Shown here: positions 1-64,000 of the stretch, one piece after another | Numbering within the stretch: the stretch's first letter is position 1 | Layout: every line of letters begins with the position of its first letter | NCBI GenBank assembly: GCA_965198065.1 | Contig: CBDAON010000004.1 | Coordinates: forward strand, 2,048,001 to 2,112,000 | Direction: 5' to 3' | From: Longimicrobiales bacterium | GTDB taxonomy: Bacteria > Gemmatimonadota > Gemmatimonadetes > Longimicrobiales > Gaopeijiaceae | DNA: 64,000 nucleotides | Notes under the pieces: generated by a model | What the model saw: the letters and a program-made list of their open reading frames with translations, nothing else | Told to the model about the DNA's origin: nothing | The model's database searches: none | Program-made: the position numbers and the translations under genes

Positions 1-390
1 CCGGAGGGCAGCGGATACGCTCTCCATGAGCTCGGCGTTGGCCTCTCCAGCCTCCCGGGCCGTCTCGCCCTCGGTTTCCACGGCAAAGGAGATGCGAGCC
101 CGGTTGGGGACGGCCTCGACCTCGCCCACGCCCGTCACCGTGAGCGCGGGCCCCGGCTCCTGTAACGCAGACTGGATCGACGAAAAGGCCAGGTACGCAT
201 CCTCCCAGGCTGCCCGCACAGACGGACCGGTCGTGGCCGGCGCCGGGACCGCAGGGGCCGGGTCCTGGGCGGCCTGCCGGGCCGCGCAGCCGATCGGGGC
301 GAGGAGGCCTGCCAGCGCGACTGCCGCCGCGAAGCCCGGGGGGGGGGCGCCGGGACCGAATCGACCGGGCGATGGCATGGTTGGCTCCAT
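1..390 (-). CDS. SIMPL (DUF541) domain protein, N-terminal part; runs off the window edge
   Basis: Manual translation from ATG 390 or 378: signal-like N-terminus, then LTVTGVGEVEAVPNRARISFAVETEGETAREAGEANAELM, typical of the SIMPL N-terminus. Confidence 0.75.
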   Translation of the reverse strand, partial: MEPTMPSPGRFGPGAPPPGFAAAVALAGLLAPIGCAARQAAQDPAPAVPAPATTGPSVRAAWEDAYLAFSSIQSALQEPGPALTVTGVGEVEAVPNRARISFAVETEGETAREAGEANAELMESVSAALR

Positions 391-601
391 TGCGGTGGGA
401 GGCGATAGAGATCGGCAACGGAAGTCGGGACCGATGCGTAATATAGCTGCGCCCGAGGTCGGGGGTTCCGTGCGGTTGATCCGCCCCTTTGGCTCCGGTA
501 TCCTTCTCGGGCGCCTCCGCGCGGAGGGTGTCGGCGGCCCGACGGGCCGCTGCACGAGTGCGGGCCTTCCCTCGATCCCCTCGGCTCCCCGCGGGCCTTC
601 G

Positions 602-1603
602 ATGAAAGCGATCATCCCCCTCGCGGGTAAGGGCACGCGGCTCCGTCCCCACACGCTCTCGATTCCGAAGTCCCTGGTAGCCGTCGGGGGCCGCCCCGTC
701 ATGAGCTACGTCCTGGACGACCTGAGGGATCTCGGGATCGAGGAGGTCGTCTTTGTCGTGGGATATTTGCGGGAGGCGGTGGCGGAATACGTCTCGCGCG
801 AGTATTCGGGCTTCACGGCGCACTACGTGGTTCAGGACATACAGGACGGCACGGCGGGGGCGGTCGGCCTCGCTGAGCCGTGGGCGGACGAAGATCTCCT
901 CATCGTCTTTGTGGACACGCTCTTCGACGCCGATCTCTCGGTGATCCAGTCACTCCCCTCCGAGTGGGCGGGAATCGTCTGGGCTAAGGAAGTGGAGGAC
1001 TATCAGCGCTTTGGGGTCATCGTGACGGACGAGGACGGCGCGATGACCCGAATCGTCGAGAAGCCGAGGGAGCCCGTCTCGAGACTCGCGAACATCGGGC
1101 TGTACTACATCCGCGACTTCGCGCTCCTCTTCGAGGGCATCCACCACGTGCTCCGCTTGCCCCCGGGGCCCGCGGGCGAGTTCTACCTGACCGACGCGTT
1201 CCAGTACATGGTCGATCACGGGGCGAGGATTCGCACCGCGCCCGTGCGGGGATGGTACGACTGCGGCAACGTCGAGACCCTGATAGAGACGAACCGCCAC
1301 CTCCTAGAGACCTCGCGCGGTGGCGTGGACCCGAGGGCATCGCTCGAGCGATGCGAGGTCCGGGCGCCGGTTCGGGTCGAGGCCGAAGCCCGGCTCGTGA
1401 ACGTTGCCCTGGGGCCGAACGTAACGGTCGAGACGGGCGCGATCGTGGAGGACTCGAGCCTCGAGGACACAATCGTCTGTGAGCGCTCCGTCGTTCGGGG
1501 GTGCCACCTCCGCGGCTCGATCGTGGGGGGGGACTCCCACGTCCAGGGAGTGACCGGGCGGGTGAATCTGGGGCCGTATTCGGAGCTGGACTCGACGTCC
1601 TAA
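602..1603 (+). CDS. Sugar-phosphate nucleotidyltransferase with C-terminal left-handed beta-helix
   Basis: MKAIIPLAGKGTRLRPHT..PK motif, VEKP, GWYDCG; the real start is ATG 602, not the ORF-track start at 26. Confidence 0.9.
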   Translation: MKAIIPLAGKGTRLRPHTLSIPKSLVAVGGRPVMSYVLDDLRDLGIEEVVFVVGYLREAVAEYVSREYSGFTAHYVVQDIQDGTAGAVGLAEPWADEDLLIVFVDTLFDADLSVIQSLPSEWAGIVWAKEVEDYQRFGVIVTDEDGAMTRIVEKPREPVSRLANIGLYYIRDFALLFEGIHHVLRLPPGPAGEFYLTDAFQYMVDHGARIRTAPVRGWYDCGNVETLIETNRHLLETSRGGVDPRASLERCEVRAPVRVEAEARLVNVALGPNVTVETGAIVEDSSLEDTIVCERSVVRGCHLRGSIVGGDSHVQGVTGRVNLGPYSELDSTS

Positions 1604-1615
1604 GCCTGGGACGAA

Positions 1616-1919
1616 ATGGTTGAGGCGGGCCCCGAGGTCATGGTGGCTGTGACCGACACGGGAGTGGGCATCCCGTCGGCGGCACTCCCCAGGATCTTCG
1701 AGCGCTATTACCGGGCCGACTCCGTTGAGGGACCGAAAGGAAGGCGGGACCGGCCTCGGCCTCGCGATCGTCCGGCACCTCGTCCAGTCCATGAAGGGCG
1801 AGGTACGGGCGGAAAGCCAGCTCGGATCCGGAACCACGATCCACTTCAACCTGCCCCGGGTGGACGGCTCGGCGCCCGGGGCGCGATCAGGAACCCACGG
1901 GTCCTCGCTCGGTATTTAA
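1616..1919 (+). pseudogene. Sensor histidine kinase HATPase_c C-terminal fragment, frameshifted
   Basis: [17 protein letters not shown] in one frame and [19 protein letters not shown] in another; no HisKA or sensor part. Confidence 0.75.
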
Positions 1920-2016
1920 TCCCGCTCCGGGGGCGACGAGCGCCCCCCGTTTCGAGGCGCATCTCGGTGGGCCCGCCCACTTCGGGTCCTCCCACTTCCC
2001 TCCGCATCGGGCCGGC

Positions 2017-2490
2017 ATGGACAATCGACACGTCGTTTTCCAGATCACGAACGGAACGTTCCGCGTCGAGCTTTACGAGACCCGGGCTCCACGCACGACG
2101 GCGAACTTCGTCGAGCTAGTGACGAAGCGCTTCTACGATGGTGTGACCTTCCATCGGGTGATCGAGGGGTTCATGATCCAGGGCGGCTGCCCCGAGGGGA
2201 CGGGGCGCGGGGGTCCGGGCTACGCGATCCCAGACGAGTTCCACTCCGAGCTCAGGCACACGGGCGAGGGCGTTCTGTCGATGGCGAACTCAGGGCCCGA
2301 CACGGGCGGGTCCCAGTTCTTCATCACGCTCGCCCCCACACCCTGGCTCGATGATCGGCACGCCGTGTTCGGGCGGGTGGTCGAGGGGATGGACGTCGTG
2401 CGCGAGCTCGGAAAGACGGCCACGGACCGGTCGGACGCGCCGCTCCAGTCGGTGGTGATGGAGAAAGTGTCCATCGAGGAGGCCGAGTGA
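2017..2490 (+). CDS. Cyclophilin-type peptidyl-prolyl cis-trans isomerase
   Basis: [44 protein letters not shown]. Confidence 0.95.
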
Positions 2491-2969
2491 AGGACGAAGC
2501 GGTCGTGCCGAGTGAGGGTCCCGAGCCGGCCGAAGACAGGAGGGCGCCGAATCCCTCGCCGGACGAGTGGAGGAATAGGCTCACCCCCGAGCAATACCGG
2601 GTGACGAGAGAGAGCGGTACCGAGCGCGCCTTCACGGGCGAGTATTGGGACTCTAAGGCGGCCGGCACGTACATGTGCGTCTGCTGCGGGGCGCCCCTCT
2701 TCGCGTCGGGCACCAAGTTCGACTCGGGCACGGGATGGCCCTCGTTCTGGGAGCCGATCGACGATGCGAACGTCCGGGAGGTCGAGGACCGCTCCCTGTT
2801 CATGCGGCGCACGGAGGTGGTGTGTGCATCCTGCGACGCCCACCTCGGTCACGTGTTCCCCGACGGCCCTCAGCCCGCGGGTCTACGCTACTGCATGAAC
2901 TCCGCGGCACTGCGCCTGGACCCGGCCCCGGAAGGGGAATCGATGAAGGACGAAGGAACAGATGGGTAA
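2487..2969 (+). CDS. msrB: Peptide-methionine (R)-S-oxide reductase
   Basis: [33 protein letters not shown]. Confidence 0.95.
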
Positions 2970-3136
2970 GCCACTCGCCTGGGCGGTCTCGGCCTTTTTT
3001 CGGTCGCGCTCCTTGCCGGGTGCTTTGGGAGAACGCCGCCCCCTCCTGGACCGGGATACGAGCGCGGCGGGCTTCCGGACTTGAGGGGGTCGCGGGTGAT
3101 GGTCCTGCCCCTTCAGATCCGGACGGGGGTGCACCC

Positions 3137-4495
3137 CATAAGCGCTAACTTGTTTGCATTGCCATGGTGTTGTATAGTGAGGGCATGAGCAGAACCGTGA
3201 CAGAGGCGCCGACAAGTGAGGACTGGGACCTGCTAGTATCGTTCTTCCCGAGCAACTGGCAGGAGCTGGCAGCGGAGACGGGAGCGCTGCGAGGGTTGCG
3301 CAAGGACAAGTCGCCGGAGAAGCTGCTGCGGACGCTGCTGATCCATCTCGGATGCGGGCATTCGCTGAGAGAAACGGTCGTGCGGGCTCGGCAGGCGAGC
3401 TTGGCGGATCTGTCGGACGTGGCGCTGCTGAAGCGGCTCCGGAAATCGCGGGACTGGCTGTATGCGTTGTGCGTGGAACTGTTCCGGGAGCACGGCATCG
3501 CGGTCTCGTCGGACGGGGGCTTCCAAGTGCGGGTCTTGGACGCCACGACCGTGCAGGAGCCGGGCCGGACCGGATCGTTGTGGAGGCTGCATTACAGCGT
3601 CAACCTGCCTTCGTTGGGCTGCGACTTCTTCAAGCTGACCGGGACGGAAGGGTCCGGGGCGGGCGAGTCGTTCAAACAGTTTCCGATCCGTCCGGGTGAC
3701 TACGTGCTGGCCGACCGGGCCTACTCGAACGCGGCCGGGATCCAGCATGTGGCGATGGCCGGCGGTCACGTAACGGTGCGGGTGAACACCGGGACGCTGC
3801 CGCTGGAGACCGCGGACGGTCAGCCGTTCGAGTTGCTGACAGCCGTGGAATCCCTCGAGCGGCCTGGACCGGTCGGCGCATGGGCGGTGCGCACGGCGGC
3901 CAAGGCCGGCCCCCCGGTCGCAGGCCGAATCTGCGCCGTGCGCAAGACCGACGAAGCGATCGCGGCCGCGCACGCCAAGATCCGCAAGACAGCCCAGCGC
4001 AAGCAAAGCCAGGTCCGGCCGCAAACCCTGCATTTTGCCCGCTACGTCATCGTCTTCACGACCTACCCCCCGGAGGAGTTCTCGCCAGCCGACGTTCTGG
4101 AATGGTACCGCCTACGCTGGCAGGTCGAGCTGGTCTTCAAGCGCTTCAAGTCCCTGGCCCGCCTCGGACATCTGCCGAAGTATGATGACGAAAGCGCGCA
4201 GGCCTGGCTGTACGGCAAACTGCTCGTGGCACTGCTGGTCGAGAAAGTCGTGCGCCACGCCGTGGCTATTTCCCCCTGGGGATACGACGTCGCGACAACG
4301 TCAGCCCCGCAGCCCTTGGCGTGACTTCAAGTTCGCACTCCACCAAGTCGCACGGGCCATCGAACCGGAGTTCTCTCTCGAAAAGATGATCCGCGAGTGG
4401 AGCAAGATCTCGGCTTCCCTGGCCGAACCTCCAAGGCAGAGACTCAACCAGGTGGACCGCCACTTCCCGATAAACTACACAAGTTAGCGCTTATG
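3137..4495 (+). mobile_element. IS4-family insertion sequence with IS186-like ends
   Basis: 17-bp perfect terminal inverted repeats CATAAGCGCTAACTTGT / ACAAGTTAGCGCTTATG; 11-bp target duplication GGGGTGCACCC at 3126-3136 and 4496-4506. Confidence 0.92.
3185..4324 (+). CDS. IS4-family DDE transposase
   Basis: LDATT, LADRAY, YRLRWQVELVFKRFKS (YREK signature). Confidence 0.93.
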   Translation: MSRTVTEAPTSEDWDLLVSFFPSNWQELAAETGALRGLRKDKSPEKLLRTLLIHLGCGHSLRETVVRARQASLADLSDVALLKRLRKSRDWLYALCVELFREHGIAVSSDGGFQVRVLDATTVQEPGRTGSLWRLHYSVNLPSLGCDFFKLTGTEGSGAGESFKQFPIRPGDYVLADRAYSNAAGIQHVAMAGGHVTVRVNTGTLPLETADGQPFELLTAVESLERPGPVGAWAVRTAAKAGPPVAGRICAVRKTDEAIAAAHAKIRKTAQRKQSQVRPQTLHFARYVIVFTTYPPEEFSPADVLEWYRLRWQVELVFKRFKSLARLGHLPKYDDESAQAWLYGKLLVALLVEKVVRHAVAISPWGYDVATTSAPQPLA

Positions 4496-4961
4496 GGGGT
4501 GCACCCCGACGTGGGGCGCGAGATCGAGTTCGCGTTAGGCCGGCCGGGTGGATCCGTGGAGTGGGTCGGTCCCGAGGCCCTCCGAGAGACGATCGCCCGG
4601 AGCCCAGGACTGGAGGTGCAGATCGACGAACTGCCGGTGGGCGTGTTTCTCGCCGGAGCAGTGGAGCGGATCGGCGACCCGCTGTTCAGTGCGCTCTACC
4701 GGCTAGGGGCCCTGACTGACACGCCCGTGGCGCTGCTTCCCGTGGAGGCCAGGGCGCTGGCGCGAGACGGCGAGGAGTCCGTCCAGATCTCGGCCGCCCT
4801 CGTAGACACCCGGACCGGCGTGGTCGTCTGGTTCGGGATCGTGGAGGGCCAGCGAGGCCCGCCGGGAGAACTTTCCCTGGCCGCGACCGCGGCGGATGCT
4901 CTCGCGAGAAGGGTGATGGTCCCCTGAGTCCCCCGAGCCCGCGGCTCGACGAGGGCTTCGC

Positions 4962-5980
4962 ATGGCCAGAACCGTCACGGTAATTCCCGGCGATGGGATT
5001 GGTCCTGAGGTCATGGCGGCCGCTCTCGTCGCCGTGAAGGAGGCGGGGGCGGAGCTGGAGCTCGACGAGTGCCTGGGCGGGATCGCGGCGGTCGAGGCGC
5101 TGAAGGACCCCTTACCGGCCCAGACCCTCGACTCGATCGGGCGCACCGCCGTTGCCCTCAAGGGTCCGCTCACGACCCCCTCGGGCTCGGGCTTCCGCTC
5201 CGTCAATGTCGCCATCCGGAAGGAGTTCGACCTCTACGCAAACGTGCGACCCGCGGTCACGCTGATACCGGGGCAGCGCTACGAGGCCATCGATCTTGTC
5301 CTGATCCGCGAGAACACAGAAGGCCTCTACGTTGGGGTGGAGCACTACATCGGACTCGAGGGCGACCCTAGGGCGGCGGCCGAGTCGGTCATGATCATCA
5401 CCCGATTCGGCTCGGAGCGGATCGTCCGGTACGCGTTCGAGTACGCGGTCCGAAACGCGCGGCGGAAGGTCACCCTCGCGCACAAGGCAAACATCCTCAA
5501 GTACACGCAGGGTCTCTTCTTGGACGTGGGCCGGCACATCGCGAGAGAGTACGAGGGGCAGGTCGAGTTCGAGCATCGGATCATCGACGCGACCGCCATA
5601 CAGCTGGTCCGAAACCCCTACGAGTTCGACGTGCTCGTGATGGAGAACATGTTCGGGGACATCCTGAGCGACTTGATGGCGGGCCTGGTTGGCGGCCTGG
5701 GGATGGCTCCGGCGGGGAACATCGGACAAGACGTGGCCATGTTCGAGGCCGTGCACGGCTCCGCCCCTGATCTCACGGGGCTGGGCGCGGCCAACCCTAC
5801 CGCGCTCATGCTGGCAGCCGCCATGATATGCTGGACCACGTCGATCAACCGGAACCGGCCGGTCGCATTCGCGAGGCCGTGGTCCGGACGCTCGCCGATC
5901 CCGAGCTGCGCACCCGGGACGTGGGGGGAACAGCGAGCACGAGCGAGTTCACGGCCGGGGTCGTGAGGAACCTGAAGTGA
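4962..5980 (+). CDS. Isocitrate/isopropylmalate dehydrogenase family protein (probably NAD-dependent isocitrate dehydrogenase); frameshift near 5828
   Basis: [36 protein letters not shown]; the C-terminus [15 protein letters not shown] continues in another frame to TGA 5980. Confidence 0.85.
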
Positions 5981-5982
5981 GG

Positions 5983-6010
5983 TTGACGCGCCCTGGCCTC
6001 CCGGTAATTT
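5983..6010 (+). promoter_or_regulatory. Putative sigma70 promoter for tRNA-Lys
   Basis: TTGACG-16 nt-TAATTT about 35 nt upstream of the tRNA. Confidence 0.45.
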
Positions 6011-6045
6011 CCCTTCACTCCGAAAGCGCCGAAGCTTTCGGGTCC

Positions 6046-6118
6046 GCGCCGCTAGCTCAATTGGCAGAGCAACGGACTCTTAATCCGTAGGTTCTAGGTT
6101 CGATTCCTAGGCGGCGCA
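6046..6118 (+). tRNA. tRNA-Lys(CTT)
   Basis: Cloverleaf with acceptor stem GCGCCGC/GCGGCGC, anticodon loop CT-CTT-AA, T-loop GGTTCGATTCC. Confidence 0.95.
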
Positions 6119-6601
6119 TTTAGCTGTACGCTTTAGGGGGCAAGGCATCGCGGCATCGTCCCTTCGACTAGGGTTTAGGTAGGGTCAGGCAATTGTGTGC
6201 GGCCAGTGTGCCTGGCTGGAGCGGGAATAGCTCGAGACTCCGCCCCCCGGGGCCCCAGCCACCTCCGGTCCCTTACGTCGCCCCCGGGATCACGGCGCAA
6301 CCTCTGGCTGGCCAGGAACGGCGGGGAGGAGCCCCGCGTAAGCCACTCGCTCTGCCCCGACGCTCCCGTTCGACGGCGATGGATGGTCCCATCCGGTACG
6401 GTTGAGATCCTTCGAGCGAATTCTCCCCTCGCGAGCGCAACGTTGGGGAACGTTTGTTGCTTGACGCGTCGGTGAATCTCGCCCAACGATGCGCGTGTGC
6501 GGGTACAGGCTCATGCGCGAATACGTGCGGGAATCGGTCCGTTATGGGAAAGCGTTGCGCGCTTCGATGAGTGAACTTCGCTGGACCTCTGGGTGCCGCC
6601 G

Positions 6602-6847
6602 ATGAAGCTGGCCGTATTCGATGTCGATGGAACGCTGATCCGGAAGAACACGGTGGAGGATGAGTGTTACCTGGCAGCGCTCGCCGCGGTGTTCGATTTC
6701 CAGAATGTTAGCCCGGACTGGGGCTCATATGCTCATGTCACGGACTCGGGCTTAGCGTTGGAGCTCTGTACGCGGCGCTTAGGACGTGCGCCGACGCCGG
6801 AGGAGAGCGCCGCATTCCGCGATACGTACACCAATCTGATTACGGAA
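6602..6847 (+). pseudogene. HAD-family hydrolase N-terminal fragment truncated by IS1595
   Basis: LAVFDVDGTL (HAD motif I); the ORF runs into the IS terminal repeat at 6848. Confidence 0.75.
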
Positions 6848-6882
6848 GGGGATTACATCCAATCGTAACCACGGCCCCGGTG

Positions 6883-7074
6883 CTACGGGGCCTGTTTCTT
6901 GTCCTGCTTCTGCACGAATTTCCACTCCCCGCGCTTCTTCGGCGGCGTCTTGATGAACGCCTTCATGATGTTCGCGGGCGTGTCAGGGATCGGCTCCGGT
7001 AGCGGGTACTTCACCGGACGGCCACGGGGCTGCTTCGTTCCGGTGGGCTTTGATGGCTTATCGTTGGGTGTCAT
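6883..7074 (-). CDS. Small hypothetical protein inside the IS1595 element
   Basis: 63-aa Pro/Lys-rich ORF (RGRPVKYPLPEPIPDTP) with a plausible RBS, near the IS end. Confidence 0.5.
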   Translation of the reverse strand: MTPNDKPSKPTGTKQPRGRPVKYPLPEPIPDTPANIMKAFIKTPPKKRGEWKFVQKQDKKQAP

Positions 7075-7118
7075 GGGTTTCTCATCGCCTCCGGTGACGG
7101 TCCATAAGAAGCCACGGA

Positions 7119-8273
7119 CTAAAGGTCGTTAGTGTTCTGGTATGTGACTCTGTAGATGGATTCACAGTAATACGTGATCCGAGTCGCGTCTGGCAGCCGC
7201 TGCAAAATCCCGAGACTTTCAAGTTTTTTCAAATCTGATCTCGCCGTCGGATAAGTCACGTTAAATGTTTCCTTCACTCTCACCACAGTCACGACTGGAT
7301 TCTCGAACAGACCATCGATGAGTGTTGAGAGCCGCACGCTTCCGCCTTTGAGACGCGACTGGAAGCCGCGATGAAGGTCGAGTAGCTTATCGCAACGGCG
7401 TTCGGTGTCATTGGCTTGTTCGATAGCTCCCTCTAAGCAGAATTTAACCCAACGATCCCAGTCTCCGTGCGTGCTAACCAAGAGCATTAAGTCCATGTAC
7501 TGCTTCTTGTAACGCTCGAAGTAGGCACTCATATAGAGCCACTGGCTTGACAAGCCGCACCATTCAGCGATGGTCAGCGCCAGCAGTAATCGACCGACAC
7601 GCCCGTTACCATCTTGGAACGGGTGAATCGTTTCAAACTGGTAGTGAGTTAGGAAGGCGCGTACGAGCGGGTCAAGGTCGCCTGGGGTGTTCATGAACAT
7701 TTCCAGGTCGTTCATGGCTGTTATGACGTTCTCTGGCGGCGGCGGAACAAACCTAGCCGGGTACCCAATCTGGTTTTGGATCGTCCGAAACTCTCCAGGC
7801 TGTTCTCCGTAGCCGCGGACACCATCCATCAGAACTTCGTGCAGATTTTGGATTAGGCGTTTCGACAGCGGGAGGCCGCTCTGCTGTCGGAGTTGCAACG
7901 CTCGGCCGTAGTTGAATACTTCTCGGTAAGGATTCAGCGGATCGCCCACAGATGCCGGGTATCTCGGGTCAGCCTGAAAGAGTGCCTGCTTCTGTGGGTC
8001 CGTGAACGTCCCTTCGAGTTGAGACGACCGTTGCGCTTCTAGATGCTGGATCGGACGAAGCAATATCTTAGGATTAGGCAAATGCTTTCCAACCCCATCC
8101 AAGCCAGCGATGCTTGCCCTAGCTTCTACTAGCGTCTGCCAGATGTCATTCGGAAGCTTCCAGGCCCGCGGAGGTAAAGAGTCCGGAATAAAAGCGTGAG
8201 AAACGTCCGTCGACGTATTCGACAGAGGCACCAAAAGACCGGGCTTGTCGTCTGTAAACTCTGATGGGTTCAA
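7119..8273 (-). CDS. Fic-family protein (IS passenger)
   Basis: Fic motif HPFQDGNGRVGR, N-terminal inhibitory-type SSQLEG, C-terminal HTH-like region; visibly lower GC. Confidence 0.92.
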   Translation of the reverse strand: MNPSEFTDDKPGLLVPLSNTSTDVSHAFIPDSLPPRAWKLPNDIWQTLVEARASIAGLDGVGKHLPNPKILLRPIQHLEAQRSSQLEGTFTDPQKQALFQADPRYPASVGDPLNPYREVFNYGRALQLRQQSGLPLSKRLIQNLHEVLMDGVRGYGEQPGEFRTIQNQIGYPARFVPPPPENVITAMNDLEMFMNTPGDLDPLVRAFLTHYQFETIHPFQDGNGRVGRLLLALTIAEWCGLSSQWLYMSAYFERYKKQYMDLMLLVSTHGDWDRWVKFCLEGAIEQANDTERRCDKLLDLHRGFQSRLKGGSVRLSTLIDGLFENPVVTVVRVKETFNVTYPTARSDLKKLESLGILQRLPDATRITYYCESIYRVTYQNTNDL

Positions 8274-8398
8274 TACTTACCACCCCCTACGACGAAAGGC
8301 TTTACTCTTAAGCCGAAAAAGTATAATCATCAACTCATTATTTTAATACTTTGCTTACTGTTAAAATTTGGGGTTTCGGACGGGGCTGGTCGAAATCC

Positions 8399-9340
8399 TC
8401 AATTCGCCACCAGGTCCCGGTAGCGTAGCCGCTTGCCCTCCAGCCCCCGGACGATAGCCCGCATCTGCTGGATGGTGTCGAGCGGTCGGATATTATGGCG
8501 GCCGGAGAACTCGTTGACGTAGCGCTGGAGGTGCTTCGGGGACATCTTGTGGTAGGTGCCGTGGTAGCCGCGCTTGAGCATCGACCAGAAGGACTCCACG
8601 CCGTTCGTGTGGGCCTGGCCGTTCACGTACTCTGACACCGAGTGTTTCACGGTCTCCCGATTGGCGAGGCCATCATACGCCCTCGCTTCGTCCGTGTACA
8701 CCCTGGCCCCATCCGCGACCTGGCCTCGCACGAAACCCTGGAGCGTCGGCCTGTCGGTAGCTTCGACCACGCGAGCAGCCACCCGATTCGTCTCCCGGTC
8801 CTTCGCACCGACGACGGCTGCCTTGCCCACCGGACCCCGGCCCAGGTTCGCCTTCTTGCCTGCGTGCTTGTTCTTCTCCAGCCCACCTACGTAGGTCTCA
8901 TCAATCTCCACCGGACCCTCGAACGGAGCCTGCTGCGTCTCCCACGTCTCCCGGAGCCGGTGTGCTAGGAACCACGCGGCCTTCTGCCCGATCTCTAGAT
9001 CCCGGTGCAGCTTCATGGAGGCTTGACCCTTCAGACCAGTCGCGAGCAGGTAGGAAGCGATCGCCCACACCTGATAGCCGAGATTGCTTCCGGCCATTGC
9101 GGTGCCCGTCTTCACGCTGAAGAACTTCCGGCAACCCTTCTCGCGGCAACGGTAAGGCTGGCTCGGATGCTTCGCGCCTACCTGTACGTTCTCGCCCCCA
9201 CAGTGCGGGCAAGCGGGCTTGCCGTCCCACCGGCACTGAGCGATCCACCGCTCAGCCGTCGCGTCGTCTGGGAACATTCGCATAACCTGAATGAGTGAAA
9301 GCCCCTTCCTAAAGTTCTTGCCGGGTCCTGACTTAGCCAT
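8399..9340 (-). CDS. IS1595-family transposase
   Basis: Zn ribbon CPHC..YRC..C, VEIDETY, VYTDE, HTNGVESFW, YVNEF. Confidence 0.95.
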   Translation of the reverse strand: MAKSGPGKNFRKGLSLIQVMRMFPDDATAERWIAQCRWDGKPACPHCGGENVQVGAKHPSQPYRCREKGCRKFFSVKTGTAMAGSNLGYQVWAIASYLLATGLKGQASMKLHRDLEIGQKAAWFLAHRLRETWETQQAPFEGPVEIDETYVGGLEKNKHAGKKANLGRGPVGKAAVVGAKDRETNRVAARVVEATDRPTLQGFVRGQVADGARVYTDEARAYDGLANRETVKHSVSEYVNGQAHTNGVESFWSMLKRGYHGTYHKMSPKHLQRYVNEFSGRHNIRPLDTIQQMRAIVRGLEGKRLRYRDLVAN

Positions 9341-9352
9341 CGTTTCTCCTAG

Positions 9353-10574
<1,222 letters not shown>

Positions 10575-11113
10575 CAACTGGCTTGCACTCGCTCGTGTGT
10601 GCTCGCTCGCCCTTCGGTAATGCGCCGCTGGGCATCGCGGTTGCGCTCAGGAGGCTCGCTGCGAGCGCGGTTACTCCGGGTCCAAACGCGACTCTTCGCG
10701 AGGCCACCGAGCTACCAGTCCTTCCTTGCGCCAGCGGGTCTTAGGGAGACCAACCGCGGCGCAGGTCGATTCTCTTCAGATCTTCCGCTCCGAGCATCCC
10801 CTACCCTTCGCCTGGACGGTGACGCTGGCAACCTGAATGGAAGCGTAAAGCGTGAACGAGCCATATCCTTGTGCTTCTCCAGCGGGTGGGCCTCGGTCAG
10901 GAGCTGCCTCGCCTGCGTTGGCCCACGGCGAGGAGACTCGGGTCGCGGGTATCACTGCTGCTCAGGGAACCGTTCGATAACGGGCTATGAGGGCCACCTG
11001 CGCAGTCGGTGAGGCACCCGCCCCTCCGCGTCATCCCCGGCGCAAAGTGGGTCGTAAGTGCCTCGATCGGCGGGACACCAACGCCCTCGTGAAGGGAATC
11101 GAGCGGTCAAGGT

Positions 11114-12334
11114 TCAACCTCCCGGAGCAAGCCACCTGAACGCCTGTTCAACGACTTCCACGCCCTGATTCCACACCAATGTTTCCCACTCCTCCGAGTC
11201 CGGATGAAACGCACGTAGCATGCATGTCTTTATCTCTTCCGCCTTCGGATGGTCGGCGCCCCCATGGTGGTGGAGCCAGTTCTCGGCCCTTACCGCCTTG
11301 AATACGTCCATCACCGGTAGCGTACCGAACTCAAGACTCACTGCGGTGACCTCAACGTCGGGAAGCATGCTGGTGATCCCTAACTTGAGAGAGGCATCCA
11401 AGTGAGTGGATACGGACCCACCTGTGACAGTCGAACGCACCCGGTCGGCCCCCCATATCGCCACTGCACGCTGAACGTTGGGTGCGCTCATTGAGTCGTT
11501 CAAGATGATCTCCCCGCTACCGAACGCTCCCAGGCCCGTGTGGATATCGACCAAGACCACGCGTTCCACGTCGGACAGATACCGTTGTGCAATCGACCGG
11601 AGCGTAGAGTTGGACCACGTCTCCGAAGTGCCACCGTAGAACAGTCCGTCCGCGTGGGCGTATTGCCCCCCCTGTACTGCCGCCTGAGCGGCCGCAATAC
11701 CCGCGGTCAGGCGATACCACAGGAGTCGCGCCCACGAGCGTACTTCCGACCCGAACGAGATCGACATAGGTGCAATGACATCGGCGAGATTTTCGTAATC
11801 CGGGTTTTCTGGAGGAGGAATCGTATGGTCCCGGAAGTTCCGGTTAACATCAACGTTGTCTTCGTTGAAGCGTTTCAGGTGCGCCATGCCGTAGGGATTG
11901 ATCCCGTGGATCATCATGAGGCGAACGCCCGTCGGAAGCCGTGAGGTGATTCCTTCGCCAGGAAGACCAGTTTGAATACCTGATCCGGCAAAACCCTCAA
12001 CGCCGTGCGTCCCCGAGCTCAACACAAGGATCGATTTCGCGTCCTCGGGGCCAAAGAGGGCCACATCGGTGAAGAGCGATTCCCCCTGGGGCCCTACCTG
12101 TGGGTTCTGAAAACCCTCGACGATTCCGCCCGCATCCTGGGCCGCGTCAAGGAACCTCTGCCTCGCGACTTCGTAGCTGGATGAGAAATAATCTGCTGTT
12201 CGCACTTCGCTCGCTGCCATGCGTCGAGAGCTGCACTCCGGGCACGCACCATACGTGCCCAAGAAAGCGACGGTCGCGATAACTAAGACCGTGGCTAACC
12301 CCGCTGCTCCGCCAGCCAGGCTTCTTCTGTTCAT
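11114..12334 (-). CDS. DUF2817 / M14-type metallopeptidase, exported
   Basis: SGTHGVEG, NPYG..RFNEDNVDVNRNF, DIHTGLG, LEFGT; N-terminal signal or TM segment. Confidence 0.85.
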   Translation of the reverse strand: MNRRSLAGGAAGLATVLVIATVAFLGTYGACPECSSRRMAASEVRTADYFSSSYEVARQRFLDAAQDAGGIVEGFQNPQVGPQGESLFTDVALFGPEDAKSILVLSSGTHGVEGFAGSGIQTGLPGEGITSRLPTGVRLMMIHGINPYGMAHLKRFNEDNVDVNRNFRDHTIPPPENPDYENLADVIAPMSISFGSEVRSWARLLWYRLTAGIAAAQAAVQGGQYAHADGLFYGGTSETWSNSTLRSIAQRYLSDVERVVLVDIHTGLGAFGSGEIILNDSMSAPNVQRAVAIWGADRVRSTVTGGSVSTHLDASLKLGITSMLPDVEVTAVSLEFGTLPVMDVFKAVRAENWLHHHGGADHPKAEEIKTCMLRAFHPDSEEWETLVWNQGVEVVEQAFRWLAPGG

Positions 12335-12763
12335 GGTTGCTGCCCGCCTGAGTGGGATGCTACAGGAGACTGCGGCGCGGGATGCGGGTAGGCAACTTCG
12401 AGTGAGTCGGCCGGCAACCCCGCCCTAAGGCAGAAGCACCTCCCGGTTCAGCCACACGATGTTGTCCCAACTCAACACCTACTTCGAGGAGTTGCCGTTC
12501 CGGACAATCGGGCTTCCCCTGGAGTTCGAGGCGGGGCTCACGCCCTGAGGACGTGACTCTGGCGACCTCGGTCGCCAAGCGTCGCCGGAGGGAAGCCAGG
12601 CCAGGACGGCGGTGTGTGCCGAGAAGTGTGCCGACTTGGCGGAACGCGGTGACACAACAAGATGCGAGCCGACACGGGGCTGCACACGAAAATCCTTAAA
12701 GCAGAACAGCTATCGGCACTGACAGGACCGGAGAAGGATCCAGAGCCTCCGTCCCGAATCGAT

Positions 12764-12806
12764 CTCTTAATCCGTAGGTTCTAGGTTCGATTCCTAGGCG
12801 GCGCAT
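12764..12806 (+). repeat. attR-like copy of the tRNA-Lys 3' half
   Basis: CTCTTAATCCGTAGGTTCTAGGTTCGATTCCTAGGCGGCGCAT, identical to 6077-6119. Confidence 0.92.
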
Positions 12807-12861
12807 ACACATACGCCGGAACCTCCTCCCGATACCCTCCGGGGAGGCGGGAGAAAGGGCC

Positions 12862-14129
12862 TCAGCTCGGCGCCTGGACCACGGCCCCCAGGAAGAGAAC
12901 CGTTCCCGAGAAGCGCTCCCGGATCGCAAACAGGAAGGGTCGATCGACCGTGAAGGGCGGGGTGAACGAGGTCGTCCCTACCTCCACGCTCGTGGCTGCG
13001 GAGGCTCTCGTCCCGGCCTCGTCCACCTCGACGAACGTTTTTTGCTTCACGTTTGAGATGTGGATCTGGTTCTCGAGTGCGTCCGCGAACATCCGAGTGA
13101 AGTCGGCCTCGTTCGGGTCGAACGCCACGGCCATGCCGAGCGCCTTCAGCACGTCGTTCAGGCTCGACTCCCACTCCATGCGAAACCGCGGGATCCGAAT
13201 CTCGATGTCCCGGCTAGCGAACGACGATGTGAGCGCGCCCCACTCGGTCGCGTCCAGGTCGTCCACGAGATCGCCGACAGTGCGCCCCTGCCCGGGAAGG
13301 ACGATCGTCATCGAGAACGCCTCGCCCCCGTGGGCAGATCGATCGCCTCGTAGCCTGAGCCGGATGCGAACGATACGATGCCGTCCCTGGCCATCAGCCG
13401 GACCGTGCCCGTCGTGCCGTCCTGGTTGTGGAAGACGGCGTCCCGCGTCTCGTTCGGGTCGAACTCCCCCGTCCAGAGCCCCTCGAAATCGATGGCGTTG
13501 ATGAGGAAGGCAACCGTGAGAGGATCGATCGGGGGCACGACGATGTCCTCGATCCGGCCGTTCGTCGCCTCCCTCACCCAGTCGTTCATTACGTCGGCGG
13601 CCGTCGGGATCGAGAAGTCGAGCCCGGCCACCTGCGCGTCGAACACACCGGTAACTCTCTCCAGGTAATCGGCTTCGGGCGTCCAGCCGTGACGGTACCA
13701 CACCGAGTTTCCGATCTGGAACTTCACGTTGGGGTCGAGGCTCTGAAGCAGGTCGATGAGGCTTCGGTACGAGGCGTTGATGTCGTCTAGCTCCATCTCC
13801 TGGAAGCCCAGCGTCAGACGCATCGCGTCGAACGTCTCCTCGGCCGAACCGTTCAGAGCCATCCCGAGGGCCATGGAGGCGCTGAGAGGGGAGAGGAAGC
13901 TGTTCTCACTGGGATCGGAGGCGTGCACCTGCCGGAGAAGATCGAAGCCGAACTCGTTGCTTGCCCGGAGGATCTCAACCTCTGACGCCGTGAGCTCCCT
14001 TGGAAGCTCCGTGATGAGGGCGGCTTCGGGCGCGCTGTCGGGGCCGGTGGAGCTCGAGCAGCCCGTAAGTGCGATCGCGATCGCCGCGAGGCCGATCGGG
14101 AGAATCGAGGGCAGGGGCCGGTGCATCAT
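12862..14129 (-). CDS. Serpin-family protease inhibitor, lipoprotein; frameshift near 13330
   Basis: Lipobox ALTGC; SPLSASMAL, WVREATNGRI, LINAIDFEGLW; C-terminal VEVDEAGTRASAAT..FTVDRPFLF in a second frame. Confidence 0.88.
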
Positions 14130-14210
14130 CTGTCCAGGAGTGGGGGCCGAAGGGTGTTCGGGGGAGGCGGCCCTGACGGGCCGCCGCTCTCGTCTCCTCC
14201 AGAGGAACGA

Positions 14211-16148
14211 TTAGCCGGGCGTCGGCGTGACAGGATGCCCAGCGAGCAGGCGGAGGCCATTCAGCACGACGAGGAGCGTCGAGCCCTCGTGTGCCACTAC
14301 GGCGACCGTGAGGGGGAGCCCGACCACGGACGCGGTGACGACGAGGAGCCCCATCCAGACGACGCTGAACCAGACGTTCTGGCGCACGATCCGGCGGGCG
14401 CGGCGCCCCAGCTCCACCAGGTACTCGATCTTCGGGAGATCGTCGCCCATGAGCACCACGTCCGCCGTCTCGATCGCCACGTCCGTCCCGGCGGCGCCCA
14501 TGGCCACGCCGACCGAAGCCTCGACCATGGCGGGCGCGTCGTTCACGCCGTCCCCTACCATCACCACGCCGCGGGCGTCACCCGAGATGGCGCGCAGCAC
14601 CTCGACCTTCTCGTGCGGAAGGAGCCCGGCGCGTACCTCGTCCGCCCCGAGCTCGGCCGCAATGGCGCGAACGGCGTCCGGGTGGTCGCCCGAGAGTATC
14701 AAGACGCGTCGGATCCCCTGGACGTCCTTCAAGCGGCGGATGGTCTCACGGGATCCCGGGCGGACCCGGTCGCCGAACGCCATAGCGCCCACGACCCGGT
14801 CGTCTACCCCGGTCAGTACCACCGTGCGGGACTGGCCGGCCTGCTCGATCGTCCATGCGTCGAGCGCTTCCGGCAGTCCCGCGCTCCGGCGCGCGGCCAA
14901 CGCGCGGTTCCCTACCCAGAGAAGCCGCCCGTTCTGCCGTCCCTCCACCCCTTCCCCCGGAAGGGCCCGGAACTCCTCCACGGGGGACGGCTCCCGGCCC
15001 CGCTCCCGAGCAGCGTACAGCACGGCGGTGGCAATGTGGTGTTCGGAGGCAGCCTCGACCGCTGCCGCGATGCTCAGGAGCTCGTCCTCGGAGATCCCTG
15101 CCGCCTTGAGCGCGAGGAGGCGAGGCTGACCCATGGTGAGGGTCCCCGTCTTGTCGAACGCTACGACATCCACGTCTCCGGTGCGGTCCAGGACCGCACC
15201 TCCCTTGAAGAGGATCCCGTTCCGGGCCCCGTTAGCGATGGCGGAGAGGACGCCGGCCGGAGTCGAGATGACGAGCGCGCACGGGCTCGCCACGACGAGA
15301 AGGGTCATGCCGCGGTAGACGGCCTCTCCCCAAGTGGCGCCGGCGAGCGCGACCCCTCCGAGGATCGTGAGCCCGCTCCCGACGAGGACGAGGATCGTGT
15401 ACGGGTGCGCGAACCGGTCGATGAACTCCTGGGCCGGCGCCCTTTTTTCCCTGGCCTCTTCGACCATGCGAACGATGCGGGCGAGCATCGTCTCGCTGGC
15501 CGGACGGGTCACAGTCACCGTGAGGACCCCCCCACCGTTGATCGAGCCGGCGAACACCTCGTCGCCGGTCCCCCGGGTCACTGGCTGGCCCTCGCCCGTG
15601 ATCGCGGACTGGTCCACGTCGCTCCTCCCCTTCGAGACCTGCCCGTCGGCGGCAATGCGCTCCCCGGGACGGACCAGGATGCGCTGGCCCGGCGCGAGGC
15701 TTGCCGCCGGAACCTGCCCCGCTTCGCGTCCCTCCGCGTCCAGGAGTGTCGCTTCCTCGGGATGGATCTTCATCAACTTTTCGATCGCCCTCCGGGTGCG
15801 TCCCATCGCGTACGCCTCGAGCGTGTTCGAGAGGGAGAACAGGAAGATGAGGATGACCCCCTCGAGTGGTTGGCCGACGGAGGCGGCTCCCAGGGCCGCC
15901 GCTCCCATGAGGAAGTCGATCGAGAGCCGCCCCTTCCGGAGCTCGGCGATCGTATCGGAAAGGATCGGCGCCCCACCGATCAGGTACGCGGCCGCGAGCG
16001 GGAGCCAGCGCCAGGGCGACGGATCCGTGGGCACCCACTCGAGCACGGCGCCCGCCGCCATGCCGATCGCCACGACGACCGTCACCTGGAGGTAGACGCG
16101 CGCCTCCGGTGTGAGGACGGATGTGATGGCAGCCGGGCGGGTGGTCAC
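14211..16148 (-). CDS. Heavy-metal-translocating P1B-type ATPase (SPC motif, P1B-4-like)
   Basis: TGE, VVASPCALVIS, DKTGTLT, SEHH, GDGVNDAP, HEGST. Confidence 0.92.
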   Translation of the reverse strand: MTTRPAAITSVLTPEARVYLQVTVVVAIGMAAGAVLEWVPTDPSPWRWLPLAAAYLIGGAPILSDTIAELRKGRLSIDFLMGAAALGAASVGQPLEGVILIFLFSLSNTLEAYAMGRTRRAIEKLMKIHPEEATLLDAEGREAGQVPAASLAPGQRILVRPGERIAADGQVSKGRSDVDQSAITGEGQPVTRGTGDEVFAGSINGGGVLTVTVTRPASETMLARIVRMVEEAREKRAPAQEFIDRFAHPYTILVLVGSGLTILGGVALAGATWGEAVYRGMTLLVVASPCALVISTPAGVLSAIANGARNGILFKGGAVLDRTGDVDVVAFDKTGTLTMGQPRLLALKAAGISEDELLSIAAAVEAASEHHIATAVLYAARERGREPSPVEEFRALPGEGVEGRQNGRLLWVGNRALAARRSAGLPEALDAWTIEQAGQSRTVVLTGVDDRVVGAMAFGDRVRPGSRETIRRLKDVQGIRRVLILSGDHPDAVRAIAAELGADEVRAGLLPHEKVEVLRAISGDARGVVMVGDGVNDAPAMVEASVGVAMGAAGTDVAIETADVVLMGDDLPKIEYLVELGRRARRIVRQNVWFSVVWMGLLVVTASVVGLPLTVAVVAHEGSTLLVVLNGLRLLAGHPVTPTPG

Positions 16149-16286
16149 GGGTGGGGTACGACCCTGTTGGGGGGATGGGGGACGGCCCTCCGGGGCTCGT
16201 CCGGGTCGGGGTGCGTCACTAAGATGAGGGCCTCTCGCACCCCAAGGTAGGAGGAGGATACGTGGCTCCCGTTCGCCACGTCGGCC

Positions 16287-16946
16287 ATGTTCCGGTTCCT
16301 GAGGGATCTCGCCGAGAACAACAATCGCCCCTGGTTCCAGAAGAACAAGCATCGATACGAGAATGACGTGAAGGATCCGGCCCTACAGTTCATTGCCGAC
16401 TTCGCGCCCTACTTGGAGAAGATCAGCCCCCACTTCCGAGCCGATCCGAGATCGGTAGGCGGCTCTCTCTTCCGGATCTACCGAGACATCCGATTCTCGA
16501 AGGACAAAAGCCCGTTCAAGACCTCCCTGGGGATCCATTTCCGGCATCTCCACGCGAAGGACGTGCACGCGCCCGGCTTCTACCTGCACCTGGAGCCGCG
16601 CGAGATCTTCGCGGGAGTCGGCATCTGGCATCCGGATTCCAAGACCCTGAAGAAGATCCGAGACACCATCGTGGACGATCCGGCCGCTTGGAAGAAGGCA
16701 ATCAGCTTGAAGTCGTTCAGGAGCCGCTACGAGCTCGTGGGCGACTCACTGGCGCGGGCTCCGAGGGGGTACGACCCCGAGCATCCCATGGTGGAGGATC
16801 TCAAGCGGAAGGATTTCATCGGTCTGACGTACCTCTCCCAGAAGACCGTGACCGGGAGCGGATTCATGAGCGAGTTCGCGGCCCTGAGCCGCGCGGGGGC
16901 TCCGCTCCAGCGGTTTCTCTGCGCGGCCGTAGACGTACCGTATTGA
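16287..16946 (+). CDS. DUF2461 / TIGR02453-family protein
   Basis: FLRDLAENNNRPWF, FRIYRDIRFSKDKSPFKT, APRGYDPEHP. Confidence 0.85.
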   Translation: MFRFLRDLAENNNRPWFQKNKHRYENDVKDPALQFIADFAPYLEKISPHFRADPRSVGGSLFRIYRDIRFSKDKSPFKTSLGIHFRHLHAKDVHAPGFYLHLEPREIFAGVGIWHPDSKTLKKIRDTIVDDPAAWKKAISLKSFRSRYELVGDSLARAPRGYDPEHPMVEDLKRKDFIGLTYLSQKTVTGSGFMSEFAALSRAGAPLQRFLCAAVDVPY

Positions 16947-16989
16947 GGGACCCGCTCCGCAAGCCGCCCCAGACGCTCCAGAACCCGCT

Positions 16990-18072
16990 TTAAAAGAGGT
17001 CGAGCTGCGGCTTCGCCGGAGCCGCAGCTCTCGGCGGCCGCCCCGGCCGCCGGAAGTGCTCCGTCGAAAGGGCGGGCACCCGCCTCGGGAACCCCGCCTT
17101 CTCGCGCGACACGTGGAAGAGGCTCCGGATCTGATCCGCGAACGGGCCTTCGCCCCGCATCCGCTTCCCGAACGCAGACTCGTTCAGCTTCCCGCCGCGG
17201 AGGTTCCTGAGACGTGACTTCACCTTCTCGGCCCGGTCCGGGCAGTGGTCGTCCATCCACGAAAGGAAGATCTGCCGCACTGCTCCGGGGAGCCGGAGGA
17301 TCATGTACCCCACTTCCGTGGCCCCAGCTTCCGCCGCGGCCTCGATGATCGCAGCCACTTCGTGATCGGTCAGGCCGGGAATCACCGGGGCCACGAACAC
17401 GGTGACCGGCACGCCGGCCGCGACCAGTGCCCGCACCGCCTCGAGCCGGTGCTCGGGCGGGGACGCGCGCGGTTCCATCGCTCGCTGGAGGGATCGGTCG
17501 AGCGTCGTAATCGAGATCGCGACGTGCGCCGCGTCGTAGCGGGCGAGCTCACCCAGGAGGTCCGCGTCCCGCTCGACGAGCCGGCTCTTCGTTACGACCG
17601 CGACCGGATGGCGAGCACGAACCAGCACCTCCATGCAGCCGCGGGTGATGCCCAGGCGTCGCTCGACGGGCTGATAGGGGTCCGTGACGCCGCTCATCGC
17701 AATGTGCTCGGGCTTCCAGCGGGGGCTCGCGAGCTCCCACTCCAGGAGCTCGGGCGCGTCGGGTTTCACGAAGATCTTGGACTCGAAGTCGAGGCCCGCG
17801 GAGAGGCCGAGGTACTCGTGGGTGGGGCGGGCGTAGCAGTAGCTGCACCCGTGCTCACATCCCCTGTAGGGGTTCAGGCTCCAGTCGAAGCCCACGTCCG
17901 GGCTAAGGTTCCTCGTCAGGACTGAGCGGGACGCGTCGCGGAAGTATTGGGTGCTTCTCGCGGCTGGGTCCTCGTCGTCCTTCGGCAGGGGCTCGATGTG
18001 GAGCCGCTCGAACCGATTAGCCGGATCCTCGTCGGTGCCGCGACCGCGCAGGACGGGGAAGGAGTGTTTCAT
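16990..18072 (-). CDS. PA0069-family (SplB-like) radical SAM protein
   Basis: NPYRGCEHGCSYCYARP, TDPYQPVE, C-terminal QLDLF beta-clamp-like motif. Confidence 0.9.
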   Translation of the reverse strand: MKHSFPVLRGRGTDEDPANRFERLHIEPLPKDDEDPAARSTQYFRDASRSVLTRNLSPDVGFDWSLNPYRGCEHGCSYCYARPTHEYLGLSAGLDFESKIFVKPDAPELLEWELASPRWKPEHIAMSGVTDPYQPVERRLGITRGCMEVLVRARHPVAVVTKSRLVERDADLLGELARYDAAHVAISITTLDRSLQRAMEPRASPPEHRLEAVRALVAAGVPVTVFVAPVIPGLTDHEVAAIIEAAAEAGATEVGYMILRLPGAVRQIFLSWMDDHCPDRAEKVKSRLRNLRGGKLNESAFGKRMRGEGPFADQIRSLFHVSREKAGFPRRVPALSTEHFRRPGRPPRAAAPAKPQLDLF

Positions 18073-18224
18073 GACAGCACCTACCCGGGGTCCCAGCCGA
18101 AGTTTCGGGAAATGTTCGGTATCCCGAGTCGTCGAGGTCGTGCGGCCTTTGGTGCTCGGGGATGGCTGACTAGATCGTCTCGTCCACTTTGCCTAGACTT
18201 CCAAGCCCCGTTTAGGTTCTCTAC

Positions 18225-18747
<523 letters not shown>

Positions 18748-18804
18748 CTGTTGAGCCTCAGTTTCGAAAATAGTAACGGGATAACAGTAACAGGGCGCTC
18801 AGGT

Positions 18805-19926
18805 ATGCCGAAGCTCTACACAAAGGGTAAGTCCAGGTTTTATGCGGACTTAAGATATCTCGGCCTGGGTCAGCACGCCCTGAAGCCACCGGGGTCTTCC
18901 CGAGCCACACAAGACGAAGCCGAAGCCCTCGTTCTGATGGGTAAGTTGATCGAGCGTCTGAGGCGTGAAGGCGCGCCGGTCAACCGCCCAGGGGACACGC
19001 TTGGTGCGGCTGCTGACGCCTTCCTCCGGCTCAATCCCGGAGGTGTGACGGAGGGATGGCTGCGCGAGCACCGGCACAAGCTCGGTCGCGCTCGTCGGTG
19101 GTTTGGTGACCAGCGTCCGCTTGCGTCGATTAAGCCGAGAGACGTGCGCGCATGGTGGGAGCGTCTCGAGTCCTTGGGATTGGCTTCTGGTACCGTTCGG
19201 CACCATCTGAACGTGCTTTCTTCCCTGTATCGGTTCGCCATCGAGAATGAGATGGTCCCGCCGTCATACAACCCCGTCGCGATGCTCTACCGGAAGCCGT
19301 CTTCGTCAAACGGGCGCATTCAAACCAAGCGGGCGCAGTTCCTAGAGATCGACGAGGCCGCGCGTTTCCTAGACGCGGCCCGGACGCTGACGCGATCTAA
19401 GCGCAGGTGGCTCCTGGACGGCCTCCACGAGATCCTATCGACCTTCCTGTTGACGGGTGGGCGAAAAGCGGAGGTACTAGGGCTCGTGGTTGACGACGTG
19501 GATCTGGACGCAGGCATCGTCCGGTACCGTCCGAATGACTTCCGGCCACTCAAGACGCCTTGGGCGGAGCGCACCGTACCCCTTTGGCCGCAACTGCGGG
19601 AGATCCTGGTGCCGTGGCTCCAAGGTCGAGATCCGGACGAGTTGCTCTTCGAGGGTCCGGTTGGCGGGATGATTCACGACCTACGGAAGGCGCTCAAGGC
19701 TACTTCGGAAGCGTCGGGTATCGCGGTCACCGGCGTCACCATCTTTCGCCACACCTACGCCACGGCTCGGCTCCAGACGACCGACAACGGGAAGCAGATT
19801 TCACTCTGGACCGTCGCCAAGGAGCTGGGCCACAAAACCGTCTCACGGGTCGAAGACACATACGGCCATCCGAGCCACTACCGGCCTCGTGGTGAGGTCG
19901 TGGAGTATCAGCTCCGTACGACGTAA
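18805..19926 (+). CDS. Tyrosine recombinase/integrase adjacent to tRNA-Arg
   Basis: TGGRKAEV (R), PLKT (K), IFRHTY, LGH, TYGH (Y). Confidence 0.9.
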   Translation: MPKLYTKGKSRFYADLRYLGLGQHALKPPGSSRATQDEAEALVLMGKLIERLRREGAPVNRPGDTLGAAADAFLRLNPGGVTEGWLREHRHKLGRARRWFGDQRPLASIKPRDVRAWWERLESLGLASGTVRHHLNVLSSLYRFAIENEMVPPSYNPVAMLYRKPSSSNGRIQTKRAQFLEIDEAARFLDAARTLTRSKRRWLLDGLHEILSTFLLTGGRKAEVLGLVVDDVDLDAGIVRYRPNDFRPLKTPWAERTVPLWPQLREILVPWLQGRDPDELLFEGPVGGMIHDLRKALKATSEASGIAVTGVTIFRHTYATARLQTTDNGKQISLWTVAKELGHKTVSRVEDTYGHPSHYRPRGEVVEYQLRTT

Positions 19927-20248
19927 GGCGGTCTGCCCGTCCCTTCCTGAACCGGCGAATTATTCAGTAACCCATTGCTACGCTTGTGGTTAGCCGCTCA
20001 CCGATACGCTATGGATCACTTCGGGTATACAAAACGAACGGGCGACCGCGGAAGGGATCGGTCACACCCGACGGAAGGCTGGGCGCCTACCTGGCCGGAG
20101 CGACGCAAGAACCAGAGACCAAGACTCCCCGAGGGAATGCTGCCGAGCCCCGATGAGAAGCTTGGCCGGTCATCGGGGGCGCTGGTAATGGCCGACCGGA
20201 TTCGCAGGTTACGGAAGTCGGCTACCGGGCTCACGGGACGATCGATCC

Positions 20249-20400
20249 CTACCTCCGCGTGATCTTCTGCCCGATGTACATCACGTATACCGGCTTCCCA
20301 TACTGAACGGGCCAAGCAAAGTGCATCCGCAACGTCATGGACCGGACCTTCCCGTGCCAGGAACATGGCAGGGCCTGGCCGGGTTCATCATCGAGGTGTT
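20249..20400 (-). pseudogene. C-terminal remnant of a conserved hypothetical (possibly RelE-like) protein
   Basis: Protein-like tail CSWHGKV..RMHFAWPV..VYVMYIGQKITRR*. Confidence 0.35.
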
Positions 20401-20446
20401 CTATGGCATTCGACGCTGGGCCAGACCGAGACAGTAGGGGATTTTC

Positions 20447-21680
20447 ATGATTACAGGCGCACTCCAAATCTAAAATCGACAGCATCTGGAATACGATGTG
20501 ATCTGGCGGCATCTCGAATCCGCTCTCGGTCATCGAGCAGCTCACCTACCTGCTCTTCATCAAGCGGCTCGACGAACTACATACGCTTAAGGAGCGCAAG
20601 GCCGCGCGCACCGGCACACCCATCGAGGAGCCGGTCTTCGGCGCCGACCAGGACAGGCTGCGCTGGTCGCGTTTCAAGGACGCCGCTCCCGAGCAGCTGT
20701 TCGAGACGGTGCGAGACGGGGTGTTCCCCTTTATCAAGTCGCTCGGGCAGAAGGGCGAGGCCAACGCCGGGGAGGGGGGCTCGACGTACAGCCACCACAT
20801 GAAGGATGCCCTCTTCATGATGCCCACGGCTCGTGTGCTGGCCAACGTGGTCGACCAACTCGACGGCATCGACATGGCCGACAGCGACACCAAGGGCGAC
20901 CTCTACGAGTACATGCTCAGCAAGATTGCCACCGCCGGACAGAACGGCCAGTTCCGCACGCCGCGCCACATCATCCGTCTGATGGTGGACATGACCGCCC
21001 CCACGCCCAAGGACGTGATCTGCGACCCGGCCTGCGGCACGGCGGGCTTCCTCGTTGCCGCGTTTGAGCACCTGGTGGCGCACCACAGCGACACCATCTA
21101 CAAGGACGCCGCGGCGCGCCACCGCTTTAGCGAGGGCACGTTCAACGGCTACGACTTCGACAACACCATGCTGCGCATCGGCAGCATGAACATGCTGCTG
21201 CACGGCGTGGAGAATCCAGACATCCGTTATAAGGACTCGCTGGCCCAGACCGACGACGATGACGCGGAGAAGTACTCCCTGGTCCTCGCCAATCCGCCAT
21301 TTGCGGGAAGCCTCGACTACGAGTCCACCGCCAAGGATCTGCAGCAGATCGTCAAGACGAAGAAGACAGAGTTGCTGTTCCTCGCCCTCTTCCTCCGCCT
21401 TATCCAGACAGGAGAACGCGCCGCCGTCATCGTGCCCGACGGCGTGCTCTTCGGATCGACCAAGGCGCACAGGACCCTGCGCACGATCTTGGTCGAGGAG
21501 CAGAAGCTCGACGCCATCGTCTCCATGCCCTCTGGCGTCTTCAAACCCTACGCCGGGGTCTCCACCGCCATCCTGCTCTTCACCAAGACCAACTCCGGCG
21601 GCACGGACCACGTCTGGTTCTACGACATGCAGGCGGACGGCTACTCGCTGGATGACAAGCGCACGCCGCAGCCGGAGAAG
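20447..21680 (+). pseudogene. hsdM: Type I restriction-modification methyltransferase subunit, damaged and 3'-truncated
   Basis: MITG..KIDSIW..SGGISNPLSVIEQLTYLLF with a frameshift and an in-frame TGA; GQFRTP, DPACGTAGFL, ANPPF; homology ends after LDDKRTP. Confidence 0.88.
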
Positions 21681-22251
21681 ACCGTCCTTGCAAGTGTGGA
21701 TACTCTTGTTATTGGAACCTGGGCCATCGTTCCAGTCTGGAGGATGTAGTCTATTTCCCTCGGGAACTAGAGCAGGGTCACCGGGGAAATCACCGATATC
21801 ATTCACGAAACTCCTCTTCCTCTTCCTTGGTCTCCTCCGATTCCAATAGTGCCCGTAGCCAGGTTCGCGGCCCACAGGGAGGTGTTCATCACGCGGTTTC
21901 AGGATGGGCGCTAAACTACCGGCCACAGGAAATCGGGGGCGGAAACCCTGGAGCCGGGTAGTGGGGTGCGTTGTCCTCCGGGCTTCGATCACTGCCGAGC
22001 GTGGGAAATGGTCCTGCGCACTCCTCCTCAGTCCAGAGGTCGAACGATGCTGCCACATGACCCGTGCAGGACTTGTCCGACGACGGGGTGAACAAGATCT
22101 GGACCGTCCGAATAAGCGAGCGGCGGGCGACCGCCCTGTCGAGCCGCCGGCCGGCCCGGGGTCTTCGGCGTGGCTGGGGCCCACTAGGACAGCGAGGACG
22201 AGCGCATCGACAGACCTGTCCGTTGTGCCGGCTCCGCGCGCGCTGTGATGT

Positions 22252-22566
22252 TCAGGGTGCGAGGGGGTATCTGCGGGCGAAGGCCAGGGGGATGAGGGGA
22301 TCCGAACGCGCCGCCGGGATGATGGCGACGCGGTTCGGTTCGGGAACCCCCACGAGGCGGGCGAAATGCTCCCGCACGCAGTTGCTCTCCGCGAAGAAGT
22401 CAGGAGGATGGACGACCGTGGGCGTCCGCTTCTGTTGGATCCCGGCGATGCCGGCCGCTTCGACGACCTTTGGAAGGGGGCTGAAGTAGGCGCAGTTCAG
22501 GTAGTGGACGTCCTCGGGGAGGGTGAAGGCCTCCCGCTGGCAAGGCAGCACCTCTTCCTCCGCCAT
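22252..22566 (-). pseudogene. Class V aminotransferase N-terminal fragment
   Basis: LPCQREAFTLPEDVHYLNCAYFSPLP; truncated after about 100 aa. Confidence 0.7.
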
Positions 22567-22626
22567 CACAGCCTGTCGGTTCATCGTCCCTTTATCCACT
22601 ATTGTACCGTGCCGGGGTGAAGCGGG

Positions 22627-23140
22627 ATGGGAGAGTCTTGCAGGTGATCGAGATCGATCTGCTGGACCATGTCGTGGACCGGTTCCAAGCTTATGCGCTC
22701 CTCGGTCAGAACGGTCAGAACGCCGGAGGAGCTTGCTTGGCCTAGGGTCCCTGAGTAGATGTGGACTGGCCGCGCATCGGAGGAGATAACGTCCGGGCCC
22801 GTCGAAAGGTTCACACCCGGAGTCCCCGCTCTCCTCAATGGCGCTCGTGAACATCGGAGCCATGTGGTGCTGGACCTAGGCGCAGCCGCCGACTCCAATC
22901 TGCACGTGTACAGCCGTTTCGCCCGACGAGTTCGATTCGCGGACCTTCTCGGTAAAGGCAGGTCGCATGGGACCGCACGACCCAGCACCCTACCACCCTA
23001 GCCAGCGCATCCCTACGATCTGGCGTTCGCATGGAACATCCTGGACCGACTCTTCCCAGAGGAGCGCCCAGGCCTCATGCGGCGGTTGGCCGAGATCAGC
23101 GCTCCGAGCGCACGCCTCAAGGTCTTTGACGCTGCCGCCC
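22627..23140 (+). pseudogene. Degraded SAM-dependent methyltransferase-like gene
   Basis: Fragments VVLDLGAA..RRVRFADL and YDLAFAWNILDRL..LMRRLAE with stops and frameshifts. Confidence 0.45.
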
Positions 23141-23217
23141 TGACCTCCTTTCCCATGTCCCGACCCGTCCAGAATTCCAAATTTTGGACTCGGTCTCGTT
23201 CTTGGGGGTGAGGATCA
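23141..23217 (-). mobile_element. Solo IS3-family left end (diverged relative of IS3 type B)
   Basis: Reverse complement TGATCCTCACCCCCAAGAACGAGACCGAGTCC resembles TGATCTACCCCCCTAAAACGAGACCGAGTCC of the copies ending at 31149, 36242 and 41364. Confidence 0.65.
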
Positions 23218-24843
23218 TCGCCGTGACGTGATCGGGGTCGAATCGCCCGCTAACTGTTGCCCTGTGGCCTCGAGGAAACGACGTGCCTCCTGATACCCGT
23301 CGAACGACTCACGGCCGGCCCACACCTCGGTCAGCTGCCTATACGCGTTGGCGGCACCCGCGTGGTCACCGGTCTCGGCATACGCCCGTGCGAGGCCGAG
23401 CAGAGATCGCGGTCGGTTCGGCATCCGCAGGAGCGACGTCTCGAACTTCTCGATCGCGGCGGCGGGCCGGTCCAGATCGAGCAGGATCTCACCGTACAGC
23501 TCGTGCACGGGCTTCACCGGTGAGGCCGCGCCTCGCGGGTCGGCCCCAGCTTCGACGATCGCCTGCGCCTCGTCCATGAGGCCGATTGCCACGCTCACAT
23601 GTCCCATACCCGCATGGCGTAGCGCGCCGACCTGCTTTGCCATGATGTTGGCATTCGTGTCTCCGTCGGGCCCGTTGTCTGCCATCTCCACGAGCGCCGC
23701 CTCGGCTTGAGCCAGCGTTGCCTGATCACCCGTGTGGGCTGCGCTCATCCCGGTCGCGAGAAGCTCGTGCATCGATGACTCGTCCATGATCGGCCGAACC
23801 TCCCACTCCTCCGTTTCGACGATGTAACGGGCCTTCATCAGCGGGACCGTATTGGTAGCCCTAGCTTGGCCCGGCGCGCCCTGCGGGCCGCCCTCGAGGA
23901 AGCGGCCCTCGAAGGCCATACTCTCGAGCCGCTCGATCCACAATCTCGCCTTGGCGTAGTCCCCGAGCTGGAGGTCACCGTACTGACCCCAATCCAGGGG
24001 GTGGACTGCGTCTCCCATGGGGTCGTCCGGCCGCCACAGCTCTCGCGCGGCCGTGTAGGCGGACTCGTTGTTGCCCGAAACCCGATCCCACATGCCGTGT
24101 TGAATGAAGATGTGCGTCGGCATGTGCCTCGCGTGGGCCACCGCAGGAGCGATCTCGGAAAAACGGTACGCCGCCTCCAATGCGAGGGGAGCGACGATGG
24201 GATTGTCGAACGCGTGGATCGTATAGTGGGCGGCACCGGGATGGTCCGGATTGTGCTCGAATAGATTCAAAGCGATGGTGCCCGCCCGTATGTTGAGCCG
24301 CTGCGTCAAATCGCGCGTGGCGGTGGAGGCGCTCAACACCGATAGCGCGTAGAACGCCGCTACTTCGGTATCGTCGGCGTACTGCTCGTAAAGCCGGCTC
24401 ATCGCCTCCATGTAGGTGACCCTGCGGTCCACGTGATCCCCCTCTCCCCAAAGGATCTCGACCGCGCTCAGAAAGCCCTTTTCGCGCTCGGTGGGAGCTT
24501 TGGCCAGTCGCTCTGCCGGCGTCGATCCCAACCGCATGAGTGTCTGGTGCGGAAGGGTCGCGTCCATTTGTGAAGTTAGGGGGTGGTTGTATGCGAGCGA
24601 CTCTCCCCAGTACGCCATGGCGAAGTCCGGGTCGATCTCCTGAGCGGCATGGAACTCCTCGCGGGCCTGTATCCAACCGAAGCTGTGCAGAAAAGCTGCC
24701 CCGCGCAGGAAGTGGTTCTGCGCTTCGGGCGATGCCGACGTGGGAAATTCGAAAGAGCCCACGTTCTCGAACTGAGCCTGGGTGGGACTCGCGCTCAGAA
24801 CGAGCAGGATAGCGACGAGAAAAACGGCTGGTGCACGGATCAT
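23215..24843 (-). CDS. Exported tetratricopeptide-repeat-like helical protein
   Basis: Signal peptide; EAQNHFLRG..LHSF, DPDFAMAYWG, HPGAAHYTIH, HARHMPTHIF; the stop codon lies in the IS3 end. Confidence 0.8.
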   Translation of the reverse strand: MIRAPAVFLVAILLVLSASPTQAQFENVGSFEFPTSASPEAQNHFLRGAAFLHSFGWIQAREEFHAAQEIDPDFAMAYWGESLAYNHPLTSQMDATLPHQTLMRLGSTPAERLAKAPTEREKGFLSAVEILWGEGDHVDRRVTYMEAMSRLYEQYADDTEVAAFYALSVLSASTATRDLTQRLNIRAGTIALNLFEHNPDHPGAAHYTIHAFDNPIVAPLALEAAYRFSEIAPAVAHARHMPTHIFIQHGMWDRVSGNNESAYTAARELWRPDDPMGDAVHPLDWGQYGDLQLGDYAKARLWIERLESMAFEGRFLEGGPQGAPGQARATNTVPLMKARYIVETEEWEVRPIMDESSMHELLATGMSAAHTGDQATLAQAEAALVEMADNGPDGDTNANIMAKQVGALRHAGMGHVSVAIGLMDEAQAIVEAGADPRGAASPVKPVHELYGEILLDLDRPAAAIEKFETSLLRMPNRPRSLLGLARAYAETGDHAGAANAYRQLTEVWAGRESFDGYQEARRFLEATGQQLAGDSTPITSRR

Positions 24844-24958
24844 TGCTCTCTCCTCATCGAAACGGCCACAAACGGGCGCGGAGCCTCGGCGACGTGATGG
24901 TTGAAGAATAACGCCAAGGAAGCGAAAGGGGATTATACGCCTGACTTGACAGAAGGGT

Positions 24959-26160
24959 AGGTCAGGATGGGAAGGAAGCGACACACTCCGGAGCAGATCA
25001 TCACTGCAGTGCGGGAGGCAGAGGTCGGTCTGGCCGGCGGCAAATCCGTGAAGCTGATCAGGGGGGAGCTCGGCATCACCGAGCAGACGTACTACCGGTG
25101 GAGGCGGGAGTACGGCGGGATGAAGGTGAGCCAGGCACGGCGCCTGAAGGAGCTCGAGCGCGAGAACGGGCGCCTGAAGCGAGCAGTGGCGGACTTGACA
25201 CTGGACAAGCTGATCGTGGAGGAAGCGGCCAAGGGAAACTTCTGAGCCCCGAGGGCCGACGACGTTGTGTGGTGCGTGTACGTCAGCAGCTCGGGGCGTC
25301 GGAGAGGAGAGCGTGCCGGGTGCTCGGGCAGCCACGCACGACCCAGCGCGGGGCGAGGAAAGTGGCGAGTGACGAGGGGGCGCTCCGAGGTGATATCGTG
25401 CGACTCGCGAGTCGATTCGGCCGCTACGGCTAGCGACGCGTCACGGACACGCTCCGCATCGAGGGCTGGGGGGTGAAGCACAAGCGGGTGGAGCGGATCT
25501 GGAGGCAGGAGGGGCTGAAGGTCCCGGAGCGGCAGCCGAAGCGAGGTCGGCTGTGGCTCAACGACGGATCGTGCATCCGGCTGAGGCCGGCTGTATCGGG
25601 GCCACGTCTGGTCGTACGACTTCGTGGCCTCGAGGACGCACGACGGGCGTGCGCTGAAGCTGCTGACAGTGCTGGACGAGCACACGAGGGAGTGCCTGGC
25701 GATCGTGGTGGCTCGCAAGATCCGCTCGCACGACGTGCTCGAGGTGCTGGACGATCTGTTCGTCCGACACGGGCCCTCCCGAGTATCTGAGGTCGGACAA
25801 CGGACCGGAGTTCACCGCGAAGCCCGTGCGGCGGTGGTTGGGGCGCGTGGGCGTCGAGACGCTCTTTATCGAGCCGGGCAGCCCGTGGGAGAACGGCTAC
25901 AACGAGAGCTTCAACGGCAAGCTCAGGGACGAGCTGTTGAACGGGGAGATCTTCTGCTCGTTGGCGGAGGCGGCCGTGCTGGTCGAGCAATGGAGGCGCG
26001 AGTACGATACCGTCCGACCCCACAGCGCCTGCGGCGGCTTTCCCCCGGCCCCTGAGGCGATTAAGCCGTCGCCCTGGTTCCTGAGGATGCCCGTCCTTCA
26101 CCGCCCTCCACAGGTGCTGGGACTAACATAGGTTGTGGTACCGCTCTTCGGGGCAGGTCA
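24959..26160 (+). mobile_element. IS3-family element type A, copy 1 (left end missing, orfB inactivated)
   Basis: orfA 24967-25245 (HTH, EQTYYRWRREYGG); orfB with TAG at 25431 and frameshifts; right end GGTACCGCTCTTCGGGGCAGGTCA. Confidence 0.9.
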
Positions 26161-26400
26161 CTGGCGCGAGAGCTTGAGGATCGCGTCGAGAGAGCTAACA
26201 GCAGTTAGCGGCAAGTATTTCTGAAAACGGAGTCTGGTTCTCGGGGGCTTCGGCGAGCCGATTCCCGCTGTTGTTCCCGCTGTTCGGTGCCAGATTCCCG
26301 CTGTTGAGACACGGCAGGCTGTCGTATTGGCTGACGGCAAGTGCGGCAGATCGTGCAGCCCTGGTTGAACTTGTGCGGTTTTTGCCGTAATTCGTGCCAC

Positions 26401-26526
26401 CGGCACTCCGCCGAGGCGGCCTATCGGCGCACGGACCTGTTCGAGCAGCGCCGTCGGCTCATGAACGATTGGGCGGCGTACCTGGACGACAAGAGTCGCG
26501 ACCCGGAGGCCGGACCGGTCCGTTGA
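26401..26526 (+). pseudogene. C-terminal tail of a P4-like tyrosine integrase
   Basis: EAAYRRTDLFEQRRRLMNDWAAYL. Confidence 0.65.
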
Positions 26527-26792
26527 TCTGCCGTCTTTGTCTCAACACGGAGCGACTGATATCCGCAGAGATCGATCGCCGGAGCGTCCCCGTGGAGCGA
26601 AGGAAGCGCGCGCAAACACTAGCGCCGGAGTCCAACTATGCGTGGTCCACTTGACGGGGAAAGCCTTCCGACCCAGGCCCCTGTCGCAAGCGAAGGGGTG
26701 GGAGGTTCGCTACGCTACGCAGTCGTCGGTGGCGGTCGCTCAAGCCGCGCGCCTGTTGCGCGCTGACGTTCGGGCGCGCAGGCCCGAACGAT

Positions 26793-27341
26793 CTACGACG
26801 TAGTCTCCGCCGGCGCCTGCTGCGCCATGCGCTCCTGCATCTGTCGGGTGAGATGCGGCACCAGACCGATCATGCGCTGAAGCAGCATGAGTTGACCGCG
26901 GTGGTGCATCTCGTGCTCCTTTGGCGACAAGAGCATCTCGAAACGCGTTTTGGTCGCCGGCTCCGCGCCGGGGGGCATCGCGACGGGTTCCGCAAGAAAC
27001 TCATCCGACAGGCCCTCGAGGAACGACGCGAAAGCCTCTCCCTGTGATTTGAGGTAGGCGATCGTTTCTGCTTTGGTCCGCGGCTTGGCCTCTTCCGCGC
27101 TGAACTTCTGGAACAGCTCCATGAAGTTCACGTCCTTGAGGTCGGTGACCTTGTTGCGCTGGATATAGTCCTGAAACCCGGTGCTCACCGCGATGTGGAC
27201 CAGGGTGGCACCGATGCTGCGCGTGTCGGGACTCGCCTGGAATCCGTACTTGTCCCCTGGAATGTCCTCGGCGGTCTGAATGGTGTTGCCGCGAACCTGG
27301 CGAAAGCTTCGTGCCAGGTCCTTGCCTCCATAGTGCGTCAT
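26793..27341 (-). CDS. DinB-family protein
   Basis: RSIGATLVHI and C-terminal EHEMHHRGQLMLLQRMIGLVP. Confidence 0.85.
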   Translation of the reverse strand: MTHYGGKDLARSFRQVRGNTIQTAEDIPGDKYGFQASPDTRSIGATLVHIAVSTGFQDYIQRNKVTDLKDVNFMELFQKFSAEEAKPRTKAETIAYLKSQGEAFASFLEGLSDEFLAEPVAMPPGAEPATKTRFEMLLSPKEHEMHHRGQLMLLQRMIGLVPHLTRQMQERMAQQAPAETTS

Positions 27342-27499
27342 TGCGATGTCTCCTCCAATTTCGATATCAAGATCTACTCAAGCTGGCTCGACAGCCAAGA
27401 TACTGGGCTCGAGCCAGCCGTGAACCCGCCATGCTGGGCATCAAAAACGGTCGTCGGCCTCAACTTGACAATACCCCGGAACTGTCTGTCAGCTCTGGC

Positions 27500-27758
27500 C
27501 GGCGAGCGGCTTGCCACCATTTCGCACTCCATGTATCGGCTGGAGCGAACCGGGCTCGCATGGATTTTGGATGCTCCGGACCCGAGTTCCTCCTTCCCGT
27601 CGCTCAAGCAGCATGAGATGAAGCAATTCGGAGAGTACCGCACTCAGCGCTACGCACTGCGCGTATTCGACCAACTAGAGCGTGGAGAGGTGCCGAATCT
27701 AATAGGTAGCCCGTCGGGCCGCACTCTCACCCGTCCGTTCGGTAGTGGGTCATTTTGA
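27500..27758 (+). pseudogene. C-terminal remnant of a type IIG/Eco57I-like restriction-modification enzyme
   Basis: YRLERTGLAWILD..SFPSLKQHEMKQFGEYRTQRYAL resembles the GEYRT tail of large N6-methylase/endonuclease fusions. Confidence 0.5.
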
Positions 27759-27809
27759 ATTCGCGGTCGTGCGGTACGCCCTTCGGGCCTAAAAGAAGGA
27801 CGAGAGCTC

Positions 27810-29167
27810 ATGGAACAGCCTGGCACGTCGCCGGGAGCGGTGAGCGGCGAACCGACCCTTCAGCGCACCATCGGGTTGTGGCAGATGACGCTCTACGGGG
27901 CGGGCAGCATGCTTGGTGCAGGGATCTACGGCTTGCTGGGACAAGTTGCTGCCGAGATGGGCTCCGCAATCTGGCTGGCCTTTGCGCTGTCCATGGTCGC
28001 GGCGGGGCTGACGGGGCTGTCCTATGCCTCGCTCGGATCGCGCTACCCGCGCGCAGGCGGTGCCGCTTTCATCACCCACCGGGCCTATCGCCGCACCCTG
28101 CTGACTCAATGTGGTAGGCCTCAGCGTGGCCTGCTCGGGCTTCACTTCGATCGCCGCCGGCGCACGCGTCGTGGGTGAGAATCTGCAGGCCCTGCCCGCT
28201 CTCCAGGGCCTGCCGACTGGCATGTTGGCGTTCATATATCTTGTCTTCGTGGGCGCCCTCGTGTACCGCGGTATCCGGGAATCCATGTGGGCCAATGTCG
28301 TCTTCACGTTGGTGGAGGCAGCGGGCCTGCTGTTCGTGATCGCGGTGTGCCTGCGTTTTTGGGGTTCGGCGAACCTGCTTGAGTTCCCATCCCTTCCGGA
28401 GACAGAGGCGGGCCTTCCCCTCGTATTCCTGGTGCAGGGAGTCGTGCTCACCTTCTACTCCTTCCTCGGATTTGAAGACGCGATCAACGTCGCCGAGGAA
28501 CTGAAGACCGAGCGGCATGTTGCGCTGCGGATTCGACGGTCAGCACCAGGGCCGACACCAGACCCTCATCTACATGGGCGTGGCGATCAGCGCAGCCTCG
28601 GTGGTGCCGTGGCAGGAATTGGCGGAGGCCAATGCGCCGCTGGTCGAAGTCGTGGCGCGCGCGGCACCCTGGTTCCCGGCCTGGATGTTCATTGCGATTA
28701 CCATCTTCGCGGTGGCGAATACCGGGCTGATCAACTATGTCACCGCATCACGCCTCCTGTATGGTATGGCGCGGGACGGCCAGCTGCCGCGAGTTCTCGG
28801 CAAGGTTCATCCGGCGCGCCGCACACCCCATGTGGCTGTGGCGCTCATCTTCGTGCTGATCGTGCTCCTGATCCTGTCGGGGGACATTTCGCAGCTGGCT
28901 TCGGCTACGGTGCTCCTCCTCCTCCTGGTGTTCTCGGTCGTAAACAGTGCGCTTGTCATCCTGAAGCTCAGACCTGATGAACCCGAGGGCGCCTTCGAGC
29001 TGCCGATCACCGTGCCCGCGCTCGGCGCGGTCGTCTGCTTCGCGATGTTCGCGGCCCGGGTCGGGGCTGGCGACTGGCGCGCGCCGGTGATCGCGGGCGT
29101 CCTGCTCGTGGGTGTCCTCGCGGTCCATCTCGTGCTCCGTCCACAGCTCTCCAAGAGTGGCGAATAG
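27810..29167 (+). CDS. APC-family amino acid permease (two frameshifted junctions)
   Basis: GSMLGAGIYGL, YPRAGG, FLGFED..NVAEE, SRLLYGMARDG..RRTPH spread across three ORFs. Confidence 0.8.
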
Positions 29168-29655
29168 CGTGCGTGTTGGTAGTGCGATGAGGTGTTCGGC
29201 GGCGGTCGGACTCGTCCGAGGGACATTCTAGAGGTAGGGGGCCTGCTTCGTCTCAGGCCTCGATACCGCCGTATGCAAAGCGTGGCGCGGGCCGACCACG
29301 GCCCCTCGTTCCGCACACGCTGTCCTGCGAAGGGTTCGGCGCACGGCCGCACGGGCGGTCGGTTTAGCGGCTAGGCCGGCCCGGCCAGTGAACCCGAAGC
29401 CTCGGGTCCCACGGGTACCTCGATCTGGCGGTCGCCATCGCCGTCCGTGACGAGCCACCGCCCGGGAGCCCTGAGTCGTAGAGCGAACCGAGCTTCACCG
29501 ACCCGACTGCGCAGGGTCGTTGATTCGGCTCGTCCCTCGAATCCGAGGCCGGGACGCCGGCAAGGCGCGGGCGACAGGGCGAAGCGCCGCGGGAGGGGCC
29601 GAAGGTTGGCGAGCGGGGAGGGAGGGCGCCACTGCTGAGCTCTCGCTGGCCCGCC

Positions 29656-30219
29656 TTATCGGGGTCTTCTCGGAGATTCCCGCGGGAGCGCGCCGGGGAT
29701 CAGGCCCGCGGCCTGAAGTTCCTCGATGAAGCCGAACATCTCCCGCTCCTCGATCCGGTCGGGATAGAGGATCCCGTCGAGATGGTCGCATTCATGCTGG
29801 ATGATGCGCGCGTGAAACCCCTCCGCCTTTCCCTCGACCTCCCGGCCGTCGGCATCCAGCCCCCGGTAGTGGATCCGCTCGTATCGCGGAACCAGGCCGC
29901 GCATCCCCGGAAGGCTGAGACAACCCTCCCACTCTGAACGCACGGCTTGGCCCGCAGGCGCGATCTCGGGATTCATGAGGACGGTCCGGGGGACGGGAGC
30001 GGCGTCCGGATAGCGGGGGTTCTCGTCGACCCCGAAGACGATGATGCACAGCGGCACATCGATCTGAGGTGCGGCGAGCCCTACTCCGTCGCAGGCGTTC
30101 ATGGTCTCGAGCATATCCTCGACCAGGGCCGGGAGCGTGTCATCGTCGAGTCGCTCTACCTCGTTCGCCCTGCGCCTGAGCTGCGGATGGCCTATCCGCA
30201 GGACTTCGCGTAGCGCCAT
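29656..30219 (-). CDS. def: Peptide deformylase
   Basis: GVGLAAPQI, EGCLSLPG, QHECDHLDG. Confidence 0.95.
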   Translation of the reverse strand: MALREVLRIGHPQLRRRANEVERLDDDTLPALVEDMLETMNACDGVGLAAPQIDVPLCIIVFGVDENPRYPDAAPVPRTVLMNPEIAPAGQAVRSEWEGCLSLPGMRGLVPRYERIHYRGLDADGREVEGKAEGFHARIIQHECDHLDGILYPDRIEEREMFGFIEELQAAGLIPGALPRESPRRPR

Positions 30220-30279
30220 GGACCGTACGCCTCCTGTGCCCCGCTAGGGTCGCGTGGATTCCCGTTCAGAAAAGCGTGA

Positions 30280-30471
30280 ACTGCTGGGCCCGCTCCCGTA
30301 CCCAACCCTCCAGCTCCTCCCACGTCGGCCGGCTGGACTCACTCCCCACTCCCGCGATATATCCTCTCTCATGAGGCGTCGTTCCTTTCCCCGGGCACCA
30401 TCCCGGGATTCGCTGTGACGGTCAGCCGAAAGGTACGGCGCCTCTCTTTTTACACACCTTTTGATCCTACC
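30280..30471 (-). mobile_element. Probable IS256-family left-end remnant
   Basis: End GGTAGGATCAAAAGGTGTGTAAA followed by degenerate ESSRPTWEELEGWVRERAQQF, like IS256 transposase N-termini. Confidence 0.45.
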
Positions 30472-30473
30472 TC

Positions 30474-31149
30474 TCAGCCACAGCCTTCCTCGTTTCGGCT
30501 GCTTGCTTGGCACCTTGAGCCCCTCCTGTCTCCAGATCCGCTCCACCCGCTTGTGGTTCACGGCCCAGCCCTCCGTCCTCAGCATCCCGGTCACCATCCG
30601 GTACCCGCAGCGCCCGAACCTGCGAGCCACCTTCACCACGTCCTCTCTCAGCGCCTCCTCATCTTCGCTTCGCTTCGGTATCCGACGCTGCGTCGAGCGT
30701 GCCTGGCCCAACACCCGGCACGCCTTGCGCTCACTCACCCCAAGCCGCTGGCGTACTTGCACCACGCAGCGTCTGCGCCGCTCGGGGCTTAGAAGTTTCC
30801 CTCGGAGGCTTCCTTCAAGATCAGCTTGTCCAGCGTCAGCTCTGCCACCGCCCGCTTCAGCTGTTGGTTCTCCTTCTCGAGCTCCTTGAGACGCTTCGCC
30901 TGGCTCAGCTTCATTCCCCCGTACTCCCGCCGCCATCGGTAGTACGTTTGCTCGCTCACCCCCAGGTCTCGCCACACCTCTTTGGTCGTATTGCCGTTCG
31001 CCAGGGCCACCTCCGCCTTGCGTAGCCGGTTGATGATCTGTGCCGGACTCAGCCTCTTTGGTGCGGCCATTGTGTGCCCTCCCCTTTCGTGTCTTGACCC
31101 CGTCCAGATTCTAAAACTGGACTCGGTCTCGTTTTAGGGGGGTAGATCA
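30474..31149 (-). mobile_element. IS3-family element type B, copy 1 (3'-truncated)
   Basis: Left end TGATCTACCCCCCTAAAACGAGACC; intact orfA 30789-31070; orfB cut after RGRLWL. Confidence 0.88.
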
Positions 31150-31204
31150 TCCATGCGTCGCCCTCCATGACCTGACTCACTCTTGGTGCCACCCTCCTTG
31201 TTCG

Positions 31205-31555
31205 CCCGACGGTCACTCCTCTCTCGGCCAAGTCTCGCCGGTCAACTTCGAACGCCGCCATGCCCGGGAGGCCGCCGCGTGAGCGCCCCCTACGCCCGGT
31301 TCTTTACTCCCCCGCTTCGCGGGGGAAGCTTCCCTCTCCCTCGGGCGAGGGATGTAGTGAAAACCTCAGTGTTCACCCGTCCACTAAACCGGGACAGCTC
31401 CATACCGTCCGACCCCACAGCGCCTGCGGCGGCTTTCCCCCGGCCCCTGAGGCGATTAAGCCGTCACCCTGGTTCCTGAGGATGCCCGTCCTTCACGGCC
31501 CTCCACAGGTGCTGGGACTAACATAGGATGTGGTACCGCTCTTGGGGGCAGGTCA
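31205..31555 (+). mobile_element. Nested IS3 right-end remnants (a third IS3 type at 31205-31402; type A end at 31403-31555)
   Basis: HSSLGQVSPVNFERR* followed by CCGTCCACTAAACCGGGACAGCTCCA; then a near-copy of the type A 3' end finishing GGGGCAGGTCA. Confidence 0.7.
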
Positions 31556-31916
31556 CCCGGGCCGAGTCGATATCTGCGGTGGTTGGGAAGGGAGCGGGGG
31601 GAGCTTCTCGACCCCTGCACCGGGCAGCCCTACTCGGGAGACCAGACGGCGAGCTCGTTTCCACTCGGATCAACGAAATGAAATCGGCGTCCACCCGGGA
31701 ACCCAAACGGCCCTTTCACTATGCTGGCGCCGGCCGAGCGTACCGAAGGCAGCGGCAAACATTCGCTCTTCCAGCCGCGACCCGGCTGCCCTCACTCAGT
31801 TGCCTGGGTCATCGGTCCTCCGGTATGTTGCCGATCCTCATCCGTAGGAATGGGTTCTGATGGCCGTGGTGGCGGCCGTTCACACTCCGAGTTCGAATTC
31901 ACGCCAGGGGAAACCG

Positions 31917-32957
31917 ATGACGCTTCCACGCACGTCATTTCGCGACTTCTTTGCCGTCCCGCCGATCTGCTTGCTCGTGCTTTGCTTCGCAAGCGTCGAG
32001 CTGCGGGCGCAGGGGGATCAACCACCGGCCGAACCGCCGGCCGACTGGGGGCCGATCTCCATCAACATGGAGGAGATCGAGTATCCCCATCCCGTGCACC
32101 TCCTGAACCTCAATCTGTATGGGCAGGACGTCCGGATCGCGTATATGGATGTGCCGCCGGTCGGGCCGCCCAACGGCCGGACCGTGGTGTTCCTTCACGG
32201 TGGGAGCTACTACGGCTGGTATTGGAAAGAACAGATCGAGGCCCTCCGTAACGAGGGCTTCCGTGTCGTCGTGAAGGATCGGCTCGGGTGGGGCAAGTCC
32301 TCCAAGCCAATCCTTCCCTACAGCATCAGCCTGCACGCCTCGAACACGGCACGGGTCCTCGAGCACCTGAGGATCTCCGAAGCGGCGGTCGTGGGTCATT
32401 CGATCGGGGGGCAGATGGCCACCCGTTTCGCCTTTCTCTACCCGGAGATGACGACGCACCTCGTCCTGGTCAATGCCGTCGGTCTCACCGACAACCGAGC
32501 GGGCCGTGGCTTCCGCCCGATGAGCGGGGAGATCGAGGTGGATGCGGATCCTCAGGAGGTCTACGAATCAGGCGTGCGAACCGATCTGAACCGCTATGTG
32601 AATTGGAGACCGCAGTTCATGGAACACCTCCGCATTCGCTATGGACAGGCCTTGAGTGGCGAGTGGCCACGGCTCCGGTACGTTCGCTCTCTGGGAGGCA
32701 ACCTCCGCTCGATCGACAGCGTGGTGAACGACTGGCCCCACATCCAGACGAAGGCCATGGTGCTCGGTGGGGCGGAAGATGGGCCGAACTTCCCGGAGAA
32801 TGCCCGGAGGGCGGCTGAGTCGCTCCCGAACGCCGAGCTCGTGCTCATCCCGAACGTGGGTCACAACCCGCACGAAGAGGTGCCCGAGATCGTGAACGCA
32901 GAGCTGATCCGGTTCCTCTCCTCGGACCCGGACGAACCCGCTTTGGAGGACTGGTAG
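31917..32957 (+). CDS. Exported alpha/beta hydrolase
   Basis: FLHG, GWGKSSKP, GHSIGG nucleophile elbow, GHNPHEE. Confidence 0.88.
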   Translation: MTLPRTSFRDFFAVPPICLLVLCFASVELRAQGDQPPAEPPADWGPISINMEEIEYPHPVHLLNLNLYGQDVRIAYMDVPPVGPPNGRTVVFLHGGSYYGWYWKEQIEALRNEGFRVVVKDRLGWGKSSKPILPYSISLHASNTARVLEHLRISEAAVVGHSIGGQMATRFAFLYPEMTTHLVLVNAVGLTDNRAGRGFRPMSGEIEVDADPQEVYESGVRTDLNRYVNWRPQFMEHLRIRYGQALSGEWPRLRYVRSLGGNLRSIDSVVNDWPHIQTKAMVLGGAEDGPNFPENARRAAESLPNAELVLIPNVGHNPHEEVPEIVNAELIRFLSSDPDEPALEDW

Positions 32958-33103
32958 GAGCCACTCGCGCTCCCGACCCCGTCGTTCCGCCGGGTAGCCG
33001 GGCGACCCCGTCACCTCCGGCGGAGCGCGTAGGCGAGCTTGGACCTCCCTCGGCGCACCGCCCCCACCGAACCTCAATACAAGGGAAAACGCTCCGCGAG
33101 AAC

Positions 33104-33493
33104 CTATTTGACTACGGCGGTCCCGAGGGGGAAGCTCGCGGGGTTTCGGTCCAAGTCGTAGAGAACGTGATCTACGGCGTCTCCCGGGATCGCGCCGACG
33201 AGCGGCTTGAGGGTAAACGGAGTTGGCGAATCATCGGGCTCGGGCTCAATCGAAATCACGGCGGTACCGCCTGCGAGGTTCGTGGGAAATACGAGCCCGA
33301 TGGGGGCGTTCCCCAGGAAGTCCTCCCCCGGAAAATGCGGTTCTGGGTTGGGGCCCGAGAAGGGCGCCGCCTCGTCGGCACCCGACGGCGAGGTAAAACG
33401 TCCGGTGGTCACCGGAACCCCGTCGATGACGGCCCACCCCTCGTAATGCCAGCCGCCCGGAAGGGCGGGCAGGCTCAAAGACGGGCTCGGCCC
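33104..33493 (-). pseudogene. C-terminal part of a conserved hypothetical (anti-sigma-like domain) protein, truncated by IS3
   Basis: LPALPGGWHYEGWAVIDG..PFPGEDF-like..ISIEPEPD; the 5' part is replaced by the IS. Confidence 0.55.
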
Positions 33494-34764
33494 TGACCTG
33501 CCCCGAAGAGCGGTACCACAACCTATGTTAGTCCCAGCACCTGTGGAGGGCGGTGAAGGACGGGCATCCTCAGGAACCAGGGCGACGGCTTAATCGCCTC
33601 AGGGGCCGGGGGAAAGCCGCCGCAGGCGCTGTGGGGTCGGACGGTATCGTACTCGCGCCTCCATTGCTCGACCAGCACGGCCGCCTCCGCCAACGAGCAG
33701 AAGATCTCCCCGTTCAACAGCTCGTCCCTGAGCTTGCCGTTGAAGCTCTCGTTGTAGCCGTTCTCCCACGGGCTGCCCGGCTCGATAAAGAGCGTCTCGA
33801 CGCCCACGCGCCCCAACCACCGCCGCACGGGCTTCGCGGTGAACTCCGGTCCGTTGTCCGACCTCAGATACTCGGGAGGGCCCGTGTCGGACGAACAGAT
33901 CGTCCAGCACCTCGAGCACGTCGTGCGAGCGGATCTTGCGAGCCACCACGATCGCCAGGCACTCCCTCGTGTGCTCGTCCAGCACTGTCAGCAGCTTCAG
34001 CGCACGCCCGTCGTGCGTCCTCGAGGCCACGAAGTCGTACGACCAGACGTGGCCCCGATACAGCGGCCTCAGCCGGATGCACGATCCGTCGTTGAGCCAC
34101 AGCCGACCTCGCTTCGGCTGCCGCTCCGGGACCTTCAGCCCCTCCTGCCTCCAGATCCGCTCCACCCGCTTGTGCTTCACCCCCCAGCCCTCGATGCGGA
34201 GCGTGTCCGTGACGCGTCGCTAGCCGTAGCGGCCGAATCGACTCGCGAGTCGCACGATATCACCTCGGAGCGCCCCCTCGTCACTCGCCACTTTCCTCGC
34301 CCGGCGCTGGGTCGTGCGTGGCTGCCCGAGCACCCGGCACGCTCTCCTCTCCGACGCCCCGAGCTGCTGACGTACACGCACCACACAACGTCGTCGGCCC
34401 TCGGGGCTCAGAAGTTTCCCTTGGCCGCTTCCTCCACGATCAGCTTGTCCAGTGTCAAGTCCGCCACTGCTCGCTTCAGGCGCCCGTTCTCGCGCTCGAG
34501 CTCCTTCAGGCGCCGTGCCTGGCTCACCTTCATCCCGCCGTACTCCCGCCTCCACCGGTAGTACGTCTGCTCGGTGATGCCGAGCTCCCCCCTGATCAGC
34601 TTCACGGATTTGCCGCCGGCCAGACCGACCTCTGCCTCCCGCACTGCAGTGATGATCTGCTCCGGAGTGTGTCGCTTCCTTCCCATCCTGACCTCCTCGC
34701 TGAACGCTTCCGACCAGGTCCGATCCTAACATTACGCCTGGTCTCGTTTCAGCGGGTCAGGTCA
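33494..34764 (-). mobile_element. IS3-family element type A, copy 2 (full length, orfB inactivated)
   Basis: Imperfect inverted repeats TGACCTGCCCCG / TGACCTGACCCG; orfA 34408-34686; same TAG stop as copy 1. Confidence 0.92.
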
Positions 34765-34955
34765 ATACCGGGAAAGCCTCGTTACCTTTCTCCGCGGCCG
34801 TGGTTTCTCTGTCACCATTCCGTTGGAGGGCCTCTCCTTCGGGAGACAACTTCAGCGTTTGAAGATCCTAGGGCTAATCGGGGAATGAACTCAGACGTAG
34901 ACCGGGTCTACGAACTCGTTGGCGTCTTGGCAACGCTACCGGGTCAAGGTCAGTC

Positions 34956-36242
34956 TGACCTGCCCCCAAAAGCGGTACCACCTAGAGTGTTAGTCCAAGC
35001 ACCTCCTTTTGGCTGGGGGGTGGTCCAAGAAGCAGAGGTAGGTTGAGCAGCTTTGGGTCTGGCCGGATCGCTTCGGGGGCCGGGGGTCGATAACCCAGAG
35101 AGCTGTGCGGTCGATGCGTGTTGTATTCGCGCCGCCACTGCTCGATCAGCACCTTCGCCTCCTCCAGCGAATGGAAGATTTCGCGCTTCAGCAGCTCGTT
35201 TCGGAGCGTGCCGTTAAAGCTCTCATTGTAGCCGTTCTCCCACGGGCTGCCCGGCTCGATGAACAGCGTCTTCACGCCTAGCTCACCGAGCCACTGCCGA
35301 ACCACTCGGGCCGTGAACTCCGGACCGTTGTCGGAGCGAAGATTCGCCGGTGGACCGTGCTCGGCAAACAGCTCGCTCAGCGTCTGCAGAACATCGTCCG
35401 CCTGAAGCCTGCGAGTCACCACGATCGCCAGGCACTCCCGGCTGTACTCATCCAGCACCGTCAGCATCTTGAGCGGCCGTCCATCATGCGTCCGGTCCGC
35501 CACGAAGTCATACGCCCATACATGGTGTCGGTACAGGGGCCGCAGTCGGATACAAGAACCGTCGGTCAGCCACAGCCTTCCCTCGTTTCGGCTGCTTACT
35601 TGGCACCTTGAGCCCCTCCTGTCTCCAGATCCGCTCCACCCGCTTGTGGTTCACGGCCCAGCCCTCCGTCCTCAGCATCCCCGTCACCATCCGGTACCCG
35701 CAGCGCCCGAACCTGCGAGCCACCTTCACCACGTCCTCTCTCAGCACCTCCTCATCTTCGCTTCGCTTCGGTATCCGACGCTGCGTCGAGCGTGCCTGGC
35801 CCAACACCCGGCACGCCTTGCGCTCACTCACCCCAAGCCGCTGGCGTACTTGCACCACGCAGCGTCTGCGCCGCTCGGGGCTTAGAAGTTTCCCTCGGAG
35901 GCTTCCTTCAAGATCAGCTTGTCCAGCGTCAGCTCTGCCACCGCCCGCTTCAGCTGTTGGTTCTCCTTCCCTCGAGCTCCTTGAGACGCTTCGCCTGGCT
36001 CAGCTTCATTCCCCCGTACTCCCGCCGCCATCGGTAGTACGTTTGCTCGCTCACCCCCAGGTCTCGCCACACCTCTTTGGTCGTATTGCCGTTCGCCAGG
36101 GCCACCTCCGCCTTGCGTAGCCGGTTGATGATCTGTGCCGGACTCAGCCTCTTTGGTGCGGCCATTGTGCCCTCCCCTTTCGTGTCTTGACCCCGTCCAG
36201 ATTCTAAAACTGGACTCGGTCTCGTTTTAGGGGGGTAGATCA
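34956..36242 (-). mobile_element. IS3-family element type B, copy 2 (full length, frameshifted)
   Basis: Ends TGACCTGCCCCC and GGGGGGTAGATCA; integrase core LRSDNGPEF, SPWENGYNESFN, RPHSSLG. Confidence 0.92.
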
Positions 36243-36440
36243 GACCTCGGCCAGGTCCCGGAACGAGACACACCGGTAGAGGCCCACATCGGCGAGGGCG
36301 CGGCCGCACCGTTCCGGAAAGGAGATTGACTCGCGGTCGTTGTGTGCATCGTACTCCCGGCGATGGCCATCCCGCATGCGGCCGGGAGCACGGGTCTCCG
36401 GCGTGGGACGCGGGTCCGCTTCGATCGCACGGTCGAACAT
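36243..36440 (-). pseudogene. N-terminal fragment of a plasmid/ICE-type hypothetical protein, cut by IS3
   Basis: RALADVGLYRCVSFRDLAEV runs into the IS end; lies directly downstream of the ArdC-like remnant. Confidence 0.35.
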
Positions 36441-36462
36441 CTCTCCAGCTCCTTCCTCGGCG

Positions 36463-36760
36463 TCAGCGGCCCGGACCGAAGCTCCCGGTCGGGACCGGCA
36501 GCGGGAGTTCCGGCCTTACAGTGTGCTGCGGGATGGGAGCGCGGGTGGCGGCCACCGGAGTGGGCTCGCGCTCGGCCTCGCGCTCGCGGCTCCGCGTCAG
36601 CACGAAGTCGGAGATCTTCTGCGCGTCGGCCGCGGCGCGGCGGATCTCGCGGGGATCTTCCTTGAGGGCGGCGACCCACCCCTCGACGTAGGCGGCACCC
36701 CGGCTCGGATCGTGGCCCACCCCCACGCGCTCGCCCGTCATCATCGCACTGACGATTGCG
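36463..36760 (-). pseudogene. ArdC-like antirestriction protein C-terminal remnant
   Basis: GAAYVEGWVAALKEDPREIRRAAADAQKISDFVL matches the ArdC/zincin C-terminal pattern. Confidence 0.65.
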
Positions 36761-36769
36761 GTACGTTTG

Positions 36770-36882
36770 TAACTGACTATCGGGGTATCCCTGCGGGTCA
36801 AGACGCACCGGCGGTCGTGGTGACAGCCTATCGACCGGACCCCACGAGATGGGACGAGACGTGGCGAAGGAGACAGACATGA
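36770..36882 (+). pseudogene. DUF4258-like toxin C-terminal remnant
   Basis: GIPAGQDAPAVVVTAYRPDPTRWDETWRRR*; overlaps the start of the next gene (ATGA). Confidence 0.5.
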
Positions 36883-37097
36883 CCACGAAATTGACCAAGC
36901 GACTCGTTCGTGAAGGCGACTTCGTCGCCGAGGTGGACGTATACCTCATTGAGGAAGAGGGCGGCTGGTCACCGTACCTCTCTCTGGAGGACGCAGGTAA
37001 GCTCGATGCGGTCAGGGAGGCGCTGCGCGCGGGCGACATCACGCGCGGTGCCCAACTCGCAACCCGCCTCTACCGGCTCACGCCGGTCGAAGCGTGA
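36879..37097 (+). CDS. Small hypothetical protein, putative antitoxin partner
   Basis: 72 aa, VREGDFVAEVDV..WSPYLSLEDA.KLD.VREAL; RBS AGGAG; translationally coupled to the upstream remnant. Confidence 0.55.
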   Translation: MTTKLTKRLVREGDFVAEVDVYLIEEEGGWSPYLSLEDAGKLDAVREALRAGDITRGAQLATRLYRLTPVEA

Positions 37098-38041
37098 GCG
37101 CGCTCGACCAGCTTTTTGAGAGATGGCCCGGCTGTGCGAAACCTGATGACGACGTTGCCCAGCATGCCCCTATTGCCGGGCCATACGCCGCGTCGCACCG
37201 TGTGCAGGCGCTCGCGCAATGGACTGACTCCCTGACGCGGGTCGCAGAGCAGCGGTGGCACCACGGGGTTTCAGGCGCGGCCGTGGCGTTGATGGCGGCG
37301 ACGGCGATGCTGCTCCCCGGACTGGCCGTCGCGCAAGACGTCTACTTGCGCGCCGGGATCGACCTGAGCCGGCCGGCCGACACGCACTTCACCGACGCAG
37401 ACTGTGCGAGCATGGTCCCGGCCGCGCTGTACGGCTGCGGCCTGGGCGGCGATGGCGCGCCGCTCCGATCGGTGGGGGACGTCGGCACGGTTGCAGGCGT
37501 TGAGCTTGGGCTCGGGTACACCGTGGCGCCCGCCGTGCGACTGGAGGCCCTCCTGACTTACCAGCCGCGATTCACGTTCGATGGCCAGGCCAACTTCCTG
37601 GAGCCAGACCGTCAGCAATCCGTGTCCGTGGATCTGTCCTCGCTGTCCGGGATCCTGGCCGTGTATGCGGATCTCCCAGGCTTGGGGGTGCGCCCGCTCG
37701 GCCCGTTCAGCCCCTTCGTAGGCGGTGGCCTCGGGGCGGCCCGCGTGGCCAGCGGTGAGACGCGCATGACGTTTCCGAAGACGCGGACCCTCGTGCCGGG
37801 CACCCGCCGAACGGGGTTGACCTGGAGGCTGACGGCCGGCTTGGGGATGTCGTGGGGCGAGCGGGCGACGCTCGATCTCGCGTGGCGGTACACGGATACC
37901 GGTGTCATCGAGACCGGCGCCGGCCAGGGCCGGGTCGAATGGCGCGACGGCAGCCGGGACCCGGTGGTGCTCGATCTGGCGCCGACACAGGCCCAGTTGC
38001 GGAGCCACGGGCTGCACCTGTCTCTGCGGTATGAGCTCTGA
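37094..38041 (+). CDS. Outer-membrane beta-barrel (opacity/porin-like) protein; true start may be downstream
   Basis: Signal-like segment, GLGY, SPFVGGGLG, LDLAWRYTD, terminal LSLRYEL. Confidence 0.7.
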   Translation: MSALDQLFERWPGCAKPDDDVAQHAPIAGPYAASHRVQALAQWTDSLTRVAEQRWHHGVSGAAVALMAATAMLLPGLAVAQDVYLRAGIDLSRPADTHFTDADCASMVPAALYGCGLGGDGAPLRSVGDVGTVAGVELGLGYTVAPAVRLEALLTYQPRFTFDGQANFLEPDRQQSVSVDLSSLSGILAVYADLPGLGVRPLGPFSPFVGGGLGAARVASGETRMTFPKTRTLVPGTRRTGLTWRLTAGLGMSWGERATLDLAWRYTDTGVIETGAGQGRVEWRDGSRDPVVLDLAPTQAQLRSHGLHLSLRYEL

Positions 38042-38144
38042 TCGGGATCATCGATTCTGGCATCACGCAGGGCTGTAGCCCGTGGTGTCACTTTTGTTCC
38101 CGAGGAGTGGGTGGATCGTCTCACCGGGGTGGAGGTAGGTAGCT

Positions 38145-39599
38145 GTGAGTTCAGTCGCCTACAGCGTGGTGATGACGTCCGAAGTCGCCGCCGTGTTGAG
38201 AGGACATCTTCTGCAACACATCAGGAATGGGCAGCGGCAGGAGGACCTCTGTTTCGCCTTGTGGAAGCCGAGCACCGGCAAGACGCGAACGACCGCGGTG
38301 TTGACGGAGGTCGTTCTTCCGATCGCGAACGAAAGACAACTGCATGGCGGCGCGAGTTTTTTGCCTAACTATCTGGACCGGGTGGCGGAGGCTGCGATGT
38401 CGAGGAAAGCCGGCATCGCGTTGCTACACAGCCACTTCACGCCGGGATGGCAGGGAATGAGCGGGGAGGACGTGGACACGGAGCGAAGCACGGCGCCTTC
38501 GATACTTGGGGAGACGGGCCTGCCGCTGATCGGTCTGACCATGGGAACCGATGGGGCACTGAGCGCGCGTTTCTGGACACGGGTCGGGCGACGGGAGTAC
38601 GAACGGCGGTGGTGTGGGAGCGTTCGCATGGTCGGGGACGACTTTGACGTGACGTTCATGGAAAAGCTGGCACCTAAGCCGAGGTTCAAGGAAATGCTGA
38701 AGAGGACCTACTCGGCTTGGGGCGAGGAGAAGCAGCACACGCTCGCCCGGCTGCATTGCGGAGTGGTCGGGGTCGGAAGCGTGGGCGCGATCGTAGCGGA
38801 GAGCCTGGCCCGGATGGGTGTTGAGACCATCAGCCTGATCGACTTCGACACGGTGGAAGAACACAACCTGGATCGGCTTCTCCACGCGAGCGTGGATGAC
38901 ATCGGGTGGTGCAAGGTGGACGTGGCGGGCGAGCACCTGCGCAAGCACGCGACTGCCGACGATGTAGACGTGAGGCTGAACAGGAAGTCGGTGACAAGGG
39001 AGAGCGGCCTAAGGGCGGCGCTGGATTGCGACGTGCTGTTCAGTTGCGTGGATCGGCCCTGGCCGAGACAGGTGCTGAACATGGTGGCGTTCGCGCACCA
39101 CATCCCGGTCGTAGACGGAGGCGTGCACGTCCGCGTCAAGCCGGACGGGTCGATGCGATGGGCCGAGTGGGGCGCACACGTCGCGGTACCGGGCAGGGCG
39201 TGTCTGGAATGCCTCGGCCAGTTCGATCCGGCGAACGTCACGCTAGAGCGGCAAGGTCTGCTTGACGATCCGACGTACATCGAGCGGCTTCCCGGAGACC
39301 ATGTGCTGCGACGGAACGAGAACGTGTTCGGGTTCGCGCTGTCTGCGAGCGGAATGATGATCTGTCAGTTTCTGAGCATGGTCGTGCGACCTGTCGGGAT
39401 TGGTAATCCGGGGACCCAGACCTATCATTTCGCAACCGGGATGATGGACAGCGATGTAAGTTCCGCGTGTACTGCAGAGTGCCTGTACTACGAGCACATG
39501 GGCATGGGGGATCGCTTTCCATTCCCAGTGGTGGAGGCCGACGAAACGAAAGTTGAGCCGAGCGTTGGGGGGGGCGTGGTGGGCGAAATGGCGTCGTAG
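38145..39599 (+). CDS. JAB-domain + ThiF/E1-like adenylyltransferase fusion
   Basis: N-terminal E..LLHSH..MSGED (JAB/MPN-like); GVGSVG, DFDTVEEHNLDR, SCVD, CLEC and C-terminal cysteines. Confidence 0.82.
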   Translation: MSSVAYSVVMTSEVAAVLRGHLLQHIRNGQRQEDLCFALWKPSTGKTRTTAVLTEVVLPIANERQLHGGASFLPNYLDRVAEAAMSRKAGIALLHSHFTPGWQGMSGEDVDTERSTAPSILGETGLPLIGLTMGTDGALSARFWTRVGRREYERRWCGSVRMVGDDFDVTFMEKLAPKPRFKEMLKRTYSAWGEEKQHTLARLHCGVVGVGSVGAIVAESLARMGVETISLIDFDTVEEHNLDRLLHASVDDIGWCKVDVAGEHLRKHATADDVDVRLNRKSVTRESGLRAALDCDVLFSCVDRPWPRQVLNMVAFAHHIPVVDGGVHVRVKPDGSMRWAEWGAHVAVPGRACLECLGQFDPANVTLERQGLLDDPTYIERLPGDHVLRRNENVFGFALSASGMMICQFLSMVVRPVGIGNPGTQTYHFATGMMDSDVSSACTAECLYYEHMGMGDRFPFPVVEADETKVEPSVGGGVVGEMAS

Positions 39600-40254
39600 G
39601 GTGAGGAATTGGTTATGGTTTGGGGGAAGAGCTGGTTCCGATGCGGGGAGAGGCTCTGGATGAATCTGGAGAGGCGACTGACCTGAGGACATCGGCTCGA
39701 ACGAGGTAGAGAAAAGGGGCAACAGCGGGGACCGTCGCGGCGACCGACAGCCAACCGCGGCGTGCTCGCCTACTCGCTCTCGGGCGCGGACACGCAAGCT
39801 TTCGCGATCGGCTAGCCGGGCGAGATCCGGTGGAAGCTGGGATCAGGCTCGACCACCGACGGCAAGGATGGCAACGCGGAAGAGACGCCGACCACCAACG
39901 ACCCTTTGCCTTGGACATCGAGCGGGTCCGGTGAAACGATGTGCCCGAAACCTCAGGTCAGCGGATACTGCGCAGGCGCAGCTTGCGCTCTAGCTCCCAT
40001 CACGATCCAGCAGTCATCCGCCGACATTTCGGCTGAACGGCGAGCCCGCAGGACCAGGTTGAATGCCATTGAATTGGGAGGATAAGCGAGTTGATCAGGA
40101 ACAGAAGAAGCGCGAAGCAGCGGCGAAACTCCGTTCTCGAAAGTCTGGAGATAACACGCGAAGGCGGTAGTACGACTTATGCTGCGAAGCTTGCGGCGGA
40201 ACCATTGGGCGGAACGGCCAAGGTCTGCACGATCACGCACTACTGCCGGACGAC

Positions 40255-41364
40255 TGACCTGCCCCCAAAAGCGGTACCACCTAGAGTGTTAGTCCAAGCA
40301 CCTCCTTTTGGCTGGGGGGTGGTCCAAGAAGCAGAGGTAGGTTGAGCAGCTTTGGGTCTGGCCGGATCGCTTCGGGGGCCGGGGGTCGATAACCCAGAGA
40401 GCTGTGCGGTCGATGCGTGTTGTATTCGCGCCGCCACTGCTCGATCAGCACCTTCGCCTCCTCCAGCGAATAGAAGATTTCGCGCTTCAGCAGCTCGTTT
40501 CAGAGCGTGCCGTTAAAGCTCTCATTGTAGCCGTTCTCCCACGGGCTGCCCGGCTCGATGAACAGCGTCTTCACGCCTAGCTCACCGAGCCACTGCCGGC
40601 CGTCCATCATGCGTCCGGTCCGCCACGAAGTCATACGCCCATACATGGTGTCGGTACAGGGGCCGCAGTCGGATACAAGAACCGTCGGTCAGCCACAGCC
40701 TTCCTCGTTTCGGCTGCTTACTTGGCACCTTGAGCCCCTCCTGTCTCCAGATCCGCTCCACCCGCTTGTGGTTCACGGCCCAGCCCTCCGTCCTCAGCAT
40801 CCCCGTCACCATCCGGTACCCGCAGCGCCCGAACCTGCGAGCCACCTTCACCACGTCCTCTCTCAGCGCCTCCTCATCTTCGCTTCGCTTCGGTATCCGA
40901 CGCTGCGTCGAGCGTGCCTGGCCCAACACCCGGCACGCCTTGCGCTCACTCACCCCAAGCCGCTGGCGTACTTGCACCACGCAGCGTCTGCGCCACTCGG
41001 GGCTCAGTAGTTTCCCTCGGAGGCTTCCTTCAAGATCAGCTTGTCCAGCGTCAGCTCTGCCACCGCCCGCTTCAGCTGTTGGTTCTCCTTCCCTCGAGCT
41101 CCTTGAGACGCTTCGCCTGGCTCAGCTTCATTCCCCCGTACTCCCGCCGCCATCGGTAGTACGTTTGCTCGCTCACCCCCAGGTCTCGCCACACCTCTTT
41201 GGTCGTATTGCCGTTCGCCAGGGCCACCTCCGCCTTGCGTAGCCGGTTGATGATCTGTGCCGGACTCAGCCTCTTTGGTGCGGCCATTGTGCCCTCCCCT
41301 TTCGTGTCTTGACCCCGTCCAGATTCTAAAACTGGACTCGGTCTCGTTTTAGGGGGGTAGATCA
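40255..41364 (-). mobile_element. IS3-family element type B, copy 3 (internal deletion of about 177 bp)
   Basis: Same ends as copy 2; the segment encoding LRSDNGPEF is missing, junction near 40597. Confidence 0.92.
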
Positions 41365-41376
41365 GTAGCACCACGC

Positions 41377-41521
41377 GGGGCCATAGCTCAGTTGGGAGAG
41401 CGCCTGCTTTGCAAGCCCCTTTCTGGCGTTGGTGGGCGTCGGTCAGCGCTGGAATCGTTGAATCGAGCGTTGGTGAGCGCTGGCCAGCGTCGGTGGGCGT
41501 TGGCGCAGTTTTTGGCACAGT
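41377..41521 (+). repeat. tRNA-Ala 5'-half copy (41377-41416) plus 105-bp conserved arm, copy 1
   Basis: First 40 nt identical to 50473-50512; the arm matches 45658-45762 with 9 mismatches. Confidence 0.92.
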
Positions 41522-41865
41522 CTTCTCAGCGCGAGTCCGCCAGGAATCATCGGACGAACTGACGCTGAGCGTTCGGGGTGCATGGCCGATTGCTCCACTC
41601 CTCTGAGAGCACCAGAGGAGCCCTGAGAGTTGCTGCGGCTCGGCGCCGAGCCGTCTCCCGCGTGTTTCCCTCGCCGCTGAAATCCCACAACCCAGGCGCC
41701 TTCTCGGAGCGCCTACCCATTGAGTGTCCGTAGGGGTTGGGTGCGCCGCTTGGTCAAGAATGAAGTGGTCGGATGGGGAGACCCGCCAACTCCTGAAGCA
41801 CCGAGCGGATGCGCGAACTGAATCAGAATGGCGGAGACCCCTGGCACCTGTGGCGATTCGGAGCA

Positions 41866-41883
41866 GTAATGATTATCTGTTAC
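41866..41883 (+). promoter_or_regulatory. Putative Fur/Zur-family operator
   Basis: AT-rich imperfect palindrome GTAATGATTATCTGTTAC about 70 bp upstream of a metal-uptake operon. Confidence 0.5.
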
Positions 41884-41951
41884 CATCCCGCTGGAGCTGC
41901 CGTGGGCGTCGGACGGTCTCAAGTGAGGAGCGAAGGGAGGATCATCCGGCC

Positions 41952-43208
41952 ATGCACCGAAGGCTGCTCTCGCACGTGTGTCTGGCGGCGGTCTGCGCCG
42001 CCTCCGCCGGGCGTGCCCCATCGGTTCAGGCGCAGTCTGCCTTCCGGACGGAGACGACGGTGGAGACCGTACCGGCGCCCCGGCAAGCGCCGCAGCAGCA
42101 GGGCTTCATGAACGTCGGGTTCGTCGGGATGGTGGATTTCGGGTGGTCCACGGAGCCGGACGTGGCCTCGCTCCAGCTTGGCGCGCACGACCCCAAGGTC
42201 CGGGGCTTCACCATTCCCAACGCCGAGCTGACGCTGAATGGGGCGGTGGACCCCTTCTTTCAGGGATTCTCGGCCTTCGTGTACCAGGTGGACGAGGAAG
42301 GGGAGACCGGCGTCGAGCTCGAGGAGATGTACTTCCTGACGATGTCATTACCGTGGAACCTCCAGCTCAAGGGCGGCCAGTTTTTTGCCGAATTCGGCCG
42401 GCAGAACCCGCAGCACCCCCACTCGTGGGCGTTCGTGGACCAGCCCCTGGTGCTCACTCGTCTGCTTGGCCCGGACGGGCTTCGAAGTCAGGGAGCGAGG
42501 CTCTCCTGGCTCCTGCCCACAGCCTGGTACGTCGACACGATGCTGTCGGTTCTGAACAGCGCCGGGGAAGCCGCGTTCAGCTTTCGCTCCGATGAGTCGT
42601 CCGAGATCCACGGGGGCGTGGTCGCGGGGCGCGACGTGCAGGGGGTAGGAGAACTCCTCCTCCTCCCTCGGATCGCGACGTCCGTCGACCTGACGGATAC
42701 TCAGACCGTGCTGGCGGGCGCCTCCGGCGCATTCGGTCCGAACAACTCGGGTCTGGGAGCCCGGACACGGGTCTTCGGCGTGGACGTCTTCTGGAGGTGG
42801 CGCTCCGCGTTCGCTTTCCAGGGGTTTCCCTTCGTGTCGTTCCAGGCCGAGGCGCTCGGCCGCCAGTACGAGGCCGTGGAGCGCGAATCGCCGGAGGATC
42901 CCGATGTGGCGTTGCCTTCGGAGACCCTGAGAGATTGGGGCACGTACGCGGAGATCCTCTGGGGGATCCGGCCGCGTTGGGTCGCGGGCGTGCGGGGAGA
43001 CCTGGTGAGCGGTGAGGACGCCGCGTTCGAGTCCGATCTCCGCAAGGATCGGTACCGGCTTTCGCCGAGCGTCACCTGGTATCCTAGCGAGTTCTCGAAG
43101 GTTCGCCTGCAGTACAACCTGGATGACCGGGAGGGGCTTGGTACGGATCATTCCGTGTGGATGCAGGCGGAGTTCATTCTGGGGGCCCACGCGGCCCATC
43201 AGTTCTAG
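41952..43208 (+). CDS. Outer-membrane beta-barrel associated with Zn/Mn uptake
   Basis: Signal peptide, HDP..GF, FGRQNPQHPHSW.FVDQP, PSEFSKVRLQY, terminal GAHAAHQF. Confidence 0.75.
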   Translation: MHRRLLSHVCLAAVCAASAGRAPSVQAQSAFRTETTVETVPAPRQAPQQQGFMNVGFVGMVDFGWSTEPDVASLQLGAHDPKVRGFTIPNAELTLNGAVDPFFQGFSAFVYQVDEEGETGVELEEMYFLTMSLPWNLQLKGGQFFAEFGRQNPQHPHSWAFVDQPLVLTRLLGPDGLRSQGARLSWLLPTAWYVDTMLSVLNSAGEAAFSFRSDESSEIHGGVVAGRDVQGVGELLLLPRIATSVDLTDTQTVLAGASGAFGPNNSGLGARTRVFGVDVFWRWRSAFAFQGFPFVSFQAEALGRQYEAVERESPEDPDVALPSETLRDWGTYAEILWGIRPRWVAGVRGDLVSGEDAAFESDLRKDRYRLSPSVTWYPSEFSKVRLQYNLDDREGLGTDHSVWMQAEFILGAHAAHQF

Positions 43209-43224
43209 CCCGAAGGAGATGGCC

Positions 43225-44148
43225 ATGAACGGAGTCGCTCGGATCCTCGGCGTCGTGGGCTGGCTAACGGCGTACGGGATGGGTGCGCCCCTCGCGGGCC
43301 AGCTGAGGGTCATCGCGACCACGCCGGATCTCGCGGCGCTCGCCCGGGAGATCGGTGGGAATCGAGTCGACGTGCAGGCTCTGGCGAAGCCCACCGAGGA
43401 TCCACACTTCGTGGACGCGAGGCCCAGCTACATCGTGACCCTCAACCGGGCCGACGTCCTCGTCGAGGGGGGCGCGGACCTCGAGATCGGCTGGCTGCCC
43501 CCGCTTCTCCAGAGTGCTAGAAACGCCAAGCTAACGGCCGGAGCCCCCGGGCGCATTCCCGCTTCCTCTGTGGTCACCATGCTCGAGGTGCCCGCCACGC
43601 TGGACCGCTCGCGCGGGGACGTCCATGCCCTCGGAAACCCCCACTTCATGCTCGACCCGGTGAACGTGCGCCTGATCGGAGCCCTGATAGCAGACCGTTT
43701 AGCGCAGGTGGACCCTCCCTCGGCATCGGTGTACCGGAACAACCTTCAGGACTTCAACGCACGGCTCGACACGAAGCTGGCGGAATGGCAACGCCGGCTC
43801 GCTCCACTTGCGGGCGCGGAGATCGTCACGTACCACCGGGATTTCGTCTATCTGGCAGATCGGTTCAACCTGAACGTCGTGGCCACTCTGGAGGAGAGGC
43901 CCGGGATCGCGCCCTCGCCCGCGCATCTTGCCGACGTGATCGCCACGATGCGGTCCGGAGGCGTACGCGCGATCCTCGTGCAGCCGTTCCAGAACCGTAG
44001 GACCGCCGAGACCGTAGCCCGGCAAACGGGTGCGGTGGTCCTGGACATGCCGCAGCAGCCGGGGGTATTGCGCGGAACGGACGGCTACTTCGATCTGATG
44101 GATTACCTCGTCGGCGCGCTCGCGGGCGGGCTGAGTGAGGGTGGGTGA
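43225..44148 (+). CDS. Metal ABC transporter substrate-binding protein (ZnuA/TroA-like)
   Basis: EDPHFV, GNPHFMLDP, TYH, PGIAPSPAHL. Confidence 0.9.
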   Translation: MNGVARILGVVGWLTAYGMGAPLAGQLRVIATTPDLAALAREIGGNRVDVQALAKPTEDPHFVDARPSYIVTLNRADVLVEGGADLEIGWLPPLLQSARNAKLTAGAPGRIPASSVVTMLEVPATLDRSRGDVHALGNPHFMLDPVNVRLIGALIADRLAQVDPPSASVYRNNLQDFNARLDTKLAEWQRRLAPLAGAEIVTYHRDFVYLADRFNLNVVATLEERPGIAPSPAHLADVIATMRSGGVRAILVQPFQNRRTAETVARQTGAVVLDMPQQPGVLRGTDGYFDLMDYLVGALAGGLSEGG

Positions 44149-44978
44149 GCTTGGACCTCGAGATTGCATGGGCCGTTATGAAATGGCCGCTTGTGGCCCT
44201 CCTCGTGCTTCCCCCCCTGCTTGTCTATCTCGGCCTGCACGTGGTTCTACGCGAGGTGATCTTCGTGGACCTCGCGCTGGCGCAGGTCGCGGCCCTGGGC
44301 ACAAGCCTCGCGCTGCTCATCGGATACGACTTCCGCGACAGCCCCACGTTTTGGATCTCCCTGGGTGTTGCGTTCCTGGGGGCCGCCCTCTTCAGCTGGA
44401 CCCGGGGCCGGGAGAAGGGACCGGTTCCCCAGGAGGCAATCATCGGGATCACGTTCGTCGTCGCGGCCGCGGGCGTGATTCTCCTTCTCAGCAGGGTGGC
44501 GGGTGGGCGGGAAGAGCTCGAGCACCTGCTCACGGGCGACATCCTGAACGTGACGACCGGGGAGGTGGGGCAGCGGGCCCTCCTGTTTGCAGTACTGGGA
44601 GGATTCTACACGGCCTTCCATGAGCGCTTCGCCCTCATCTCCACCAATCCGGAGGAAGCCTTTGCCCGAGGAACGCGTGTTCGCCTGTGGGACTTCCTCT
44701 TCTACGCGGCCTTCTCCCTCGTGGTCGTGAGCTTCGTTCGGGTGGCTGGGGTCCTGGTCACCTTCGCCTATCTCATCGTACCAGCGGTCTGCGCGGTCAC
44801 TCTCGTCGGCGGATGGCTCAGGCGGCTCGCCGTGGGCTCGGGCATCGCGGTCGCGGCGAGCGTCCTGGGCCTGGGCGCGTCCTACTGGTGGGACCTGCCC
44901 ACCGGTGCTGCGGTCGTATGCACTTCGGGGGTGGTGCTCGTCCTGGTCATGACTTCTTCGACCCTACGGGGGTCCTGA
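44145..44978 (+). CDS. Metal ABC transporter permease (ZnuB-like)
   Basis: GLHVVLREVIFVDLALAQVAALG, EAIIGI, GDIL, DLPTG. Confidence 0.88.
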   Translation: MSLDLEIAWAVMKWPLVALLVLPPLLVYLGLHVVLREVIFVDLALAQVAALGTSLALLIGYDFRDSPTFWISLGVAFLGAALFSWTRGREKGPVPQEAIIGITFVVAAAGVILLLSRVAGGREELEHLLTGDILNVTTGEVGQRALLFAVLGGFYTAFHERFALISTNPEEAFARGTRVRLWDFLFYAAFSLVVVSFVRVAGVLVTFAYLIVPAVCAVTLVGGWLRRLAVGSGIAVAASVLGLGASYWWDLPTGAAVVCTSGVVLVLVMTSSTLRGS

Positions 44979-45096
44979 ACGAAGGACGCGCTCTAACTCG
45001 CCGCTCCGACGGCCTCCCGAACCTCTCCGGCCGGCTCCGTCGCCGGATAGCGAAGCGGTGTCAGGGTCTGATTGAGACCATCCTTGGAGATGTCCT

Positions 45097-45497
45097 ATGG
45101 TAGGGAAAGACCCAGTGCGTGGTAGTTTTGATCGGTGCGAGGCCGCGGGGAACTTCGCAGAGCAGTTCTATGCTGTCTTTCTCAACTCATCACCCGAGAT
45201 CGGACCGCTGTTTGCGATGACGGATTTCGAGAACCAGCGAAAGCTGCTCCGAGCGACTGTGTACATCATGGTCACGCGGAGCGTAGACGACGTTCAAGCG
45301 CGAGAGACGCTGGAGAGGATCGGCTATTCGCATGGACGCACGCAACTTGAGCATTAGACCGGAGTTGTACGAAGTCTGGCTAGACAGCGTGTGCCAGACC
45401 GTGAAGCAAATGGATCCGGACTGGACAATCGGAAGTCGAACGTGAGTGGCGTGATCGGTTACGACCGGGTATTGATTTGATTACGTCCTTCTACTGA
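45097..45497 (+). pseudogene. Single-domain globin, frameshifted
   Basis: SFDRC..FYAVFLNSSPEI..LF..TDFENQ..ERIGYSH; continues IRPELYEVWLDS..DP..EW in shifted frames. Confidence 0.75.
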
Positions 45498-45618
45498 CAA
45501 AGCATCTTCAGGCAGTTATCGCGTCAGCAATCGCTTGTTAGCACGCGCCTTGCTCGCGTGGGTGAGCACGTGCCCGAACCGCGCAAAGGACGTAACATAC
45601 TAAGCAGTAAGGACTTAC

Positions 45619-45762
45619 GGGGCCATAGCTAGTTGGGAGAGCGCCTGCTTTGCAAGCCCCTTTCTGGCGTTGGTGGGCGTCCGTAGGCGCTGGAATCGTT
45701 GAATCGAGCGTTGGTCAGAGTGTGCCAGCGTCGGTGGGCGCTGGCGCAGTTTTTGGCACAGT
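45619..45762 (+). repeat. tRNA-Ala 5'-half copy (45619-45657, one-base deletion) plus 105-bp conserved arm, copy 2
   Basis: GGGGCCATAGCT-AGTTGGGAGAGCGCCTGCTTTGCAAGC followed by the arm shared with 41417-41521. Confidence 0.92.
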
Positions 45763-45865
45763 TTTCAGTACCTTGACCTACAGGGGTGATGCAAGCGGAT
45801 CGGAGAGCAACTCCGATGGCACTGAAGCCCTGTTCGTGACGGAGAAGACGGGGATCGGGTAAAGC

Positions 45866-47040
45866 GTGAGCGCCAAGAGTCGCCTCCGTAAGATCCTGCG
45901 GTCGATCGCGGTAGCGGGCGCAGTCTTTGGCGTCGTTATGGGCCTCTACGCCAGCACATTCGTCCTGTCGTACGGCGCGTTGTTCGCCGATGCCGATCCT
46001 CTCCTAGTGACGGATGTTGGTCGGGTTACCCCGGCACTCGTTGAAGCGATATACGAGGTTCAAGACGTCGATGAGATTGGGGCTGCCCTCGCCGACGCGA
46101 GAGAGCGGGGCCTCAAAGTGTCAATCGCGGGGAGTCGACACAGCCAGGGGGGGCAAACGTACGCGGAGGGCGGGGTCGTTCTGTCCATGCGTGGGTTCAA
46201 TCGCATCCTCGCGGTTGACCCGGTGGGCCAGACCATAACTGTAGAGAGTGGAGCTACGTGGGACGAAGTCCAGCGAGCGCAAGGCATCGCCATGATGATT
46301 GCTCGCCCATCGATCGATCCAGATCCCGACGAATTCTTGAGGGAGATGGTGGTCGTGACGTGGCGTCGCGACGCCCCCGGCATCGATGGGGAGTTTGAAT
46401 TGACCGAAGAAGAGCGAGTTCTGCGCGACCGATTCTTCTTCGGCCTTTCGCGGAGATTCGATTGGGCGAAGTCTCTGCGATGGAACCTGCAGAAGCGGTG
46501 GAGCCCACCCTCTCGGAGATTCAGCTGATCTCACGGAACAATGCGATGCGCCCGCCGCTCGCTCCCGTGGCATTCCTCGACTACGAGTCGCCGTCGGACA
46601 CCGACATCCTGCAAGAGTACTTCGTTCCCGTGGACAGCTTCGTCGCGTTCATGGATCGGTCTCGAAGCATCTTCGAGGAGGGAGACGTCAATCTGTTGAG
46701 CGCGACCGTGAGATTCGTGACGCCCGACTCTACCGCGATGCTGGCTTATGCTCCCCGCGAAGAAATGTTTGCCGTTGCCCACCTGACGAATGTTGGACTG
46801 AGCCCCTCGGATCAAGCGAGGACCGAACGAGTCACGCAGGATCTCGTCACGAGTCCCCTCGATTTTTTGGGCACGTATTACCTGACGTATCAACTTTACC
46901 CTACAGTGACGCAGCTTCGGCGAGCATACCCGACGGCGGATAGTGCCTTCTCGCGAAAGAGATTCTATGATCCGACGGAGCTATTCAGTTCTATGAACGA
47001 TACGCGGGTTCGTAGGGATCGGCCTGAGACCCGCGAATAA
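45866..47040 (+). pseudogene. FAD-binding oxidoreductase with internal deletion and frameshift
   Basis: SIAGSRHSQGGQ, ITVESGATWDEVQ, then a jump to the C-terminal region; DILQEYFVP, GTYYLTYQ, KRFYDP. Confidence 0.75.
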
Positions 47041-47076
47041 GCGTGTGGTTACCTCCTCCCCCGTAAGAGAAAAGAG

Positions 47077-48744
47077 ATGGCCTACGACACCGACGACGTC
47101 GCTCTTCACGCGGCCTACTACTGGGAGAAGACCACGCCGGACCGGATCTGGCTGACGCAGCCTGCCCCCGGCGGACGTATCGAGGAGTACACCTGGAGGT
47201 CGGCGATGGACGAGGCGCGGCGCATGGCGGCGCATCTCCTTTCCGTCGATCTCTCTCCCGGGAGCCACGTGGCGCTCTTCTCCAAGAACTCCGCGTGGTG
47301 GGTCATGGCCGACCTCGCGATCTGGATGGCCGGCCACGTCTCCGTCCCGGTCTACCCAACGCTGACGCCGCAAACGATTCGCCAGATCCTCGAGCACTCG
47401 GAGGCCCGGCTCGTCTTCATCGGCAAGCTCGACGATTTCGCCTCGATGGAGCCCGGCATCCCGGCCGACCTGCCGCGCATCCTGACGCCCTGCGCGCCGG
47501 AGACGCACGGCGATCGCTGGGAGGACGTCGTCGCGCGGACCGAGCCGCTGCTGGAGGACGTCAGGCGAGGCGAGGACGAGCTCGGAACGATCATCTACAC
47601 CTCGGGAACCACGGGCATCCCGAAGGGCGTGATGCACTCCTTCGGGAGCATGGGCGTCGGGGCGCGCGGCGCCATCGCAAGCGTGAGCGTGAAGTCCGAC
47701 GACCGGATGCTCTCCTACCTACCGCTCGCACACGCGTTCGAGCGCTGGCACGTCGAGACGGTCTCGCTCTTGGCAGGATTCCAGATCTTCTTCGCCGACA
47801 GCCCGGACAGCTTCGTGCAAGACCTCCGGCGCGCTCGCCCCACCCTCTTTATCTCGGTGCCGCGGCTCTGGCAGAAGTTCCAGGCGGGCGTCTTCAAGAA
47901 GACGAAGCCGGACCGGCTCGCCCGCCTGCTCAAGGTCCCGATTGTCGGACGCATCGTCCGCAGGAAGGTGCTCGAGGGTCTCGGTCTGGACGCCGTACGC
48001 GTTGCCGGATCCGGATCGGCGCCGATTCCCGGTGAGCTGATCGAGTGGTACCGCGACCTGGGCCTAGAGCTGATCGAGGGCTACGGCATGACCGAGAACT
48101 TCTGCTACTCTCACCAAAGCCGTCAGGACGAGGTGCGACCGGGATACGTCGGGCGCGCGTACGAGGACGTCGAGTGCAGGATCAGCGACGAAGGCGAGGT
48201 CCTGGTCAAGAGCCCGGCCAGCATGCTGGGCTACTACAAAATGCCGGAGGAGAGCGTGGCGTCGTTCACGGAAGACGGGTTCCTCAAGACCGGCGACCGC
48301 GGCGAGATCGACGAGCGAGGACGGCTTCGGATCACCGGGCGCGTCAAGGAGCTCTTCAAGACGAGCAAGGGCAAGTACGTCGCGCCAGCACCCATCGAGA
48401 GCAAGCTGCTCGTCCACGAGGCGATCGAGATGGTCTGCGTCGCCGGTAACGGCCAGCCCCAACCACATGCCATCGTCATGCTCTCGGACGAGGCTCGGAG
48501 CCGCGCCGAAGGATCTGGCCGGGAGGAGGTCGAGCGCGCGCTGACGGAGCACCTGCAGAGAGTCAATCCGGAGCTCGATCACCACGAGAAGCTCAGCTTT
48601 CTCTCGATCGTGCCGGACGTGTGGGCCGTGGAGAACGGCTTCCTGACGCCGACGCTGAAGCTGAAGCGTGTGGTCATCGACGACACCTACGGTCCGTCGA
48701 TCGCGAGCTGGTACGCGCGGAAGACCAGAATTCTCTGGATCTGA
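47077..48744 (+). CDS. Long-chain fatty acid--CoA ligase (AMP-binding)
   Basis: IIYTSGTTGIPKGVMH, SYLPLAH, EGYGMTE, LKTGD, LTPTLKLKR. Confidence 0.92.
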   Translation: MAYDTDDVALHAAYYWEKTTPDRIWLTQPAPGGRIEEYTWRSAMDEARRMAAHLLSVDLSPGSHVALFSKNSAWWVMADLAIWMAGHVSVPVYPTLTPQTIRQILEHSEARLVFIGKLDDFASMEPGIPADLPRILTPCAPETHGDRWEDVVARTEPLLEDVRRGEDELGTIIYTSGTTGIPKGVMHSFGSMGVGARGAIASVSVKSDDRMLSYLPLAHAFERWHVETVSLLAGFQIFFADSPDSFVQDLRRARPTLFISVPRLWQKFQAGVFKKTKPDRLARLLKVPIVGRIVRRKVLEGLGLDAVRVAGSGSAPIPGELIEWYRDLGLELIEGYGMTENFCYSHQSRQDEVRPGYVGRAYEDVECRISDEGEVLVKSPASMLGYYKMPEESVASFTEDGFLKTGDRGEIDERGRLRITGRVKELFKTSKGKYVAPAPIESKLLVHEAIEMVCVAGNGQPQPHAIVMLSDEARSRAEGSGREEVERALTEHLQRVNPELDHHEKLSFLSIVPDVWAVENGFLTPTLKLKRVVIDDTYGPSIASWYARKTRILWI

Positions 48745-48835
48745 CGCGAGCGTCACGGAAGCTTTCTTACGATTCGCGCAACGCCGACTGACTCCCGAGC
48801 CCACCGTTCCACTCCTGCACCTGGGGCTAGCTCGC

Positions 48836-50341
48836 ATGAACCCACAGGCTGAAGTCGGTCCTGCACCAACTGCGTACCAGAGGCTCCGGCGGGGGCTGGC
48901 TTTTCTCATGTGGCTTTTCTTTCGTCGAGTGGAGGTGGTGGGTCTGGAGGACCTCCCCAACGACCGGGGCGGCATCTTGGTCGCTTGGCACCCCAACGCG
49001 CTCATCGACCCAGCGCTGATTCTCAGCGCCTTCCCCGGGCAGGTCGTGTTCGGGGCTCGGCACGGCCTCTTTCAGTTACCTTTGATCGGCCACCTCATGC
49101 GAGCCATCGGCACCGTCCCGATTTACCGTCGTCAGGATACCTCCGAAGGGGACACGGAGGTCGCCAGGAGGAAGAACTCTGACAGTCTCGCGGCGCTGGC
49201 CGACCGAATCGCCGCCGGATCGTTCTCTGCGCTCTTCCCCGAGGGCATCTCTCACGACGCCCCCTTTCTGCAGGATATCAAGACCGGGGCCGCCCGTTTG
49301 TATTACCAGGCCCGCATGCGCACCGAGGGCCATCGACCACCGCCGGCACTGATACCCGTCGGACTCCACTACGCGAAAAAGCACCTGTTCCGGTCCAAGG
49401 CTCTGGTGGTGTTCCATCCGCCGCTCACGCTCCTGGCGGAGCTCGATGTCACCCCGCCGGACGAAGAGGATCCCGAGAAACTTCGGGAGTTGGCGCGCAA
49501 GCTGACTCGGGAAGTCGAGCGCTCTCTCAAGGCCGCAGTCCTCGAGACCGAAAGCTGGGAGCTTCACAGCCTCCACCACCGCACCGCGAAGCTCATCCGC
49601 GCGGAGCGTGCCCACCGCGCCGAGGCGAACCCTGGTGCGATCACGATGGATGAGGAGGTGTTGGGATTCGCGCGCGTGTGGACGGCCCGTCAGCATCTTA
49701 TCGGCTCGCATCCCGAGCGGGATGAGCAGTTGACGAAGCGAGTCAAGAGATACGACAGGATGCTGAGAGCACTCGCCATCGAGGACCACGAGATCGACTA
49801 CCCCCCGCCCGTGATCGGCGGCTGGCTCTTGGCTGGTCTCATGCTTAAGGCGGTCTCCGTGGTCGTACTGCTGCCGCCCTTCCTGCTGTTCGGGGCGCTC
49901 GTGAACCTCCCACCCGCGTTGCTGGTCATCGCGGGGGCGCGGCGGGCGGCAAAGGAGCCCAAGGACATCGCGTCGCTGAAGCTGCTCGGCGGCGTGGTTG
50001 CGTATCCGCTGGCGTGGGCCATCTGGGCGTTGCTCGCGGGATGGGGGATCGTCCAGGCGCAGACGATCGCCCCCTGGGTGCCAGCCCAACCGATTCTCGG
50101 CGGCGCCGTCATGCTGGCGCTCTGTGTGGCCAGCGCGGTCGTGATGCTCCTGTACTGGGAGTTGGCCGTCGGAACCTTGCGCGCCTTGCGCGTGCGCCTG
50201 ACCAGGGGGCGGCACGGTCGGGCGTTGACTCGCCTGCGAGCGGAGCGGTCACGCCTCTGTGACGAGATCTTGGCTTTCGCGGAAGGAGTCGAGTTGCCGG
50301 GGCAGGTTCTGCCTAGCGGACGGCTGTCCCGCAACCGCTGA
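48836..50341 (+). CDS. Lysophospholipid/glycerol-3-phosphate acyltransferase with C-terminal TM helices
   Basis: HPNALID (HX4D), PIYRRQD, FPEGISH, KTGAAR. Confidence 0.88.
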   Translation: MNPQAEVGPAPTAYQRLRRGLAFLMWLFFRRVEVVGLEDLPNDRGGILVAWHPNALIDPALILSAFPGQVVFGARHGLFQLPLIGHLMRAIGTVPIYRRQDTSEGDTEVARRKNSDSLAALADRIAAGSFSALFPEGISHDAPFLQDIKTGAARLYYQARMRTEGHRPPPALIPVGLHYAKKHLFRSKALVVFHPPLTLLAELDVTPPDEEDPEKLRELARKLTREVERSLKAAVLETESWELHSLHHRTAKLIRAERAHRAEANPGAITMDEEVLGFARVWTARQHLIGSHPERDEQLTKRVKRYDRMLRALAIEDHEIDYPPPVIGGWLLAGLMLKAVSVVVLLPPFLLFGALVNLPPALLVIAGARRAAKEPKDIASLKLLGGVVAYPLAWAIWALLAGWGIVQAQTIAPWVPAQPILGGAVMLALCVASAVVMLLYWELAVGTLRALRVRLTRGRHGRALTRLRAERSRLCDEILAFAEGVELPGQVLPSGRLSRNR

Positions 50342-50472
50342 GCCAAACGCGTGCGGCGCTCGGTTCGAACCCTCCGATCGACCCACGGCCCGCGCCCGTG
50401 TGGTTTTTGGCACAGTTGGAGTATGGGCCCGATGACGCAAAGGACGGAAAGCACCAACTAGAAGGGACTTAG

Positions 50473-50545
50473 GGGGCCATAGCTCAGTTGGGAGAGCGCC
50501 TGCTTTGCAAGCAGGAGGTCACGGGTTCGAATCCCGTTGGCTCCA
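50473..50545 (+). tRNA. tRNA-Ala(TGC), intact
   Basis: Acceptor stem GGGGCCA/TGGCTCC with G3:U70, anticodon loop TT-TGC-AA, T-loop GGTTCGAATCC. Confidence 0.96.
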
Positions 50546-50602
50546 TTGAAGTTACGGGATATGCTTAGTCGGATTCCCGCTATTTATTCCCGCTAATTGG
50601 GC

Positions 50603-51670
50603 TCAGGAGCGGGCTCTCCGCCGGCGCTCGAGGGCCTTCCGGAGTTGCCCCTCGTCGGCCCGCTGGTAGCACTGCAGCACCGTCTGGGCCGTCTTCCAGC
50701 CGCCGAGTTCGCAGAGCACCTTGAGCGGCTGGTTCATCAGGTCCGAAGCGAACTTCCGCCTCAGGGAGTGCCAGCCGCGGCCACGCTTCGGCGCGAGCCC
50801 GGCGAGCTCTTGCGCCTTCTCCCACCAGTCGCGCGCCAGCGAACGGCTCACGCACTTCGACGGGTCCTTCGGCGCTGGCAGTAGGGGAGCGTCTCCGATC
50901 CCGGGGTTCTCCCTCCGTGCCTCTTCCAGGGCACCAAGCGCTTCGGTGCTCACCGGGGTCCGGTGCTCGTACCCGGTCTTCTCATGCTCCCCACGCCACC
51001 GGATCACGCCGGCTTCCAGGTCGATGTCCGACCATCCAAGCTGCCGGATCGCACCGATGCGGTGTCCCGTCTCGTGCGCCAGCACCAGAGCCACGCGAAA
51101 GCGCCAGCCCATCGCTATCGACACTCCCAGCAGGGCCTCGTATTCCGCCTCAGTGAGCAGCACCCGGACCGGGTTTTTTTCCCTGGGTGGCTTCAGGCCT
51201 TTCAGAGGGTTTGCATCGAGGAGGAGCCTGCCCTCCTCGTCTCTCGAGTTCACGGCCCAGTTGAAGACCGCGAGCAGGAACCTCACGTCGTATTCGATGG
51301 TTCGATCGGACACCGGCTTGCCGCTCGGTCCGGCATTGCCCGCACGCCGCGCCCGGATGAACCGATCCCAGTCACGCTGGGACAGTGTGGCTGGTTTCCG
51401 GTCCCTGCCGAAGAACTTGAGGAACATCCTCATCGCGGCCCGATCGTACCTTCGGGACCGCTCGCTCTTGGTGGGAGTCACCTCTTCACCGTAGATGTCA
51501 AAAAGCGTCTTCAGGGTGAGTGGCTTGGGCTCGGCATTCGCCTTGTCCTGGAGTTCCGACGGTGTGCTGCCGGCAGCGACTTCGTCCGCCTGCCTCTTGG
51601 CCCGGGCCCAGTCTTGATGCCCGAGCGATCTACTCAACCTGCGCCCGTCCTCCCGCCACTCGATCTGGAT
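50603..51670 (-). CDS. Tyrosine recombinase/integrase convergent on tRNA-Ala; N-terminus possibly truncated
   Basis: TGHRIGAI (R), EKTG (K), HSLRRK, GGW, CYQ (Y); the frame extends upstream of the TTG at 51637 (IQIEWREDGRRLSRSLGH) without a clear start. Confidence 0.85.
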   Translation of the reverse strand: MQIEWREDGRRLSRSLGHQDWARAKRQADEVAAGSTPSELQDKANAEPKPLTLKTLFDIYGEEVTPTKSERSRRYDRAAMRMFLKFFGRDRKPATLSQRDWDRFIRARRAGNAGPSGKPVSDRTIEYDVRFLLAVFNWAVNSRDEEGRLLLDANPLKGLKPPREKNPVRVLLTEAEYEALLGVSIAMGWRFRVALVLAHETGHRIGAIRQLGWSDIDLEAGVIRWRGEHEKTGYEHRTPVSTEALGALEEARRENPGIGDAPLLPAPKDPSKCVSRSLARDWWEKAQELAGLAPKRGRGWHSLRRKFASDLMNQPLKVLCELGGWKTAQTVLQCYQRADEGQLRKALERRRRARS

Positions 51671-51799
51671 GGGAAATCCGTTTCGCCCCGGTGGACATAA
51701 TGGGGGGGCAGAGCACCGTCTCTAAAGATGTAACCCGTTTGTAATAAACGGTTTACATCACTTATCGCAGCAGTCCGAACGGAACCGAGCCAGTGGGCG

Positions 51800-52160
51800 A
51801 CGACCTCGCCGACCTGACGTCGCTGGATCTCGGCGGCAATCGACTCTCGGGACCAATTCCCCCCGAACTCGGCAACATCACCAGCCTGGATTTCCTGAAA
51901 TCTCAGCGGTAACCATCTGACCAGCCTGCCGCCCCGCGTGTTCGAACGGCTCTCCAGGCTGGGAACGTTGTCTGGGGGGAAACGAACTGGACGTGTTGCC
52001 CGAAGGTGCGTTTCTCGGCCTTTCGAGCCTGAGCTTTCTGTACTTGGGAAACAATCCGGGATCGCCTTTCGAGTTGACCCTACAGATCCAGCGCACCGAC
52101 GACGAAGATCTCCGGGCCCCGGGGCCCGCCAACATCACGGTAAGCGTGCGGGAGGGAGCG
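51800..52160 (+). pseudogene. Leucine-rich-repeat protein fragments
   Basis: LTSLDLGGNRLSGPIPPELGN, NHLTSLPPRVF, LPEGAFLGLSSLSFLYLGNNPG across frames. Confidence 0.7.
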
Positions 52161-52179
52161 ATCGGAGGGGCTGCTCGAG

Positions 52180-52833
52180 CTTCCCTCCTCACCCGAGTGG
52201 GCGTTTCCCCCCAGGCCGGACACACATCACGTGCGGTGGATCGCCAGCCATCCGGAACGTCCCGGCCACCTCTGGCTCGCCATCGAGGCAGGAGCCCTCG
52301 TGAGCACGCCCGACGGGGGCCGGTCCTGGCGGGACCGTGTAGCGGGGGGCCCCTGGGACACCCATGAGCTGGCGATTCATCCTGCCCGACCCGACACCCT
52401 CAGAGTGGCGGCGGGGGACGGGTACTTCGAGAGCCCGGATGGGGGCGGTACCTGGACGACCCCGCGCCGAGGGCTCGAGGTCGGCTATCTGAGGAGCATC
52501 GCGATCGATCCGGGTAGCCCGGATGTCATCGTGGTCTCGGGGGCCACCGGGCCGCGAACGACTTACGTGGCGGGGCGGTCCGACGGCCGCGTGTACCGGC
52601 GGGACGCGCGTGCCGTCGGCGACTCCCCGTGGGAGCGGATCGCCGCGGGCTGGGCCGAGCCTCCGAACACGATCGCGCCGCTGCTCCTGGCCGGCACGCA
52701 GCCCGGGGAACTCTGGGCGGCGGACGAACGGGGGCTCCATCGATCGGAGGACGGGGGACAGAGCTGGTCCAGGCTGGCCAGCTACCCGAGGGGGAGGCCG
52801 AACCACCTGAGGGGGATCGCGGGCGTCGGCTGA
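52180..52833 (+). pseudogene. BNR/Asp-box (sialidase-like) beta-propeller protein, C-terminal part
   Basis: Repeated SxDGGxTW boxes (STPDGGRSW, SPDGGGTW, SEDGGQSW); no clear N-terminus. Confidence 0.65.
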
Positions 52834-53084
52834 TTCTCCTTCCGAGAGCGCCCGACGGCATTTGCCGTTCGGTCGTCGTACGTCGCGAGCGTCACGTCCC
52901 TTCCGCGCTCCCGGAGCCATCTCGCGGAGGCGAGGGGAAGGCCGTCCAGGGGTTTCCTCGATCCCGCAGGGGGTGCCCCGGCCCCGGGACGGGGCGGGCT
53001 CGCAGAGAGAATGTCCGGGACGGGCCGCGTCCCCTAAATTGTCTCCATCGCCATGAGCCCTCCCTCGTCAGCCCCAGAAAGCCA

Positions 53085-54266
53085 ATGAGACACCCGAACC
53101 GGCGTGCCTTCCTTCAGAGCCTCGCGGCCGCGGCCGGAGCCGCGGCCGTTCCCCGCCTCGCTGACGGTCTGGCGGCGCTCCCGGAAGCGTCCATCGAGGG
53201 CCGCCGGACGCCGCCGACCCGCCGCGTCCAGGCGCTCGTGCGCACGATCGCCGGGACGGGGACGGCGGGATACGAGCCCGAGGGCGCCGATGGACGTGTA
53301 GCGACCACGACACCGGTGAACAATCCGTACGGGGTCGTCGTGGGCCCGGCCGGAGCGCTCTATTTCTGCGAGGTCGACACCGGGCGGACGCGGAGGCTGG
53401 ATCTCGGAACGTCGCGACTCACGACGGTCGCGGGCACGGGAGAGCCGGCGTATTCGGGCGACGGTGGTCCAGCTCCGGCGGCCTCGTTTTCAGCTCCGCA
53501 CGAGATCCGCTTCGATGGGCAGGGGAACCTGTACGTCGTGGAGCGCGACGCCCACGTGGTCCGACGCATCGAGGCGGGATCCGGGCTTGTAGCGACCCTG
53601 GCGGGCACCGGGGAGGCCGGGTTCTCCGGAGACGGCGGCCCCGCGAGCCAGGCGCAGCTCCGCCAGCCCCACAGCATCGCGTTCGACGCCCAAGGCAACC
53701 TCCTCATCTGCGACATCGGGAACCAGCGGGTGCGCCAGGTGGACATGCGCACGCGTACGATCCGAACGATCGGTGGCACAGGCGAGCGAGCGCCCACTCC
53801 GGATCGGGCGCCATTGGAGGGCACGCCGCTACTCGGCCCTCGCTCGATCGACACCGACGACGATGGGAACGCGTACCTCGTGCTCCGGGAGGGGAACGCG
53901 GTCTTTCGGCTCGACCTCTCCGCGGGAACGCTCGAGCGGATTGCCGGAACTGGTGAGCGGGGGTTCACGGGGGACGGCGGGCAGGCGCTGGCCGCCACGT
54001 TCAACGGCCCCAAGGGGATCGCCCACTCGCCGGAGGATCGGAGCCTCTACGTCGTGGATACGGAGAACCACGCGATCCGACGCCTCGACCTCGGCACGGG
54101 CCGGATCGAGACCGTGCTGGGGACGGGCGAGGTGGCGGACGGACCGGACGGGGATCCGCTGCGGTGCAGCCTCGCGCGACCTCACGGGGTGTTCGTCCAC
54201 GAGCGGATCGTGTATGTCACGGACAGCGAGAACCACCGGGTCCGGGCCCTCGAGGGAGCGTTCTGA
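53085..54266 (+). CDS. Tat-exported NHL-repeat protein
   Basis: NRRAFL Tat motif; repeated TVAGTG..GDGGPA and Y..D..NH..R units. Confidence 0.85.
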   Translation: MRHPNRRAFLQSLAAAAGAAAVPRLADGLAALPEASIEGRRTPPTRRVQALVRTIAGTGTAGYEPEGADGRVATTTPVNNPYGVVVGPAGALYFCEVDTGRTRRLDLGTSRLTTVAGTGEPAYSGDGGPAPAASFSAPHEIRFDGQGNLYVVERDAHVVRRIEAGSGLVATLAGTGEAGFSGDGGPASQAQLRQPHSIAFDAQGNLLICDIGNQRVRQVDMRTRTIRTIGGTGERAPTPDRAPLEGTPLLGPRSIDTDDDGNAYLVLREGNAVFRLDLSAGTLERIAGTGERGFTGDGGQALAATFNGPKGIAHSPEDRSLYVVDTENHAIRRLDLGTGRIETVLGTGEVADGPDGDPLRCSLARPHGVFVHERIVYVTDSENHRVRALEGAF

Positions 54267-54288
54267 TCCCGTCTCGATCGAGTGGCGC

Positions 54289-54993
54289 TCAGCGCAGCCC
54301 GCGCGCCTCGTTCACGTTCACTCCGATAGGGACGCTCCCGGCGTTCTGAATACGGTACGGGGACTCCGGACTCCGCCACGTCCAGTGGCCCATTTCCGTG
54401 AGCTCGGCGGTAATCCCGTCCTCCCGTGTCACGTGAGTCTTCCCCTCGGTGACCTGGACGACGAGCACTGGGTTCCGATGGCGGTGGACGGTCGTCTCTT
54501 CTCCGGGGGCCAAATCGATTCGGTACGACCGGAACCACGCATTCTCGAGGGCCGGCTCTCCGGCCAACCCGTCTGGCCGGTCGGCTGACAGATCTTCCAC
54601 GCCCTGGCTGCTGTTCGGCATCGCGATGATGCGGAAGAGGCCCGGCCCCCGGTTGCTCACGGCGTGTGAGGAGGGTTCCTCAGCGTAGCTCGTGTTGCTC
54701 GACAGCGAGCCGTTCGCCGGGCCGCTACTCCGGTGAATGGAGTTGAGGAGTATGGCAGAGTCGTGGGTATGCACCAGGCTCGTGTCGCCAGGATTGATCT
54801 GGACGTCGAGCACCCGCACGTCCTCGTTGTACACGAACACGGTGCGGTGGCGTGGCTCCTGGAAGAGGTGCACGATGCGCTGCGCGGCGGCCTCTCCCGC
54901 GCCGAGGAGCACGCCGCCGGTCACGAGCGCCAGCGCCGCGAGGGCTCGCCGAGCGGCGGGCGCCGCGGCGGTCGTCCGAAGTCGCTTCGTCAT
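54289..54993 (-). CDS. Exported cupin-fold hypothetical protein
   Basis: Signal peptide; EPRH, PGDTSLVHTH, PGEETTVHRH. Confidence 0.65.
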   Translation of the reverse strand: MTKRLRTTAAAPAARRALAALALVTGGVLLGAGEAAAQRIVHLFQEPRHRTVFVYNEDVRVLDVQINPGDTSLVHTHDSAILLNSIHRSSGPANGSLSSNTSYAEEPSSHAVSNRGPGLFRIIAMPNSSQGVEDLSADRPDGLAGEPALENAWFRSYRIDLAPGEETTVHRHRNPVLVVQVTEGKTHVTREDGITAELTEMGHWTWRSPESPYRIQNAGSVPIGVNVNEARGLR

Positions 54994-55265
54994 GGCCGGT
55001 CCCCTCGTTGGGCGCCGATCCGGGATGTCCGTGACGAGCCTCGGACCGAACGCGAGTCCCCGACGGCTACGCTACGTCGTCCGGTGCGGAGTGGGCAAGA
55101 GCGGCCTCGCCGACCCGACGCGGCGGCTCGGCAGGGCCGTTGGGGTCGCGACTATCGCAGTGTTGCTTTGGACACTCGCGTGAGCCATCCTGGAGGGCCG
55201 GCGCGACGAACGCTAGTCGCGCCCTTGCCAGCGCCCGGCGTGACCCCTCACTCAGGGAGGCTCTC

Positions 55266-56102
55266 GTGTCCAGACTGGTCTCGCGACTCCCGGCTCTAGG
55301 CGGCCTCGCGGTTCTCATCCTTCTCCTCCTGCCCGGCGTGGGCGCTGCTCAGGGGTCGATTGCGACCGAGGCTGACCTGATCTACGGACGTGCGCACGGC
55401 TCCGCGCTCGTGGCCGATATCGCGTATCCGCGGAACGGGCAGGACCTTCCCGCGATCATCTACGTGCACGGAGGACGGTGGCGAGGAGGCAGCAAGAACG
55501 GCGGCAGCGCACTCCAGGTCGAGCAATGGGCGGGGTTCGGGTTTTTCGCCATGACGATCGACTACCGCCTGGTCGGTGGCTCGCCCGCTCCGGCGCCCCA
55601 CCAGGACATGCTCACGGCCATCCGCTGGCTGCACGCCCACGCCGGTGAGTACAACGTGGATCCCGATCGCATCTACCTCATCGGGAACTCGTCCGGCGGG
55701 CACCTGGTGGCGCTCGCGGCCACGCTCGGCGACGGACCCTACGAGAAGCTGGGTGACTGGGAAGACGCGCGAAGCGACGTCCGGGCCGTTATCAGTGTGG
55801 CCGGGGCCTACGATCTCAACACGTTGTCTTGGGGGAACCTATGGTCGACGGTCGAATCGGACCTGACCCTCGCGTCGCCAATCCGCCAGATCACGTTGAC
55901 GACGAAGCCCATGCTGATCATCCACTCGGACGATGACCGGTCGGTGCCAGTCGAGCAGGCTGTGGACATGGCTGCTGCGCTCACCGCGGCCGGCGTGCGC
56001 CACGACTTCGTCCACTACCAGGACCGCGGCCACATGTCGATCACGGACTACGTGATCACGGAGACGAGGGCGTTCATCGCCGAGCTCGAGAGCGGCGAGT
56101 AG
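55266..56102 (+). CDS. Exported alpha/beta hydrolase (esterase/lipase)
   Basis: VHGG.W, DYRL, GNSSGGHL, HSDDD..VP, GH. Confidence 0.88.
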   Translation: MSRLVSRLPALGGLAVLILLLLPGVGAAQGSIATEADLIYGRAHGSALVADIAYPRNGQDLPAIIYVHGGRWRGGSKNGGSALQVEQWAGFGFFAMTIDYRLVGGSPAPAPHQDMLTAIRWLHAHAGEYNVDPDRIYLIGNSSGGHLVALAATLGDGPYEKLGDWEDARSDVRAVISVAGAYDLNTLSWGNLWSTVESDLTLASPIRQITLTTKPMLIIHSDDDRSVPVEQAVDMAAALTAAGVRHDFVHYQDRGHMSITDYVITETRAFIAELESGE

Positions 56103-56158
56103 GCCGGGGGGGCTTCGCCAAGAGCCCGGCGGCGGGCGCCCCCGCCGCCAGGTCTTCC

Positions 56159-56310
56159 TCAGAACGTGAATAGGACGCCCACCTCCGGCGCCCAATCCGT
56201 CGCTTTGGACGAGGCGCCGATGGCGCTGATCAGCTTCACGATCACGTTCGGCCGCACGTACCACTGGAGTTCGGCGATGAGCTCCACCTCGTCCTCGCTC
56301 CCCTACGGCG
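56159..56310 (-). pseudogene. C-terminal remnant of an outer-membrane protein
   Basis: Minus-strand EDEVELIAELQW..KATDWAPEVGVLFTF* with terminal Phe; no start. Confidence 0.45.
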
Positions 56311-56453
56311 AGGCCGAGGGCATGGCGCCAATCGAAGCCACGGGGCCCCGAAATCCGCCTCCCCTTTCGCCTTCGTTCACGTGCGTCTAAAGTCGGCCCG
56401 ATCCCGCCTCGACCCCCGAGGCCCTCCGTACCCCCGCGCGTGAGCGGCACCCC

Positions 56454-58190
56454 GTGACCGGCCTCGACTGGACGATCGTCGCGATCTACTTCGTGGTCGC
56501 AGCCGCGATCGGTCTCGCCCTGGCGAAGCGGGGCGGTCGATCGGTGGCGGACTACTTCGTCGGCGGGCGCTCTCTCCCGTGGTGGCTGGCGGGCACGTCG
56601 ATGGTGGCGACCACGTTCGCTGCGGACACCCCCCTCGCGGTGACCGAGCTCGTCGTTCAGTACGGGGTGGCGGGGAACTGGCTGTGGTGGAACATGGTGA
56701 TGAGCGGGATGCTCACCGTGTTCTTCTATGCCCGGCTCTGGCGGCGGGCGGGCGTCATGACCGACGTGGAGTTCACGGAGCTCCGCTACGGCGGCCGGCC
56801 AGCCGCGATCCTCCGGGGCTTCCGGGCCGCGTACCTTGCGCTCCCCATCAACCTCATCGTGATGGGGTGGGTGAACCTCGCAATGGTCGAGATCGCGGCG
56901 GTCGCGCTCGACATTCCCCGGGCGGGCGCGTTCCTCGTTTGCTTCTTCCTCGCGGCCTTCTACTCGATCGTGTCGGGGCTCTGGGGCGTTGTCGTCACCG
57001 ACCTGTTCCAGTTTGTGCTCGCCTTCGGGGGCGCCGTGATCCTGGCGATATTCGCCGTGGAGGCCGTGGGAGGGATCGCGGGACTGGAGGCCGGGCTCGA
57101 GACGGCGTACGGGTCGGCGGAGGGCGCCATCGCGCTGCTCCCGAACGAGGGTGCCACCTGGATGCCGACGATCACGTTTGCCGTGTACCTCGGAATGAAC
57201 TGGTGGGCCTCCTGGTACCCCGGGGCGGAGCCGGGCGGGGGAGGCTACGTGGCCCAGCGAATCTTCTCCACGCGGACCGAGCGGGACGGGCTCCTCGCGA
57301 CGCTCTGGTTCAACATCGCGCACTACGCGCTGCGGCCGTGGCCCTGGATCCTCGTCGCCCTCGCCTCGACGATCCTCTATACGGACATAGACAACCCGCG
57401 CCAGGGGTACGTCCTCGCCATCGTCGATCTGCTTCCCGCGGGACTCACTGGGCTGGTCATGGCCGGGTTCGCCGCCGCCTACATGTCCACGATCTCGACC
57501 CAGCTGAACTGGGGGGCGAGCTACCTCGTGAACGACTTGTACGCGCGCTTCTACCGGCCGGCGGCGGATGACCGCGAGCTGGTCCGGGTGTCCCGCGCGG
57601 CTACGGGGGCCCTCATGCTCGCGTCGCTCGGGGTCACGTATTTCATGGGATCGATCGAGGGCGCCTGGCGATTCCTCCTGGCCATCGGAGCGGGGACCGG
57701 CCTCGTCCTGATCCTCCGGTGGTATTGGTGGAGGATCAACGCCTGGTCGGAGATCTCGGCCATGCTGGCCTCCCTCGTCGTGAGCCTATGGCTGTGGTTC
57801 GGCGCGGGGCTCGATCCGGACGATCCGGGGCAGTGGGCGATGATCATGCTGGCGACGGTGGGGATCTCGACCGTCACGTGGGTCACGGTGACGTACTTGA
57901 CCAGGCCCGAGACCGACGGCGTGCTCGAGGGCTTCTATCGCCAGGTCCGCCCAGGAGGGCCGGGGTGGTACGCCGTGGCCGAACGGCTCGGGTACGGACG
58001 GGAGGGAGTGGACGGCGGGGCTCTCAACTGGACGAACTGGGTGGCGGGTATCGCGGCGGTCTACTCCGCGCTCTTCGGAACGGGGAAGCTCATCTTCGGC
58101 GAGTGGGGAAACGCGGCCATATTCTTCGCGATTGCCGCGCTCTCGTTCAGCTGGATCGCCCGGAACCTGAAGCGGATGCCGGCGGACTGA
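56454..58190 (+). CDS. Sodium:solute symporter family protein
   Basis: YFVGGRSLPWW..SMVATTFAADTPL, YVAQRI, AAYMST..QLNWG. Confidence 0.92.
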   Translation: MTGLDWTIVAIYFVVAAAIGLALAKRGGRSVADYFVGGRSLPWWLAGTSMVATTFAADTPLAVTELVVQYGVAGNWLWWNMVMSGMLTVFFYARLWRRAGVMTDVEFTELRYGGRPAAILRGFRAAYLALPINLIVMGWVNLAMVEIAAVALDIPRAGAFLVCFFLAAFYSIVSGLWGVVVTDLFQFVLAFGGAVILAIFAVEAVGGIAGLEAGLETAYGSAEGAIALLPNEGATWMPTITFAVYLGMNWWASWYPGAEPGGGGYVAQRIFSTRTERDGLLATLWFNIAHYALRPWPWILVALASTILYTDIDNPRQGYVLAIVDLLPAGLTGLVMAGFAAAYMSTISTQLNWGASYLVNDLYARFYRPAADDRELVRVSRAATGALMLASLGVTYFMGSIEGAWRFLLAIGAGTGLVLILRWYWWRINAWSEISAMLASLVVSLWLWFGAGLDPDDPGQWAMIMLATVGISTVTWVTVTYLTRPETDGVLEGFYRQVRPGGPGWYAVAERLGYGREGVDGGALNWTNWVAGIAAVYSALFGTGKLIFGEWGNAAIFFAIAALSFSWIARNLKRMPAD

Positions 58191-58248
58191 GCTGCCCCGT
58201 TAGCGCGGATGGCGGAAAGGCGAGGAACCCTTCTCTCTCGCGAGACAG

Positions 58249-59694
58249 CTATCCCGCTCCCACCCTCGACAGCTCCTCCCAGGACGGACCGAACACCTCC
58301 GACTCCGCCGACCGGGGAATGAGCAGGTCGTGGAGCCGGCGCACGAGCCGATCCGTTCCCTCCTCGTCCACCACGACGGTGAAGTTCAGGTCGCTCGCCG
58401 CCTGGCTCACGAGGTGGATCCGGTGTCCTTCGAACACCTCCATCACGGGCCCCATCCGGTGGAGCAGCTCCCGGATCCGGCTCCCGACCAGGCTGACGGC
58501 CGTGCACGGCCGGATGACCTGCACCCGGCAGAACCGGGAGAGGCCCTCCCTTACGGCCGCGAGCTTCTCCTTGTCCAGGAGCGTCGCCTTCGAGTCGAGC
58601 GAGACGGTGACATTCGTTTCAGACGTTGAGACGAGGTCCACCGAGATCCCCTGTTCCTTGAAGACGGCAAAAGCCCGCGCGAGGAAGCCTATCTCGTGCC
58701 ACATTCCGAGCGTCTCCATGGAGATGAGAACCACCTTCCCCTTCCAGGAGATCGCCTTCACCTGGGGGGCACCGGTCGTCCCGTTGGGCTCGATCACCGT
58801 GCTCGGTGATCCGAGATCCATCGTGCTCTTCAGGTGGATCGGAATCCCGGAGTCGCGGAGCGCGCGGATCGCGCGCGGGTGCACGACCCCGCTCCCCGTC
58901 GTCGTGATCTCCTGGGCTTCGTGGTAGTTCAGGCGCTTGAGTAGGCGAGCGGACGGCACGAGCCTCGGATCCGCCGAGAACATCCCGGGAACGTCCGACC
59001 AGATCTCCAGCCGGTCCGCGCCCCACTTTCCGGCGAGGTACGCCGCGGCGGTGTCGGATCCGCCCCGCCCCAGGACGACCGGCTCGCCGGGCTCGGTGCG
59101 GGCCGTGAATCCCTGGGTGAGCCCCACGCCGCTCAGCGCGTCGAGGCGATCCCGAACCGCCGGCTCCAGGTCGGGATCGCATTCGGCCGACAGCCAGATC
59201 GCACTTCCGGACTGACGGTCGGTCACCACCGCGCGCAGAAGCGTGCCCGCGTCGAGCCACTCGACTGGATGGCCCATCGAGACCAGAAAGGCTGCCCCCA
59301 TACGCGTGGACAGACTCTCACCGAACGCGAGGATGCGGGCCCGGACGCGAGGGGTGAACTCCTCCAGGAGGGCCACCCCCTCCGCCGCCTTCCGGAGTTC
59401 CGCGAGCTCCTCGCCCAGAAGGGTGGGGCCGTCCAGCTCCAACTGTCCACAGAGGTCGAAGTGCCGCTCGGTCAGGCGGTCGAGCAGGGACGAGTGACGC
59501 CCTTCCAGCGCCTCGTCCGGGAGCCGCTCGAGCATGTCGGTGATGCCGGCGAGCGCCGAGTGCACGATCAAAATCCGGTGGCCGAGGGCGAGCCGCTCCT
59601 CGACGAGGCCCGCGATCGTGTCCCATCCCTTCCGAGACGAAACGCTCGTGCCGCCGAACTTGAGAACGATCCGCGGGACCGTGTTGCTCGTCAT
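58249..59694 (-). CDS. lysC: Aspartate kinase
   Basis: VLKFGGTSVS, LGRGGSDT, WSDVPGMFSADP, two ACT-like domains. Confidence 0.9.
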   Translation of the reverse strand: MTSNTVPRIVLKFGGTSVSSRKGWDTIAGLVEERLALGHRILIVHSALAGITDMLERLPDEALEGRHSSLLDRLTERHFDLCGQLELDGPTLLGEELAELRKAAEGVALLEEFTPRVRARILAFGESLSTRMGAAFLVSMGHPVEWLDAGTLLRAVVTDRQSGSAIWLSAECDPDLEPAVRDRLDALSGVGLTQGFTARTEPGEPVVLGRGGSDTAAAYLAGKWGADRLEIWSDVPGMFSADPRLVPSARLLKRLNYHEAQEITTTGSGVVHPRAIRALRDSGIPIHLKSTMDLGSPSTVIEPNGTTGAPQVKAISWKGKVVLISMETLGMWHEIGFLARAFAVFKEQGISVDLVSTSETNVTVSLDSKATLLDKEKLAAVREGLSRFCRVQVIRPCTAVSLVGSRIRELLHRMGPVMEVFEGHRIHLVSQAASDLNFTVVVDEEGTDRLVRRLHDLLIPRSAESEVFGPSWEELSRVGAG

Positions 59695-59867
59695 CTGCTG
59701 GATCCGTGGACTCCTTTCGTGTTCGTGTTCCGGTGCCGTTCAGCATAATCGATTCCGCTCGCAAGGCTATCCGGGCGAGCGCCTGTCACGGGCCGTCGTA
59801 CCCCTGTTAGGTTCACCGAGCTTGCGGGCTCCCGCCACCCGATCGGCCGAGTTACCTGGGGAGACGC

Positions 59868-61316
59868 ATGGGCGCGTTTACCTCGCTGGACATCGTCGTC
59901 CTCCTCGCCTATCTGCTTGGAGTCACGATCTGGGGAGCGTGGCTGGGGCGGCGACAGCGTGGGGGTACCGACTACTTCCTCGGAAACCGGGAGCTCCCCT
60001 GGGGCGCGGTCCTGCTCTCGGTGGTAGCTACCGAGACCAGCACGCTGACCTTCCTCTCGATCCCGGGAGTCGCCTACCTCGGGAACCTCGCCTTCCTCCA
60101 GCTCACGCTCGGCTACCTGGTGGGACGCCTCGTGGTCTCGGTGCTCTTCCTTCCGGCCTATTACAGCGGCGACCTGAACACCGCCTACGCGCTCCTGGAG
60201 AAGAGGTTCGGGATAGCGGCGAGGCGCTTCACATCCGGGATCTTCATGGTGACGCGGCTCCTCGCGGACTCTGTGCGGCTTTTCGCGACCGCCATCCCGC
60301 TGGCCCTGATCACCGGCTGGCCGTACCCCCTCTCGATCACGATCATCGGCGTGCTCACGCTCGTCTACACGTACTTCGGTGGAATCCGGGCCGTGGTCTG
60401 GGTGGACGCGCTCCAGATCGGCCTCTACCTGCTCGGTGCGTTCAGCGCGGTGCTCGTACTCCAGGCGCTGATCCCCGGAGGGTGGGGCGAGGCTCTCGCT
60501 CGGGCCGGCGAGGCGGGAAAGCTGACGTGGCTGGACCTCTCGGTGAATCCGGCCGTCGCCTACACGTTCTGGGCGGGGGTGATCGGAGGGGGATGCCTCT
60601 CCATGGCGTCCCACGGGACCGATCAGCTGATCGTTCAGCGGCTCCTGACCTGCCGCGACCTGAGTGCCTCGCGGAAGGCGCTCGTGGGGAGCGGGGTCGC
60701 CGTCGTCTTCCAGTTCGCCCTCTTCCTCATGGTGGGCGTCGGCCTCTGGGCGTACTACGAGGGGCGAGCGTTCGCGGTATCGGACGAGATCTTCGCCACG
60801 TTCATCATCGAGGAGCTCCCCCCTGGGGTGACGGGCCTGCTCATCGCTGCGGTGTTCGCGGCCGCCATGTCCACGCTCTCGTCCTCGATCAACTCGCTCG
60901 CGGCGGCCTCCACTTACGACTTCTGGGTCCCGCTGACGGGCGGGAGGGGCGACGACGTGCAGGTGCTTCGCGTGGGGCGGGTGTTCACGCTGATCTGGGC
61001 AGGCCTCCTGATCGGGGCGGCAGTCGCGTACGTGCCCCTGGCCGAGGGATCCACGGCGGTGGAGGTGGCGCTCACGATCGCGTCCCTGGTCTACGGTAGC
61101 TTCCTCGGAGCCTTCCTCCTCGGCACCCTGGATCCACGTGCCCGCCAAGGCGGTGTCATCGTCGGGATGGCCGCGGGCATCGTCGTCGTCACCTCGATCT
61201 GGCTGCTGGCGGCGGCTCGGGTGGGCTGGCCGTGGTTCGTTCCGATCGGGGCCCTGGTGTCGATCTCGCTCGGGGCGAGCCTGAGCCGGATCCGGCGCCA
61301 GGAACGCCCGGCGTGA
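59868..61316 (+). CDS. Sodium:solute symporter (probably sugar or amino-sugar)
   Basis: YFLGNRELPW, SVVATETS, GTDQLIVQRLL, AAMSTLSSSINSL. Confidence 0.9.
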   Translation: MGAFTSLDIVVLLAYLLGVTIWGAWLGRRQRGGTDYFLGNRELPWGAVLLSVVATETSTLTFLSIPGVAYLGNLAFLQLTLGYLVGRLVVSVLFLPAYYSGDLNTAYALLEKRFGIAARRFTSGIFMVTRLLADSVRLFATAIPLALITGWPYPLSITIIGVLTLVYTYFGGIRAVVWVDALQIGLYLLGAFSAVLVLQALIPGGWGEALARAGEAGKLTWLDLSVNPAVAYTFWAGVIGGGCLSMASHGTDQLIVQRLLTCRDLSASRKALVGSGVAVVFQFALFLMVGVGLWAYYEGRAFAVSDEIFATFIIEELPPGVTGLLIAAVFAAAMSTLSSSINSLAAASTYDFWVPLTGGRGDDVQVLRVGRVFTLIWAGLLIGAAVAYVPLAEGSTAVEVALTIASLVYGSFLGAFLLGTLDPRARQGGVIVGMAAGIVVVTSIWLLAAARVGWPWFVPIGALVSISLGASLSRIRRQERPA

Positions 61317-62224
61317 CGCCTGCCCCCGTTCGGGTCGTGGGGATCGACGGCGGCGCGACCCGGACGCGCTACCTCCTGGCGGACGCCACGGGCGGGATCC
61401 TGGCCCGTAGCGAGGGGAAGGGGAGCCTCCTCGGGGCCGGCGAGGACCCAAACGTGGCCGACGACCTCGTGCGCGAGGTGGGGGCCCTCGCCTCTCGGGC
61501 GGGAACTGGCCTCCCAGTGGACGCGCTCTGCGCCGGGCTTGCGGGTGCCGCCGGGCGACCGGACGCCAGGGCGCGGCTGCAGGACCGCCTGAGCCAGCTC
61601 GGTGTCTCCAGGCGGGTGAGGATCGTGCCGGATGCCGAGGTCGCGTTCGTGGACGCCTTCGGCGAGGCGGCTGGGATCCTCCTCATCGCGGGAACCGGCT
61701 CGATCGGCCTCGGAAGGGCCGGCGGTGGGGAGCTCGAGCGGGTGGGTGGATGGGGGGCGCTCCTCGGCGATGAGGGGAGCGGATACCGGATCGGGCTGGA
61801 TGGCCTCCAGGCGGCGATCCGGGGAGCGGAGCGCCGTGGCCCGCCGACCGGCCTGAGCGACGCCCTGTTCCGGTCCCTCGGGCTCGAGTCGGTCGCCCGG
61901 GTGCTCGAGTGGGGTCAGGGAGCGGGCAAATCCCGGATCGCGGCCCTGGCCCCGCTCGTGATCCAGGAGGCGGAGCGGGGAGACGCGGTGGCGGTAGAGA
62001 TCGTGGATTGGGCGGTGGCGGGGCTCGTCGGGCACGCCCAGGCGCTCGCGAAGAAGCTCGGGACTCCGGCGCCTCGGCGGGTGGCACTGGTGGGCGGCCT
62101 GATCGAGGAGCGTGGCCCGCTCCGGGCTCGGGTGGCCGAACGCCTCGTGAAGGAAGGCTTCGAGCCGGTCCAGCAGCTGGTCTATCCGGCGCGGGGGGCC
62201 GTGCGCCTGGCCCTTCAGTTGTAG
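61313..62224 (+). CDS. BadF/BadG/BcrA/BcrD-family ATPase (N-acetylglucosamine kinase-like)
   Basis: GIDGGATRT, IAGTGS, RVGGWGALLGDEGSG. Confidence 0.88.
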   Translation: MTPAPVRVVGIDGGATRTRYLLADATGGILARSEGKGSLLGAGEDPNVADDLVREVGALASRAGTGLPVDALCAGLAGAAGRPDARARLQDRLSQLGVSRRVRIVPDAEVAFVDAFGEAAGILLIAGTGSIGLGRAGGGELERVGGWGALLGDEGSGYRIGLDGLQAAIRGAERRGPPTGLSDALFRSLGLESVARVLEWGQGAGKSRIAALAPLVIQEAERGDAVAVEIVDWAVAGLVGHAQALAKKLGTPAPRRVALVGGLIEERGPLRARVAERLVKEGFEPVQQLVYPARGAVRLALQL

Positions 62225-62303
62225 TAGGTCGCCGAAGAAGGGGGGCGACCCGCGTGATCCCCCTCACGCGGGTCCGGCTGCACCCGGCTCGCGCGGCGCT
62301 ATC

Positions 62304-63149
62304 TCACGGCAGGAACCTCGCGTACGTGAGCGGCACGGTAAACTCGAACCCCCAGACCGTCCGCAGTCCCGCCGACGACCCCTGGAGTGTTCCGGTCCTC
62401 GTGTTGGCCGCGCGGAGCGAGAGCGTGTGGGGCGTGGTCGGGATGCGAAGCTGGAGCTCGGCGCCCCACACATCTCGGTCCAGGCCGATGTCGGTGAGCC
62501 CGTCCAGCCCGTCGGACTCGAGCGTTCCCGCATCCACCGCGAGCGCGACGTTCGGGGTCAGGTGAAGGAGGAGGCCGACGCCTGCGAACCAGCCCGGCTC
62601 CCCGGTCCCGAGCGTGTCCTGGAACCCGCGAAACTCGACCAGGACCTGGATCGAGTCCCCCGGAAACGTGTCCGGGAGACCGACGCCCACCCGGAGCGAG
62701 AGCTCGCCGTCCAGGCTCTTCCCGGCGCCGTTGTATGCCGCGGTGAGAGCCGCTCCCACCGGTCCGGCCAGGGCCGGCTTCCACCTCAGGAGCCCCTCCC
62801 ACTCGTTGTTGGTGTCGCGATAGAAGTATGAGTGCGACGCGTACTGACCGGCCACGAGCAGACGCCCCGGGAGCGGAAATCCGAGGAGCAGGGTCGGCGA
62901 GTTCTCGACCTGCCGCGGCCCGGGGTCATCTCCCACGAGCCAGAACCGATGGTTGAAGTTGAAGCGGGCGCTGCTCGGCTCGCCGACCCATCCGCCGGAC
63001 AGGTTCGGGGTACGGGCATCCACGCCCTGTGCGTGGAGAGCGGGGGCGGAGAGGACGAGGAGGGAAGCGACGGCGGCCGCGAGGCGCGAGCCGGTCGCAG
63101 CCGAGCGGTGGGGCAGGGCGGGTCGTCGGGGAGCTCGTGGGTGGCTCAT
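62304..63149 (-). CDS. Exported beta-barrel-like hypothetical protein
   Basis: Signal peptide; FNFNHRF, IPTTPHTLSL, terminal WGFEFTVP. Confidence 0.6.
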   Translation of the reverse strand: MSHPRAPRRPALPHRSAATGSRLAAAVASLLVLSAPALHAQGVDARTPNLSGGWVGEPSSARFNFNHRFWLVGDDPGPRQVENSPTLLLGFPLPGRLLVAGQYASHSYFYRDTNNEWEGLLRWKPALAGPVGAALTAAYNGAGKSLDGELSLRVGVGLPDTFPGDSIQVLVEFRGFQDTLGTGEPGWFAGVGLLLHLTPNVALAVDAGTLESDGLDGLTDIGLDRDVWGAELQLRIPTTPHTLSLRAANTRTGTLQGSSAGLRTVWGFEFTVPLTYARFLP

Positions 63150-63166
63150 TGCATCCTCCTAAATGC

Positions 63167-63679
63167 TCACACTGCGCCGGCTCGACCGCGGTTGCTGCCT
63201 CGGGGATGTCCGTCTATCAACTCCGCGTCCGAGATGGGAATCTCCCGGGTCTCCTTCGCTGTGGTCAGCACGATCGTGGTTCGCGTGGAGGCCACGTTCG
63301 GGATCCGTTGGATGTCGTGATCAAGGAGATCGGCGAGCGCCTCAGTGTCCTTCACGCGAACCTTCACGAAGAAGCAGTCCTCGCCGACCACACGGTGGAC
63401 CTCCTGGACCTCGGGGAGTGAGCAGAGCGCCTCGGTGATCTCGGGGGCCTGCGCCTCCTCGCCCGGCTGGACCCGAACGAACGAGACCAGCCCCCGGCCC
63501 AGGGGGCGCGGATCGATACGCGTCTCGTAACCCTGGATGATGCCGATCTCCTCCATCTTCCGGATCCGGTAGTGGACGGCAGAGGGGGCGAGGTCGATCG
63601 TCCGCGCGATCTCCGCGGCGGGGATGCGCGCGTTTTGTTGCAGGAGGAGCAGGATCCGGCGATCGGTGTCGTCGATCAT
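63167..63679 (-). CDS. Lrp/AsnC-family transcriptional regulator
   Basis: MIDDTDRRILLLLQQNAR HTH, EVQEVHRVVGEDC, TRTTIVL. Confidence 0.92.
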   Translation of the reverse strand: MIDDTDRRILLLLQQNARIPAAEIARTIDLAPSAVHYRIRKMEEIGIIQGYETRIDPRPLGRGLVSFVRVQPGEEAQAPEITEALCSLPEVQEVHRVVGEDCFFVKVRVKDTEALADLLDHDIQRIPNVASTRTTIVLTTAKETREIPISDAELIDGHPRGSNRGRAGAV

Positions 63680-63701
63680 GGGTCGAGCCGGCAGTCGGAA
63701 G

Positions 63702-64000
63702 TCATCGGAGCACGTCCTCGAGAGCGGTGGCCGCGTCCGTCTTCTCGTCACGGTACTTTACGATCACGGGTGCGTAGATCTGGATTCCGCGCTCCTCGAC
63801 GAACGGTCCCGAGGCGGGCCGGGAGCCCGGGACCACGACGGCGCCGGACGGCACGGTCAGGGGATTCGCCGCGCCTCCGCGCACCACCTCGCCCCGAACG
63901 AGGTCGAACAGAGGCGTGGCCCCCGTGATCTGGACCCCGGCCGCGAGGACGGCCCGACGCCCGACGACGACCCCCTCGAACACACCGGCGTTTCCACCGA
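63702..64000 (-). CDS. dapD: Tetrahydrodipicolinate N-succinyltransferase, C-terminal part
   Basis: EGVVVGRRAVLAAGV, VPSGAVVVPGSR, IVKYRDEKTDAATALEDVLR. Confidence 0.85.
   Translation of the reverse strand, partial: GGNAGVFEGVVVGRRAVLAAGVQITGATPLFDLVRGEVVRGGAANPLTVPSGAVVVPGSRPASGPFVEERGIQIYAPVIVKYRDEKTDAATALEDVLR

Follow-up and report, generated by a model that had tools for sequence, protein, structure and literature searches.

Two tandem gene blocks upstream of tRNA-Ala(TGC) in a Gemmatimonadota bacterium: likely stranded leftovers of back-to-front mobile islands

Results and discussion

Organization of the locus

The window analyzed here is a 64,000-nucleotide stretch of the genome of a Gemmatimonadota bacterium (G000 in our comparisons), where two gene blocks are arranged in tandem on the 5' side of tRNA-Ala(TGC). 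The intact tRNA gene (50473..50545, + strand) is the only copy in the G000 assembly, and each block opens with the front half of this tRNA followed by the same 105-nt arm. Module 1 begins at copy A of the 5' half (41377..41416, +), an exact match to nucleotides 1-40, and continues into arm copy A (41417..41521, +), a right (P') arm judging by its counterparts in relatives, in which 10-bp repeats are followed by two 11-bp sites ending in TTGGCACAG and then by a hairpin with a T run. It closes with a truncated left (P) arm (45582..45618, +), of which 37 core-proximal nucleotides are left, with no TTGGCACAG site. The junction between the modules is copy B of the 5' half (45619..45657, +). The sequence-only reading had placed the first 40 nt of the tRNA at both positions; this is exact for copy A, while copy B has 39 nt, with one C of the D stem missing, and the same letters are found in a contig of run X12. 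The 105-nt right arm copy B (45658..45762, +) differs from copy A at 9/105 positions, as had been described, and BLAST of one tRNA half plus arm unit against the other gives E = 4e-57, far beyond chance. Module 2 ends in a left arm (50396..50472, +) with TTGGCACAG at 50407-50415, at the family's spacing from the tRNA, and a degenerate outer site; in the autonomous islands of relatives, the integrase gene lies immediately left of the equivalent arm. The end motif reported as common to both modules is real but short, with 27/37 nt identical between 45582-45618 and 50436-50472. On the left, the array is cut off by an IS3-type insertion sequence copy (40255..41364, -), 12 nt before copy A, with no target duplication at its flanks. 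The arrangement is supported by contigs from two runs of two studies, one of them perhaps the source sample: over 41494-45427, and over 45711-47942 or beyond, they show 0-2 differences from the window; therefore, the array is not an assembly artefact.

The metal-uptake block of module 1 starts with a gene for a 418-aa secreted-looking protein of no Pfam or NCBIfam family (41952..43208, +), followed by a ZnuA-type metal-binding protein (43225..44148, +; PF01297, E = 2e-53) and an ABC-3 metal permease (44145..44978, +; PF00950, E = 3e-26). Seawater runs X1 and X3 contain only pieces of this block, 94-96% alike, from which we infer no habitat. After the block comes a globin-like pseudogene (45094..45498, +) with a frameshift close to 45347; in related strains, the sequence is one base shorter both at 45347 and near 45428. 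Module 2 carries a pseudogene of an FAD-linked oxidoreductase in two frames (FAD-binding; 45866..47040, +), with 6 nt at 46278-46285 in the window versus 348 nt in one related strain, an acyl-CoA ligase (AMP-binding; 47077..48744, +; PF00501, E = 1e-71) and a membrane acyltransferase (48836..50341, +; PF01553, E = 2e-14). The earlier cargo calls hold for ZnuA, the permease, the oxidoreductase, the ligase and the acyltransferase, and the globin call is weak (NCBIfam, E = 0.007). Decay is thus evident in the truncated right end of module 1 and in two broken cargo genes. Neither module encodes a recombinase, as had been noted, and we found no integrase or satellite remnant in modules 1 and 2.

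The integrase behind the tRNA

The sequence-only reading missed a tyrosine integrase of an unrelated family (50603..51669, -), whose open reading frame at 50603-51637 (PF00589, E = 1e-17) ends 57 nt behind the tRNA. Compared with its 387-aa paralog, the gene is cut at 51669 and has lost roughly 32 codons from its start. Between it and the tRNA lies the end of an unrelated 3'-type element with GCGGGA repeats (50546..50602, -), whose far end, with a host-type tRNA 3' half, is at G000:C4:1219124. This element uses the same anticodon loop and has replaced the tRNA 3' half; therefore, both halves of tRNA-Ala(TGC) are likely derived from mobile elements, the 5' half from module 2 and the 3' half from the element behind it. 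In that case, each side of this tRNA gene would have been replaced by a different element family.

The position of this integrase, together with the anticodon loop that its element shares and the recurrence of the same pairing at tRNA-Pro(TGG) in G000, could suggest a fixed, IntI-like platform enzyme that loads cassettes upstream. We regard this explanation as largely refuted and highly improbable: the enzyme is one of a multi-copy family with GCGGGA repeats, not TTGGCACAG, at its ends, some 32 N-terminal codons are missing, the far end of its own element has been located, it gives no match to the integron-integrase model TIGR02249, and the arms of relatives are paired with a different clade. 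As a helper for the array it was rejected on its different arm motif and its truncation.

A conserved attachment site in the order

A conserved attachment site, recognizable by its 10-bp repeats and paired TTGGCACAG sites, occurs at tRNA-Ala(TGC) and tRNA-Pro(TGG) in other genera, and the 105-nt sequence is its right arm. The tRNA 5' half joined to the arm was detected at 13 sites in 9/401 genomes of the order, and the left arm before tRNA-Ala or tRNA-Pro at 17 sites in 15/401; the reversed control in the first search and the control in the second returned 0. Our first genome-wide pattern had yielded this arm in only 3/60 matches (L141, L145, and L146), the others being chance hits or intact tRNAs. 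Across 15 copies, the arm length varies by one indel only, the 10-bp period scores 0.41 versus 0.28 +- 0.01 in shuffled sequences, and the spacing from arm site to tRNA is 54-61 nt in 29/30 cases. Identity of the tRNA fragments stops at the anticodon loop in 2/20 and 1-2 nt beyond it in the remainder; the shortest stretch shared by the 20 fragments stops at the loop, and the displaced 3' fragment begins there. These boundaries place the crossover at a tRNA subsite, the anticodon loop.

A search of G000 with the repeat unit, proposed earlier as a check, revealed five arm copies in total, three of them 316-330 kb from the array and one of these without any tRNA piece. This finding, and the stable RNA fold of arm A (z = -3.5) with its terminator-like end, would be expected if the arm were MITE-like, or encoded a small structured RNA, and lay by chance behind tRNA fragments, with the stack produced by duplication and IS rearrangement. 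We consider this very unlikely. The anticodon core is abutted by four of the five G000 copies and by all 9 arm sites elsewhere in the order, and the one copy lacking the core belongs to a tandem gene duplication. In addition, no terminal inverted repeat is present among the repeats found, and the folds vary between copies and rest on G-T pairs with no compensatory pattern. The arm was likewise rejected as an attC site, since no fold is conserved, and Rfam matched the tRNA only.

Tandem accretion is not restricted to the two units described here: internal junctions were identified in G010, G330, G370, L145, L300, and L330. Units without an integrase but otherwise complete, 3.4-15.7 kb long, are present in G000, G010, G208, and L330. 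The left arm of the distal unit is truncated both here and in G010, and cargo often stops 25-250 nt from the arm, oriented toward the tRNA. An 8.5-kb block with 98.4% identity is common to G208 and G385, but it was not used as proof of transfer between genera because the left end of the G385 contig looks chimeric and that genome has a second tRNA-Pro(TGG). A search for the original locus by synteny of the tRNA-Ala flanks with the genes of 17 relatives gave no match near any arm copy.

The cognate integrase clade and the integrase-free majority

Among the 16 sites outside G000, five have an integrase gene starting right beside the left arm, and its product is either P0001 itself or shares 64-69% identity with it. 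Going by this gene neighborhood, the P0001 clade of Gemmatimonadota tyrosine integrases is likely the cognate of the TTGGCACAG arms. One example is a 24-kb satellite-like island (L145 and L176) with both arms, the integrase, an excisionase-like gene, a primase, and a terminase small subunit; five L176 proteins have no match in G000 at E 1e-4. The pair formed by this common, unstudied clade and the attachment site for tRNA-Ala(TGC)/tRNA-Pro(TGG) could possibly be put to use for integration in this phylum, where tools are few.

In G000 we found no cognate integrase, the best match having 42% identity. The integrase of the tRNA-Arg island (18751-19926) was judged an unlikely helper on sequence: it belongs to the same superfamily, but it is 42% identical and has no TTGGCACAG alongside. 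It is important to consider that the completeness of G000 is 87.6%, and a helper could therefore be missing from the assembly. The proposed dependence of the modules on an integrase supplied from outside is consistent with these results. The viral contigs searched contained no match to the cognate integrase.

The remaining 11/16 sites have no integrase, which makes the integrase-free form the majority of the family, and the same is true of 5/8 metagenome loci of the array's type with 1.5 kb of upstream sequence. Signs of integrase loss are nevertheless present: 2/21 arms without the gene retain the region that holds the integrase promoter in an autonomous island, although 19/21 have no remnant of it, and in a second arm-sharing group 5/32 integrases survive only as remnants of 30-60 aa.

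The principal competing explanation is that cassettes without integrase form a lasting class of their own: they would already lack the gene on arrival, be excised and inserted by a passing helper with matching specificity, and turn over like those of integrons at a fixed tRNA. Its appeal lies in the integrase-free majority, the complete integrase-free units, the cargo placed close to the arm and pointing to the tRNA, the internal junctions in several genera, the abundance of the helper clade (more than 100 clusters with 52-77% identity), and run X16, where the same right arm leads into a different sequence. However, the exchange that it requires is not what the cargo displays. The metal block, the globin, and the acyltransferase each have different flanks in runs X16/X17, so the strain comparison suggested earlier did reveal other neighbors, but in a mosaic rather than unit by unit. 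The truncated arm of module 1 also counts against it, as does the finding that, with the query used, no integrase above 55% identity turned up in 15/20 genomes bearing the arm. The circle junctions expected of mobile units were absent from the contigs of 7 runs, in which rare variants are dropped. A joint between 41364 and 45642 in runs X12/X14, with a side of 30 nt and depth equal to the genome, is better read as copy A mapping onto copy B than as excision. Finally, copy B lacks the D-stem C; therefore, precise excision of module 2 alone would damage the only tRNA-Ala(TGC), and such a damaged spare half would be a simple ratchet that fixes cargo in the chromosome. With its broken cargo genes and no cognate helper found in G000, the array gives no support to the intact, exchangeable cassettes first envisaged, and we hold the cassette explanation to be rather doubtful.

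Proposed mechanism

The explanation that we favor, and consider reasonably probable, is that islands entered tRNA-Ala(TGC) in succession, each integrating at the anticodon loop with reversed geometry, probably by means of the P0001 clade, which would bind the TTGGCACAG arm sites, and that what is left is a stranded, CIME-like accretion. The incoming circle would consist of left arm, tRNA 5' half, and right arm; crossover in the 7-nt anticodon loop would rebuild the tRNA at the downstream end and leave the earlier 5' half and right arm upstream, so the newest unit would adjoin the tRNA. The sites of relatives agree with the elements of this scheme that had already been put forward: an attP with the tRNA 5' half, crossover at the anticodon loop, inverted geometry, and tandem stacking. 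The units probably descended from satellite-like islands that lost their integrase, excisionase, primase, and small terminase genes and captured cargo, as in CIMEs, and they would be stranded because no cognate integrase copy was found in G000. The model would require a putative element-supplied promoter in the left arm, where -10 matches are not enriched (7/30 versus 6.8 +- 2.1 shuffled).

The integrase-free sites and loci (11/16 in the order, 5/8 in metagenomes) and the 19/21 arms without promoter remnant were counted against this best explanation, as was the lack of integrase or satellite remnants in modules 1 and 2, and such a majority also fits units that never had an integrase. A more tentative proposal is tRNA-anchored gene capture, in which most tRNA-Ala(TGC)/tRNA-Pro(TGG) units might be cassettes loaded by satellites and locked in by the damaged spare half, excision being lethal, with a tRNA built from halves of two unrelated elements; we see this as possible but unlikely.

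Comparison with known systems

The comparison of the array with an integron finds some likeness in its recombinase-free blocks, genes mostly in one direction, and a newest unit that would lie beside the fixed site. In contrast to integrons, it is made of 4-5 kb multi-gene units with long, double-stranded, lambda-type arms and no resident cognate enzyme found. The analogy fails for IntI, as P0001 reaches 15.8 bits where the cut-off is 265, and for attC: DNA folding z was below -2 in 2/15 arms on one strand and 1/15 on the other, with no conserved fold. A scan for attI/Pc gave one promoter-like site in 9.4 kb versus 1.1 expected, and the arms end in terminator-like hairpins.

CIMEs have lost integration and transfer genes, keep their att sites, and form tandems by integration at whichever end carries the target gene (PMC5704250). 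Our modules resemble them in having no integration or transfer genes and in accreting at one target; by sequence, module 2 keeps both arms, its outer left site being degenerate, while module 1 has lost the arm sites of its right end and thereby part of one att end. CIMEs differ in their position at gene 3' ends, their ICE/IME parents, and their occurrence in Firmicutes (PMC5704250), whereas this stack lies upstream of a tRNA 5' end and its parent looks like a phage satellite. The ssrA islands of Dehalococcoides are also tandem, and 15 have no integration module and are possibly cis-mobilizable according to their authors; they lie downstream of ssrA, with a 20-bp repeat and a serine recombinase (PMC3146451), in contrast to the upstream position, 40-nt half, long arms, and tyrosine integrase of the array. 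Tycheposons and PICI-like satellites have a tRNA-targeting integrase, an excisionase, and a primase, and in tycheposons islands grow as transient elements leave cargo (bioRxiv 10.1101/2020.12.28.424599). These genes are all present in the autonomous relative L176, but our modules carry no hallmark genes, and the phylum is different, as the integrase clade appears to be.

Inverted 5'-fragment islands and integrase-less tandem units have each already been described. Zhao and Williams reportedly presented the first island with a 5' tDNA fragment in 2002. In Islander, 159/3919 islands have a 5' fragment and 125 are tandems; the 5'-fragment islands show anticodon-centered crossover, sizes of 2-200 kb, and tandem arrays (PMC4383910). 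The 5' fragments of our array likewise lie on the upstream side of the intact gene and point in its direction. The difference is that Islander demands an integrase per unit, so both modules would be rejected, while relatives have one at 5/16 sites. The arm and the P0001 clade were not found in print, and the 159 islands may include members of this clade. Island finders that require an integrase in every unit miss blocks of this kind, the majority form of the family.

Anatomy of the array at tRNA-Ala(TGC)

The two-module array is real. The intact tRNA-Ala (50473-50545, ARAGORN) is the sole TGC gene among the assembly's 50 tRNAs. The sequence-only reading had placed the first 40 nt of this tRNA at 41377 and 45619; the copy at 41377 is exact, but that at 45619 has 39 nt, with one D-stem C missing. 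The same reading was right that a common 105-nt arm (right arm; 9 of 105 positions differ) follows both fragments and that both modules close with a common motif (left arm; 27 of 37 terminal nucleotides identical). Pfam searches confirmed its account of the cargo (ZnuA, ABC-3, FAD-binding, AMP-binding, and acyltransferase) and found no recombinase within either module. It had also argued against an assembly duplicate, and contigs of two runs match the array: those of run X12, which may be the source sample, span 41494-45667 and 45711-50502 with 0 differences, and those of run X14, from another study, piece together 41494-45427 and 45711-50346 (0-2 differences). An insertion sequence without target duplication ends 12 nt ahead of the 41377 copy.

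Module content is variable, by blocks smaller than a module. In runs X16 and X17 the metal block, globin, and acyltransferase sit in other contexts, and 726 unlike letters follow the arm in X16. Decay is evident: the globin of module 1 (41377-45618) is frameshifted, and the oxidoreductase of module 2 (45619-50472) lacks 342 nt relative to X17. The closing arm of module 1 retains just 37 nt, without the arm-site motif TTGGCACAG; the distal unit of G010, a related genome, is cut likewise. Three further arm copies occur at about 1759-1774 kb of the same contig (C4): one with the full 40-nt 5' half, one with a 16-nt core, and one with no core, duplicated with its gene. They look like a detached piece of an older stack; a synteny comparison of the tRNA-Ala flanks with relatives' genes gave no match close to any of the arm copies. 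Their region (loci L001/L002, C4:1757632-1773530, minus strand) carries cytochrome-c-like genes in tandem alongside GtrA-like, FAD oxidase, and monooxygenase genes and is interrupted by insertion sequences.

The arms as a probable attachment site

Among 401 genomes of the order, the anticodon core plus right arm was found in 9 (13 sites, four of them in the source genome, G000), and TTGGCACAS 50-80 nt ahead of a tRNA-Ala or tRNA-Pro 5' end in 15 (17 sites, one in G000); reversed control patterns gave 0 matches for either search. The double target is explained by the anticodon stem sequence, which both tRNAs have in common. In a separate pattern search, three of 60 matches were true arm matches, from Longimicrobiales or Gemmatimonadetes.

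Lambda-type attachment sites place 10-bp repeats and paired direct sites at constant distances on both sides of a core. The arms have this layout and are putative integrase-binding sites: a single internal gap interrupts the alignment of the 15 right arms, which have a 10-bp periodicity (0.41 vs 0.28 ± 0.01 after shuffling) and terminate in two 11-bp sites in direct repeat; the same pair ends the left arms, and the spacing from arm site to tRNA is 54-61 nt in 29 of 30 cases. The crossover proposed at the anticodon loop is supported and lies within its 7 nt, because the stretch shared by fragment and tRNA does not go past the final loop base in 2 of 20 cases and reaches one or two bases further in 18, and the displaced tRNA-Ala 3' fragment starts at the first loop base. 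Searches of the arm detected no conserved DNA or RNA fold and no Rfam match, and left arms showed no -10 enrichment. Three tRNA-Pro fragments with the right arm (L227:1658, L228, and L229; two in genome G208, one in G241) share a D-loop start position, with unrelated sequences upstream; this start may mark a further breakpoint or a site targeted by some other element.

The integrases

The modules' cognate integrase likely belongs to the clade of P0001, a tyrosine integrase. Loci L145 and L176 share a contig on which a 24-kb island bears the 5' half and arm at one end and P0001 at the other, its gene beginning beside the left arm and transcribed away from intact tRNA-Ala; excisionase-like, primase, and small-terminase genes are also present. 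At left-arm sites outside G000, the clade lies directly beside the arm in 5 of 16 (L203, L206, L208, L209, and L210, the last being the L176 site) and not in 11. With P0001 as the query, matches of at least 63% occurred in 5 of 21 genomes searched, every one at the arm, and 15 of 20 arm-bearing genomes gave no match above 55%. The clade is common in metagenomes (nearly all of the best 120 clusters listed are 52-77% identical), with no match in viral contigs. In G000 (3.05 Mb, 87.6% complete, 34 PF00589 matches), the query recovered only a 42% identical tRNA-Arg island integrase (window 18751-19926) and a 29-residue remnant. The former appears intact and follows tRNA-Arg(CCG) (window 18624-19926); displaced 3' halves of this tRNA are on the opposite strand at C4:1880-1892 kb.

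A minus-strand PF00589 gene that the earlier reading lacked ends 57 nt behind tRNA-Ala. We rejected it as the modules' helper: its family is multi-copy, with GCGGGA repeats at its ends, adjoining several tRNAs and other sites, and it aligns with its paralogs only as far as 51669, which implies the loss of about 32 N-terminal codons. Its relatives are mostly Longimicrobiales or Gemmatimonadetes. The opposite end of this family of elements lies at C4:1219124 and is followed by a tRNA-Ala 3' half more similar than the window's own to the genes of 14 of 15 relatives; the original 3' half was therefore likely displaced by the GCGGGA element, and the 5' half likely by the modules. The working tRNA-Ala is thus probably chimeric, with each half brought in by an element.

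The GCGGGA family adjoins tRNA-Ile or tRNA-Val from either side (L023, L044, L052, L055, L056, and L092), and thus uses both geometries; some tRNAs bear its end motif on both sides. The two-sided layout recurs at tRNA-Pro(TGG) (C4:118045-119931): upstream, behind a cytochrome-c-like gene, a related left arm matches window 50410-50438 at 25 of 29 nt, and downstream lies a GCGGGA family end; a 3' half lies at C4:2291723, and no 5' half was found.

Integrase-free units and known systems

Our metagenome scan yielded at least 121 arm loci. At least 15 are of the modules' type, with an integrase in 3 of the 8 having 1.5 kb upstream; at least 102 (L254-L374) form a second, tRNA-Pro(TGG) type with a paired TTGGCACAG motif, and at least 4 fall outside both. 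An unrelated, convergent integrase stands beside the motif in 32 of 39 second-type loci (5 of the 32 are 30-60 aa remnants), and at least 13 loci of this type are internal junctions. In G010, L102/L103 represent a second 5'-half family at tRNA-Ala(TGC), stacked over 10.9 kb with other arm repeats (GTGCACAC) and an integrase remnant adjoining the tRNA.

The integrase-free units also fit cassettes travelling with transient helpers: arms without integrase are the majority, complete units without one occur in G010, L330, and G208 (where only the arm end was seen), and 19 of 21 integrase-free arms have no remnant of the promoter region that drives the integrase gene in autonomous islands. The two exceptions, the G010 proximal unit and L145, keep this region but not the gene, in line with decay. 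Against these travelling cassettes, contigs of 7 runs contained no circle junctions, though contigs lose rare forms. If module 2 alone were excised precisely, the damaged half at 45619 would become joined to the 3' half, an outcome that would likely be selected against; that mobilisation in trans and such a ratchet operate jointly is doubtful.

We regard the array as two reversed tRNA islands stacked in tandem, both lacking an integrase, whose parent family can be identified; it extends the known range of 5'-fragment islands and CIME-type accretion. It is not an integron, and the proposed likeness to one is not retained: no IntI was found, and the arm has no conserved fold. Islander reports 5' fragments in 159 of 3919 islands, 125 tandems, and an integrase filter (PMC4383910), a review of IMEs defines CIME and describes accretion (PMC5704250), Dehalococcoides carries 15 tandem islands without an integration module (PMC3146451), and a tycheposon study describes transient elements that leave cargo behind (preprint, 10.1101/2020.12.28.424599); 5'-distal integration is known but rarer (PMC6563490), and 3' geometry is usual (PMC10865867, PMC9897764). 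In the mainly open-access literature that our searches covered, we found no paper on the P0001 clade, on the arm, or on stacks of 5' halves without integrases in Gemmatimonadota.

Elsewhere in G000, a 7.5-kb unit (C4:921537-929053, minus strand) is bounded by the intact tRNA-Gln(TTG) gene and a 5' fragment of that tRNA; its arm is of another kind, and none of its ORFs encodes an integrase. At tRNA-Lys(CTT), window 6046-12806 holds an ordinary island of the 3' type that has a 43-nt repeat and contains a tandem duplication of 131 nt. Two detached tRNA-Val(TAC) 5' fragments lie at C4:534770 and 2444063, and the genome has many displaced tRNA halves at a distance from the genes they match, which points to extensive rearrangement.
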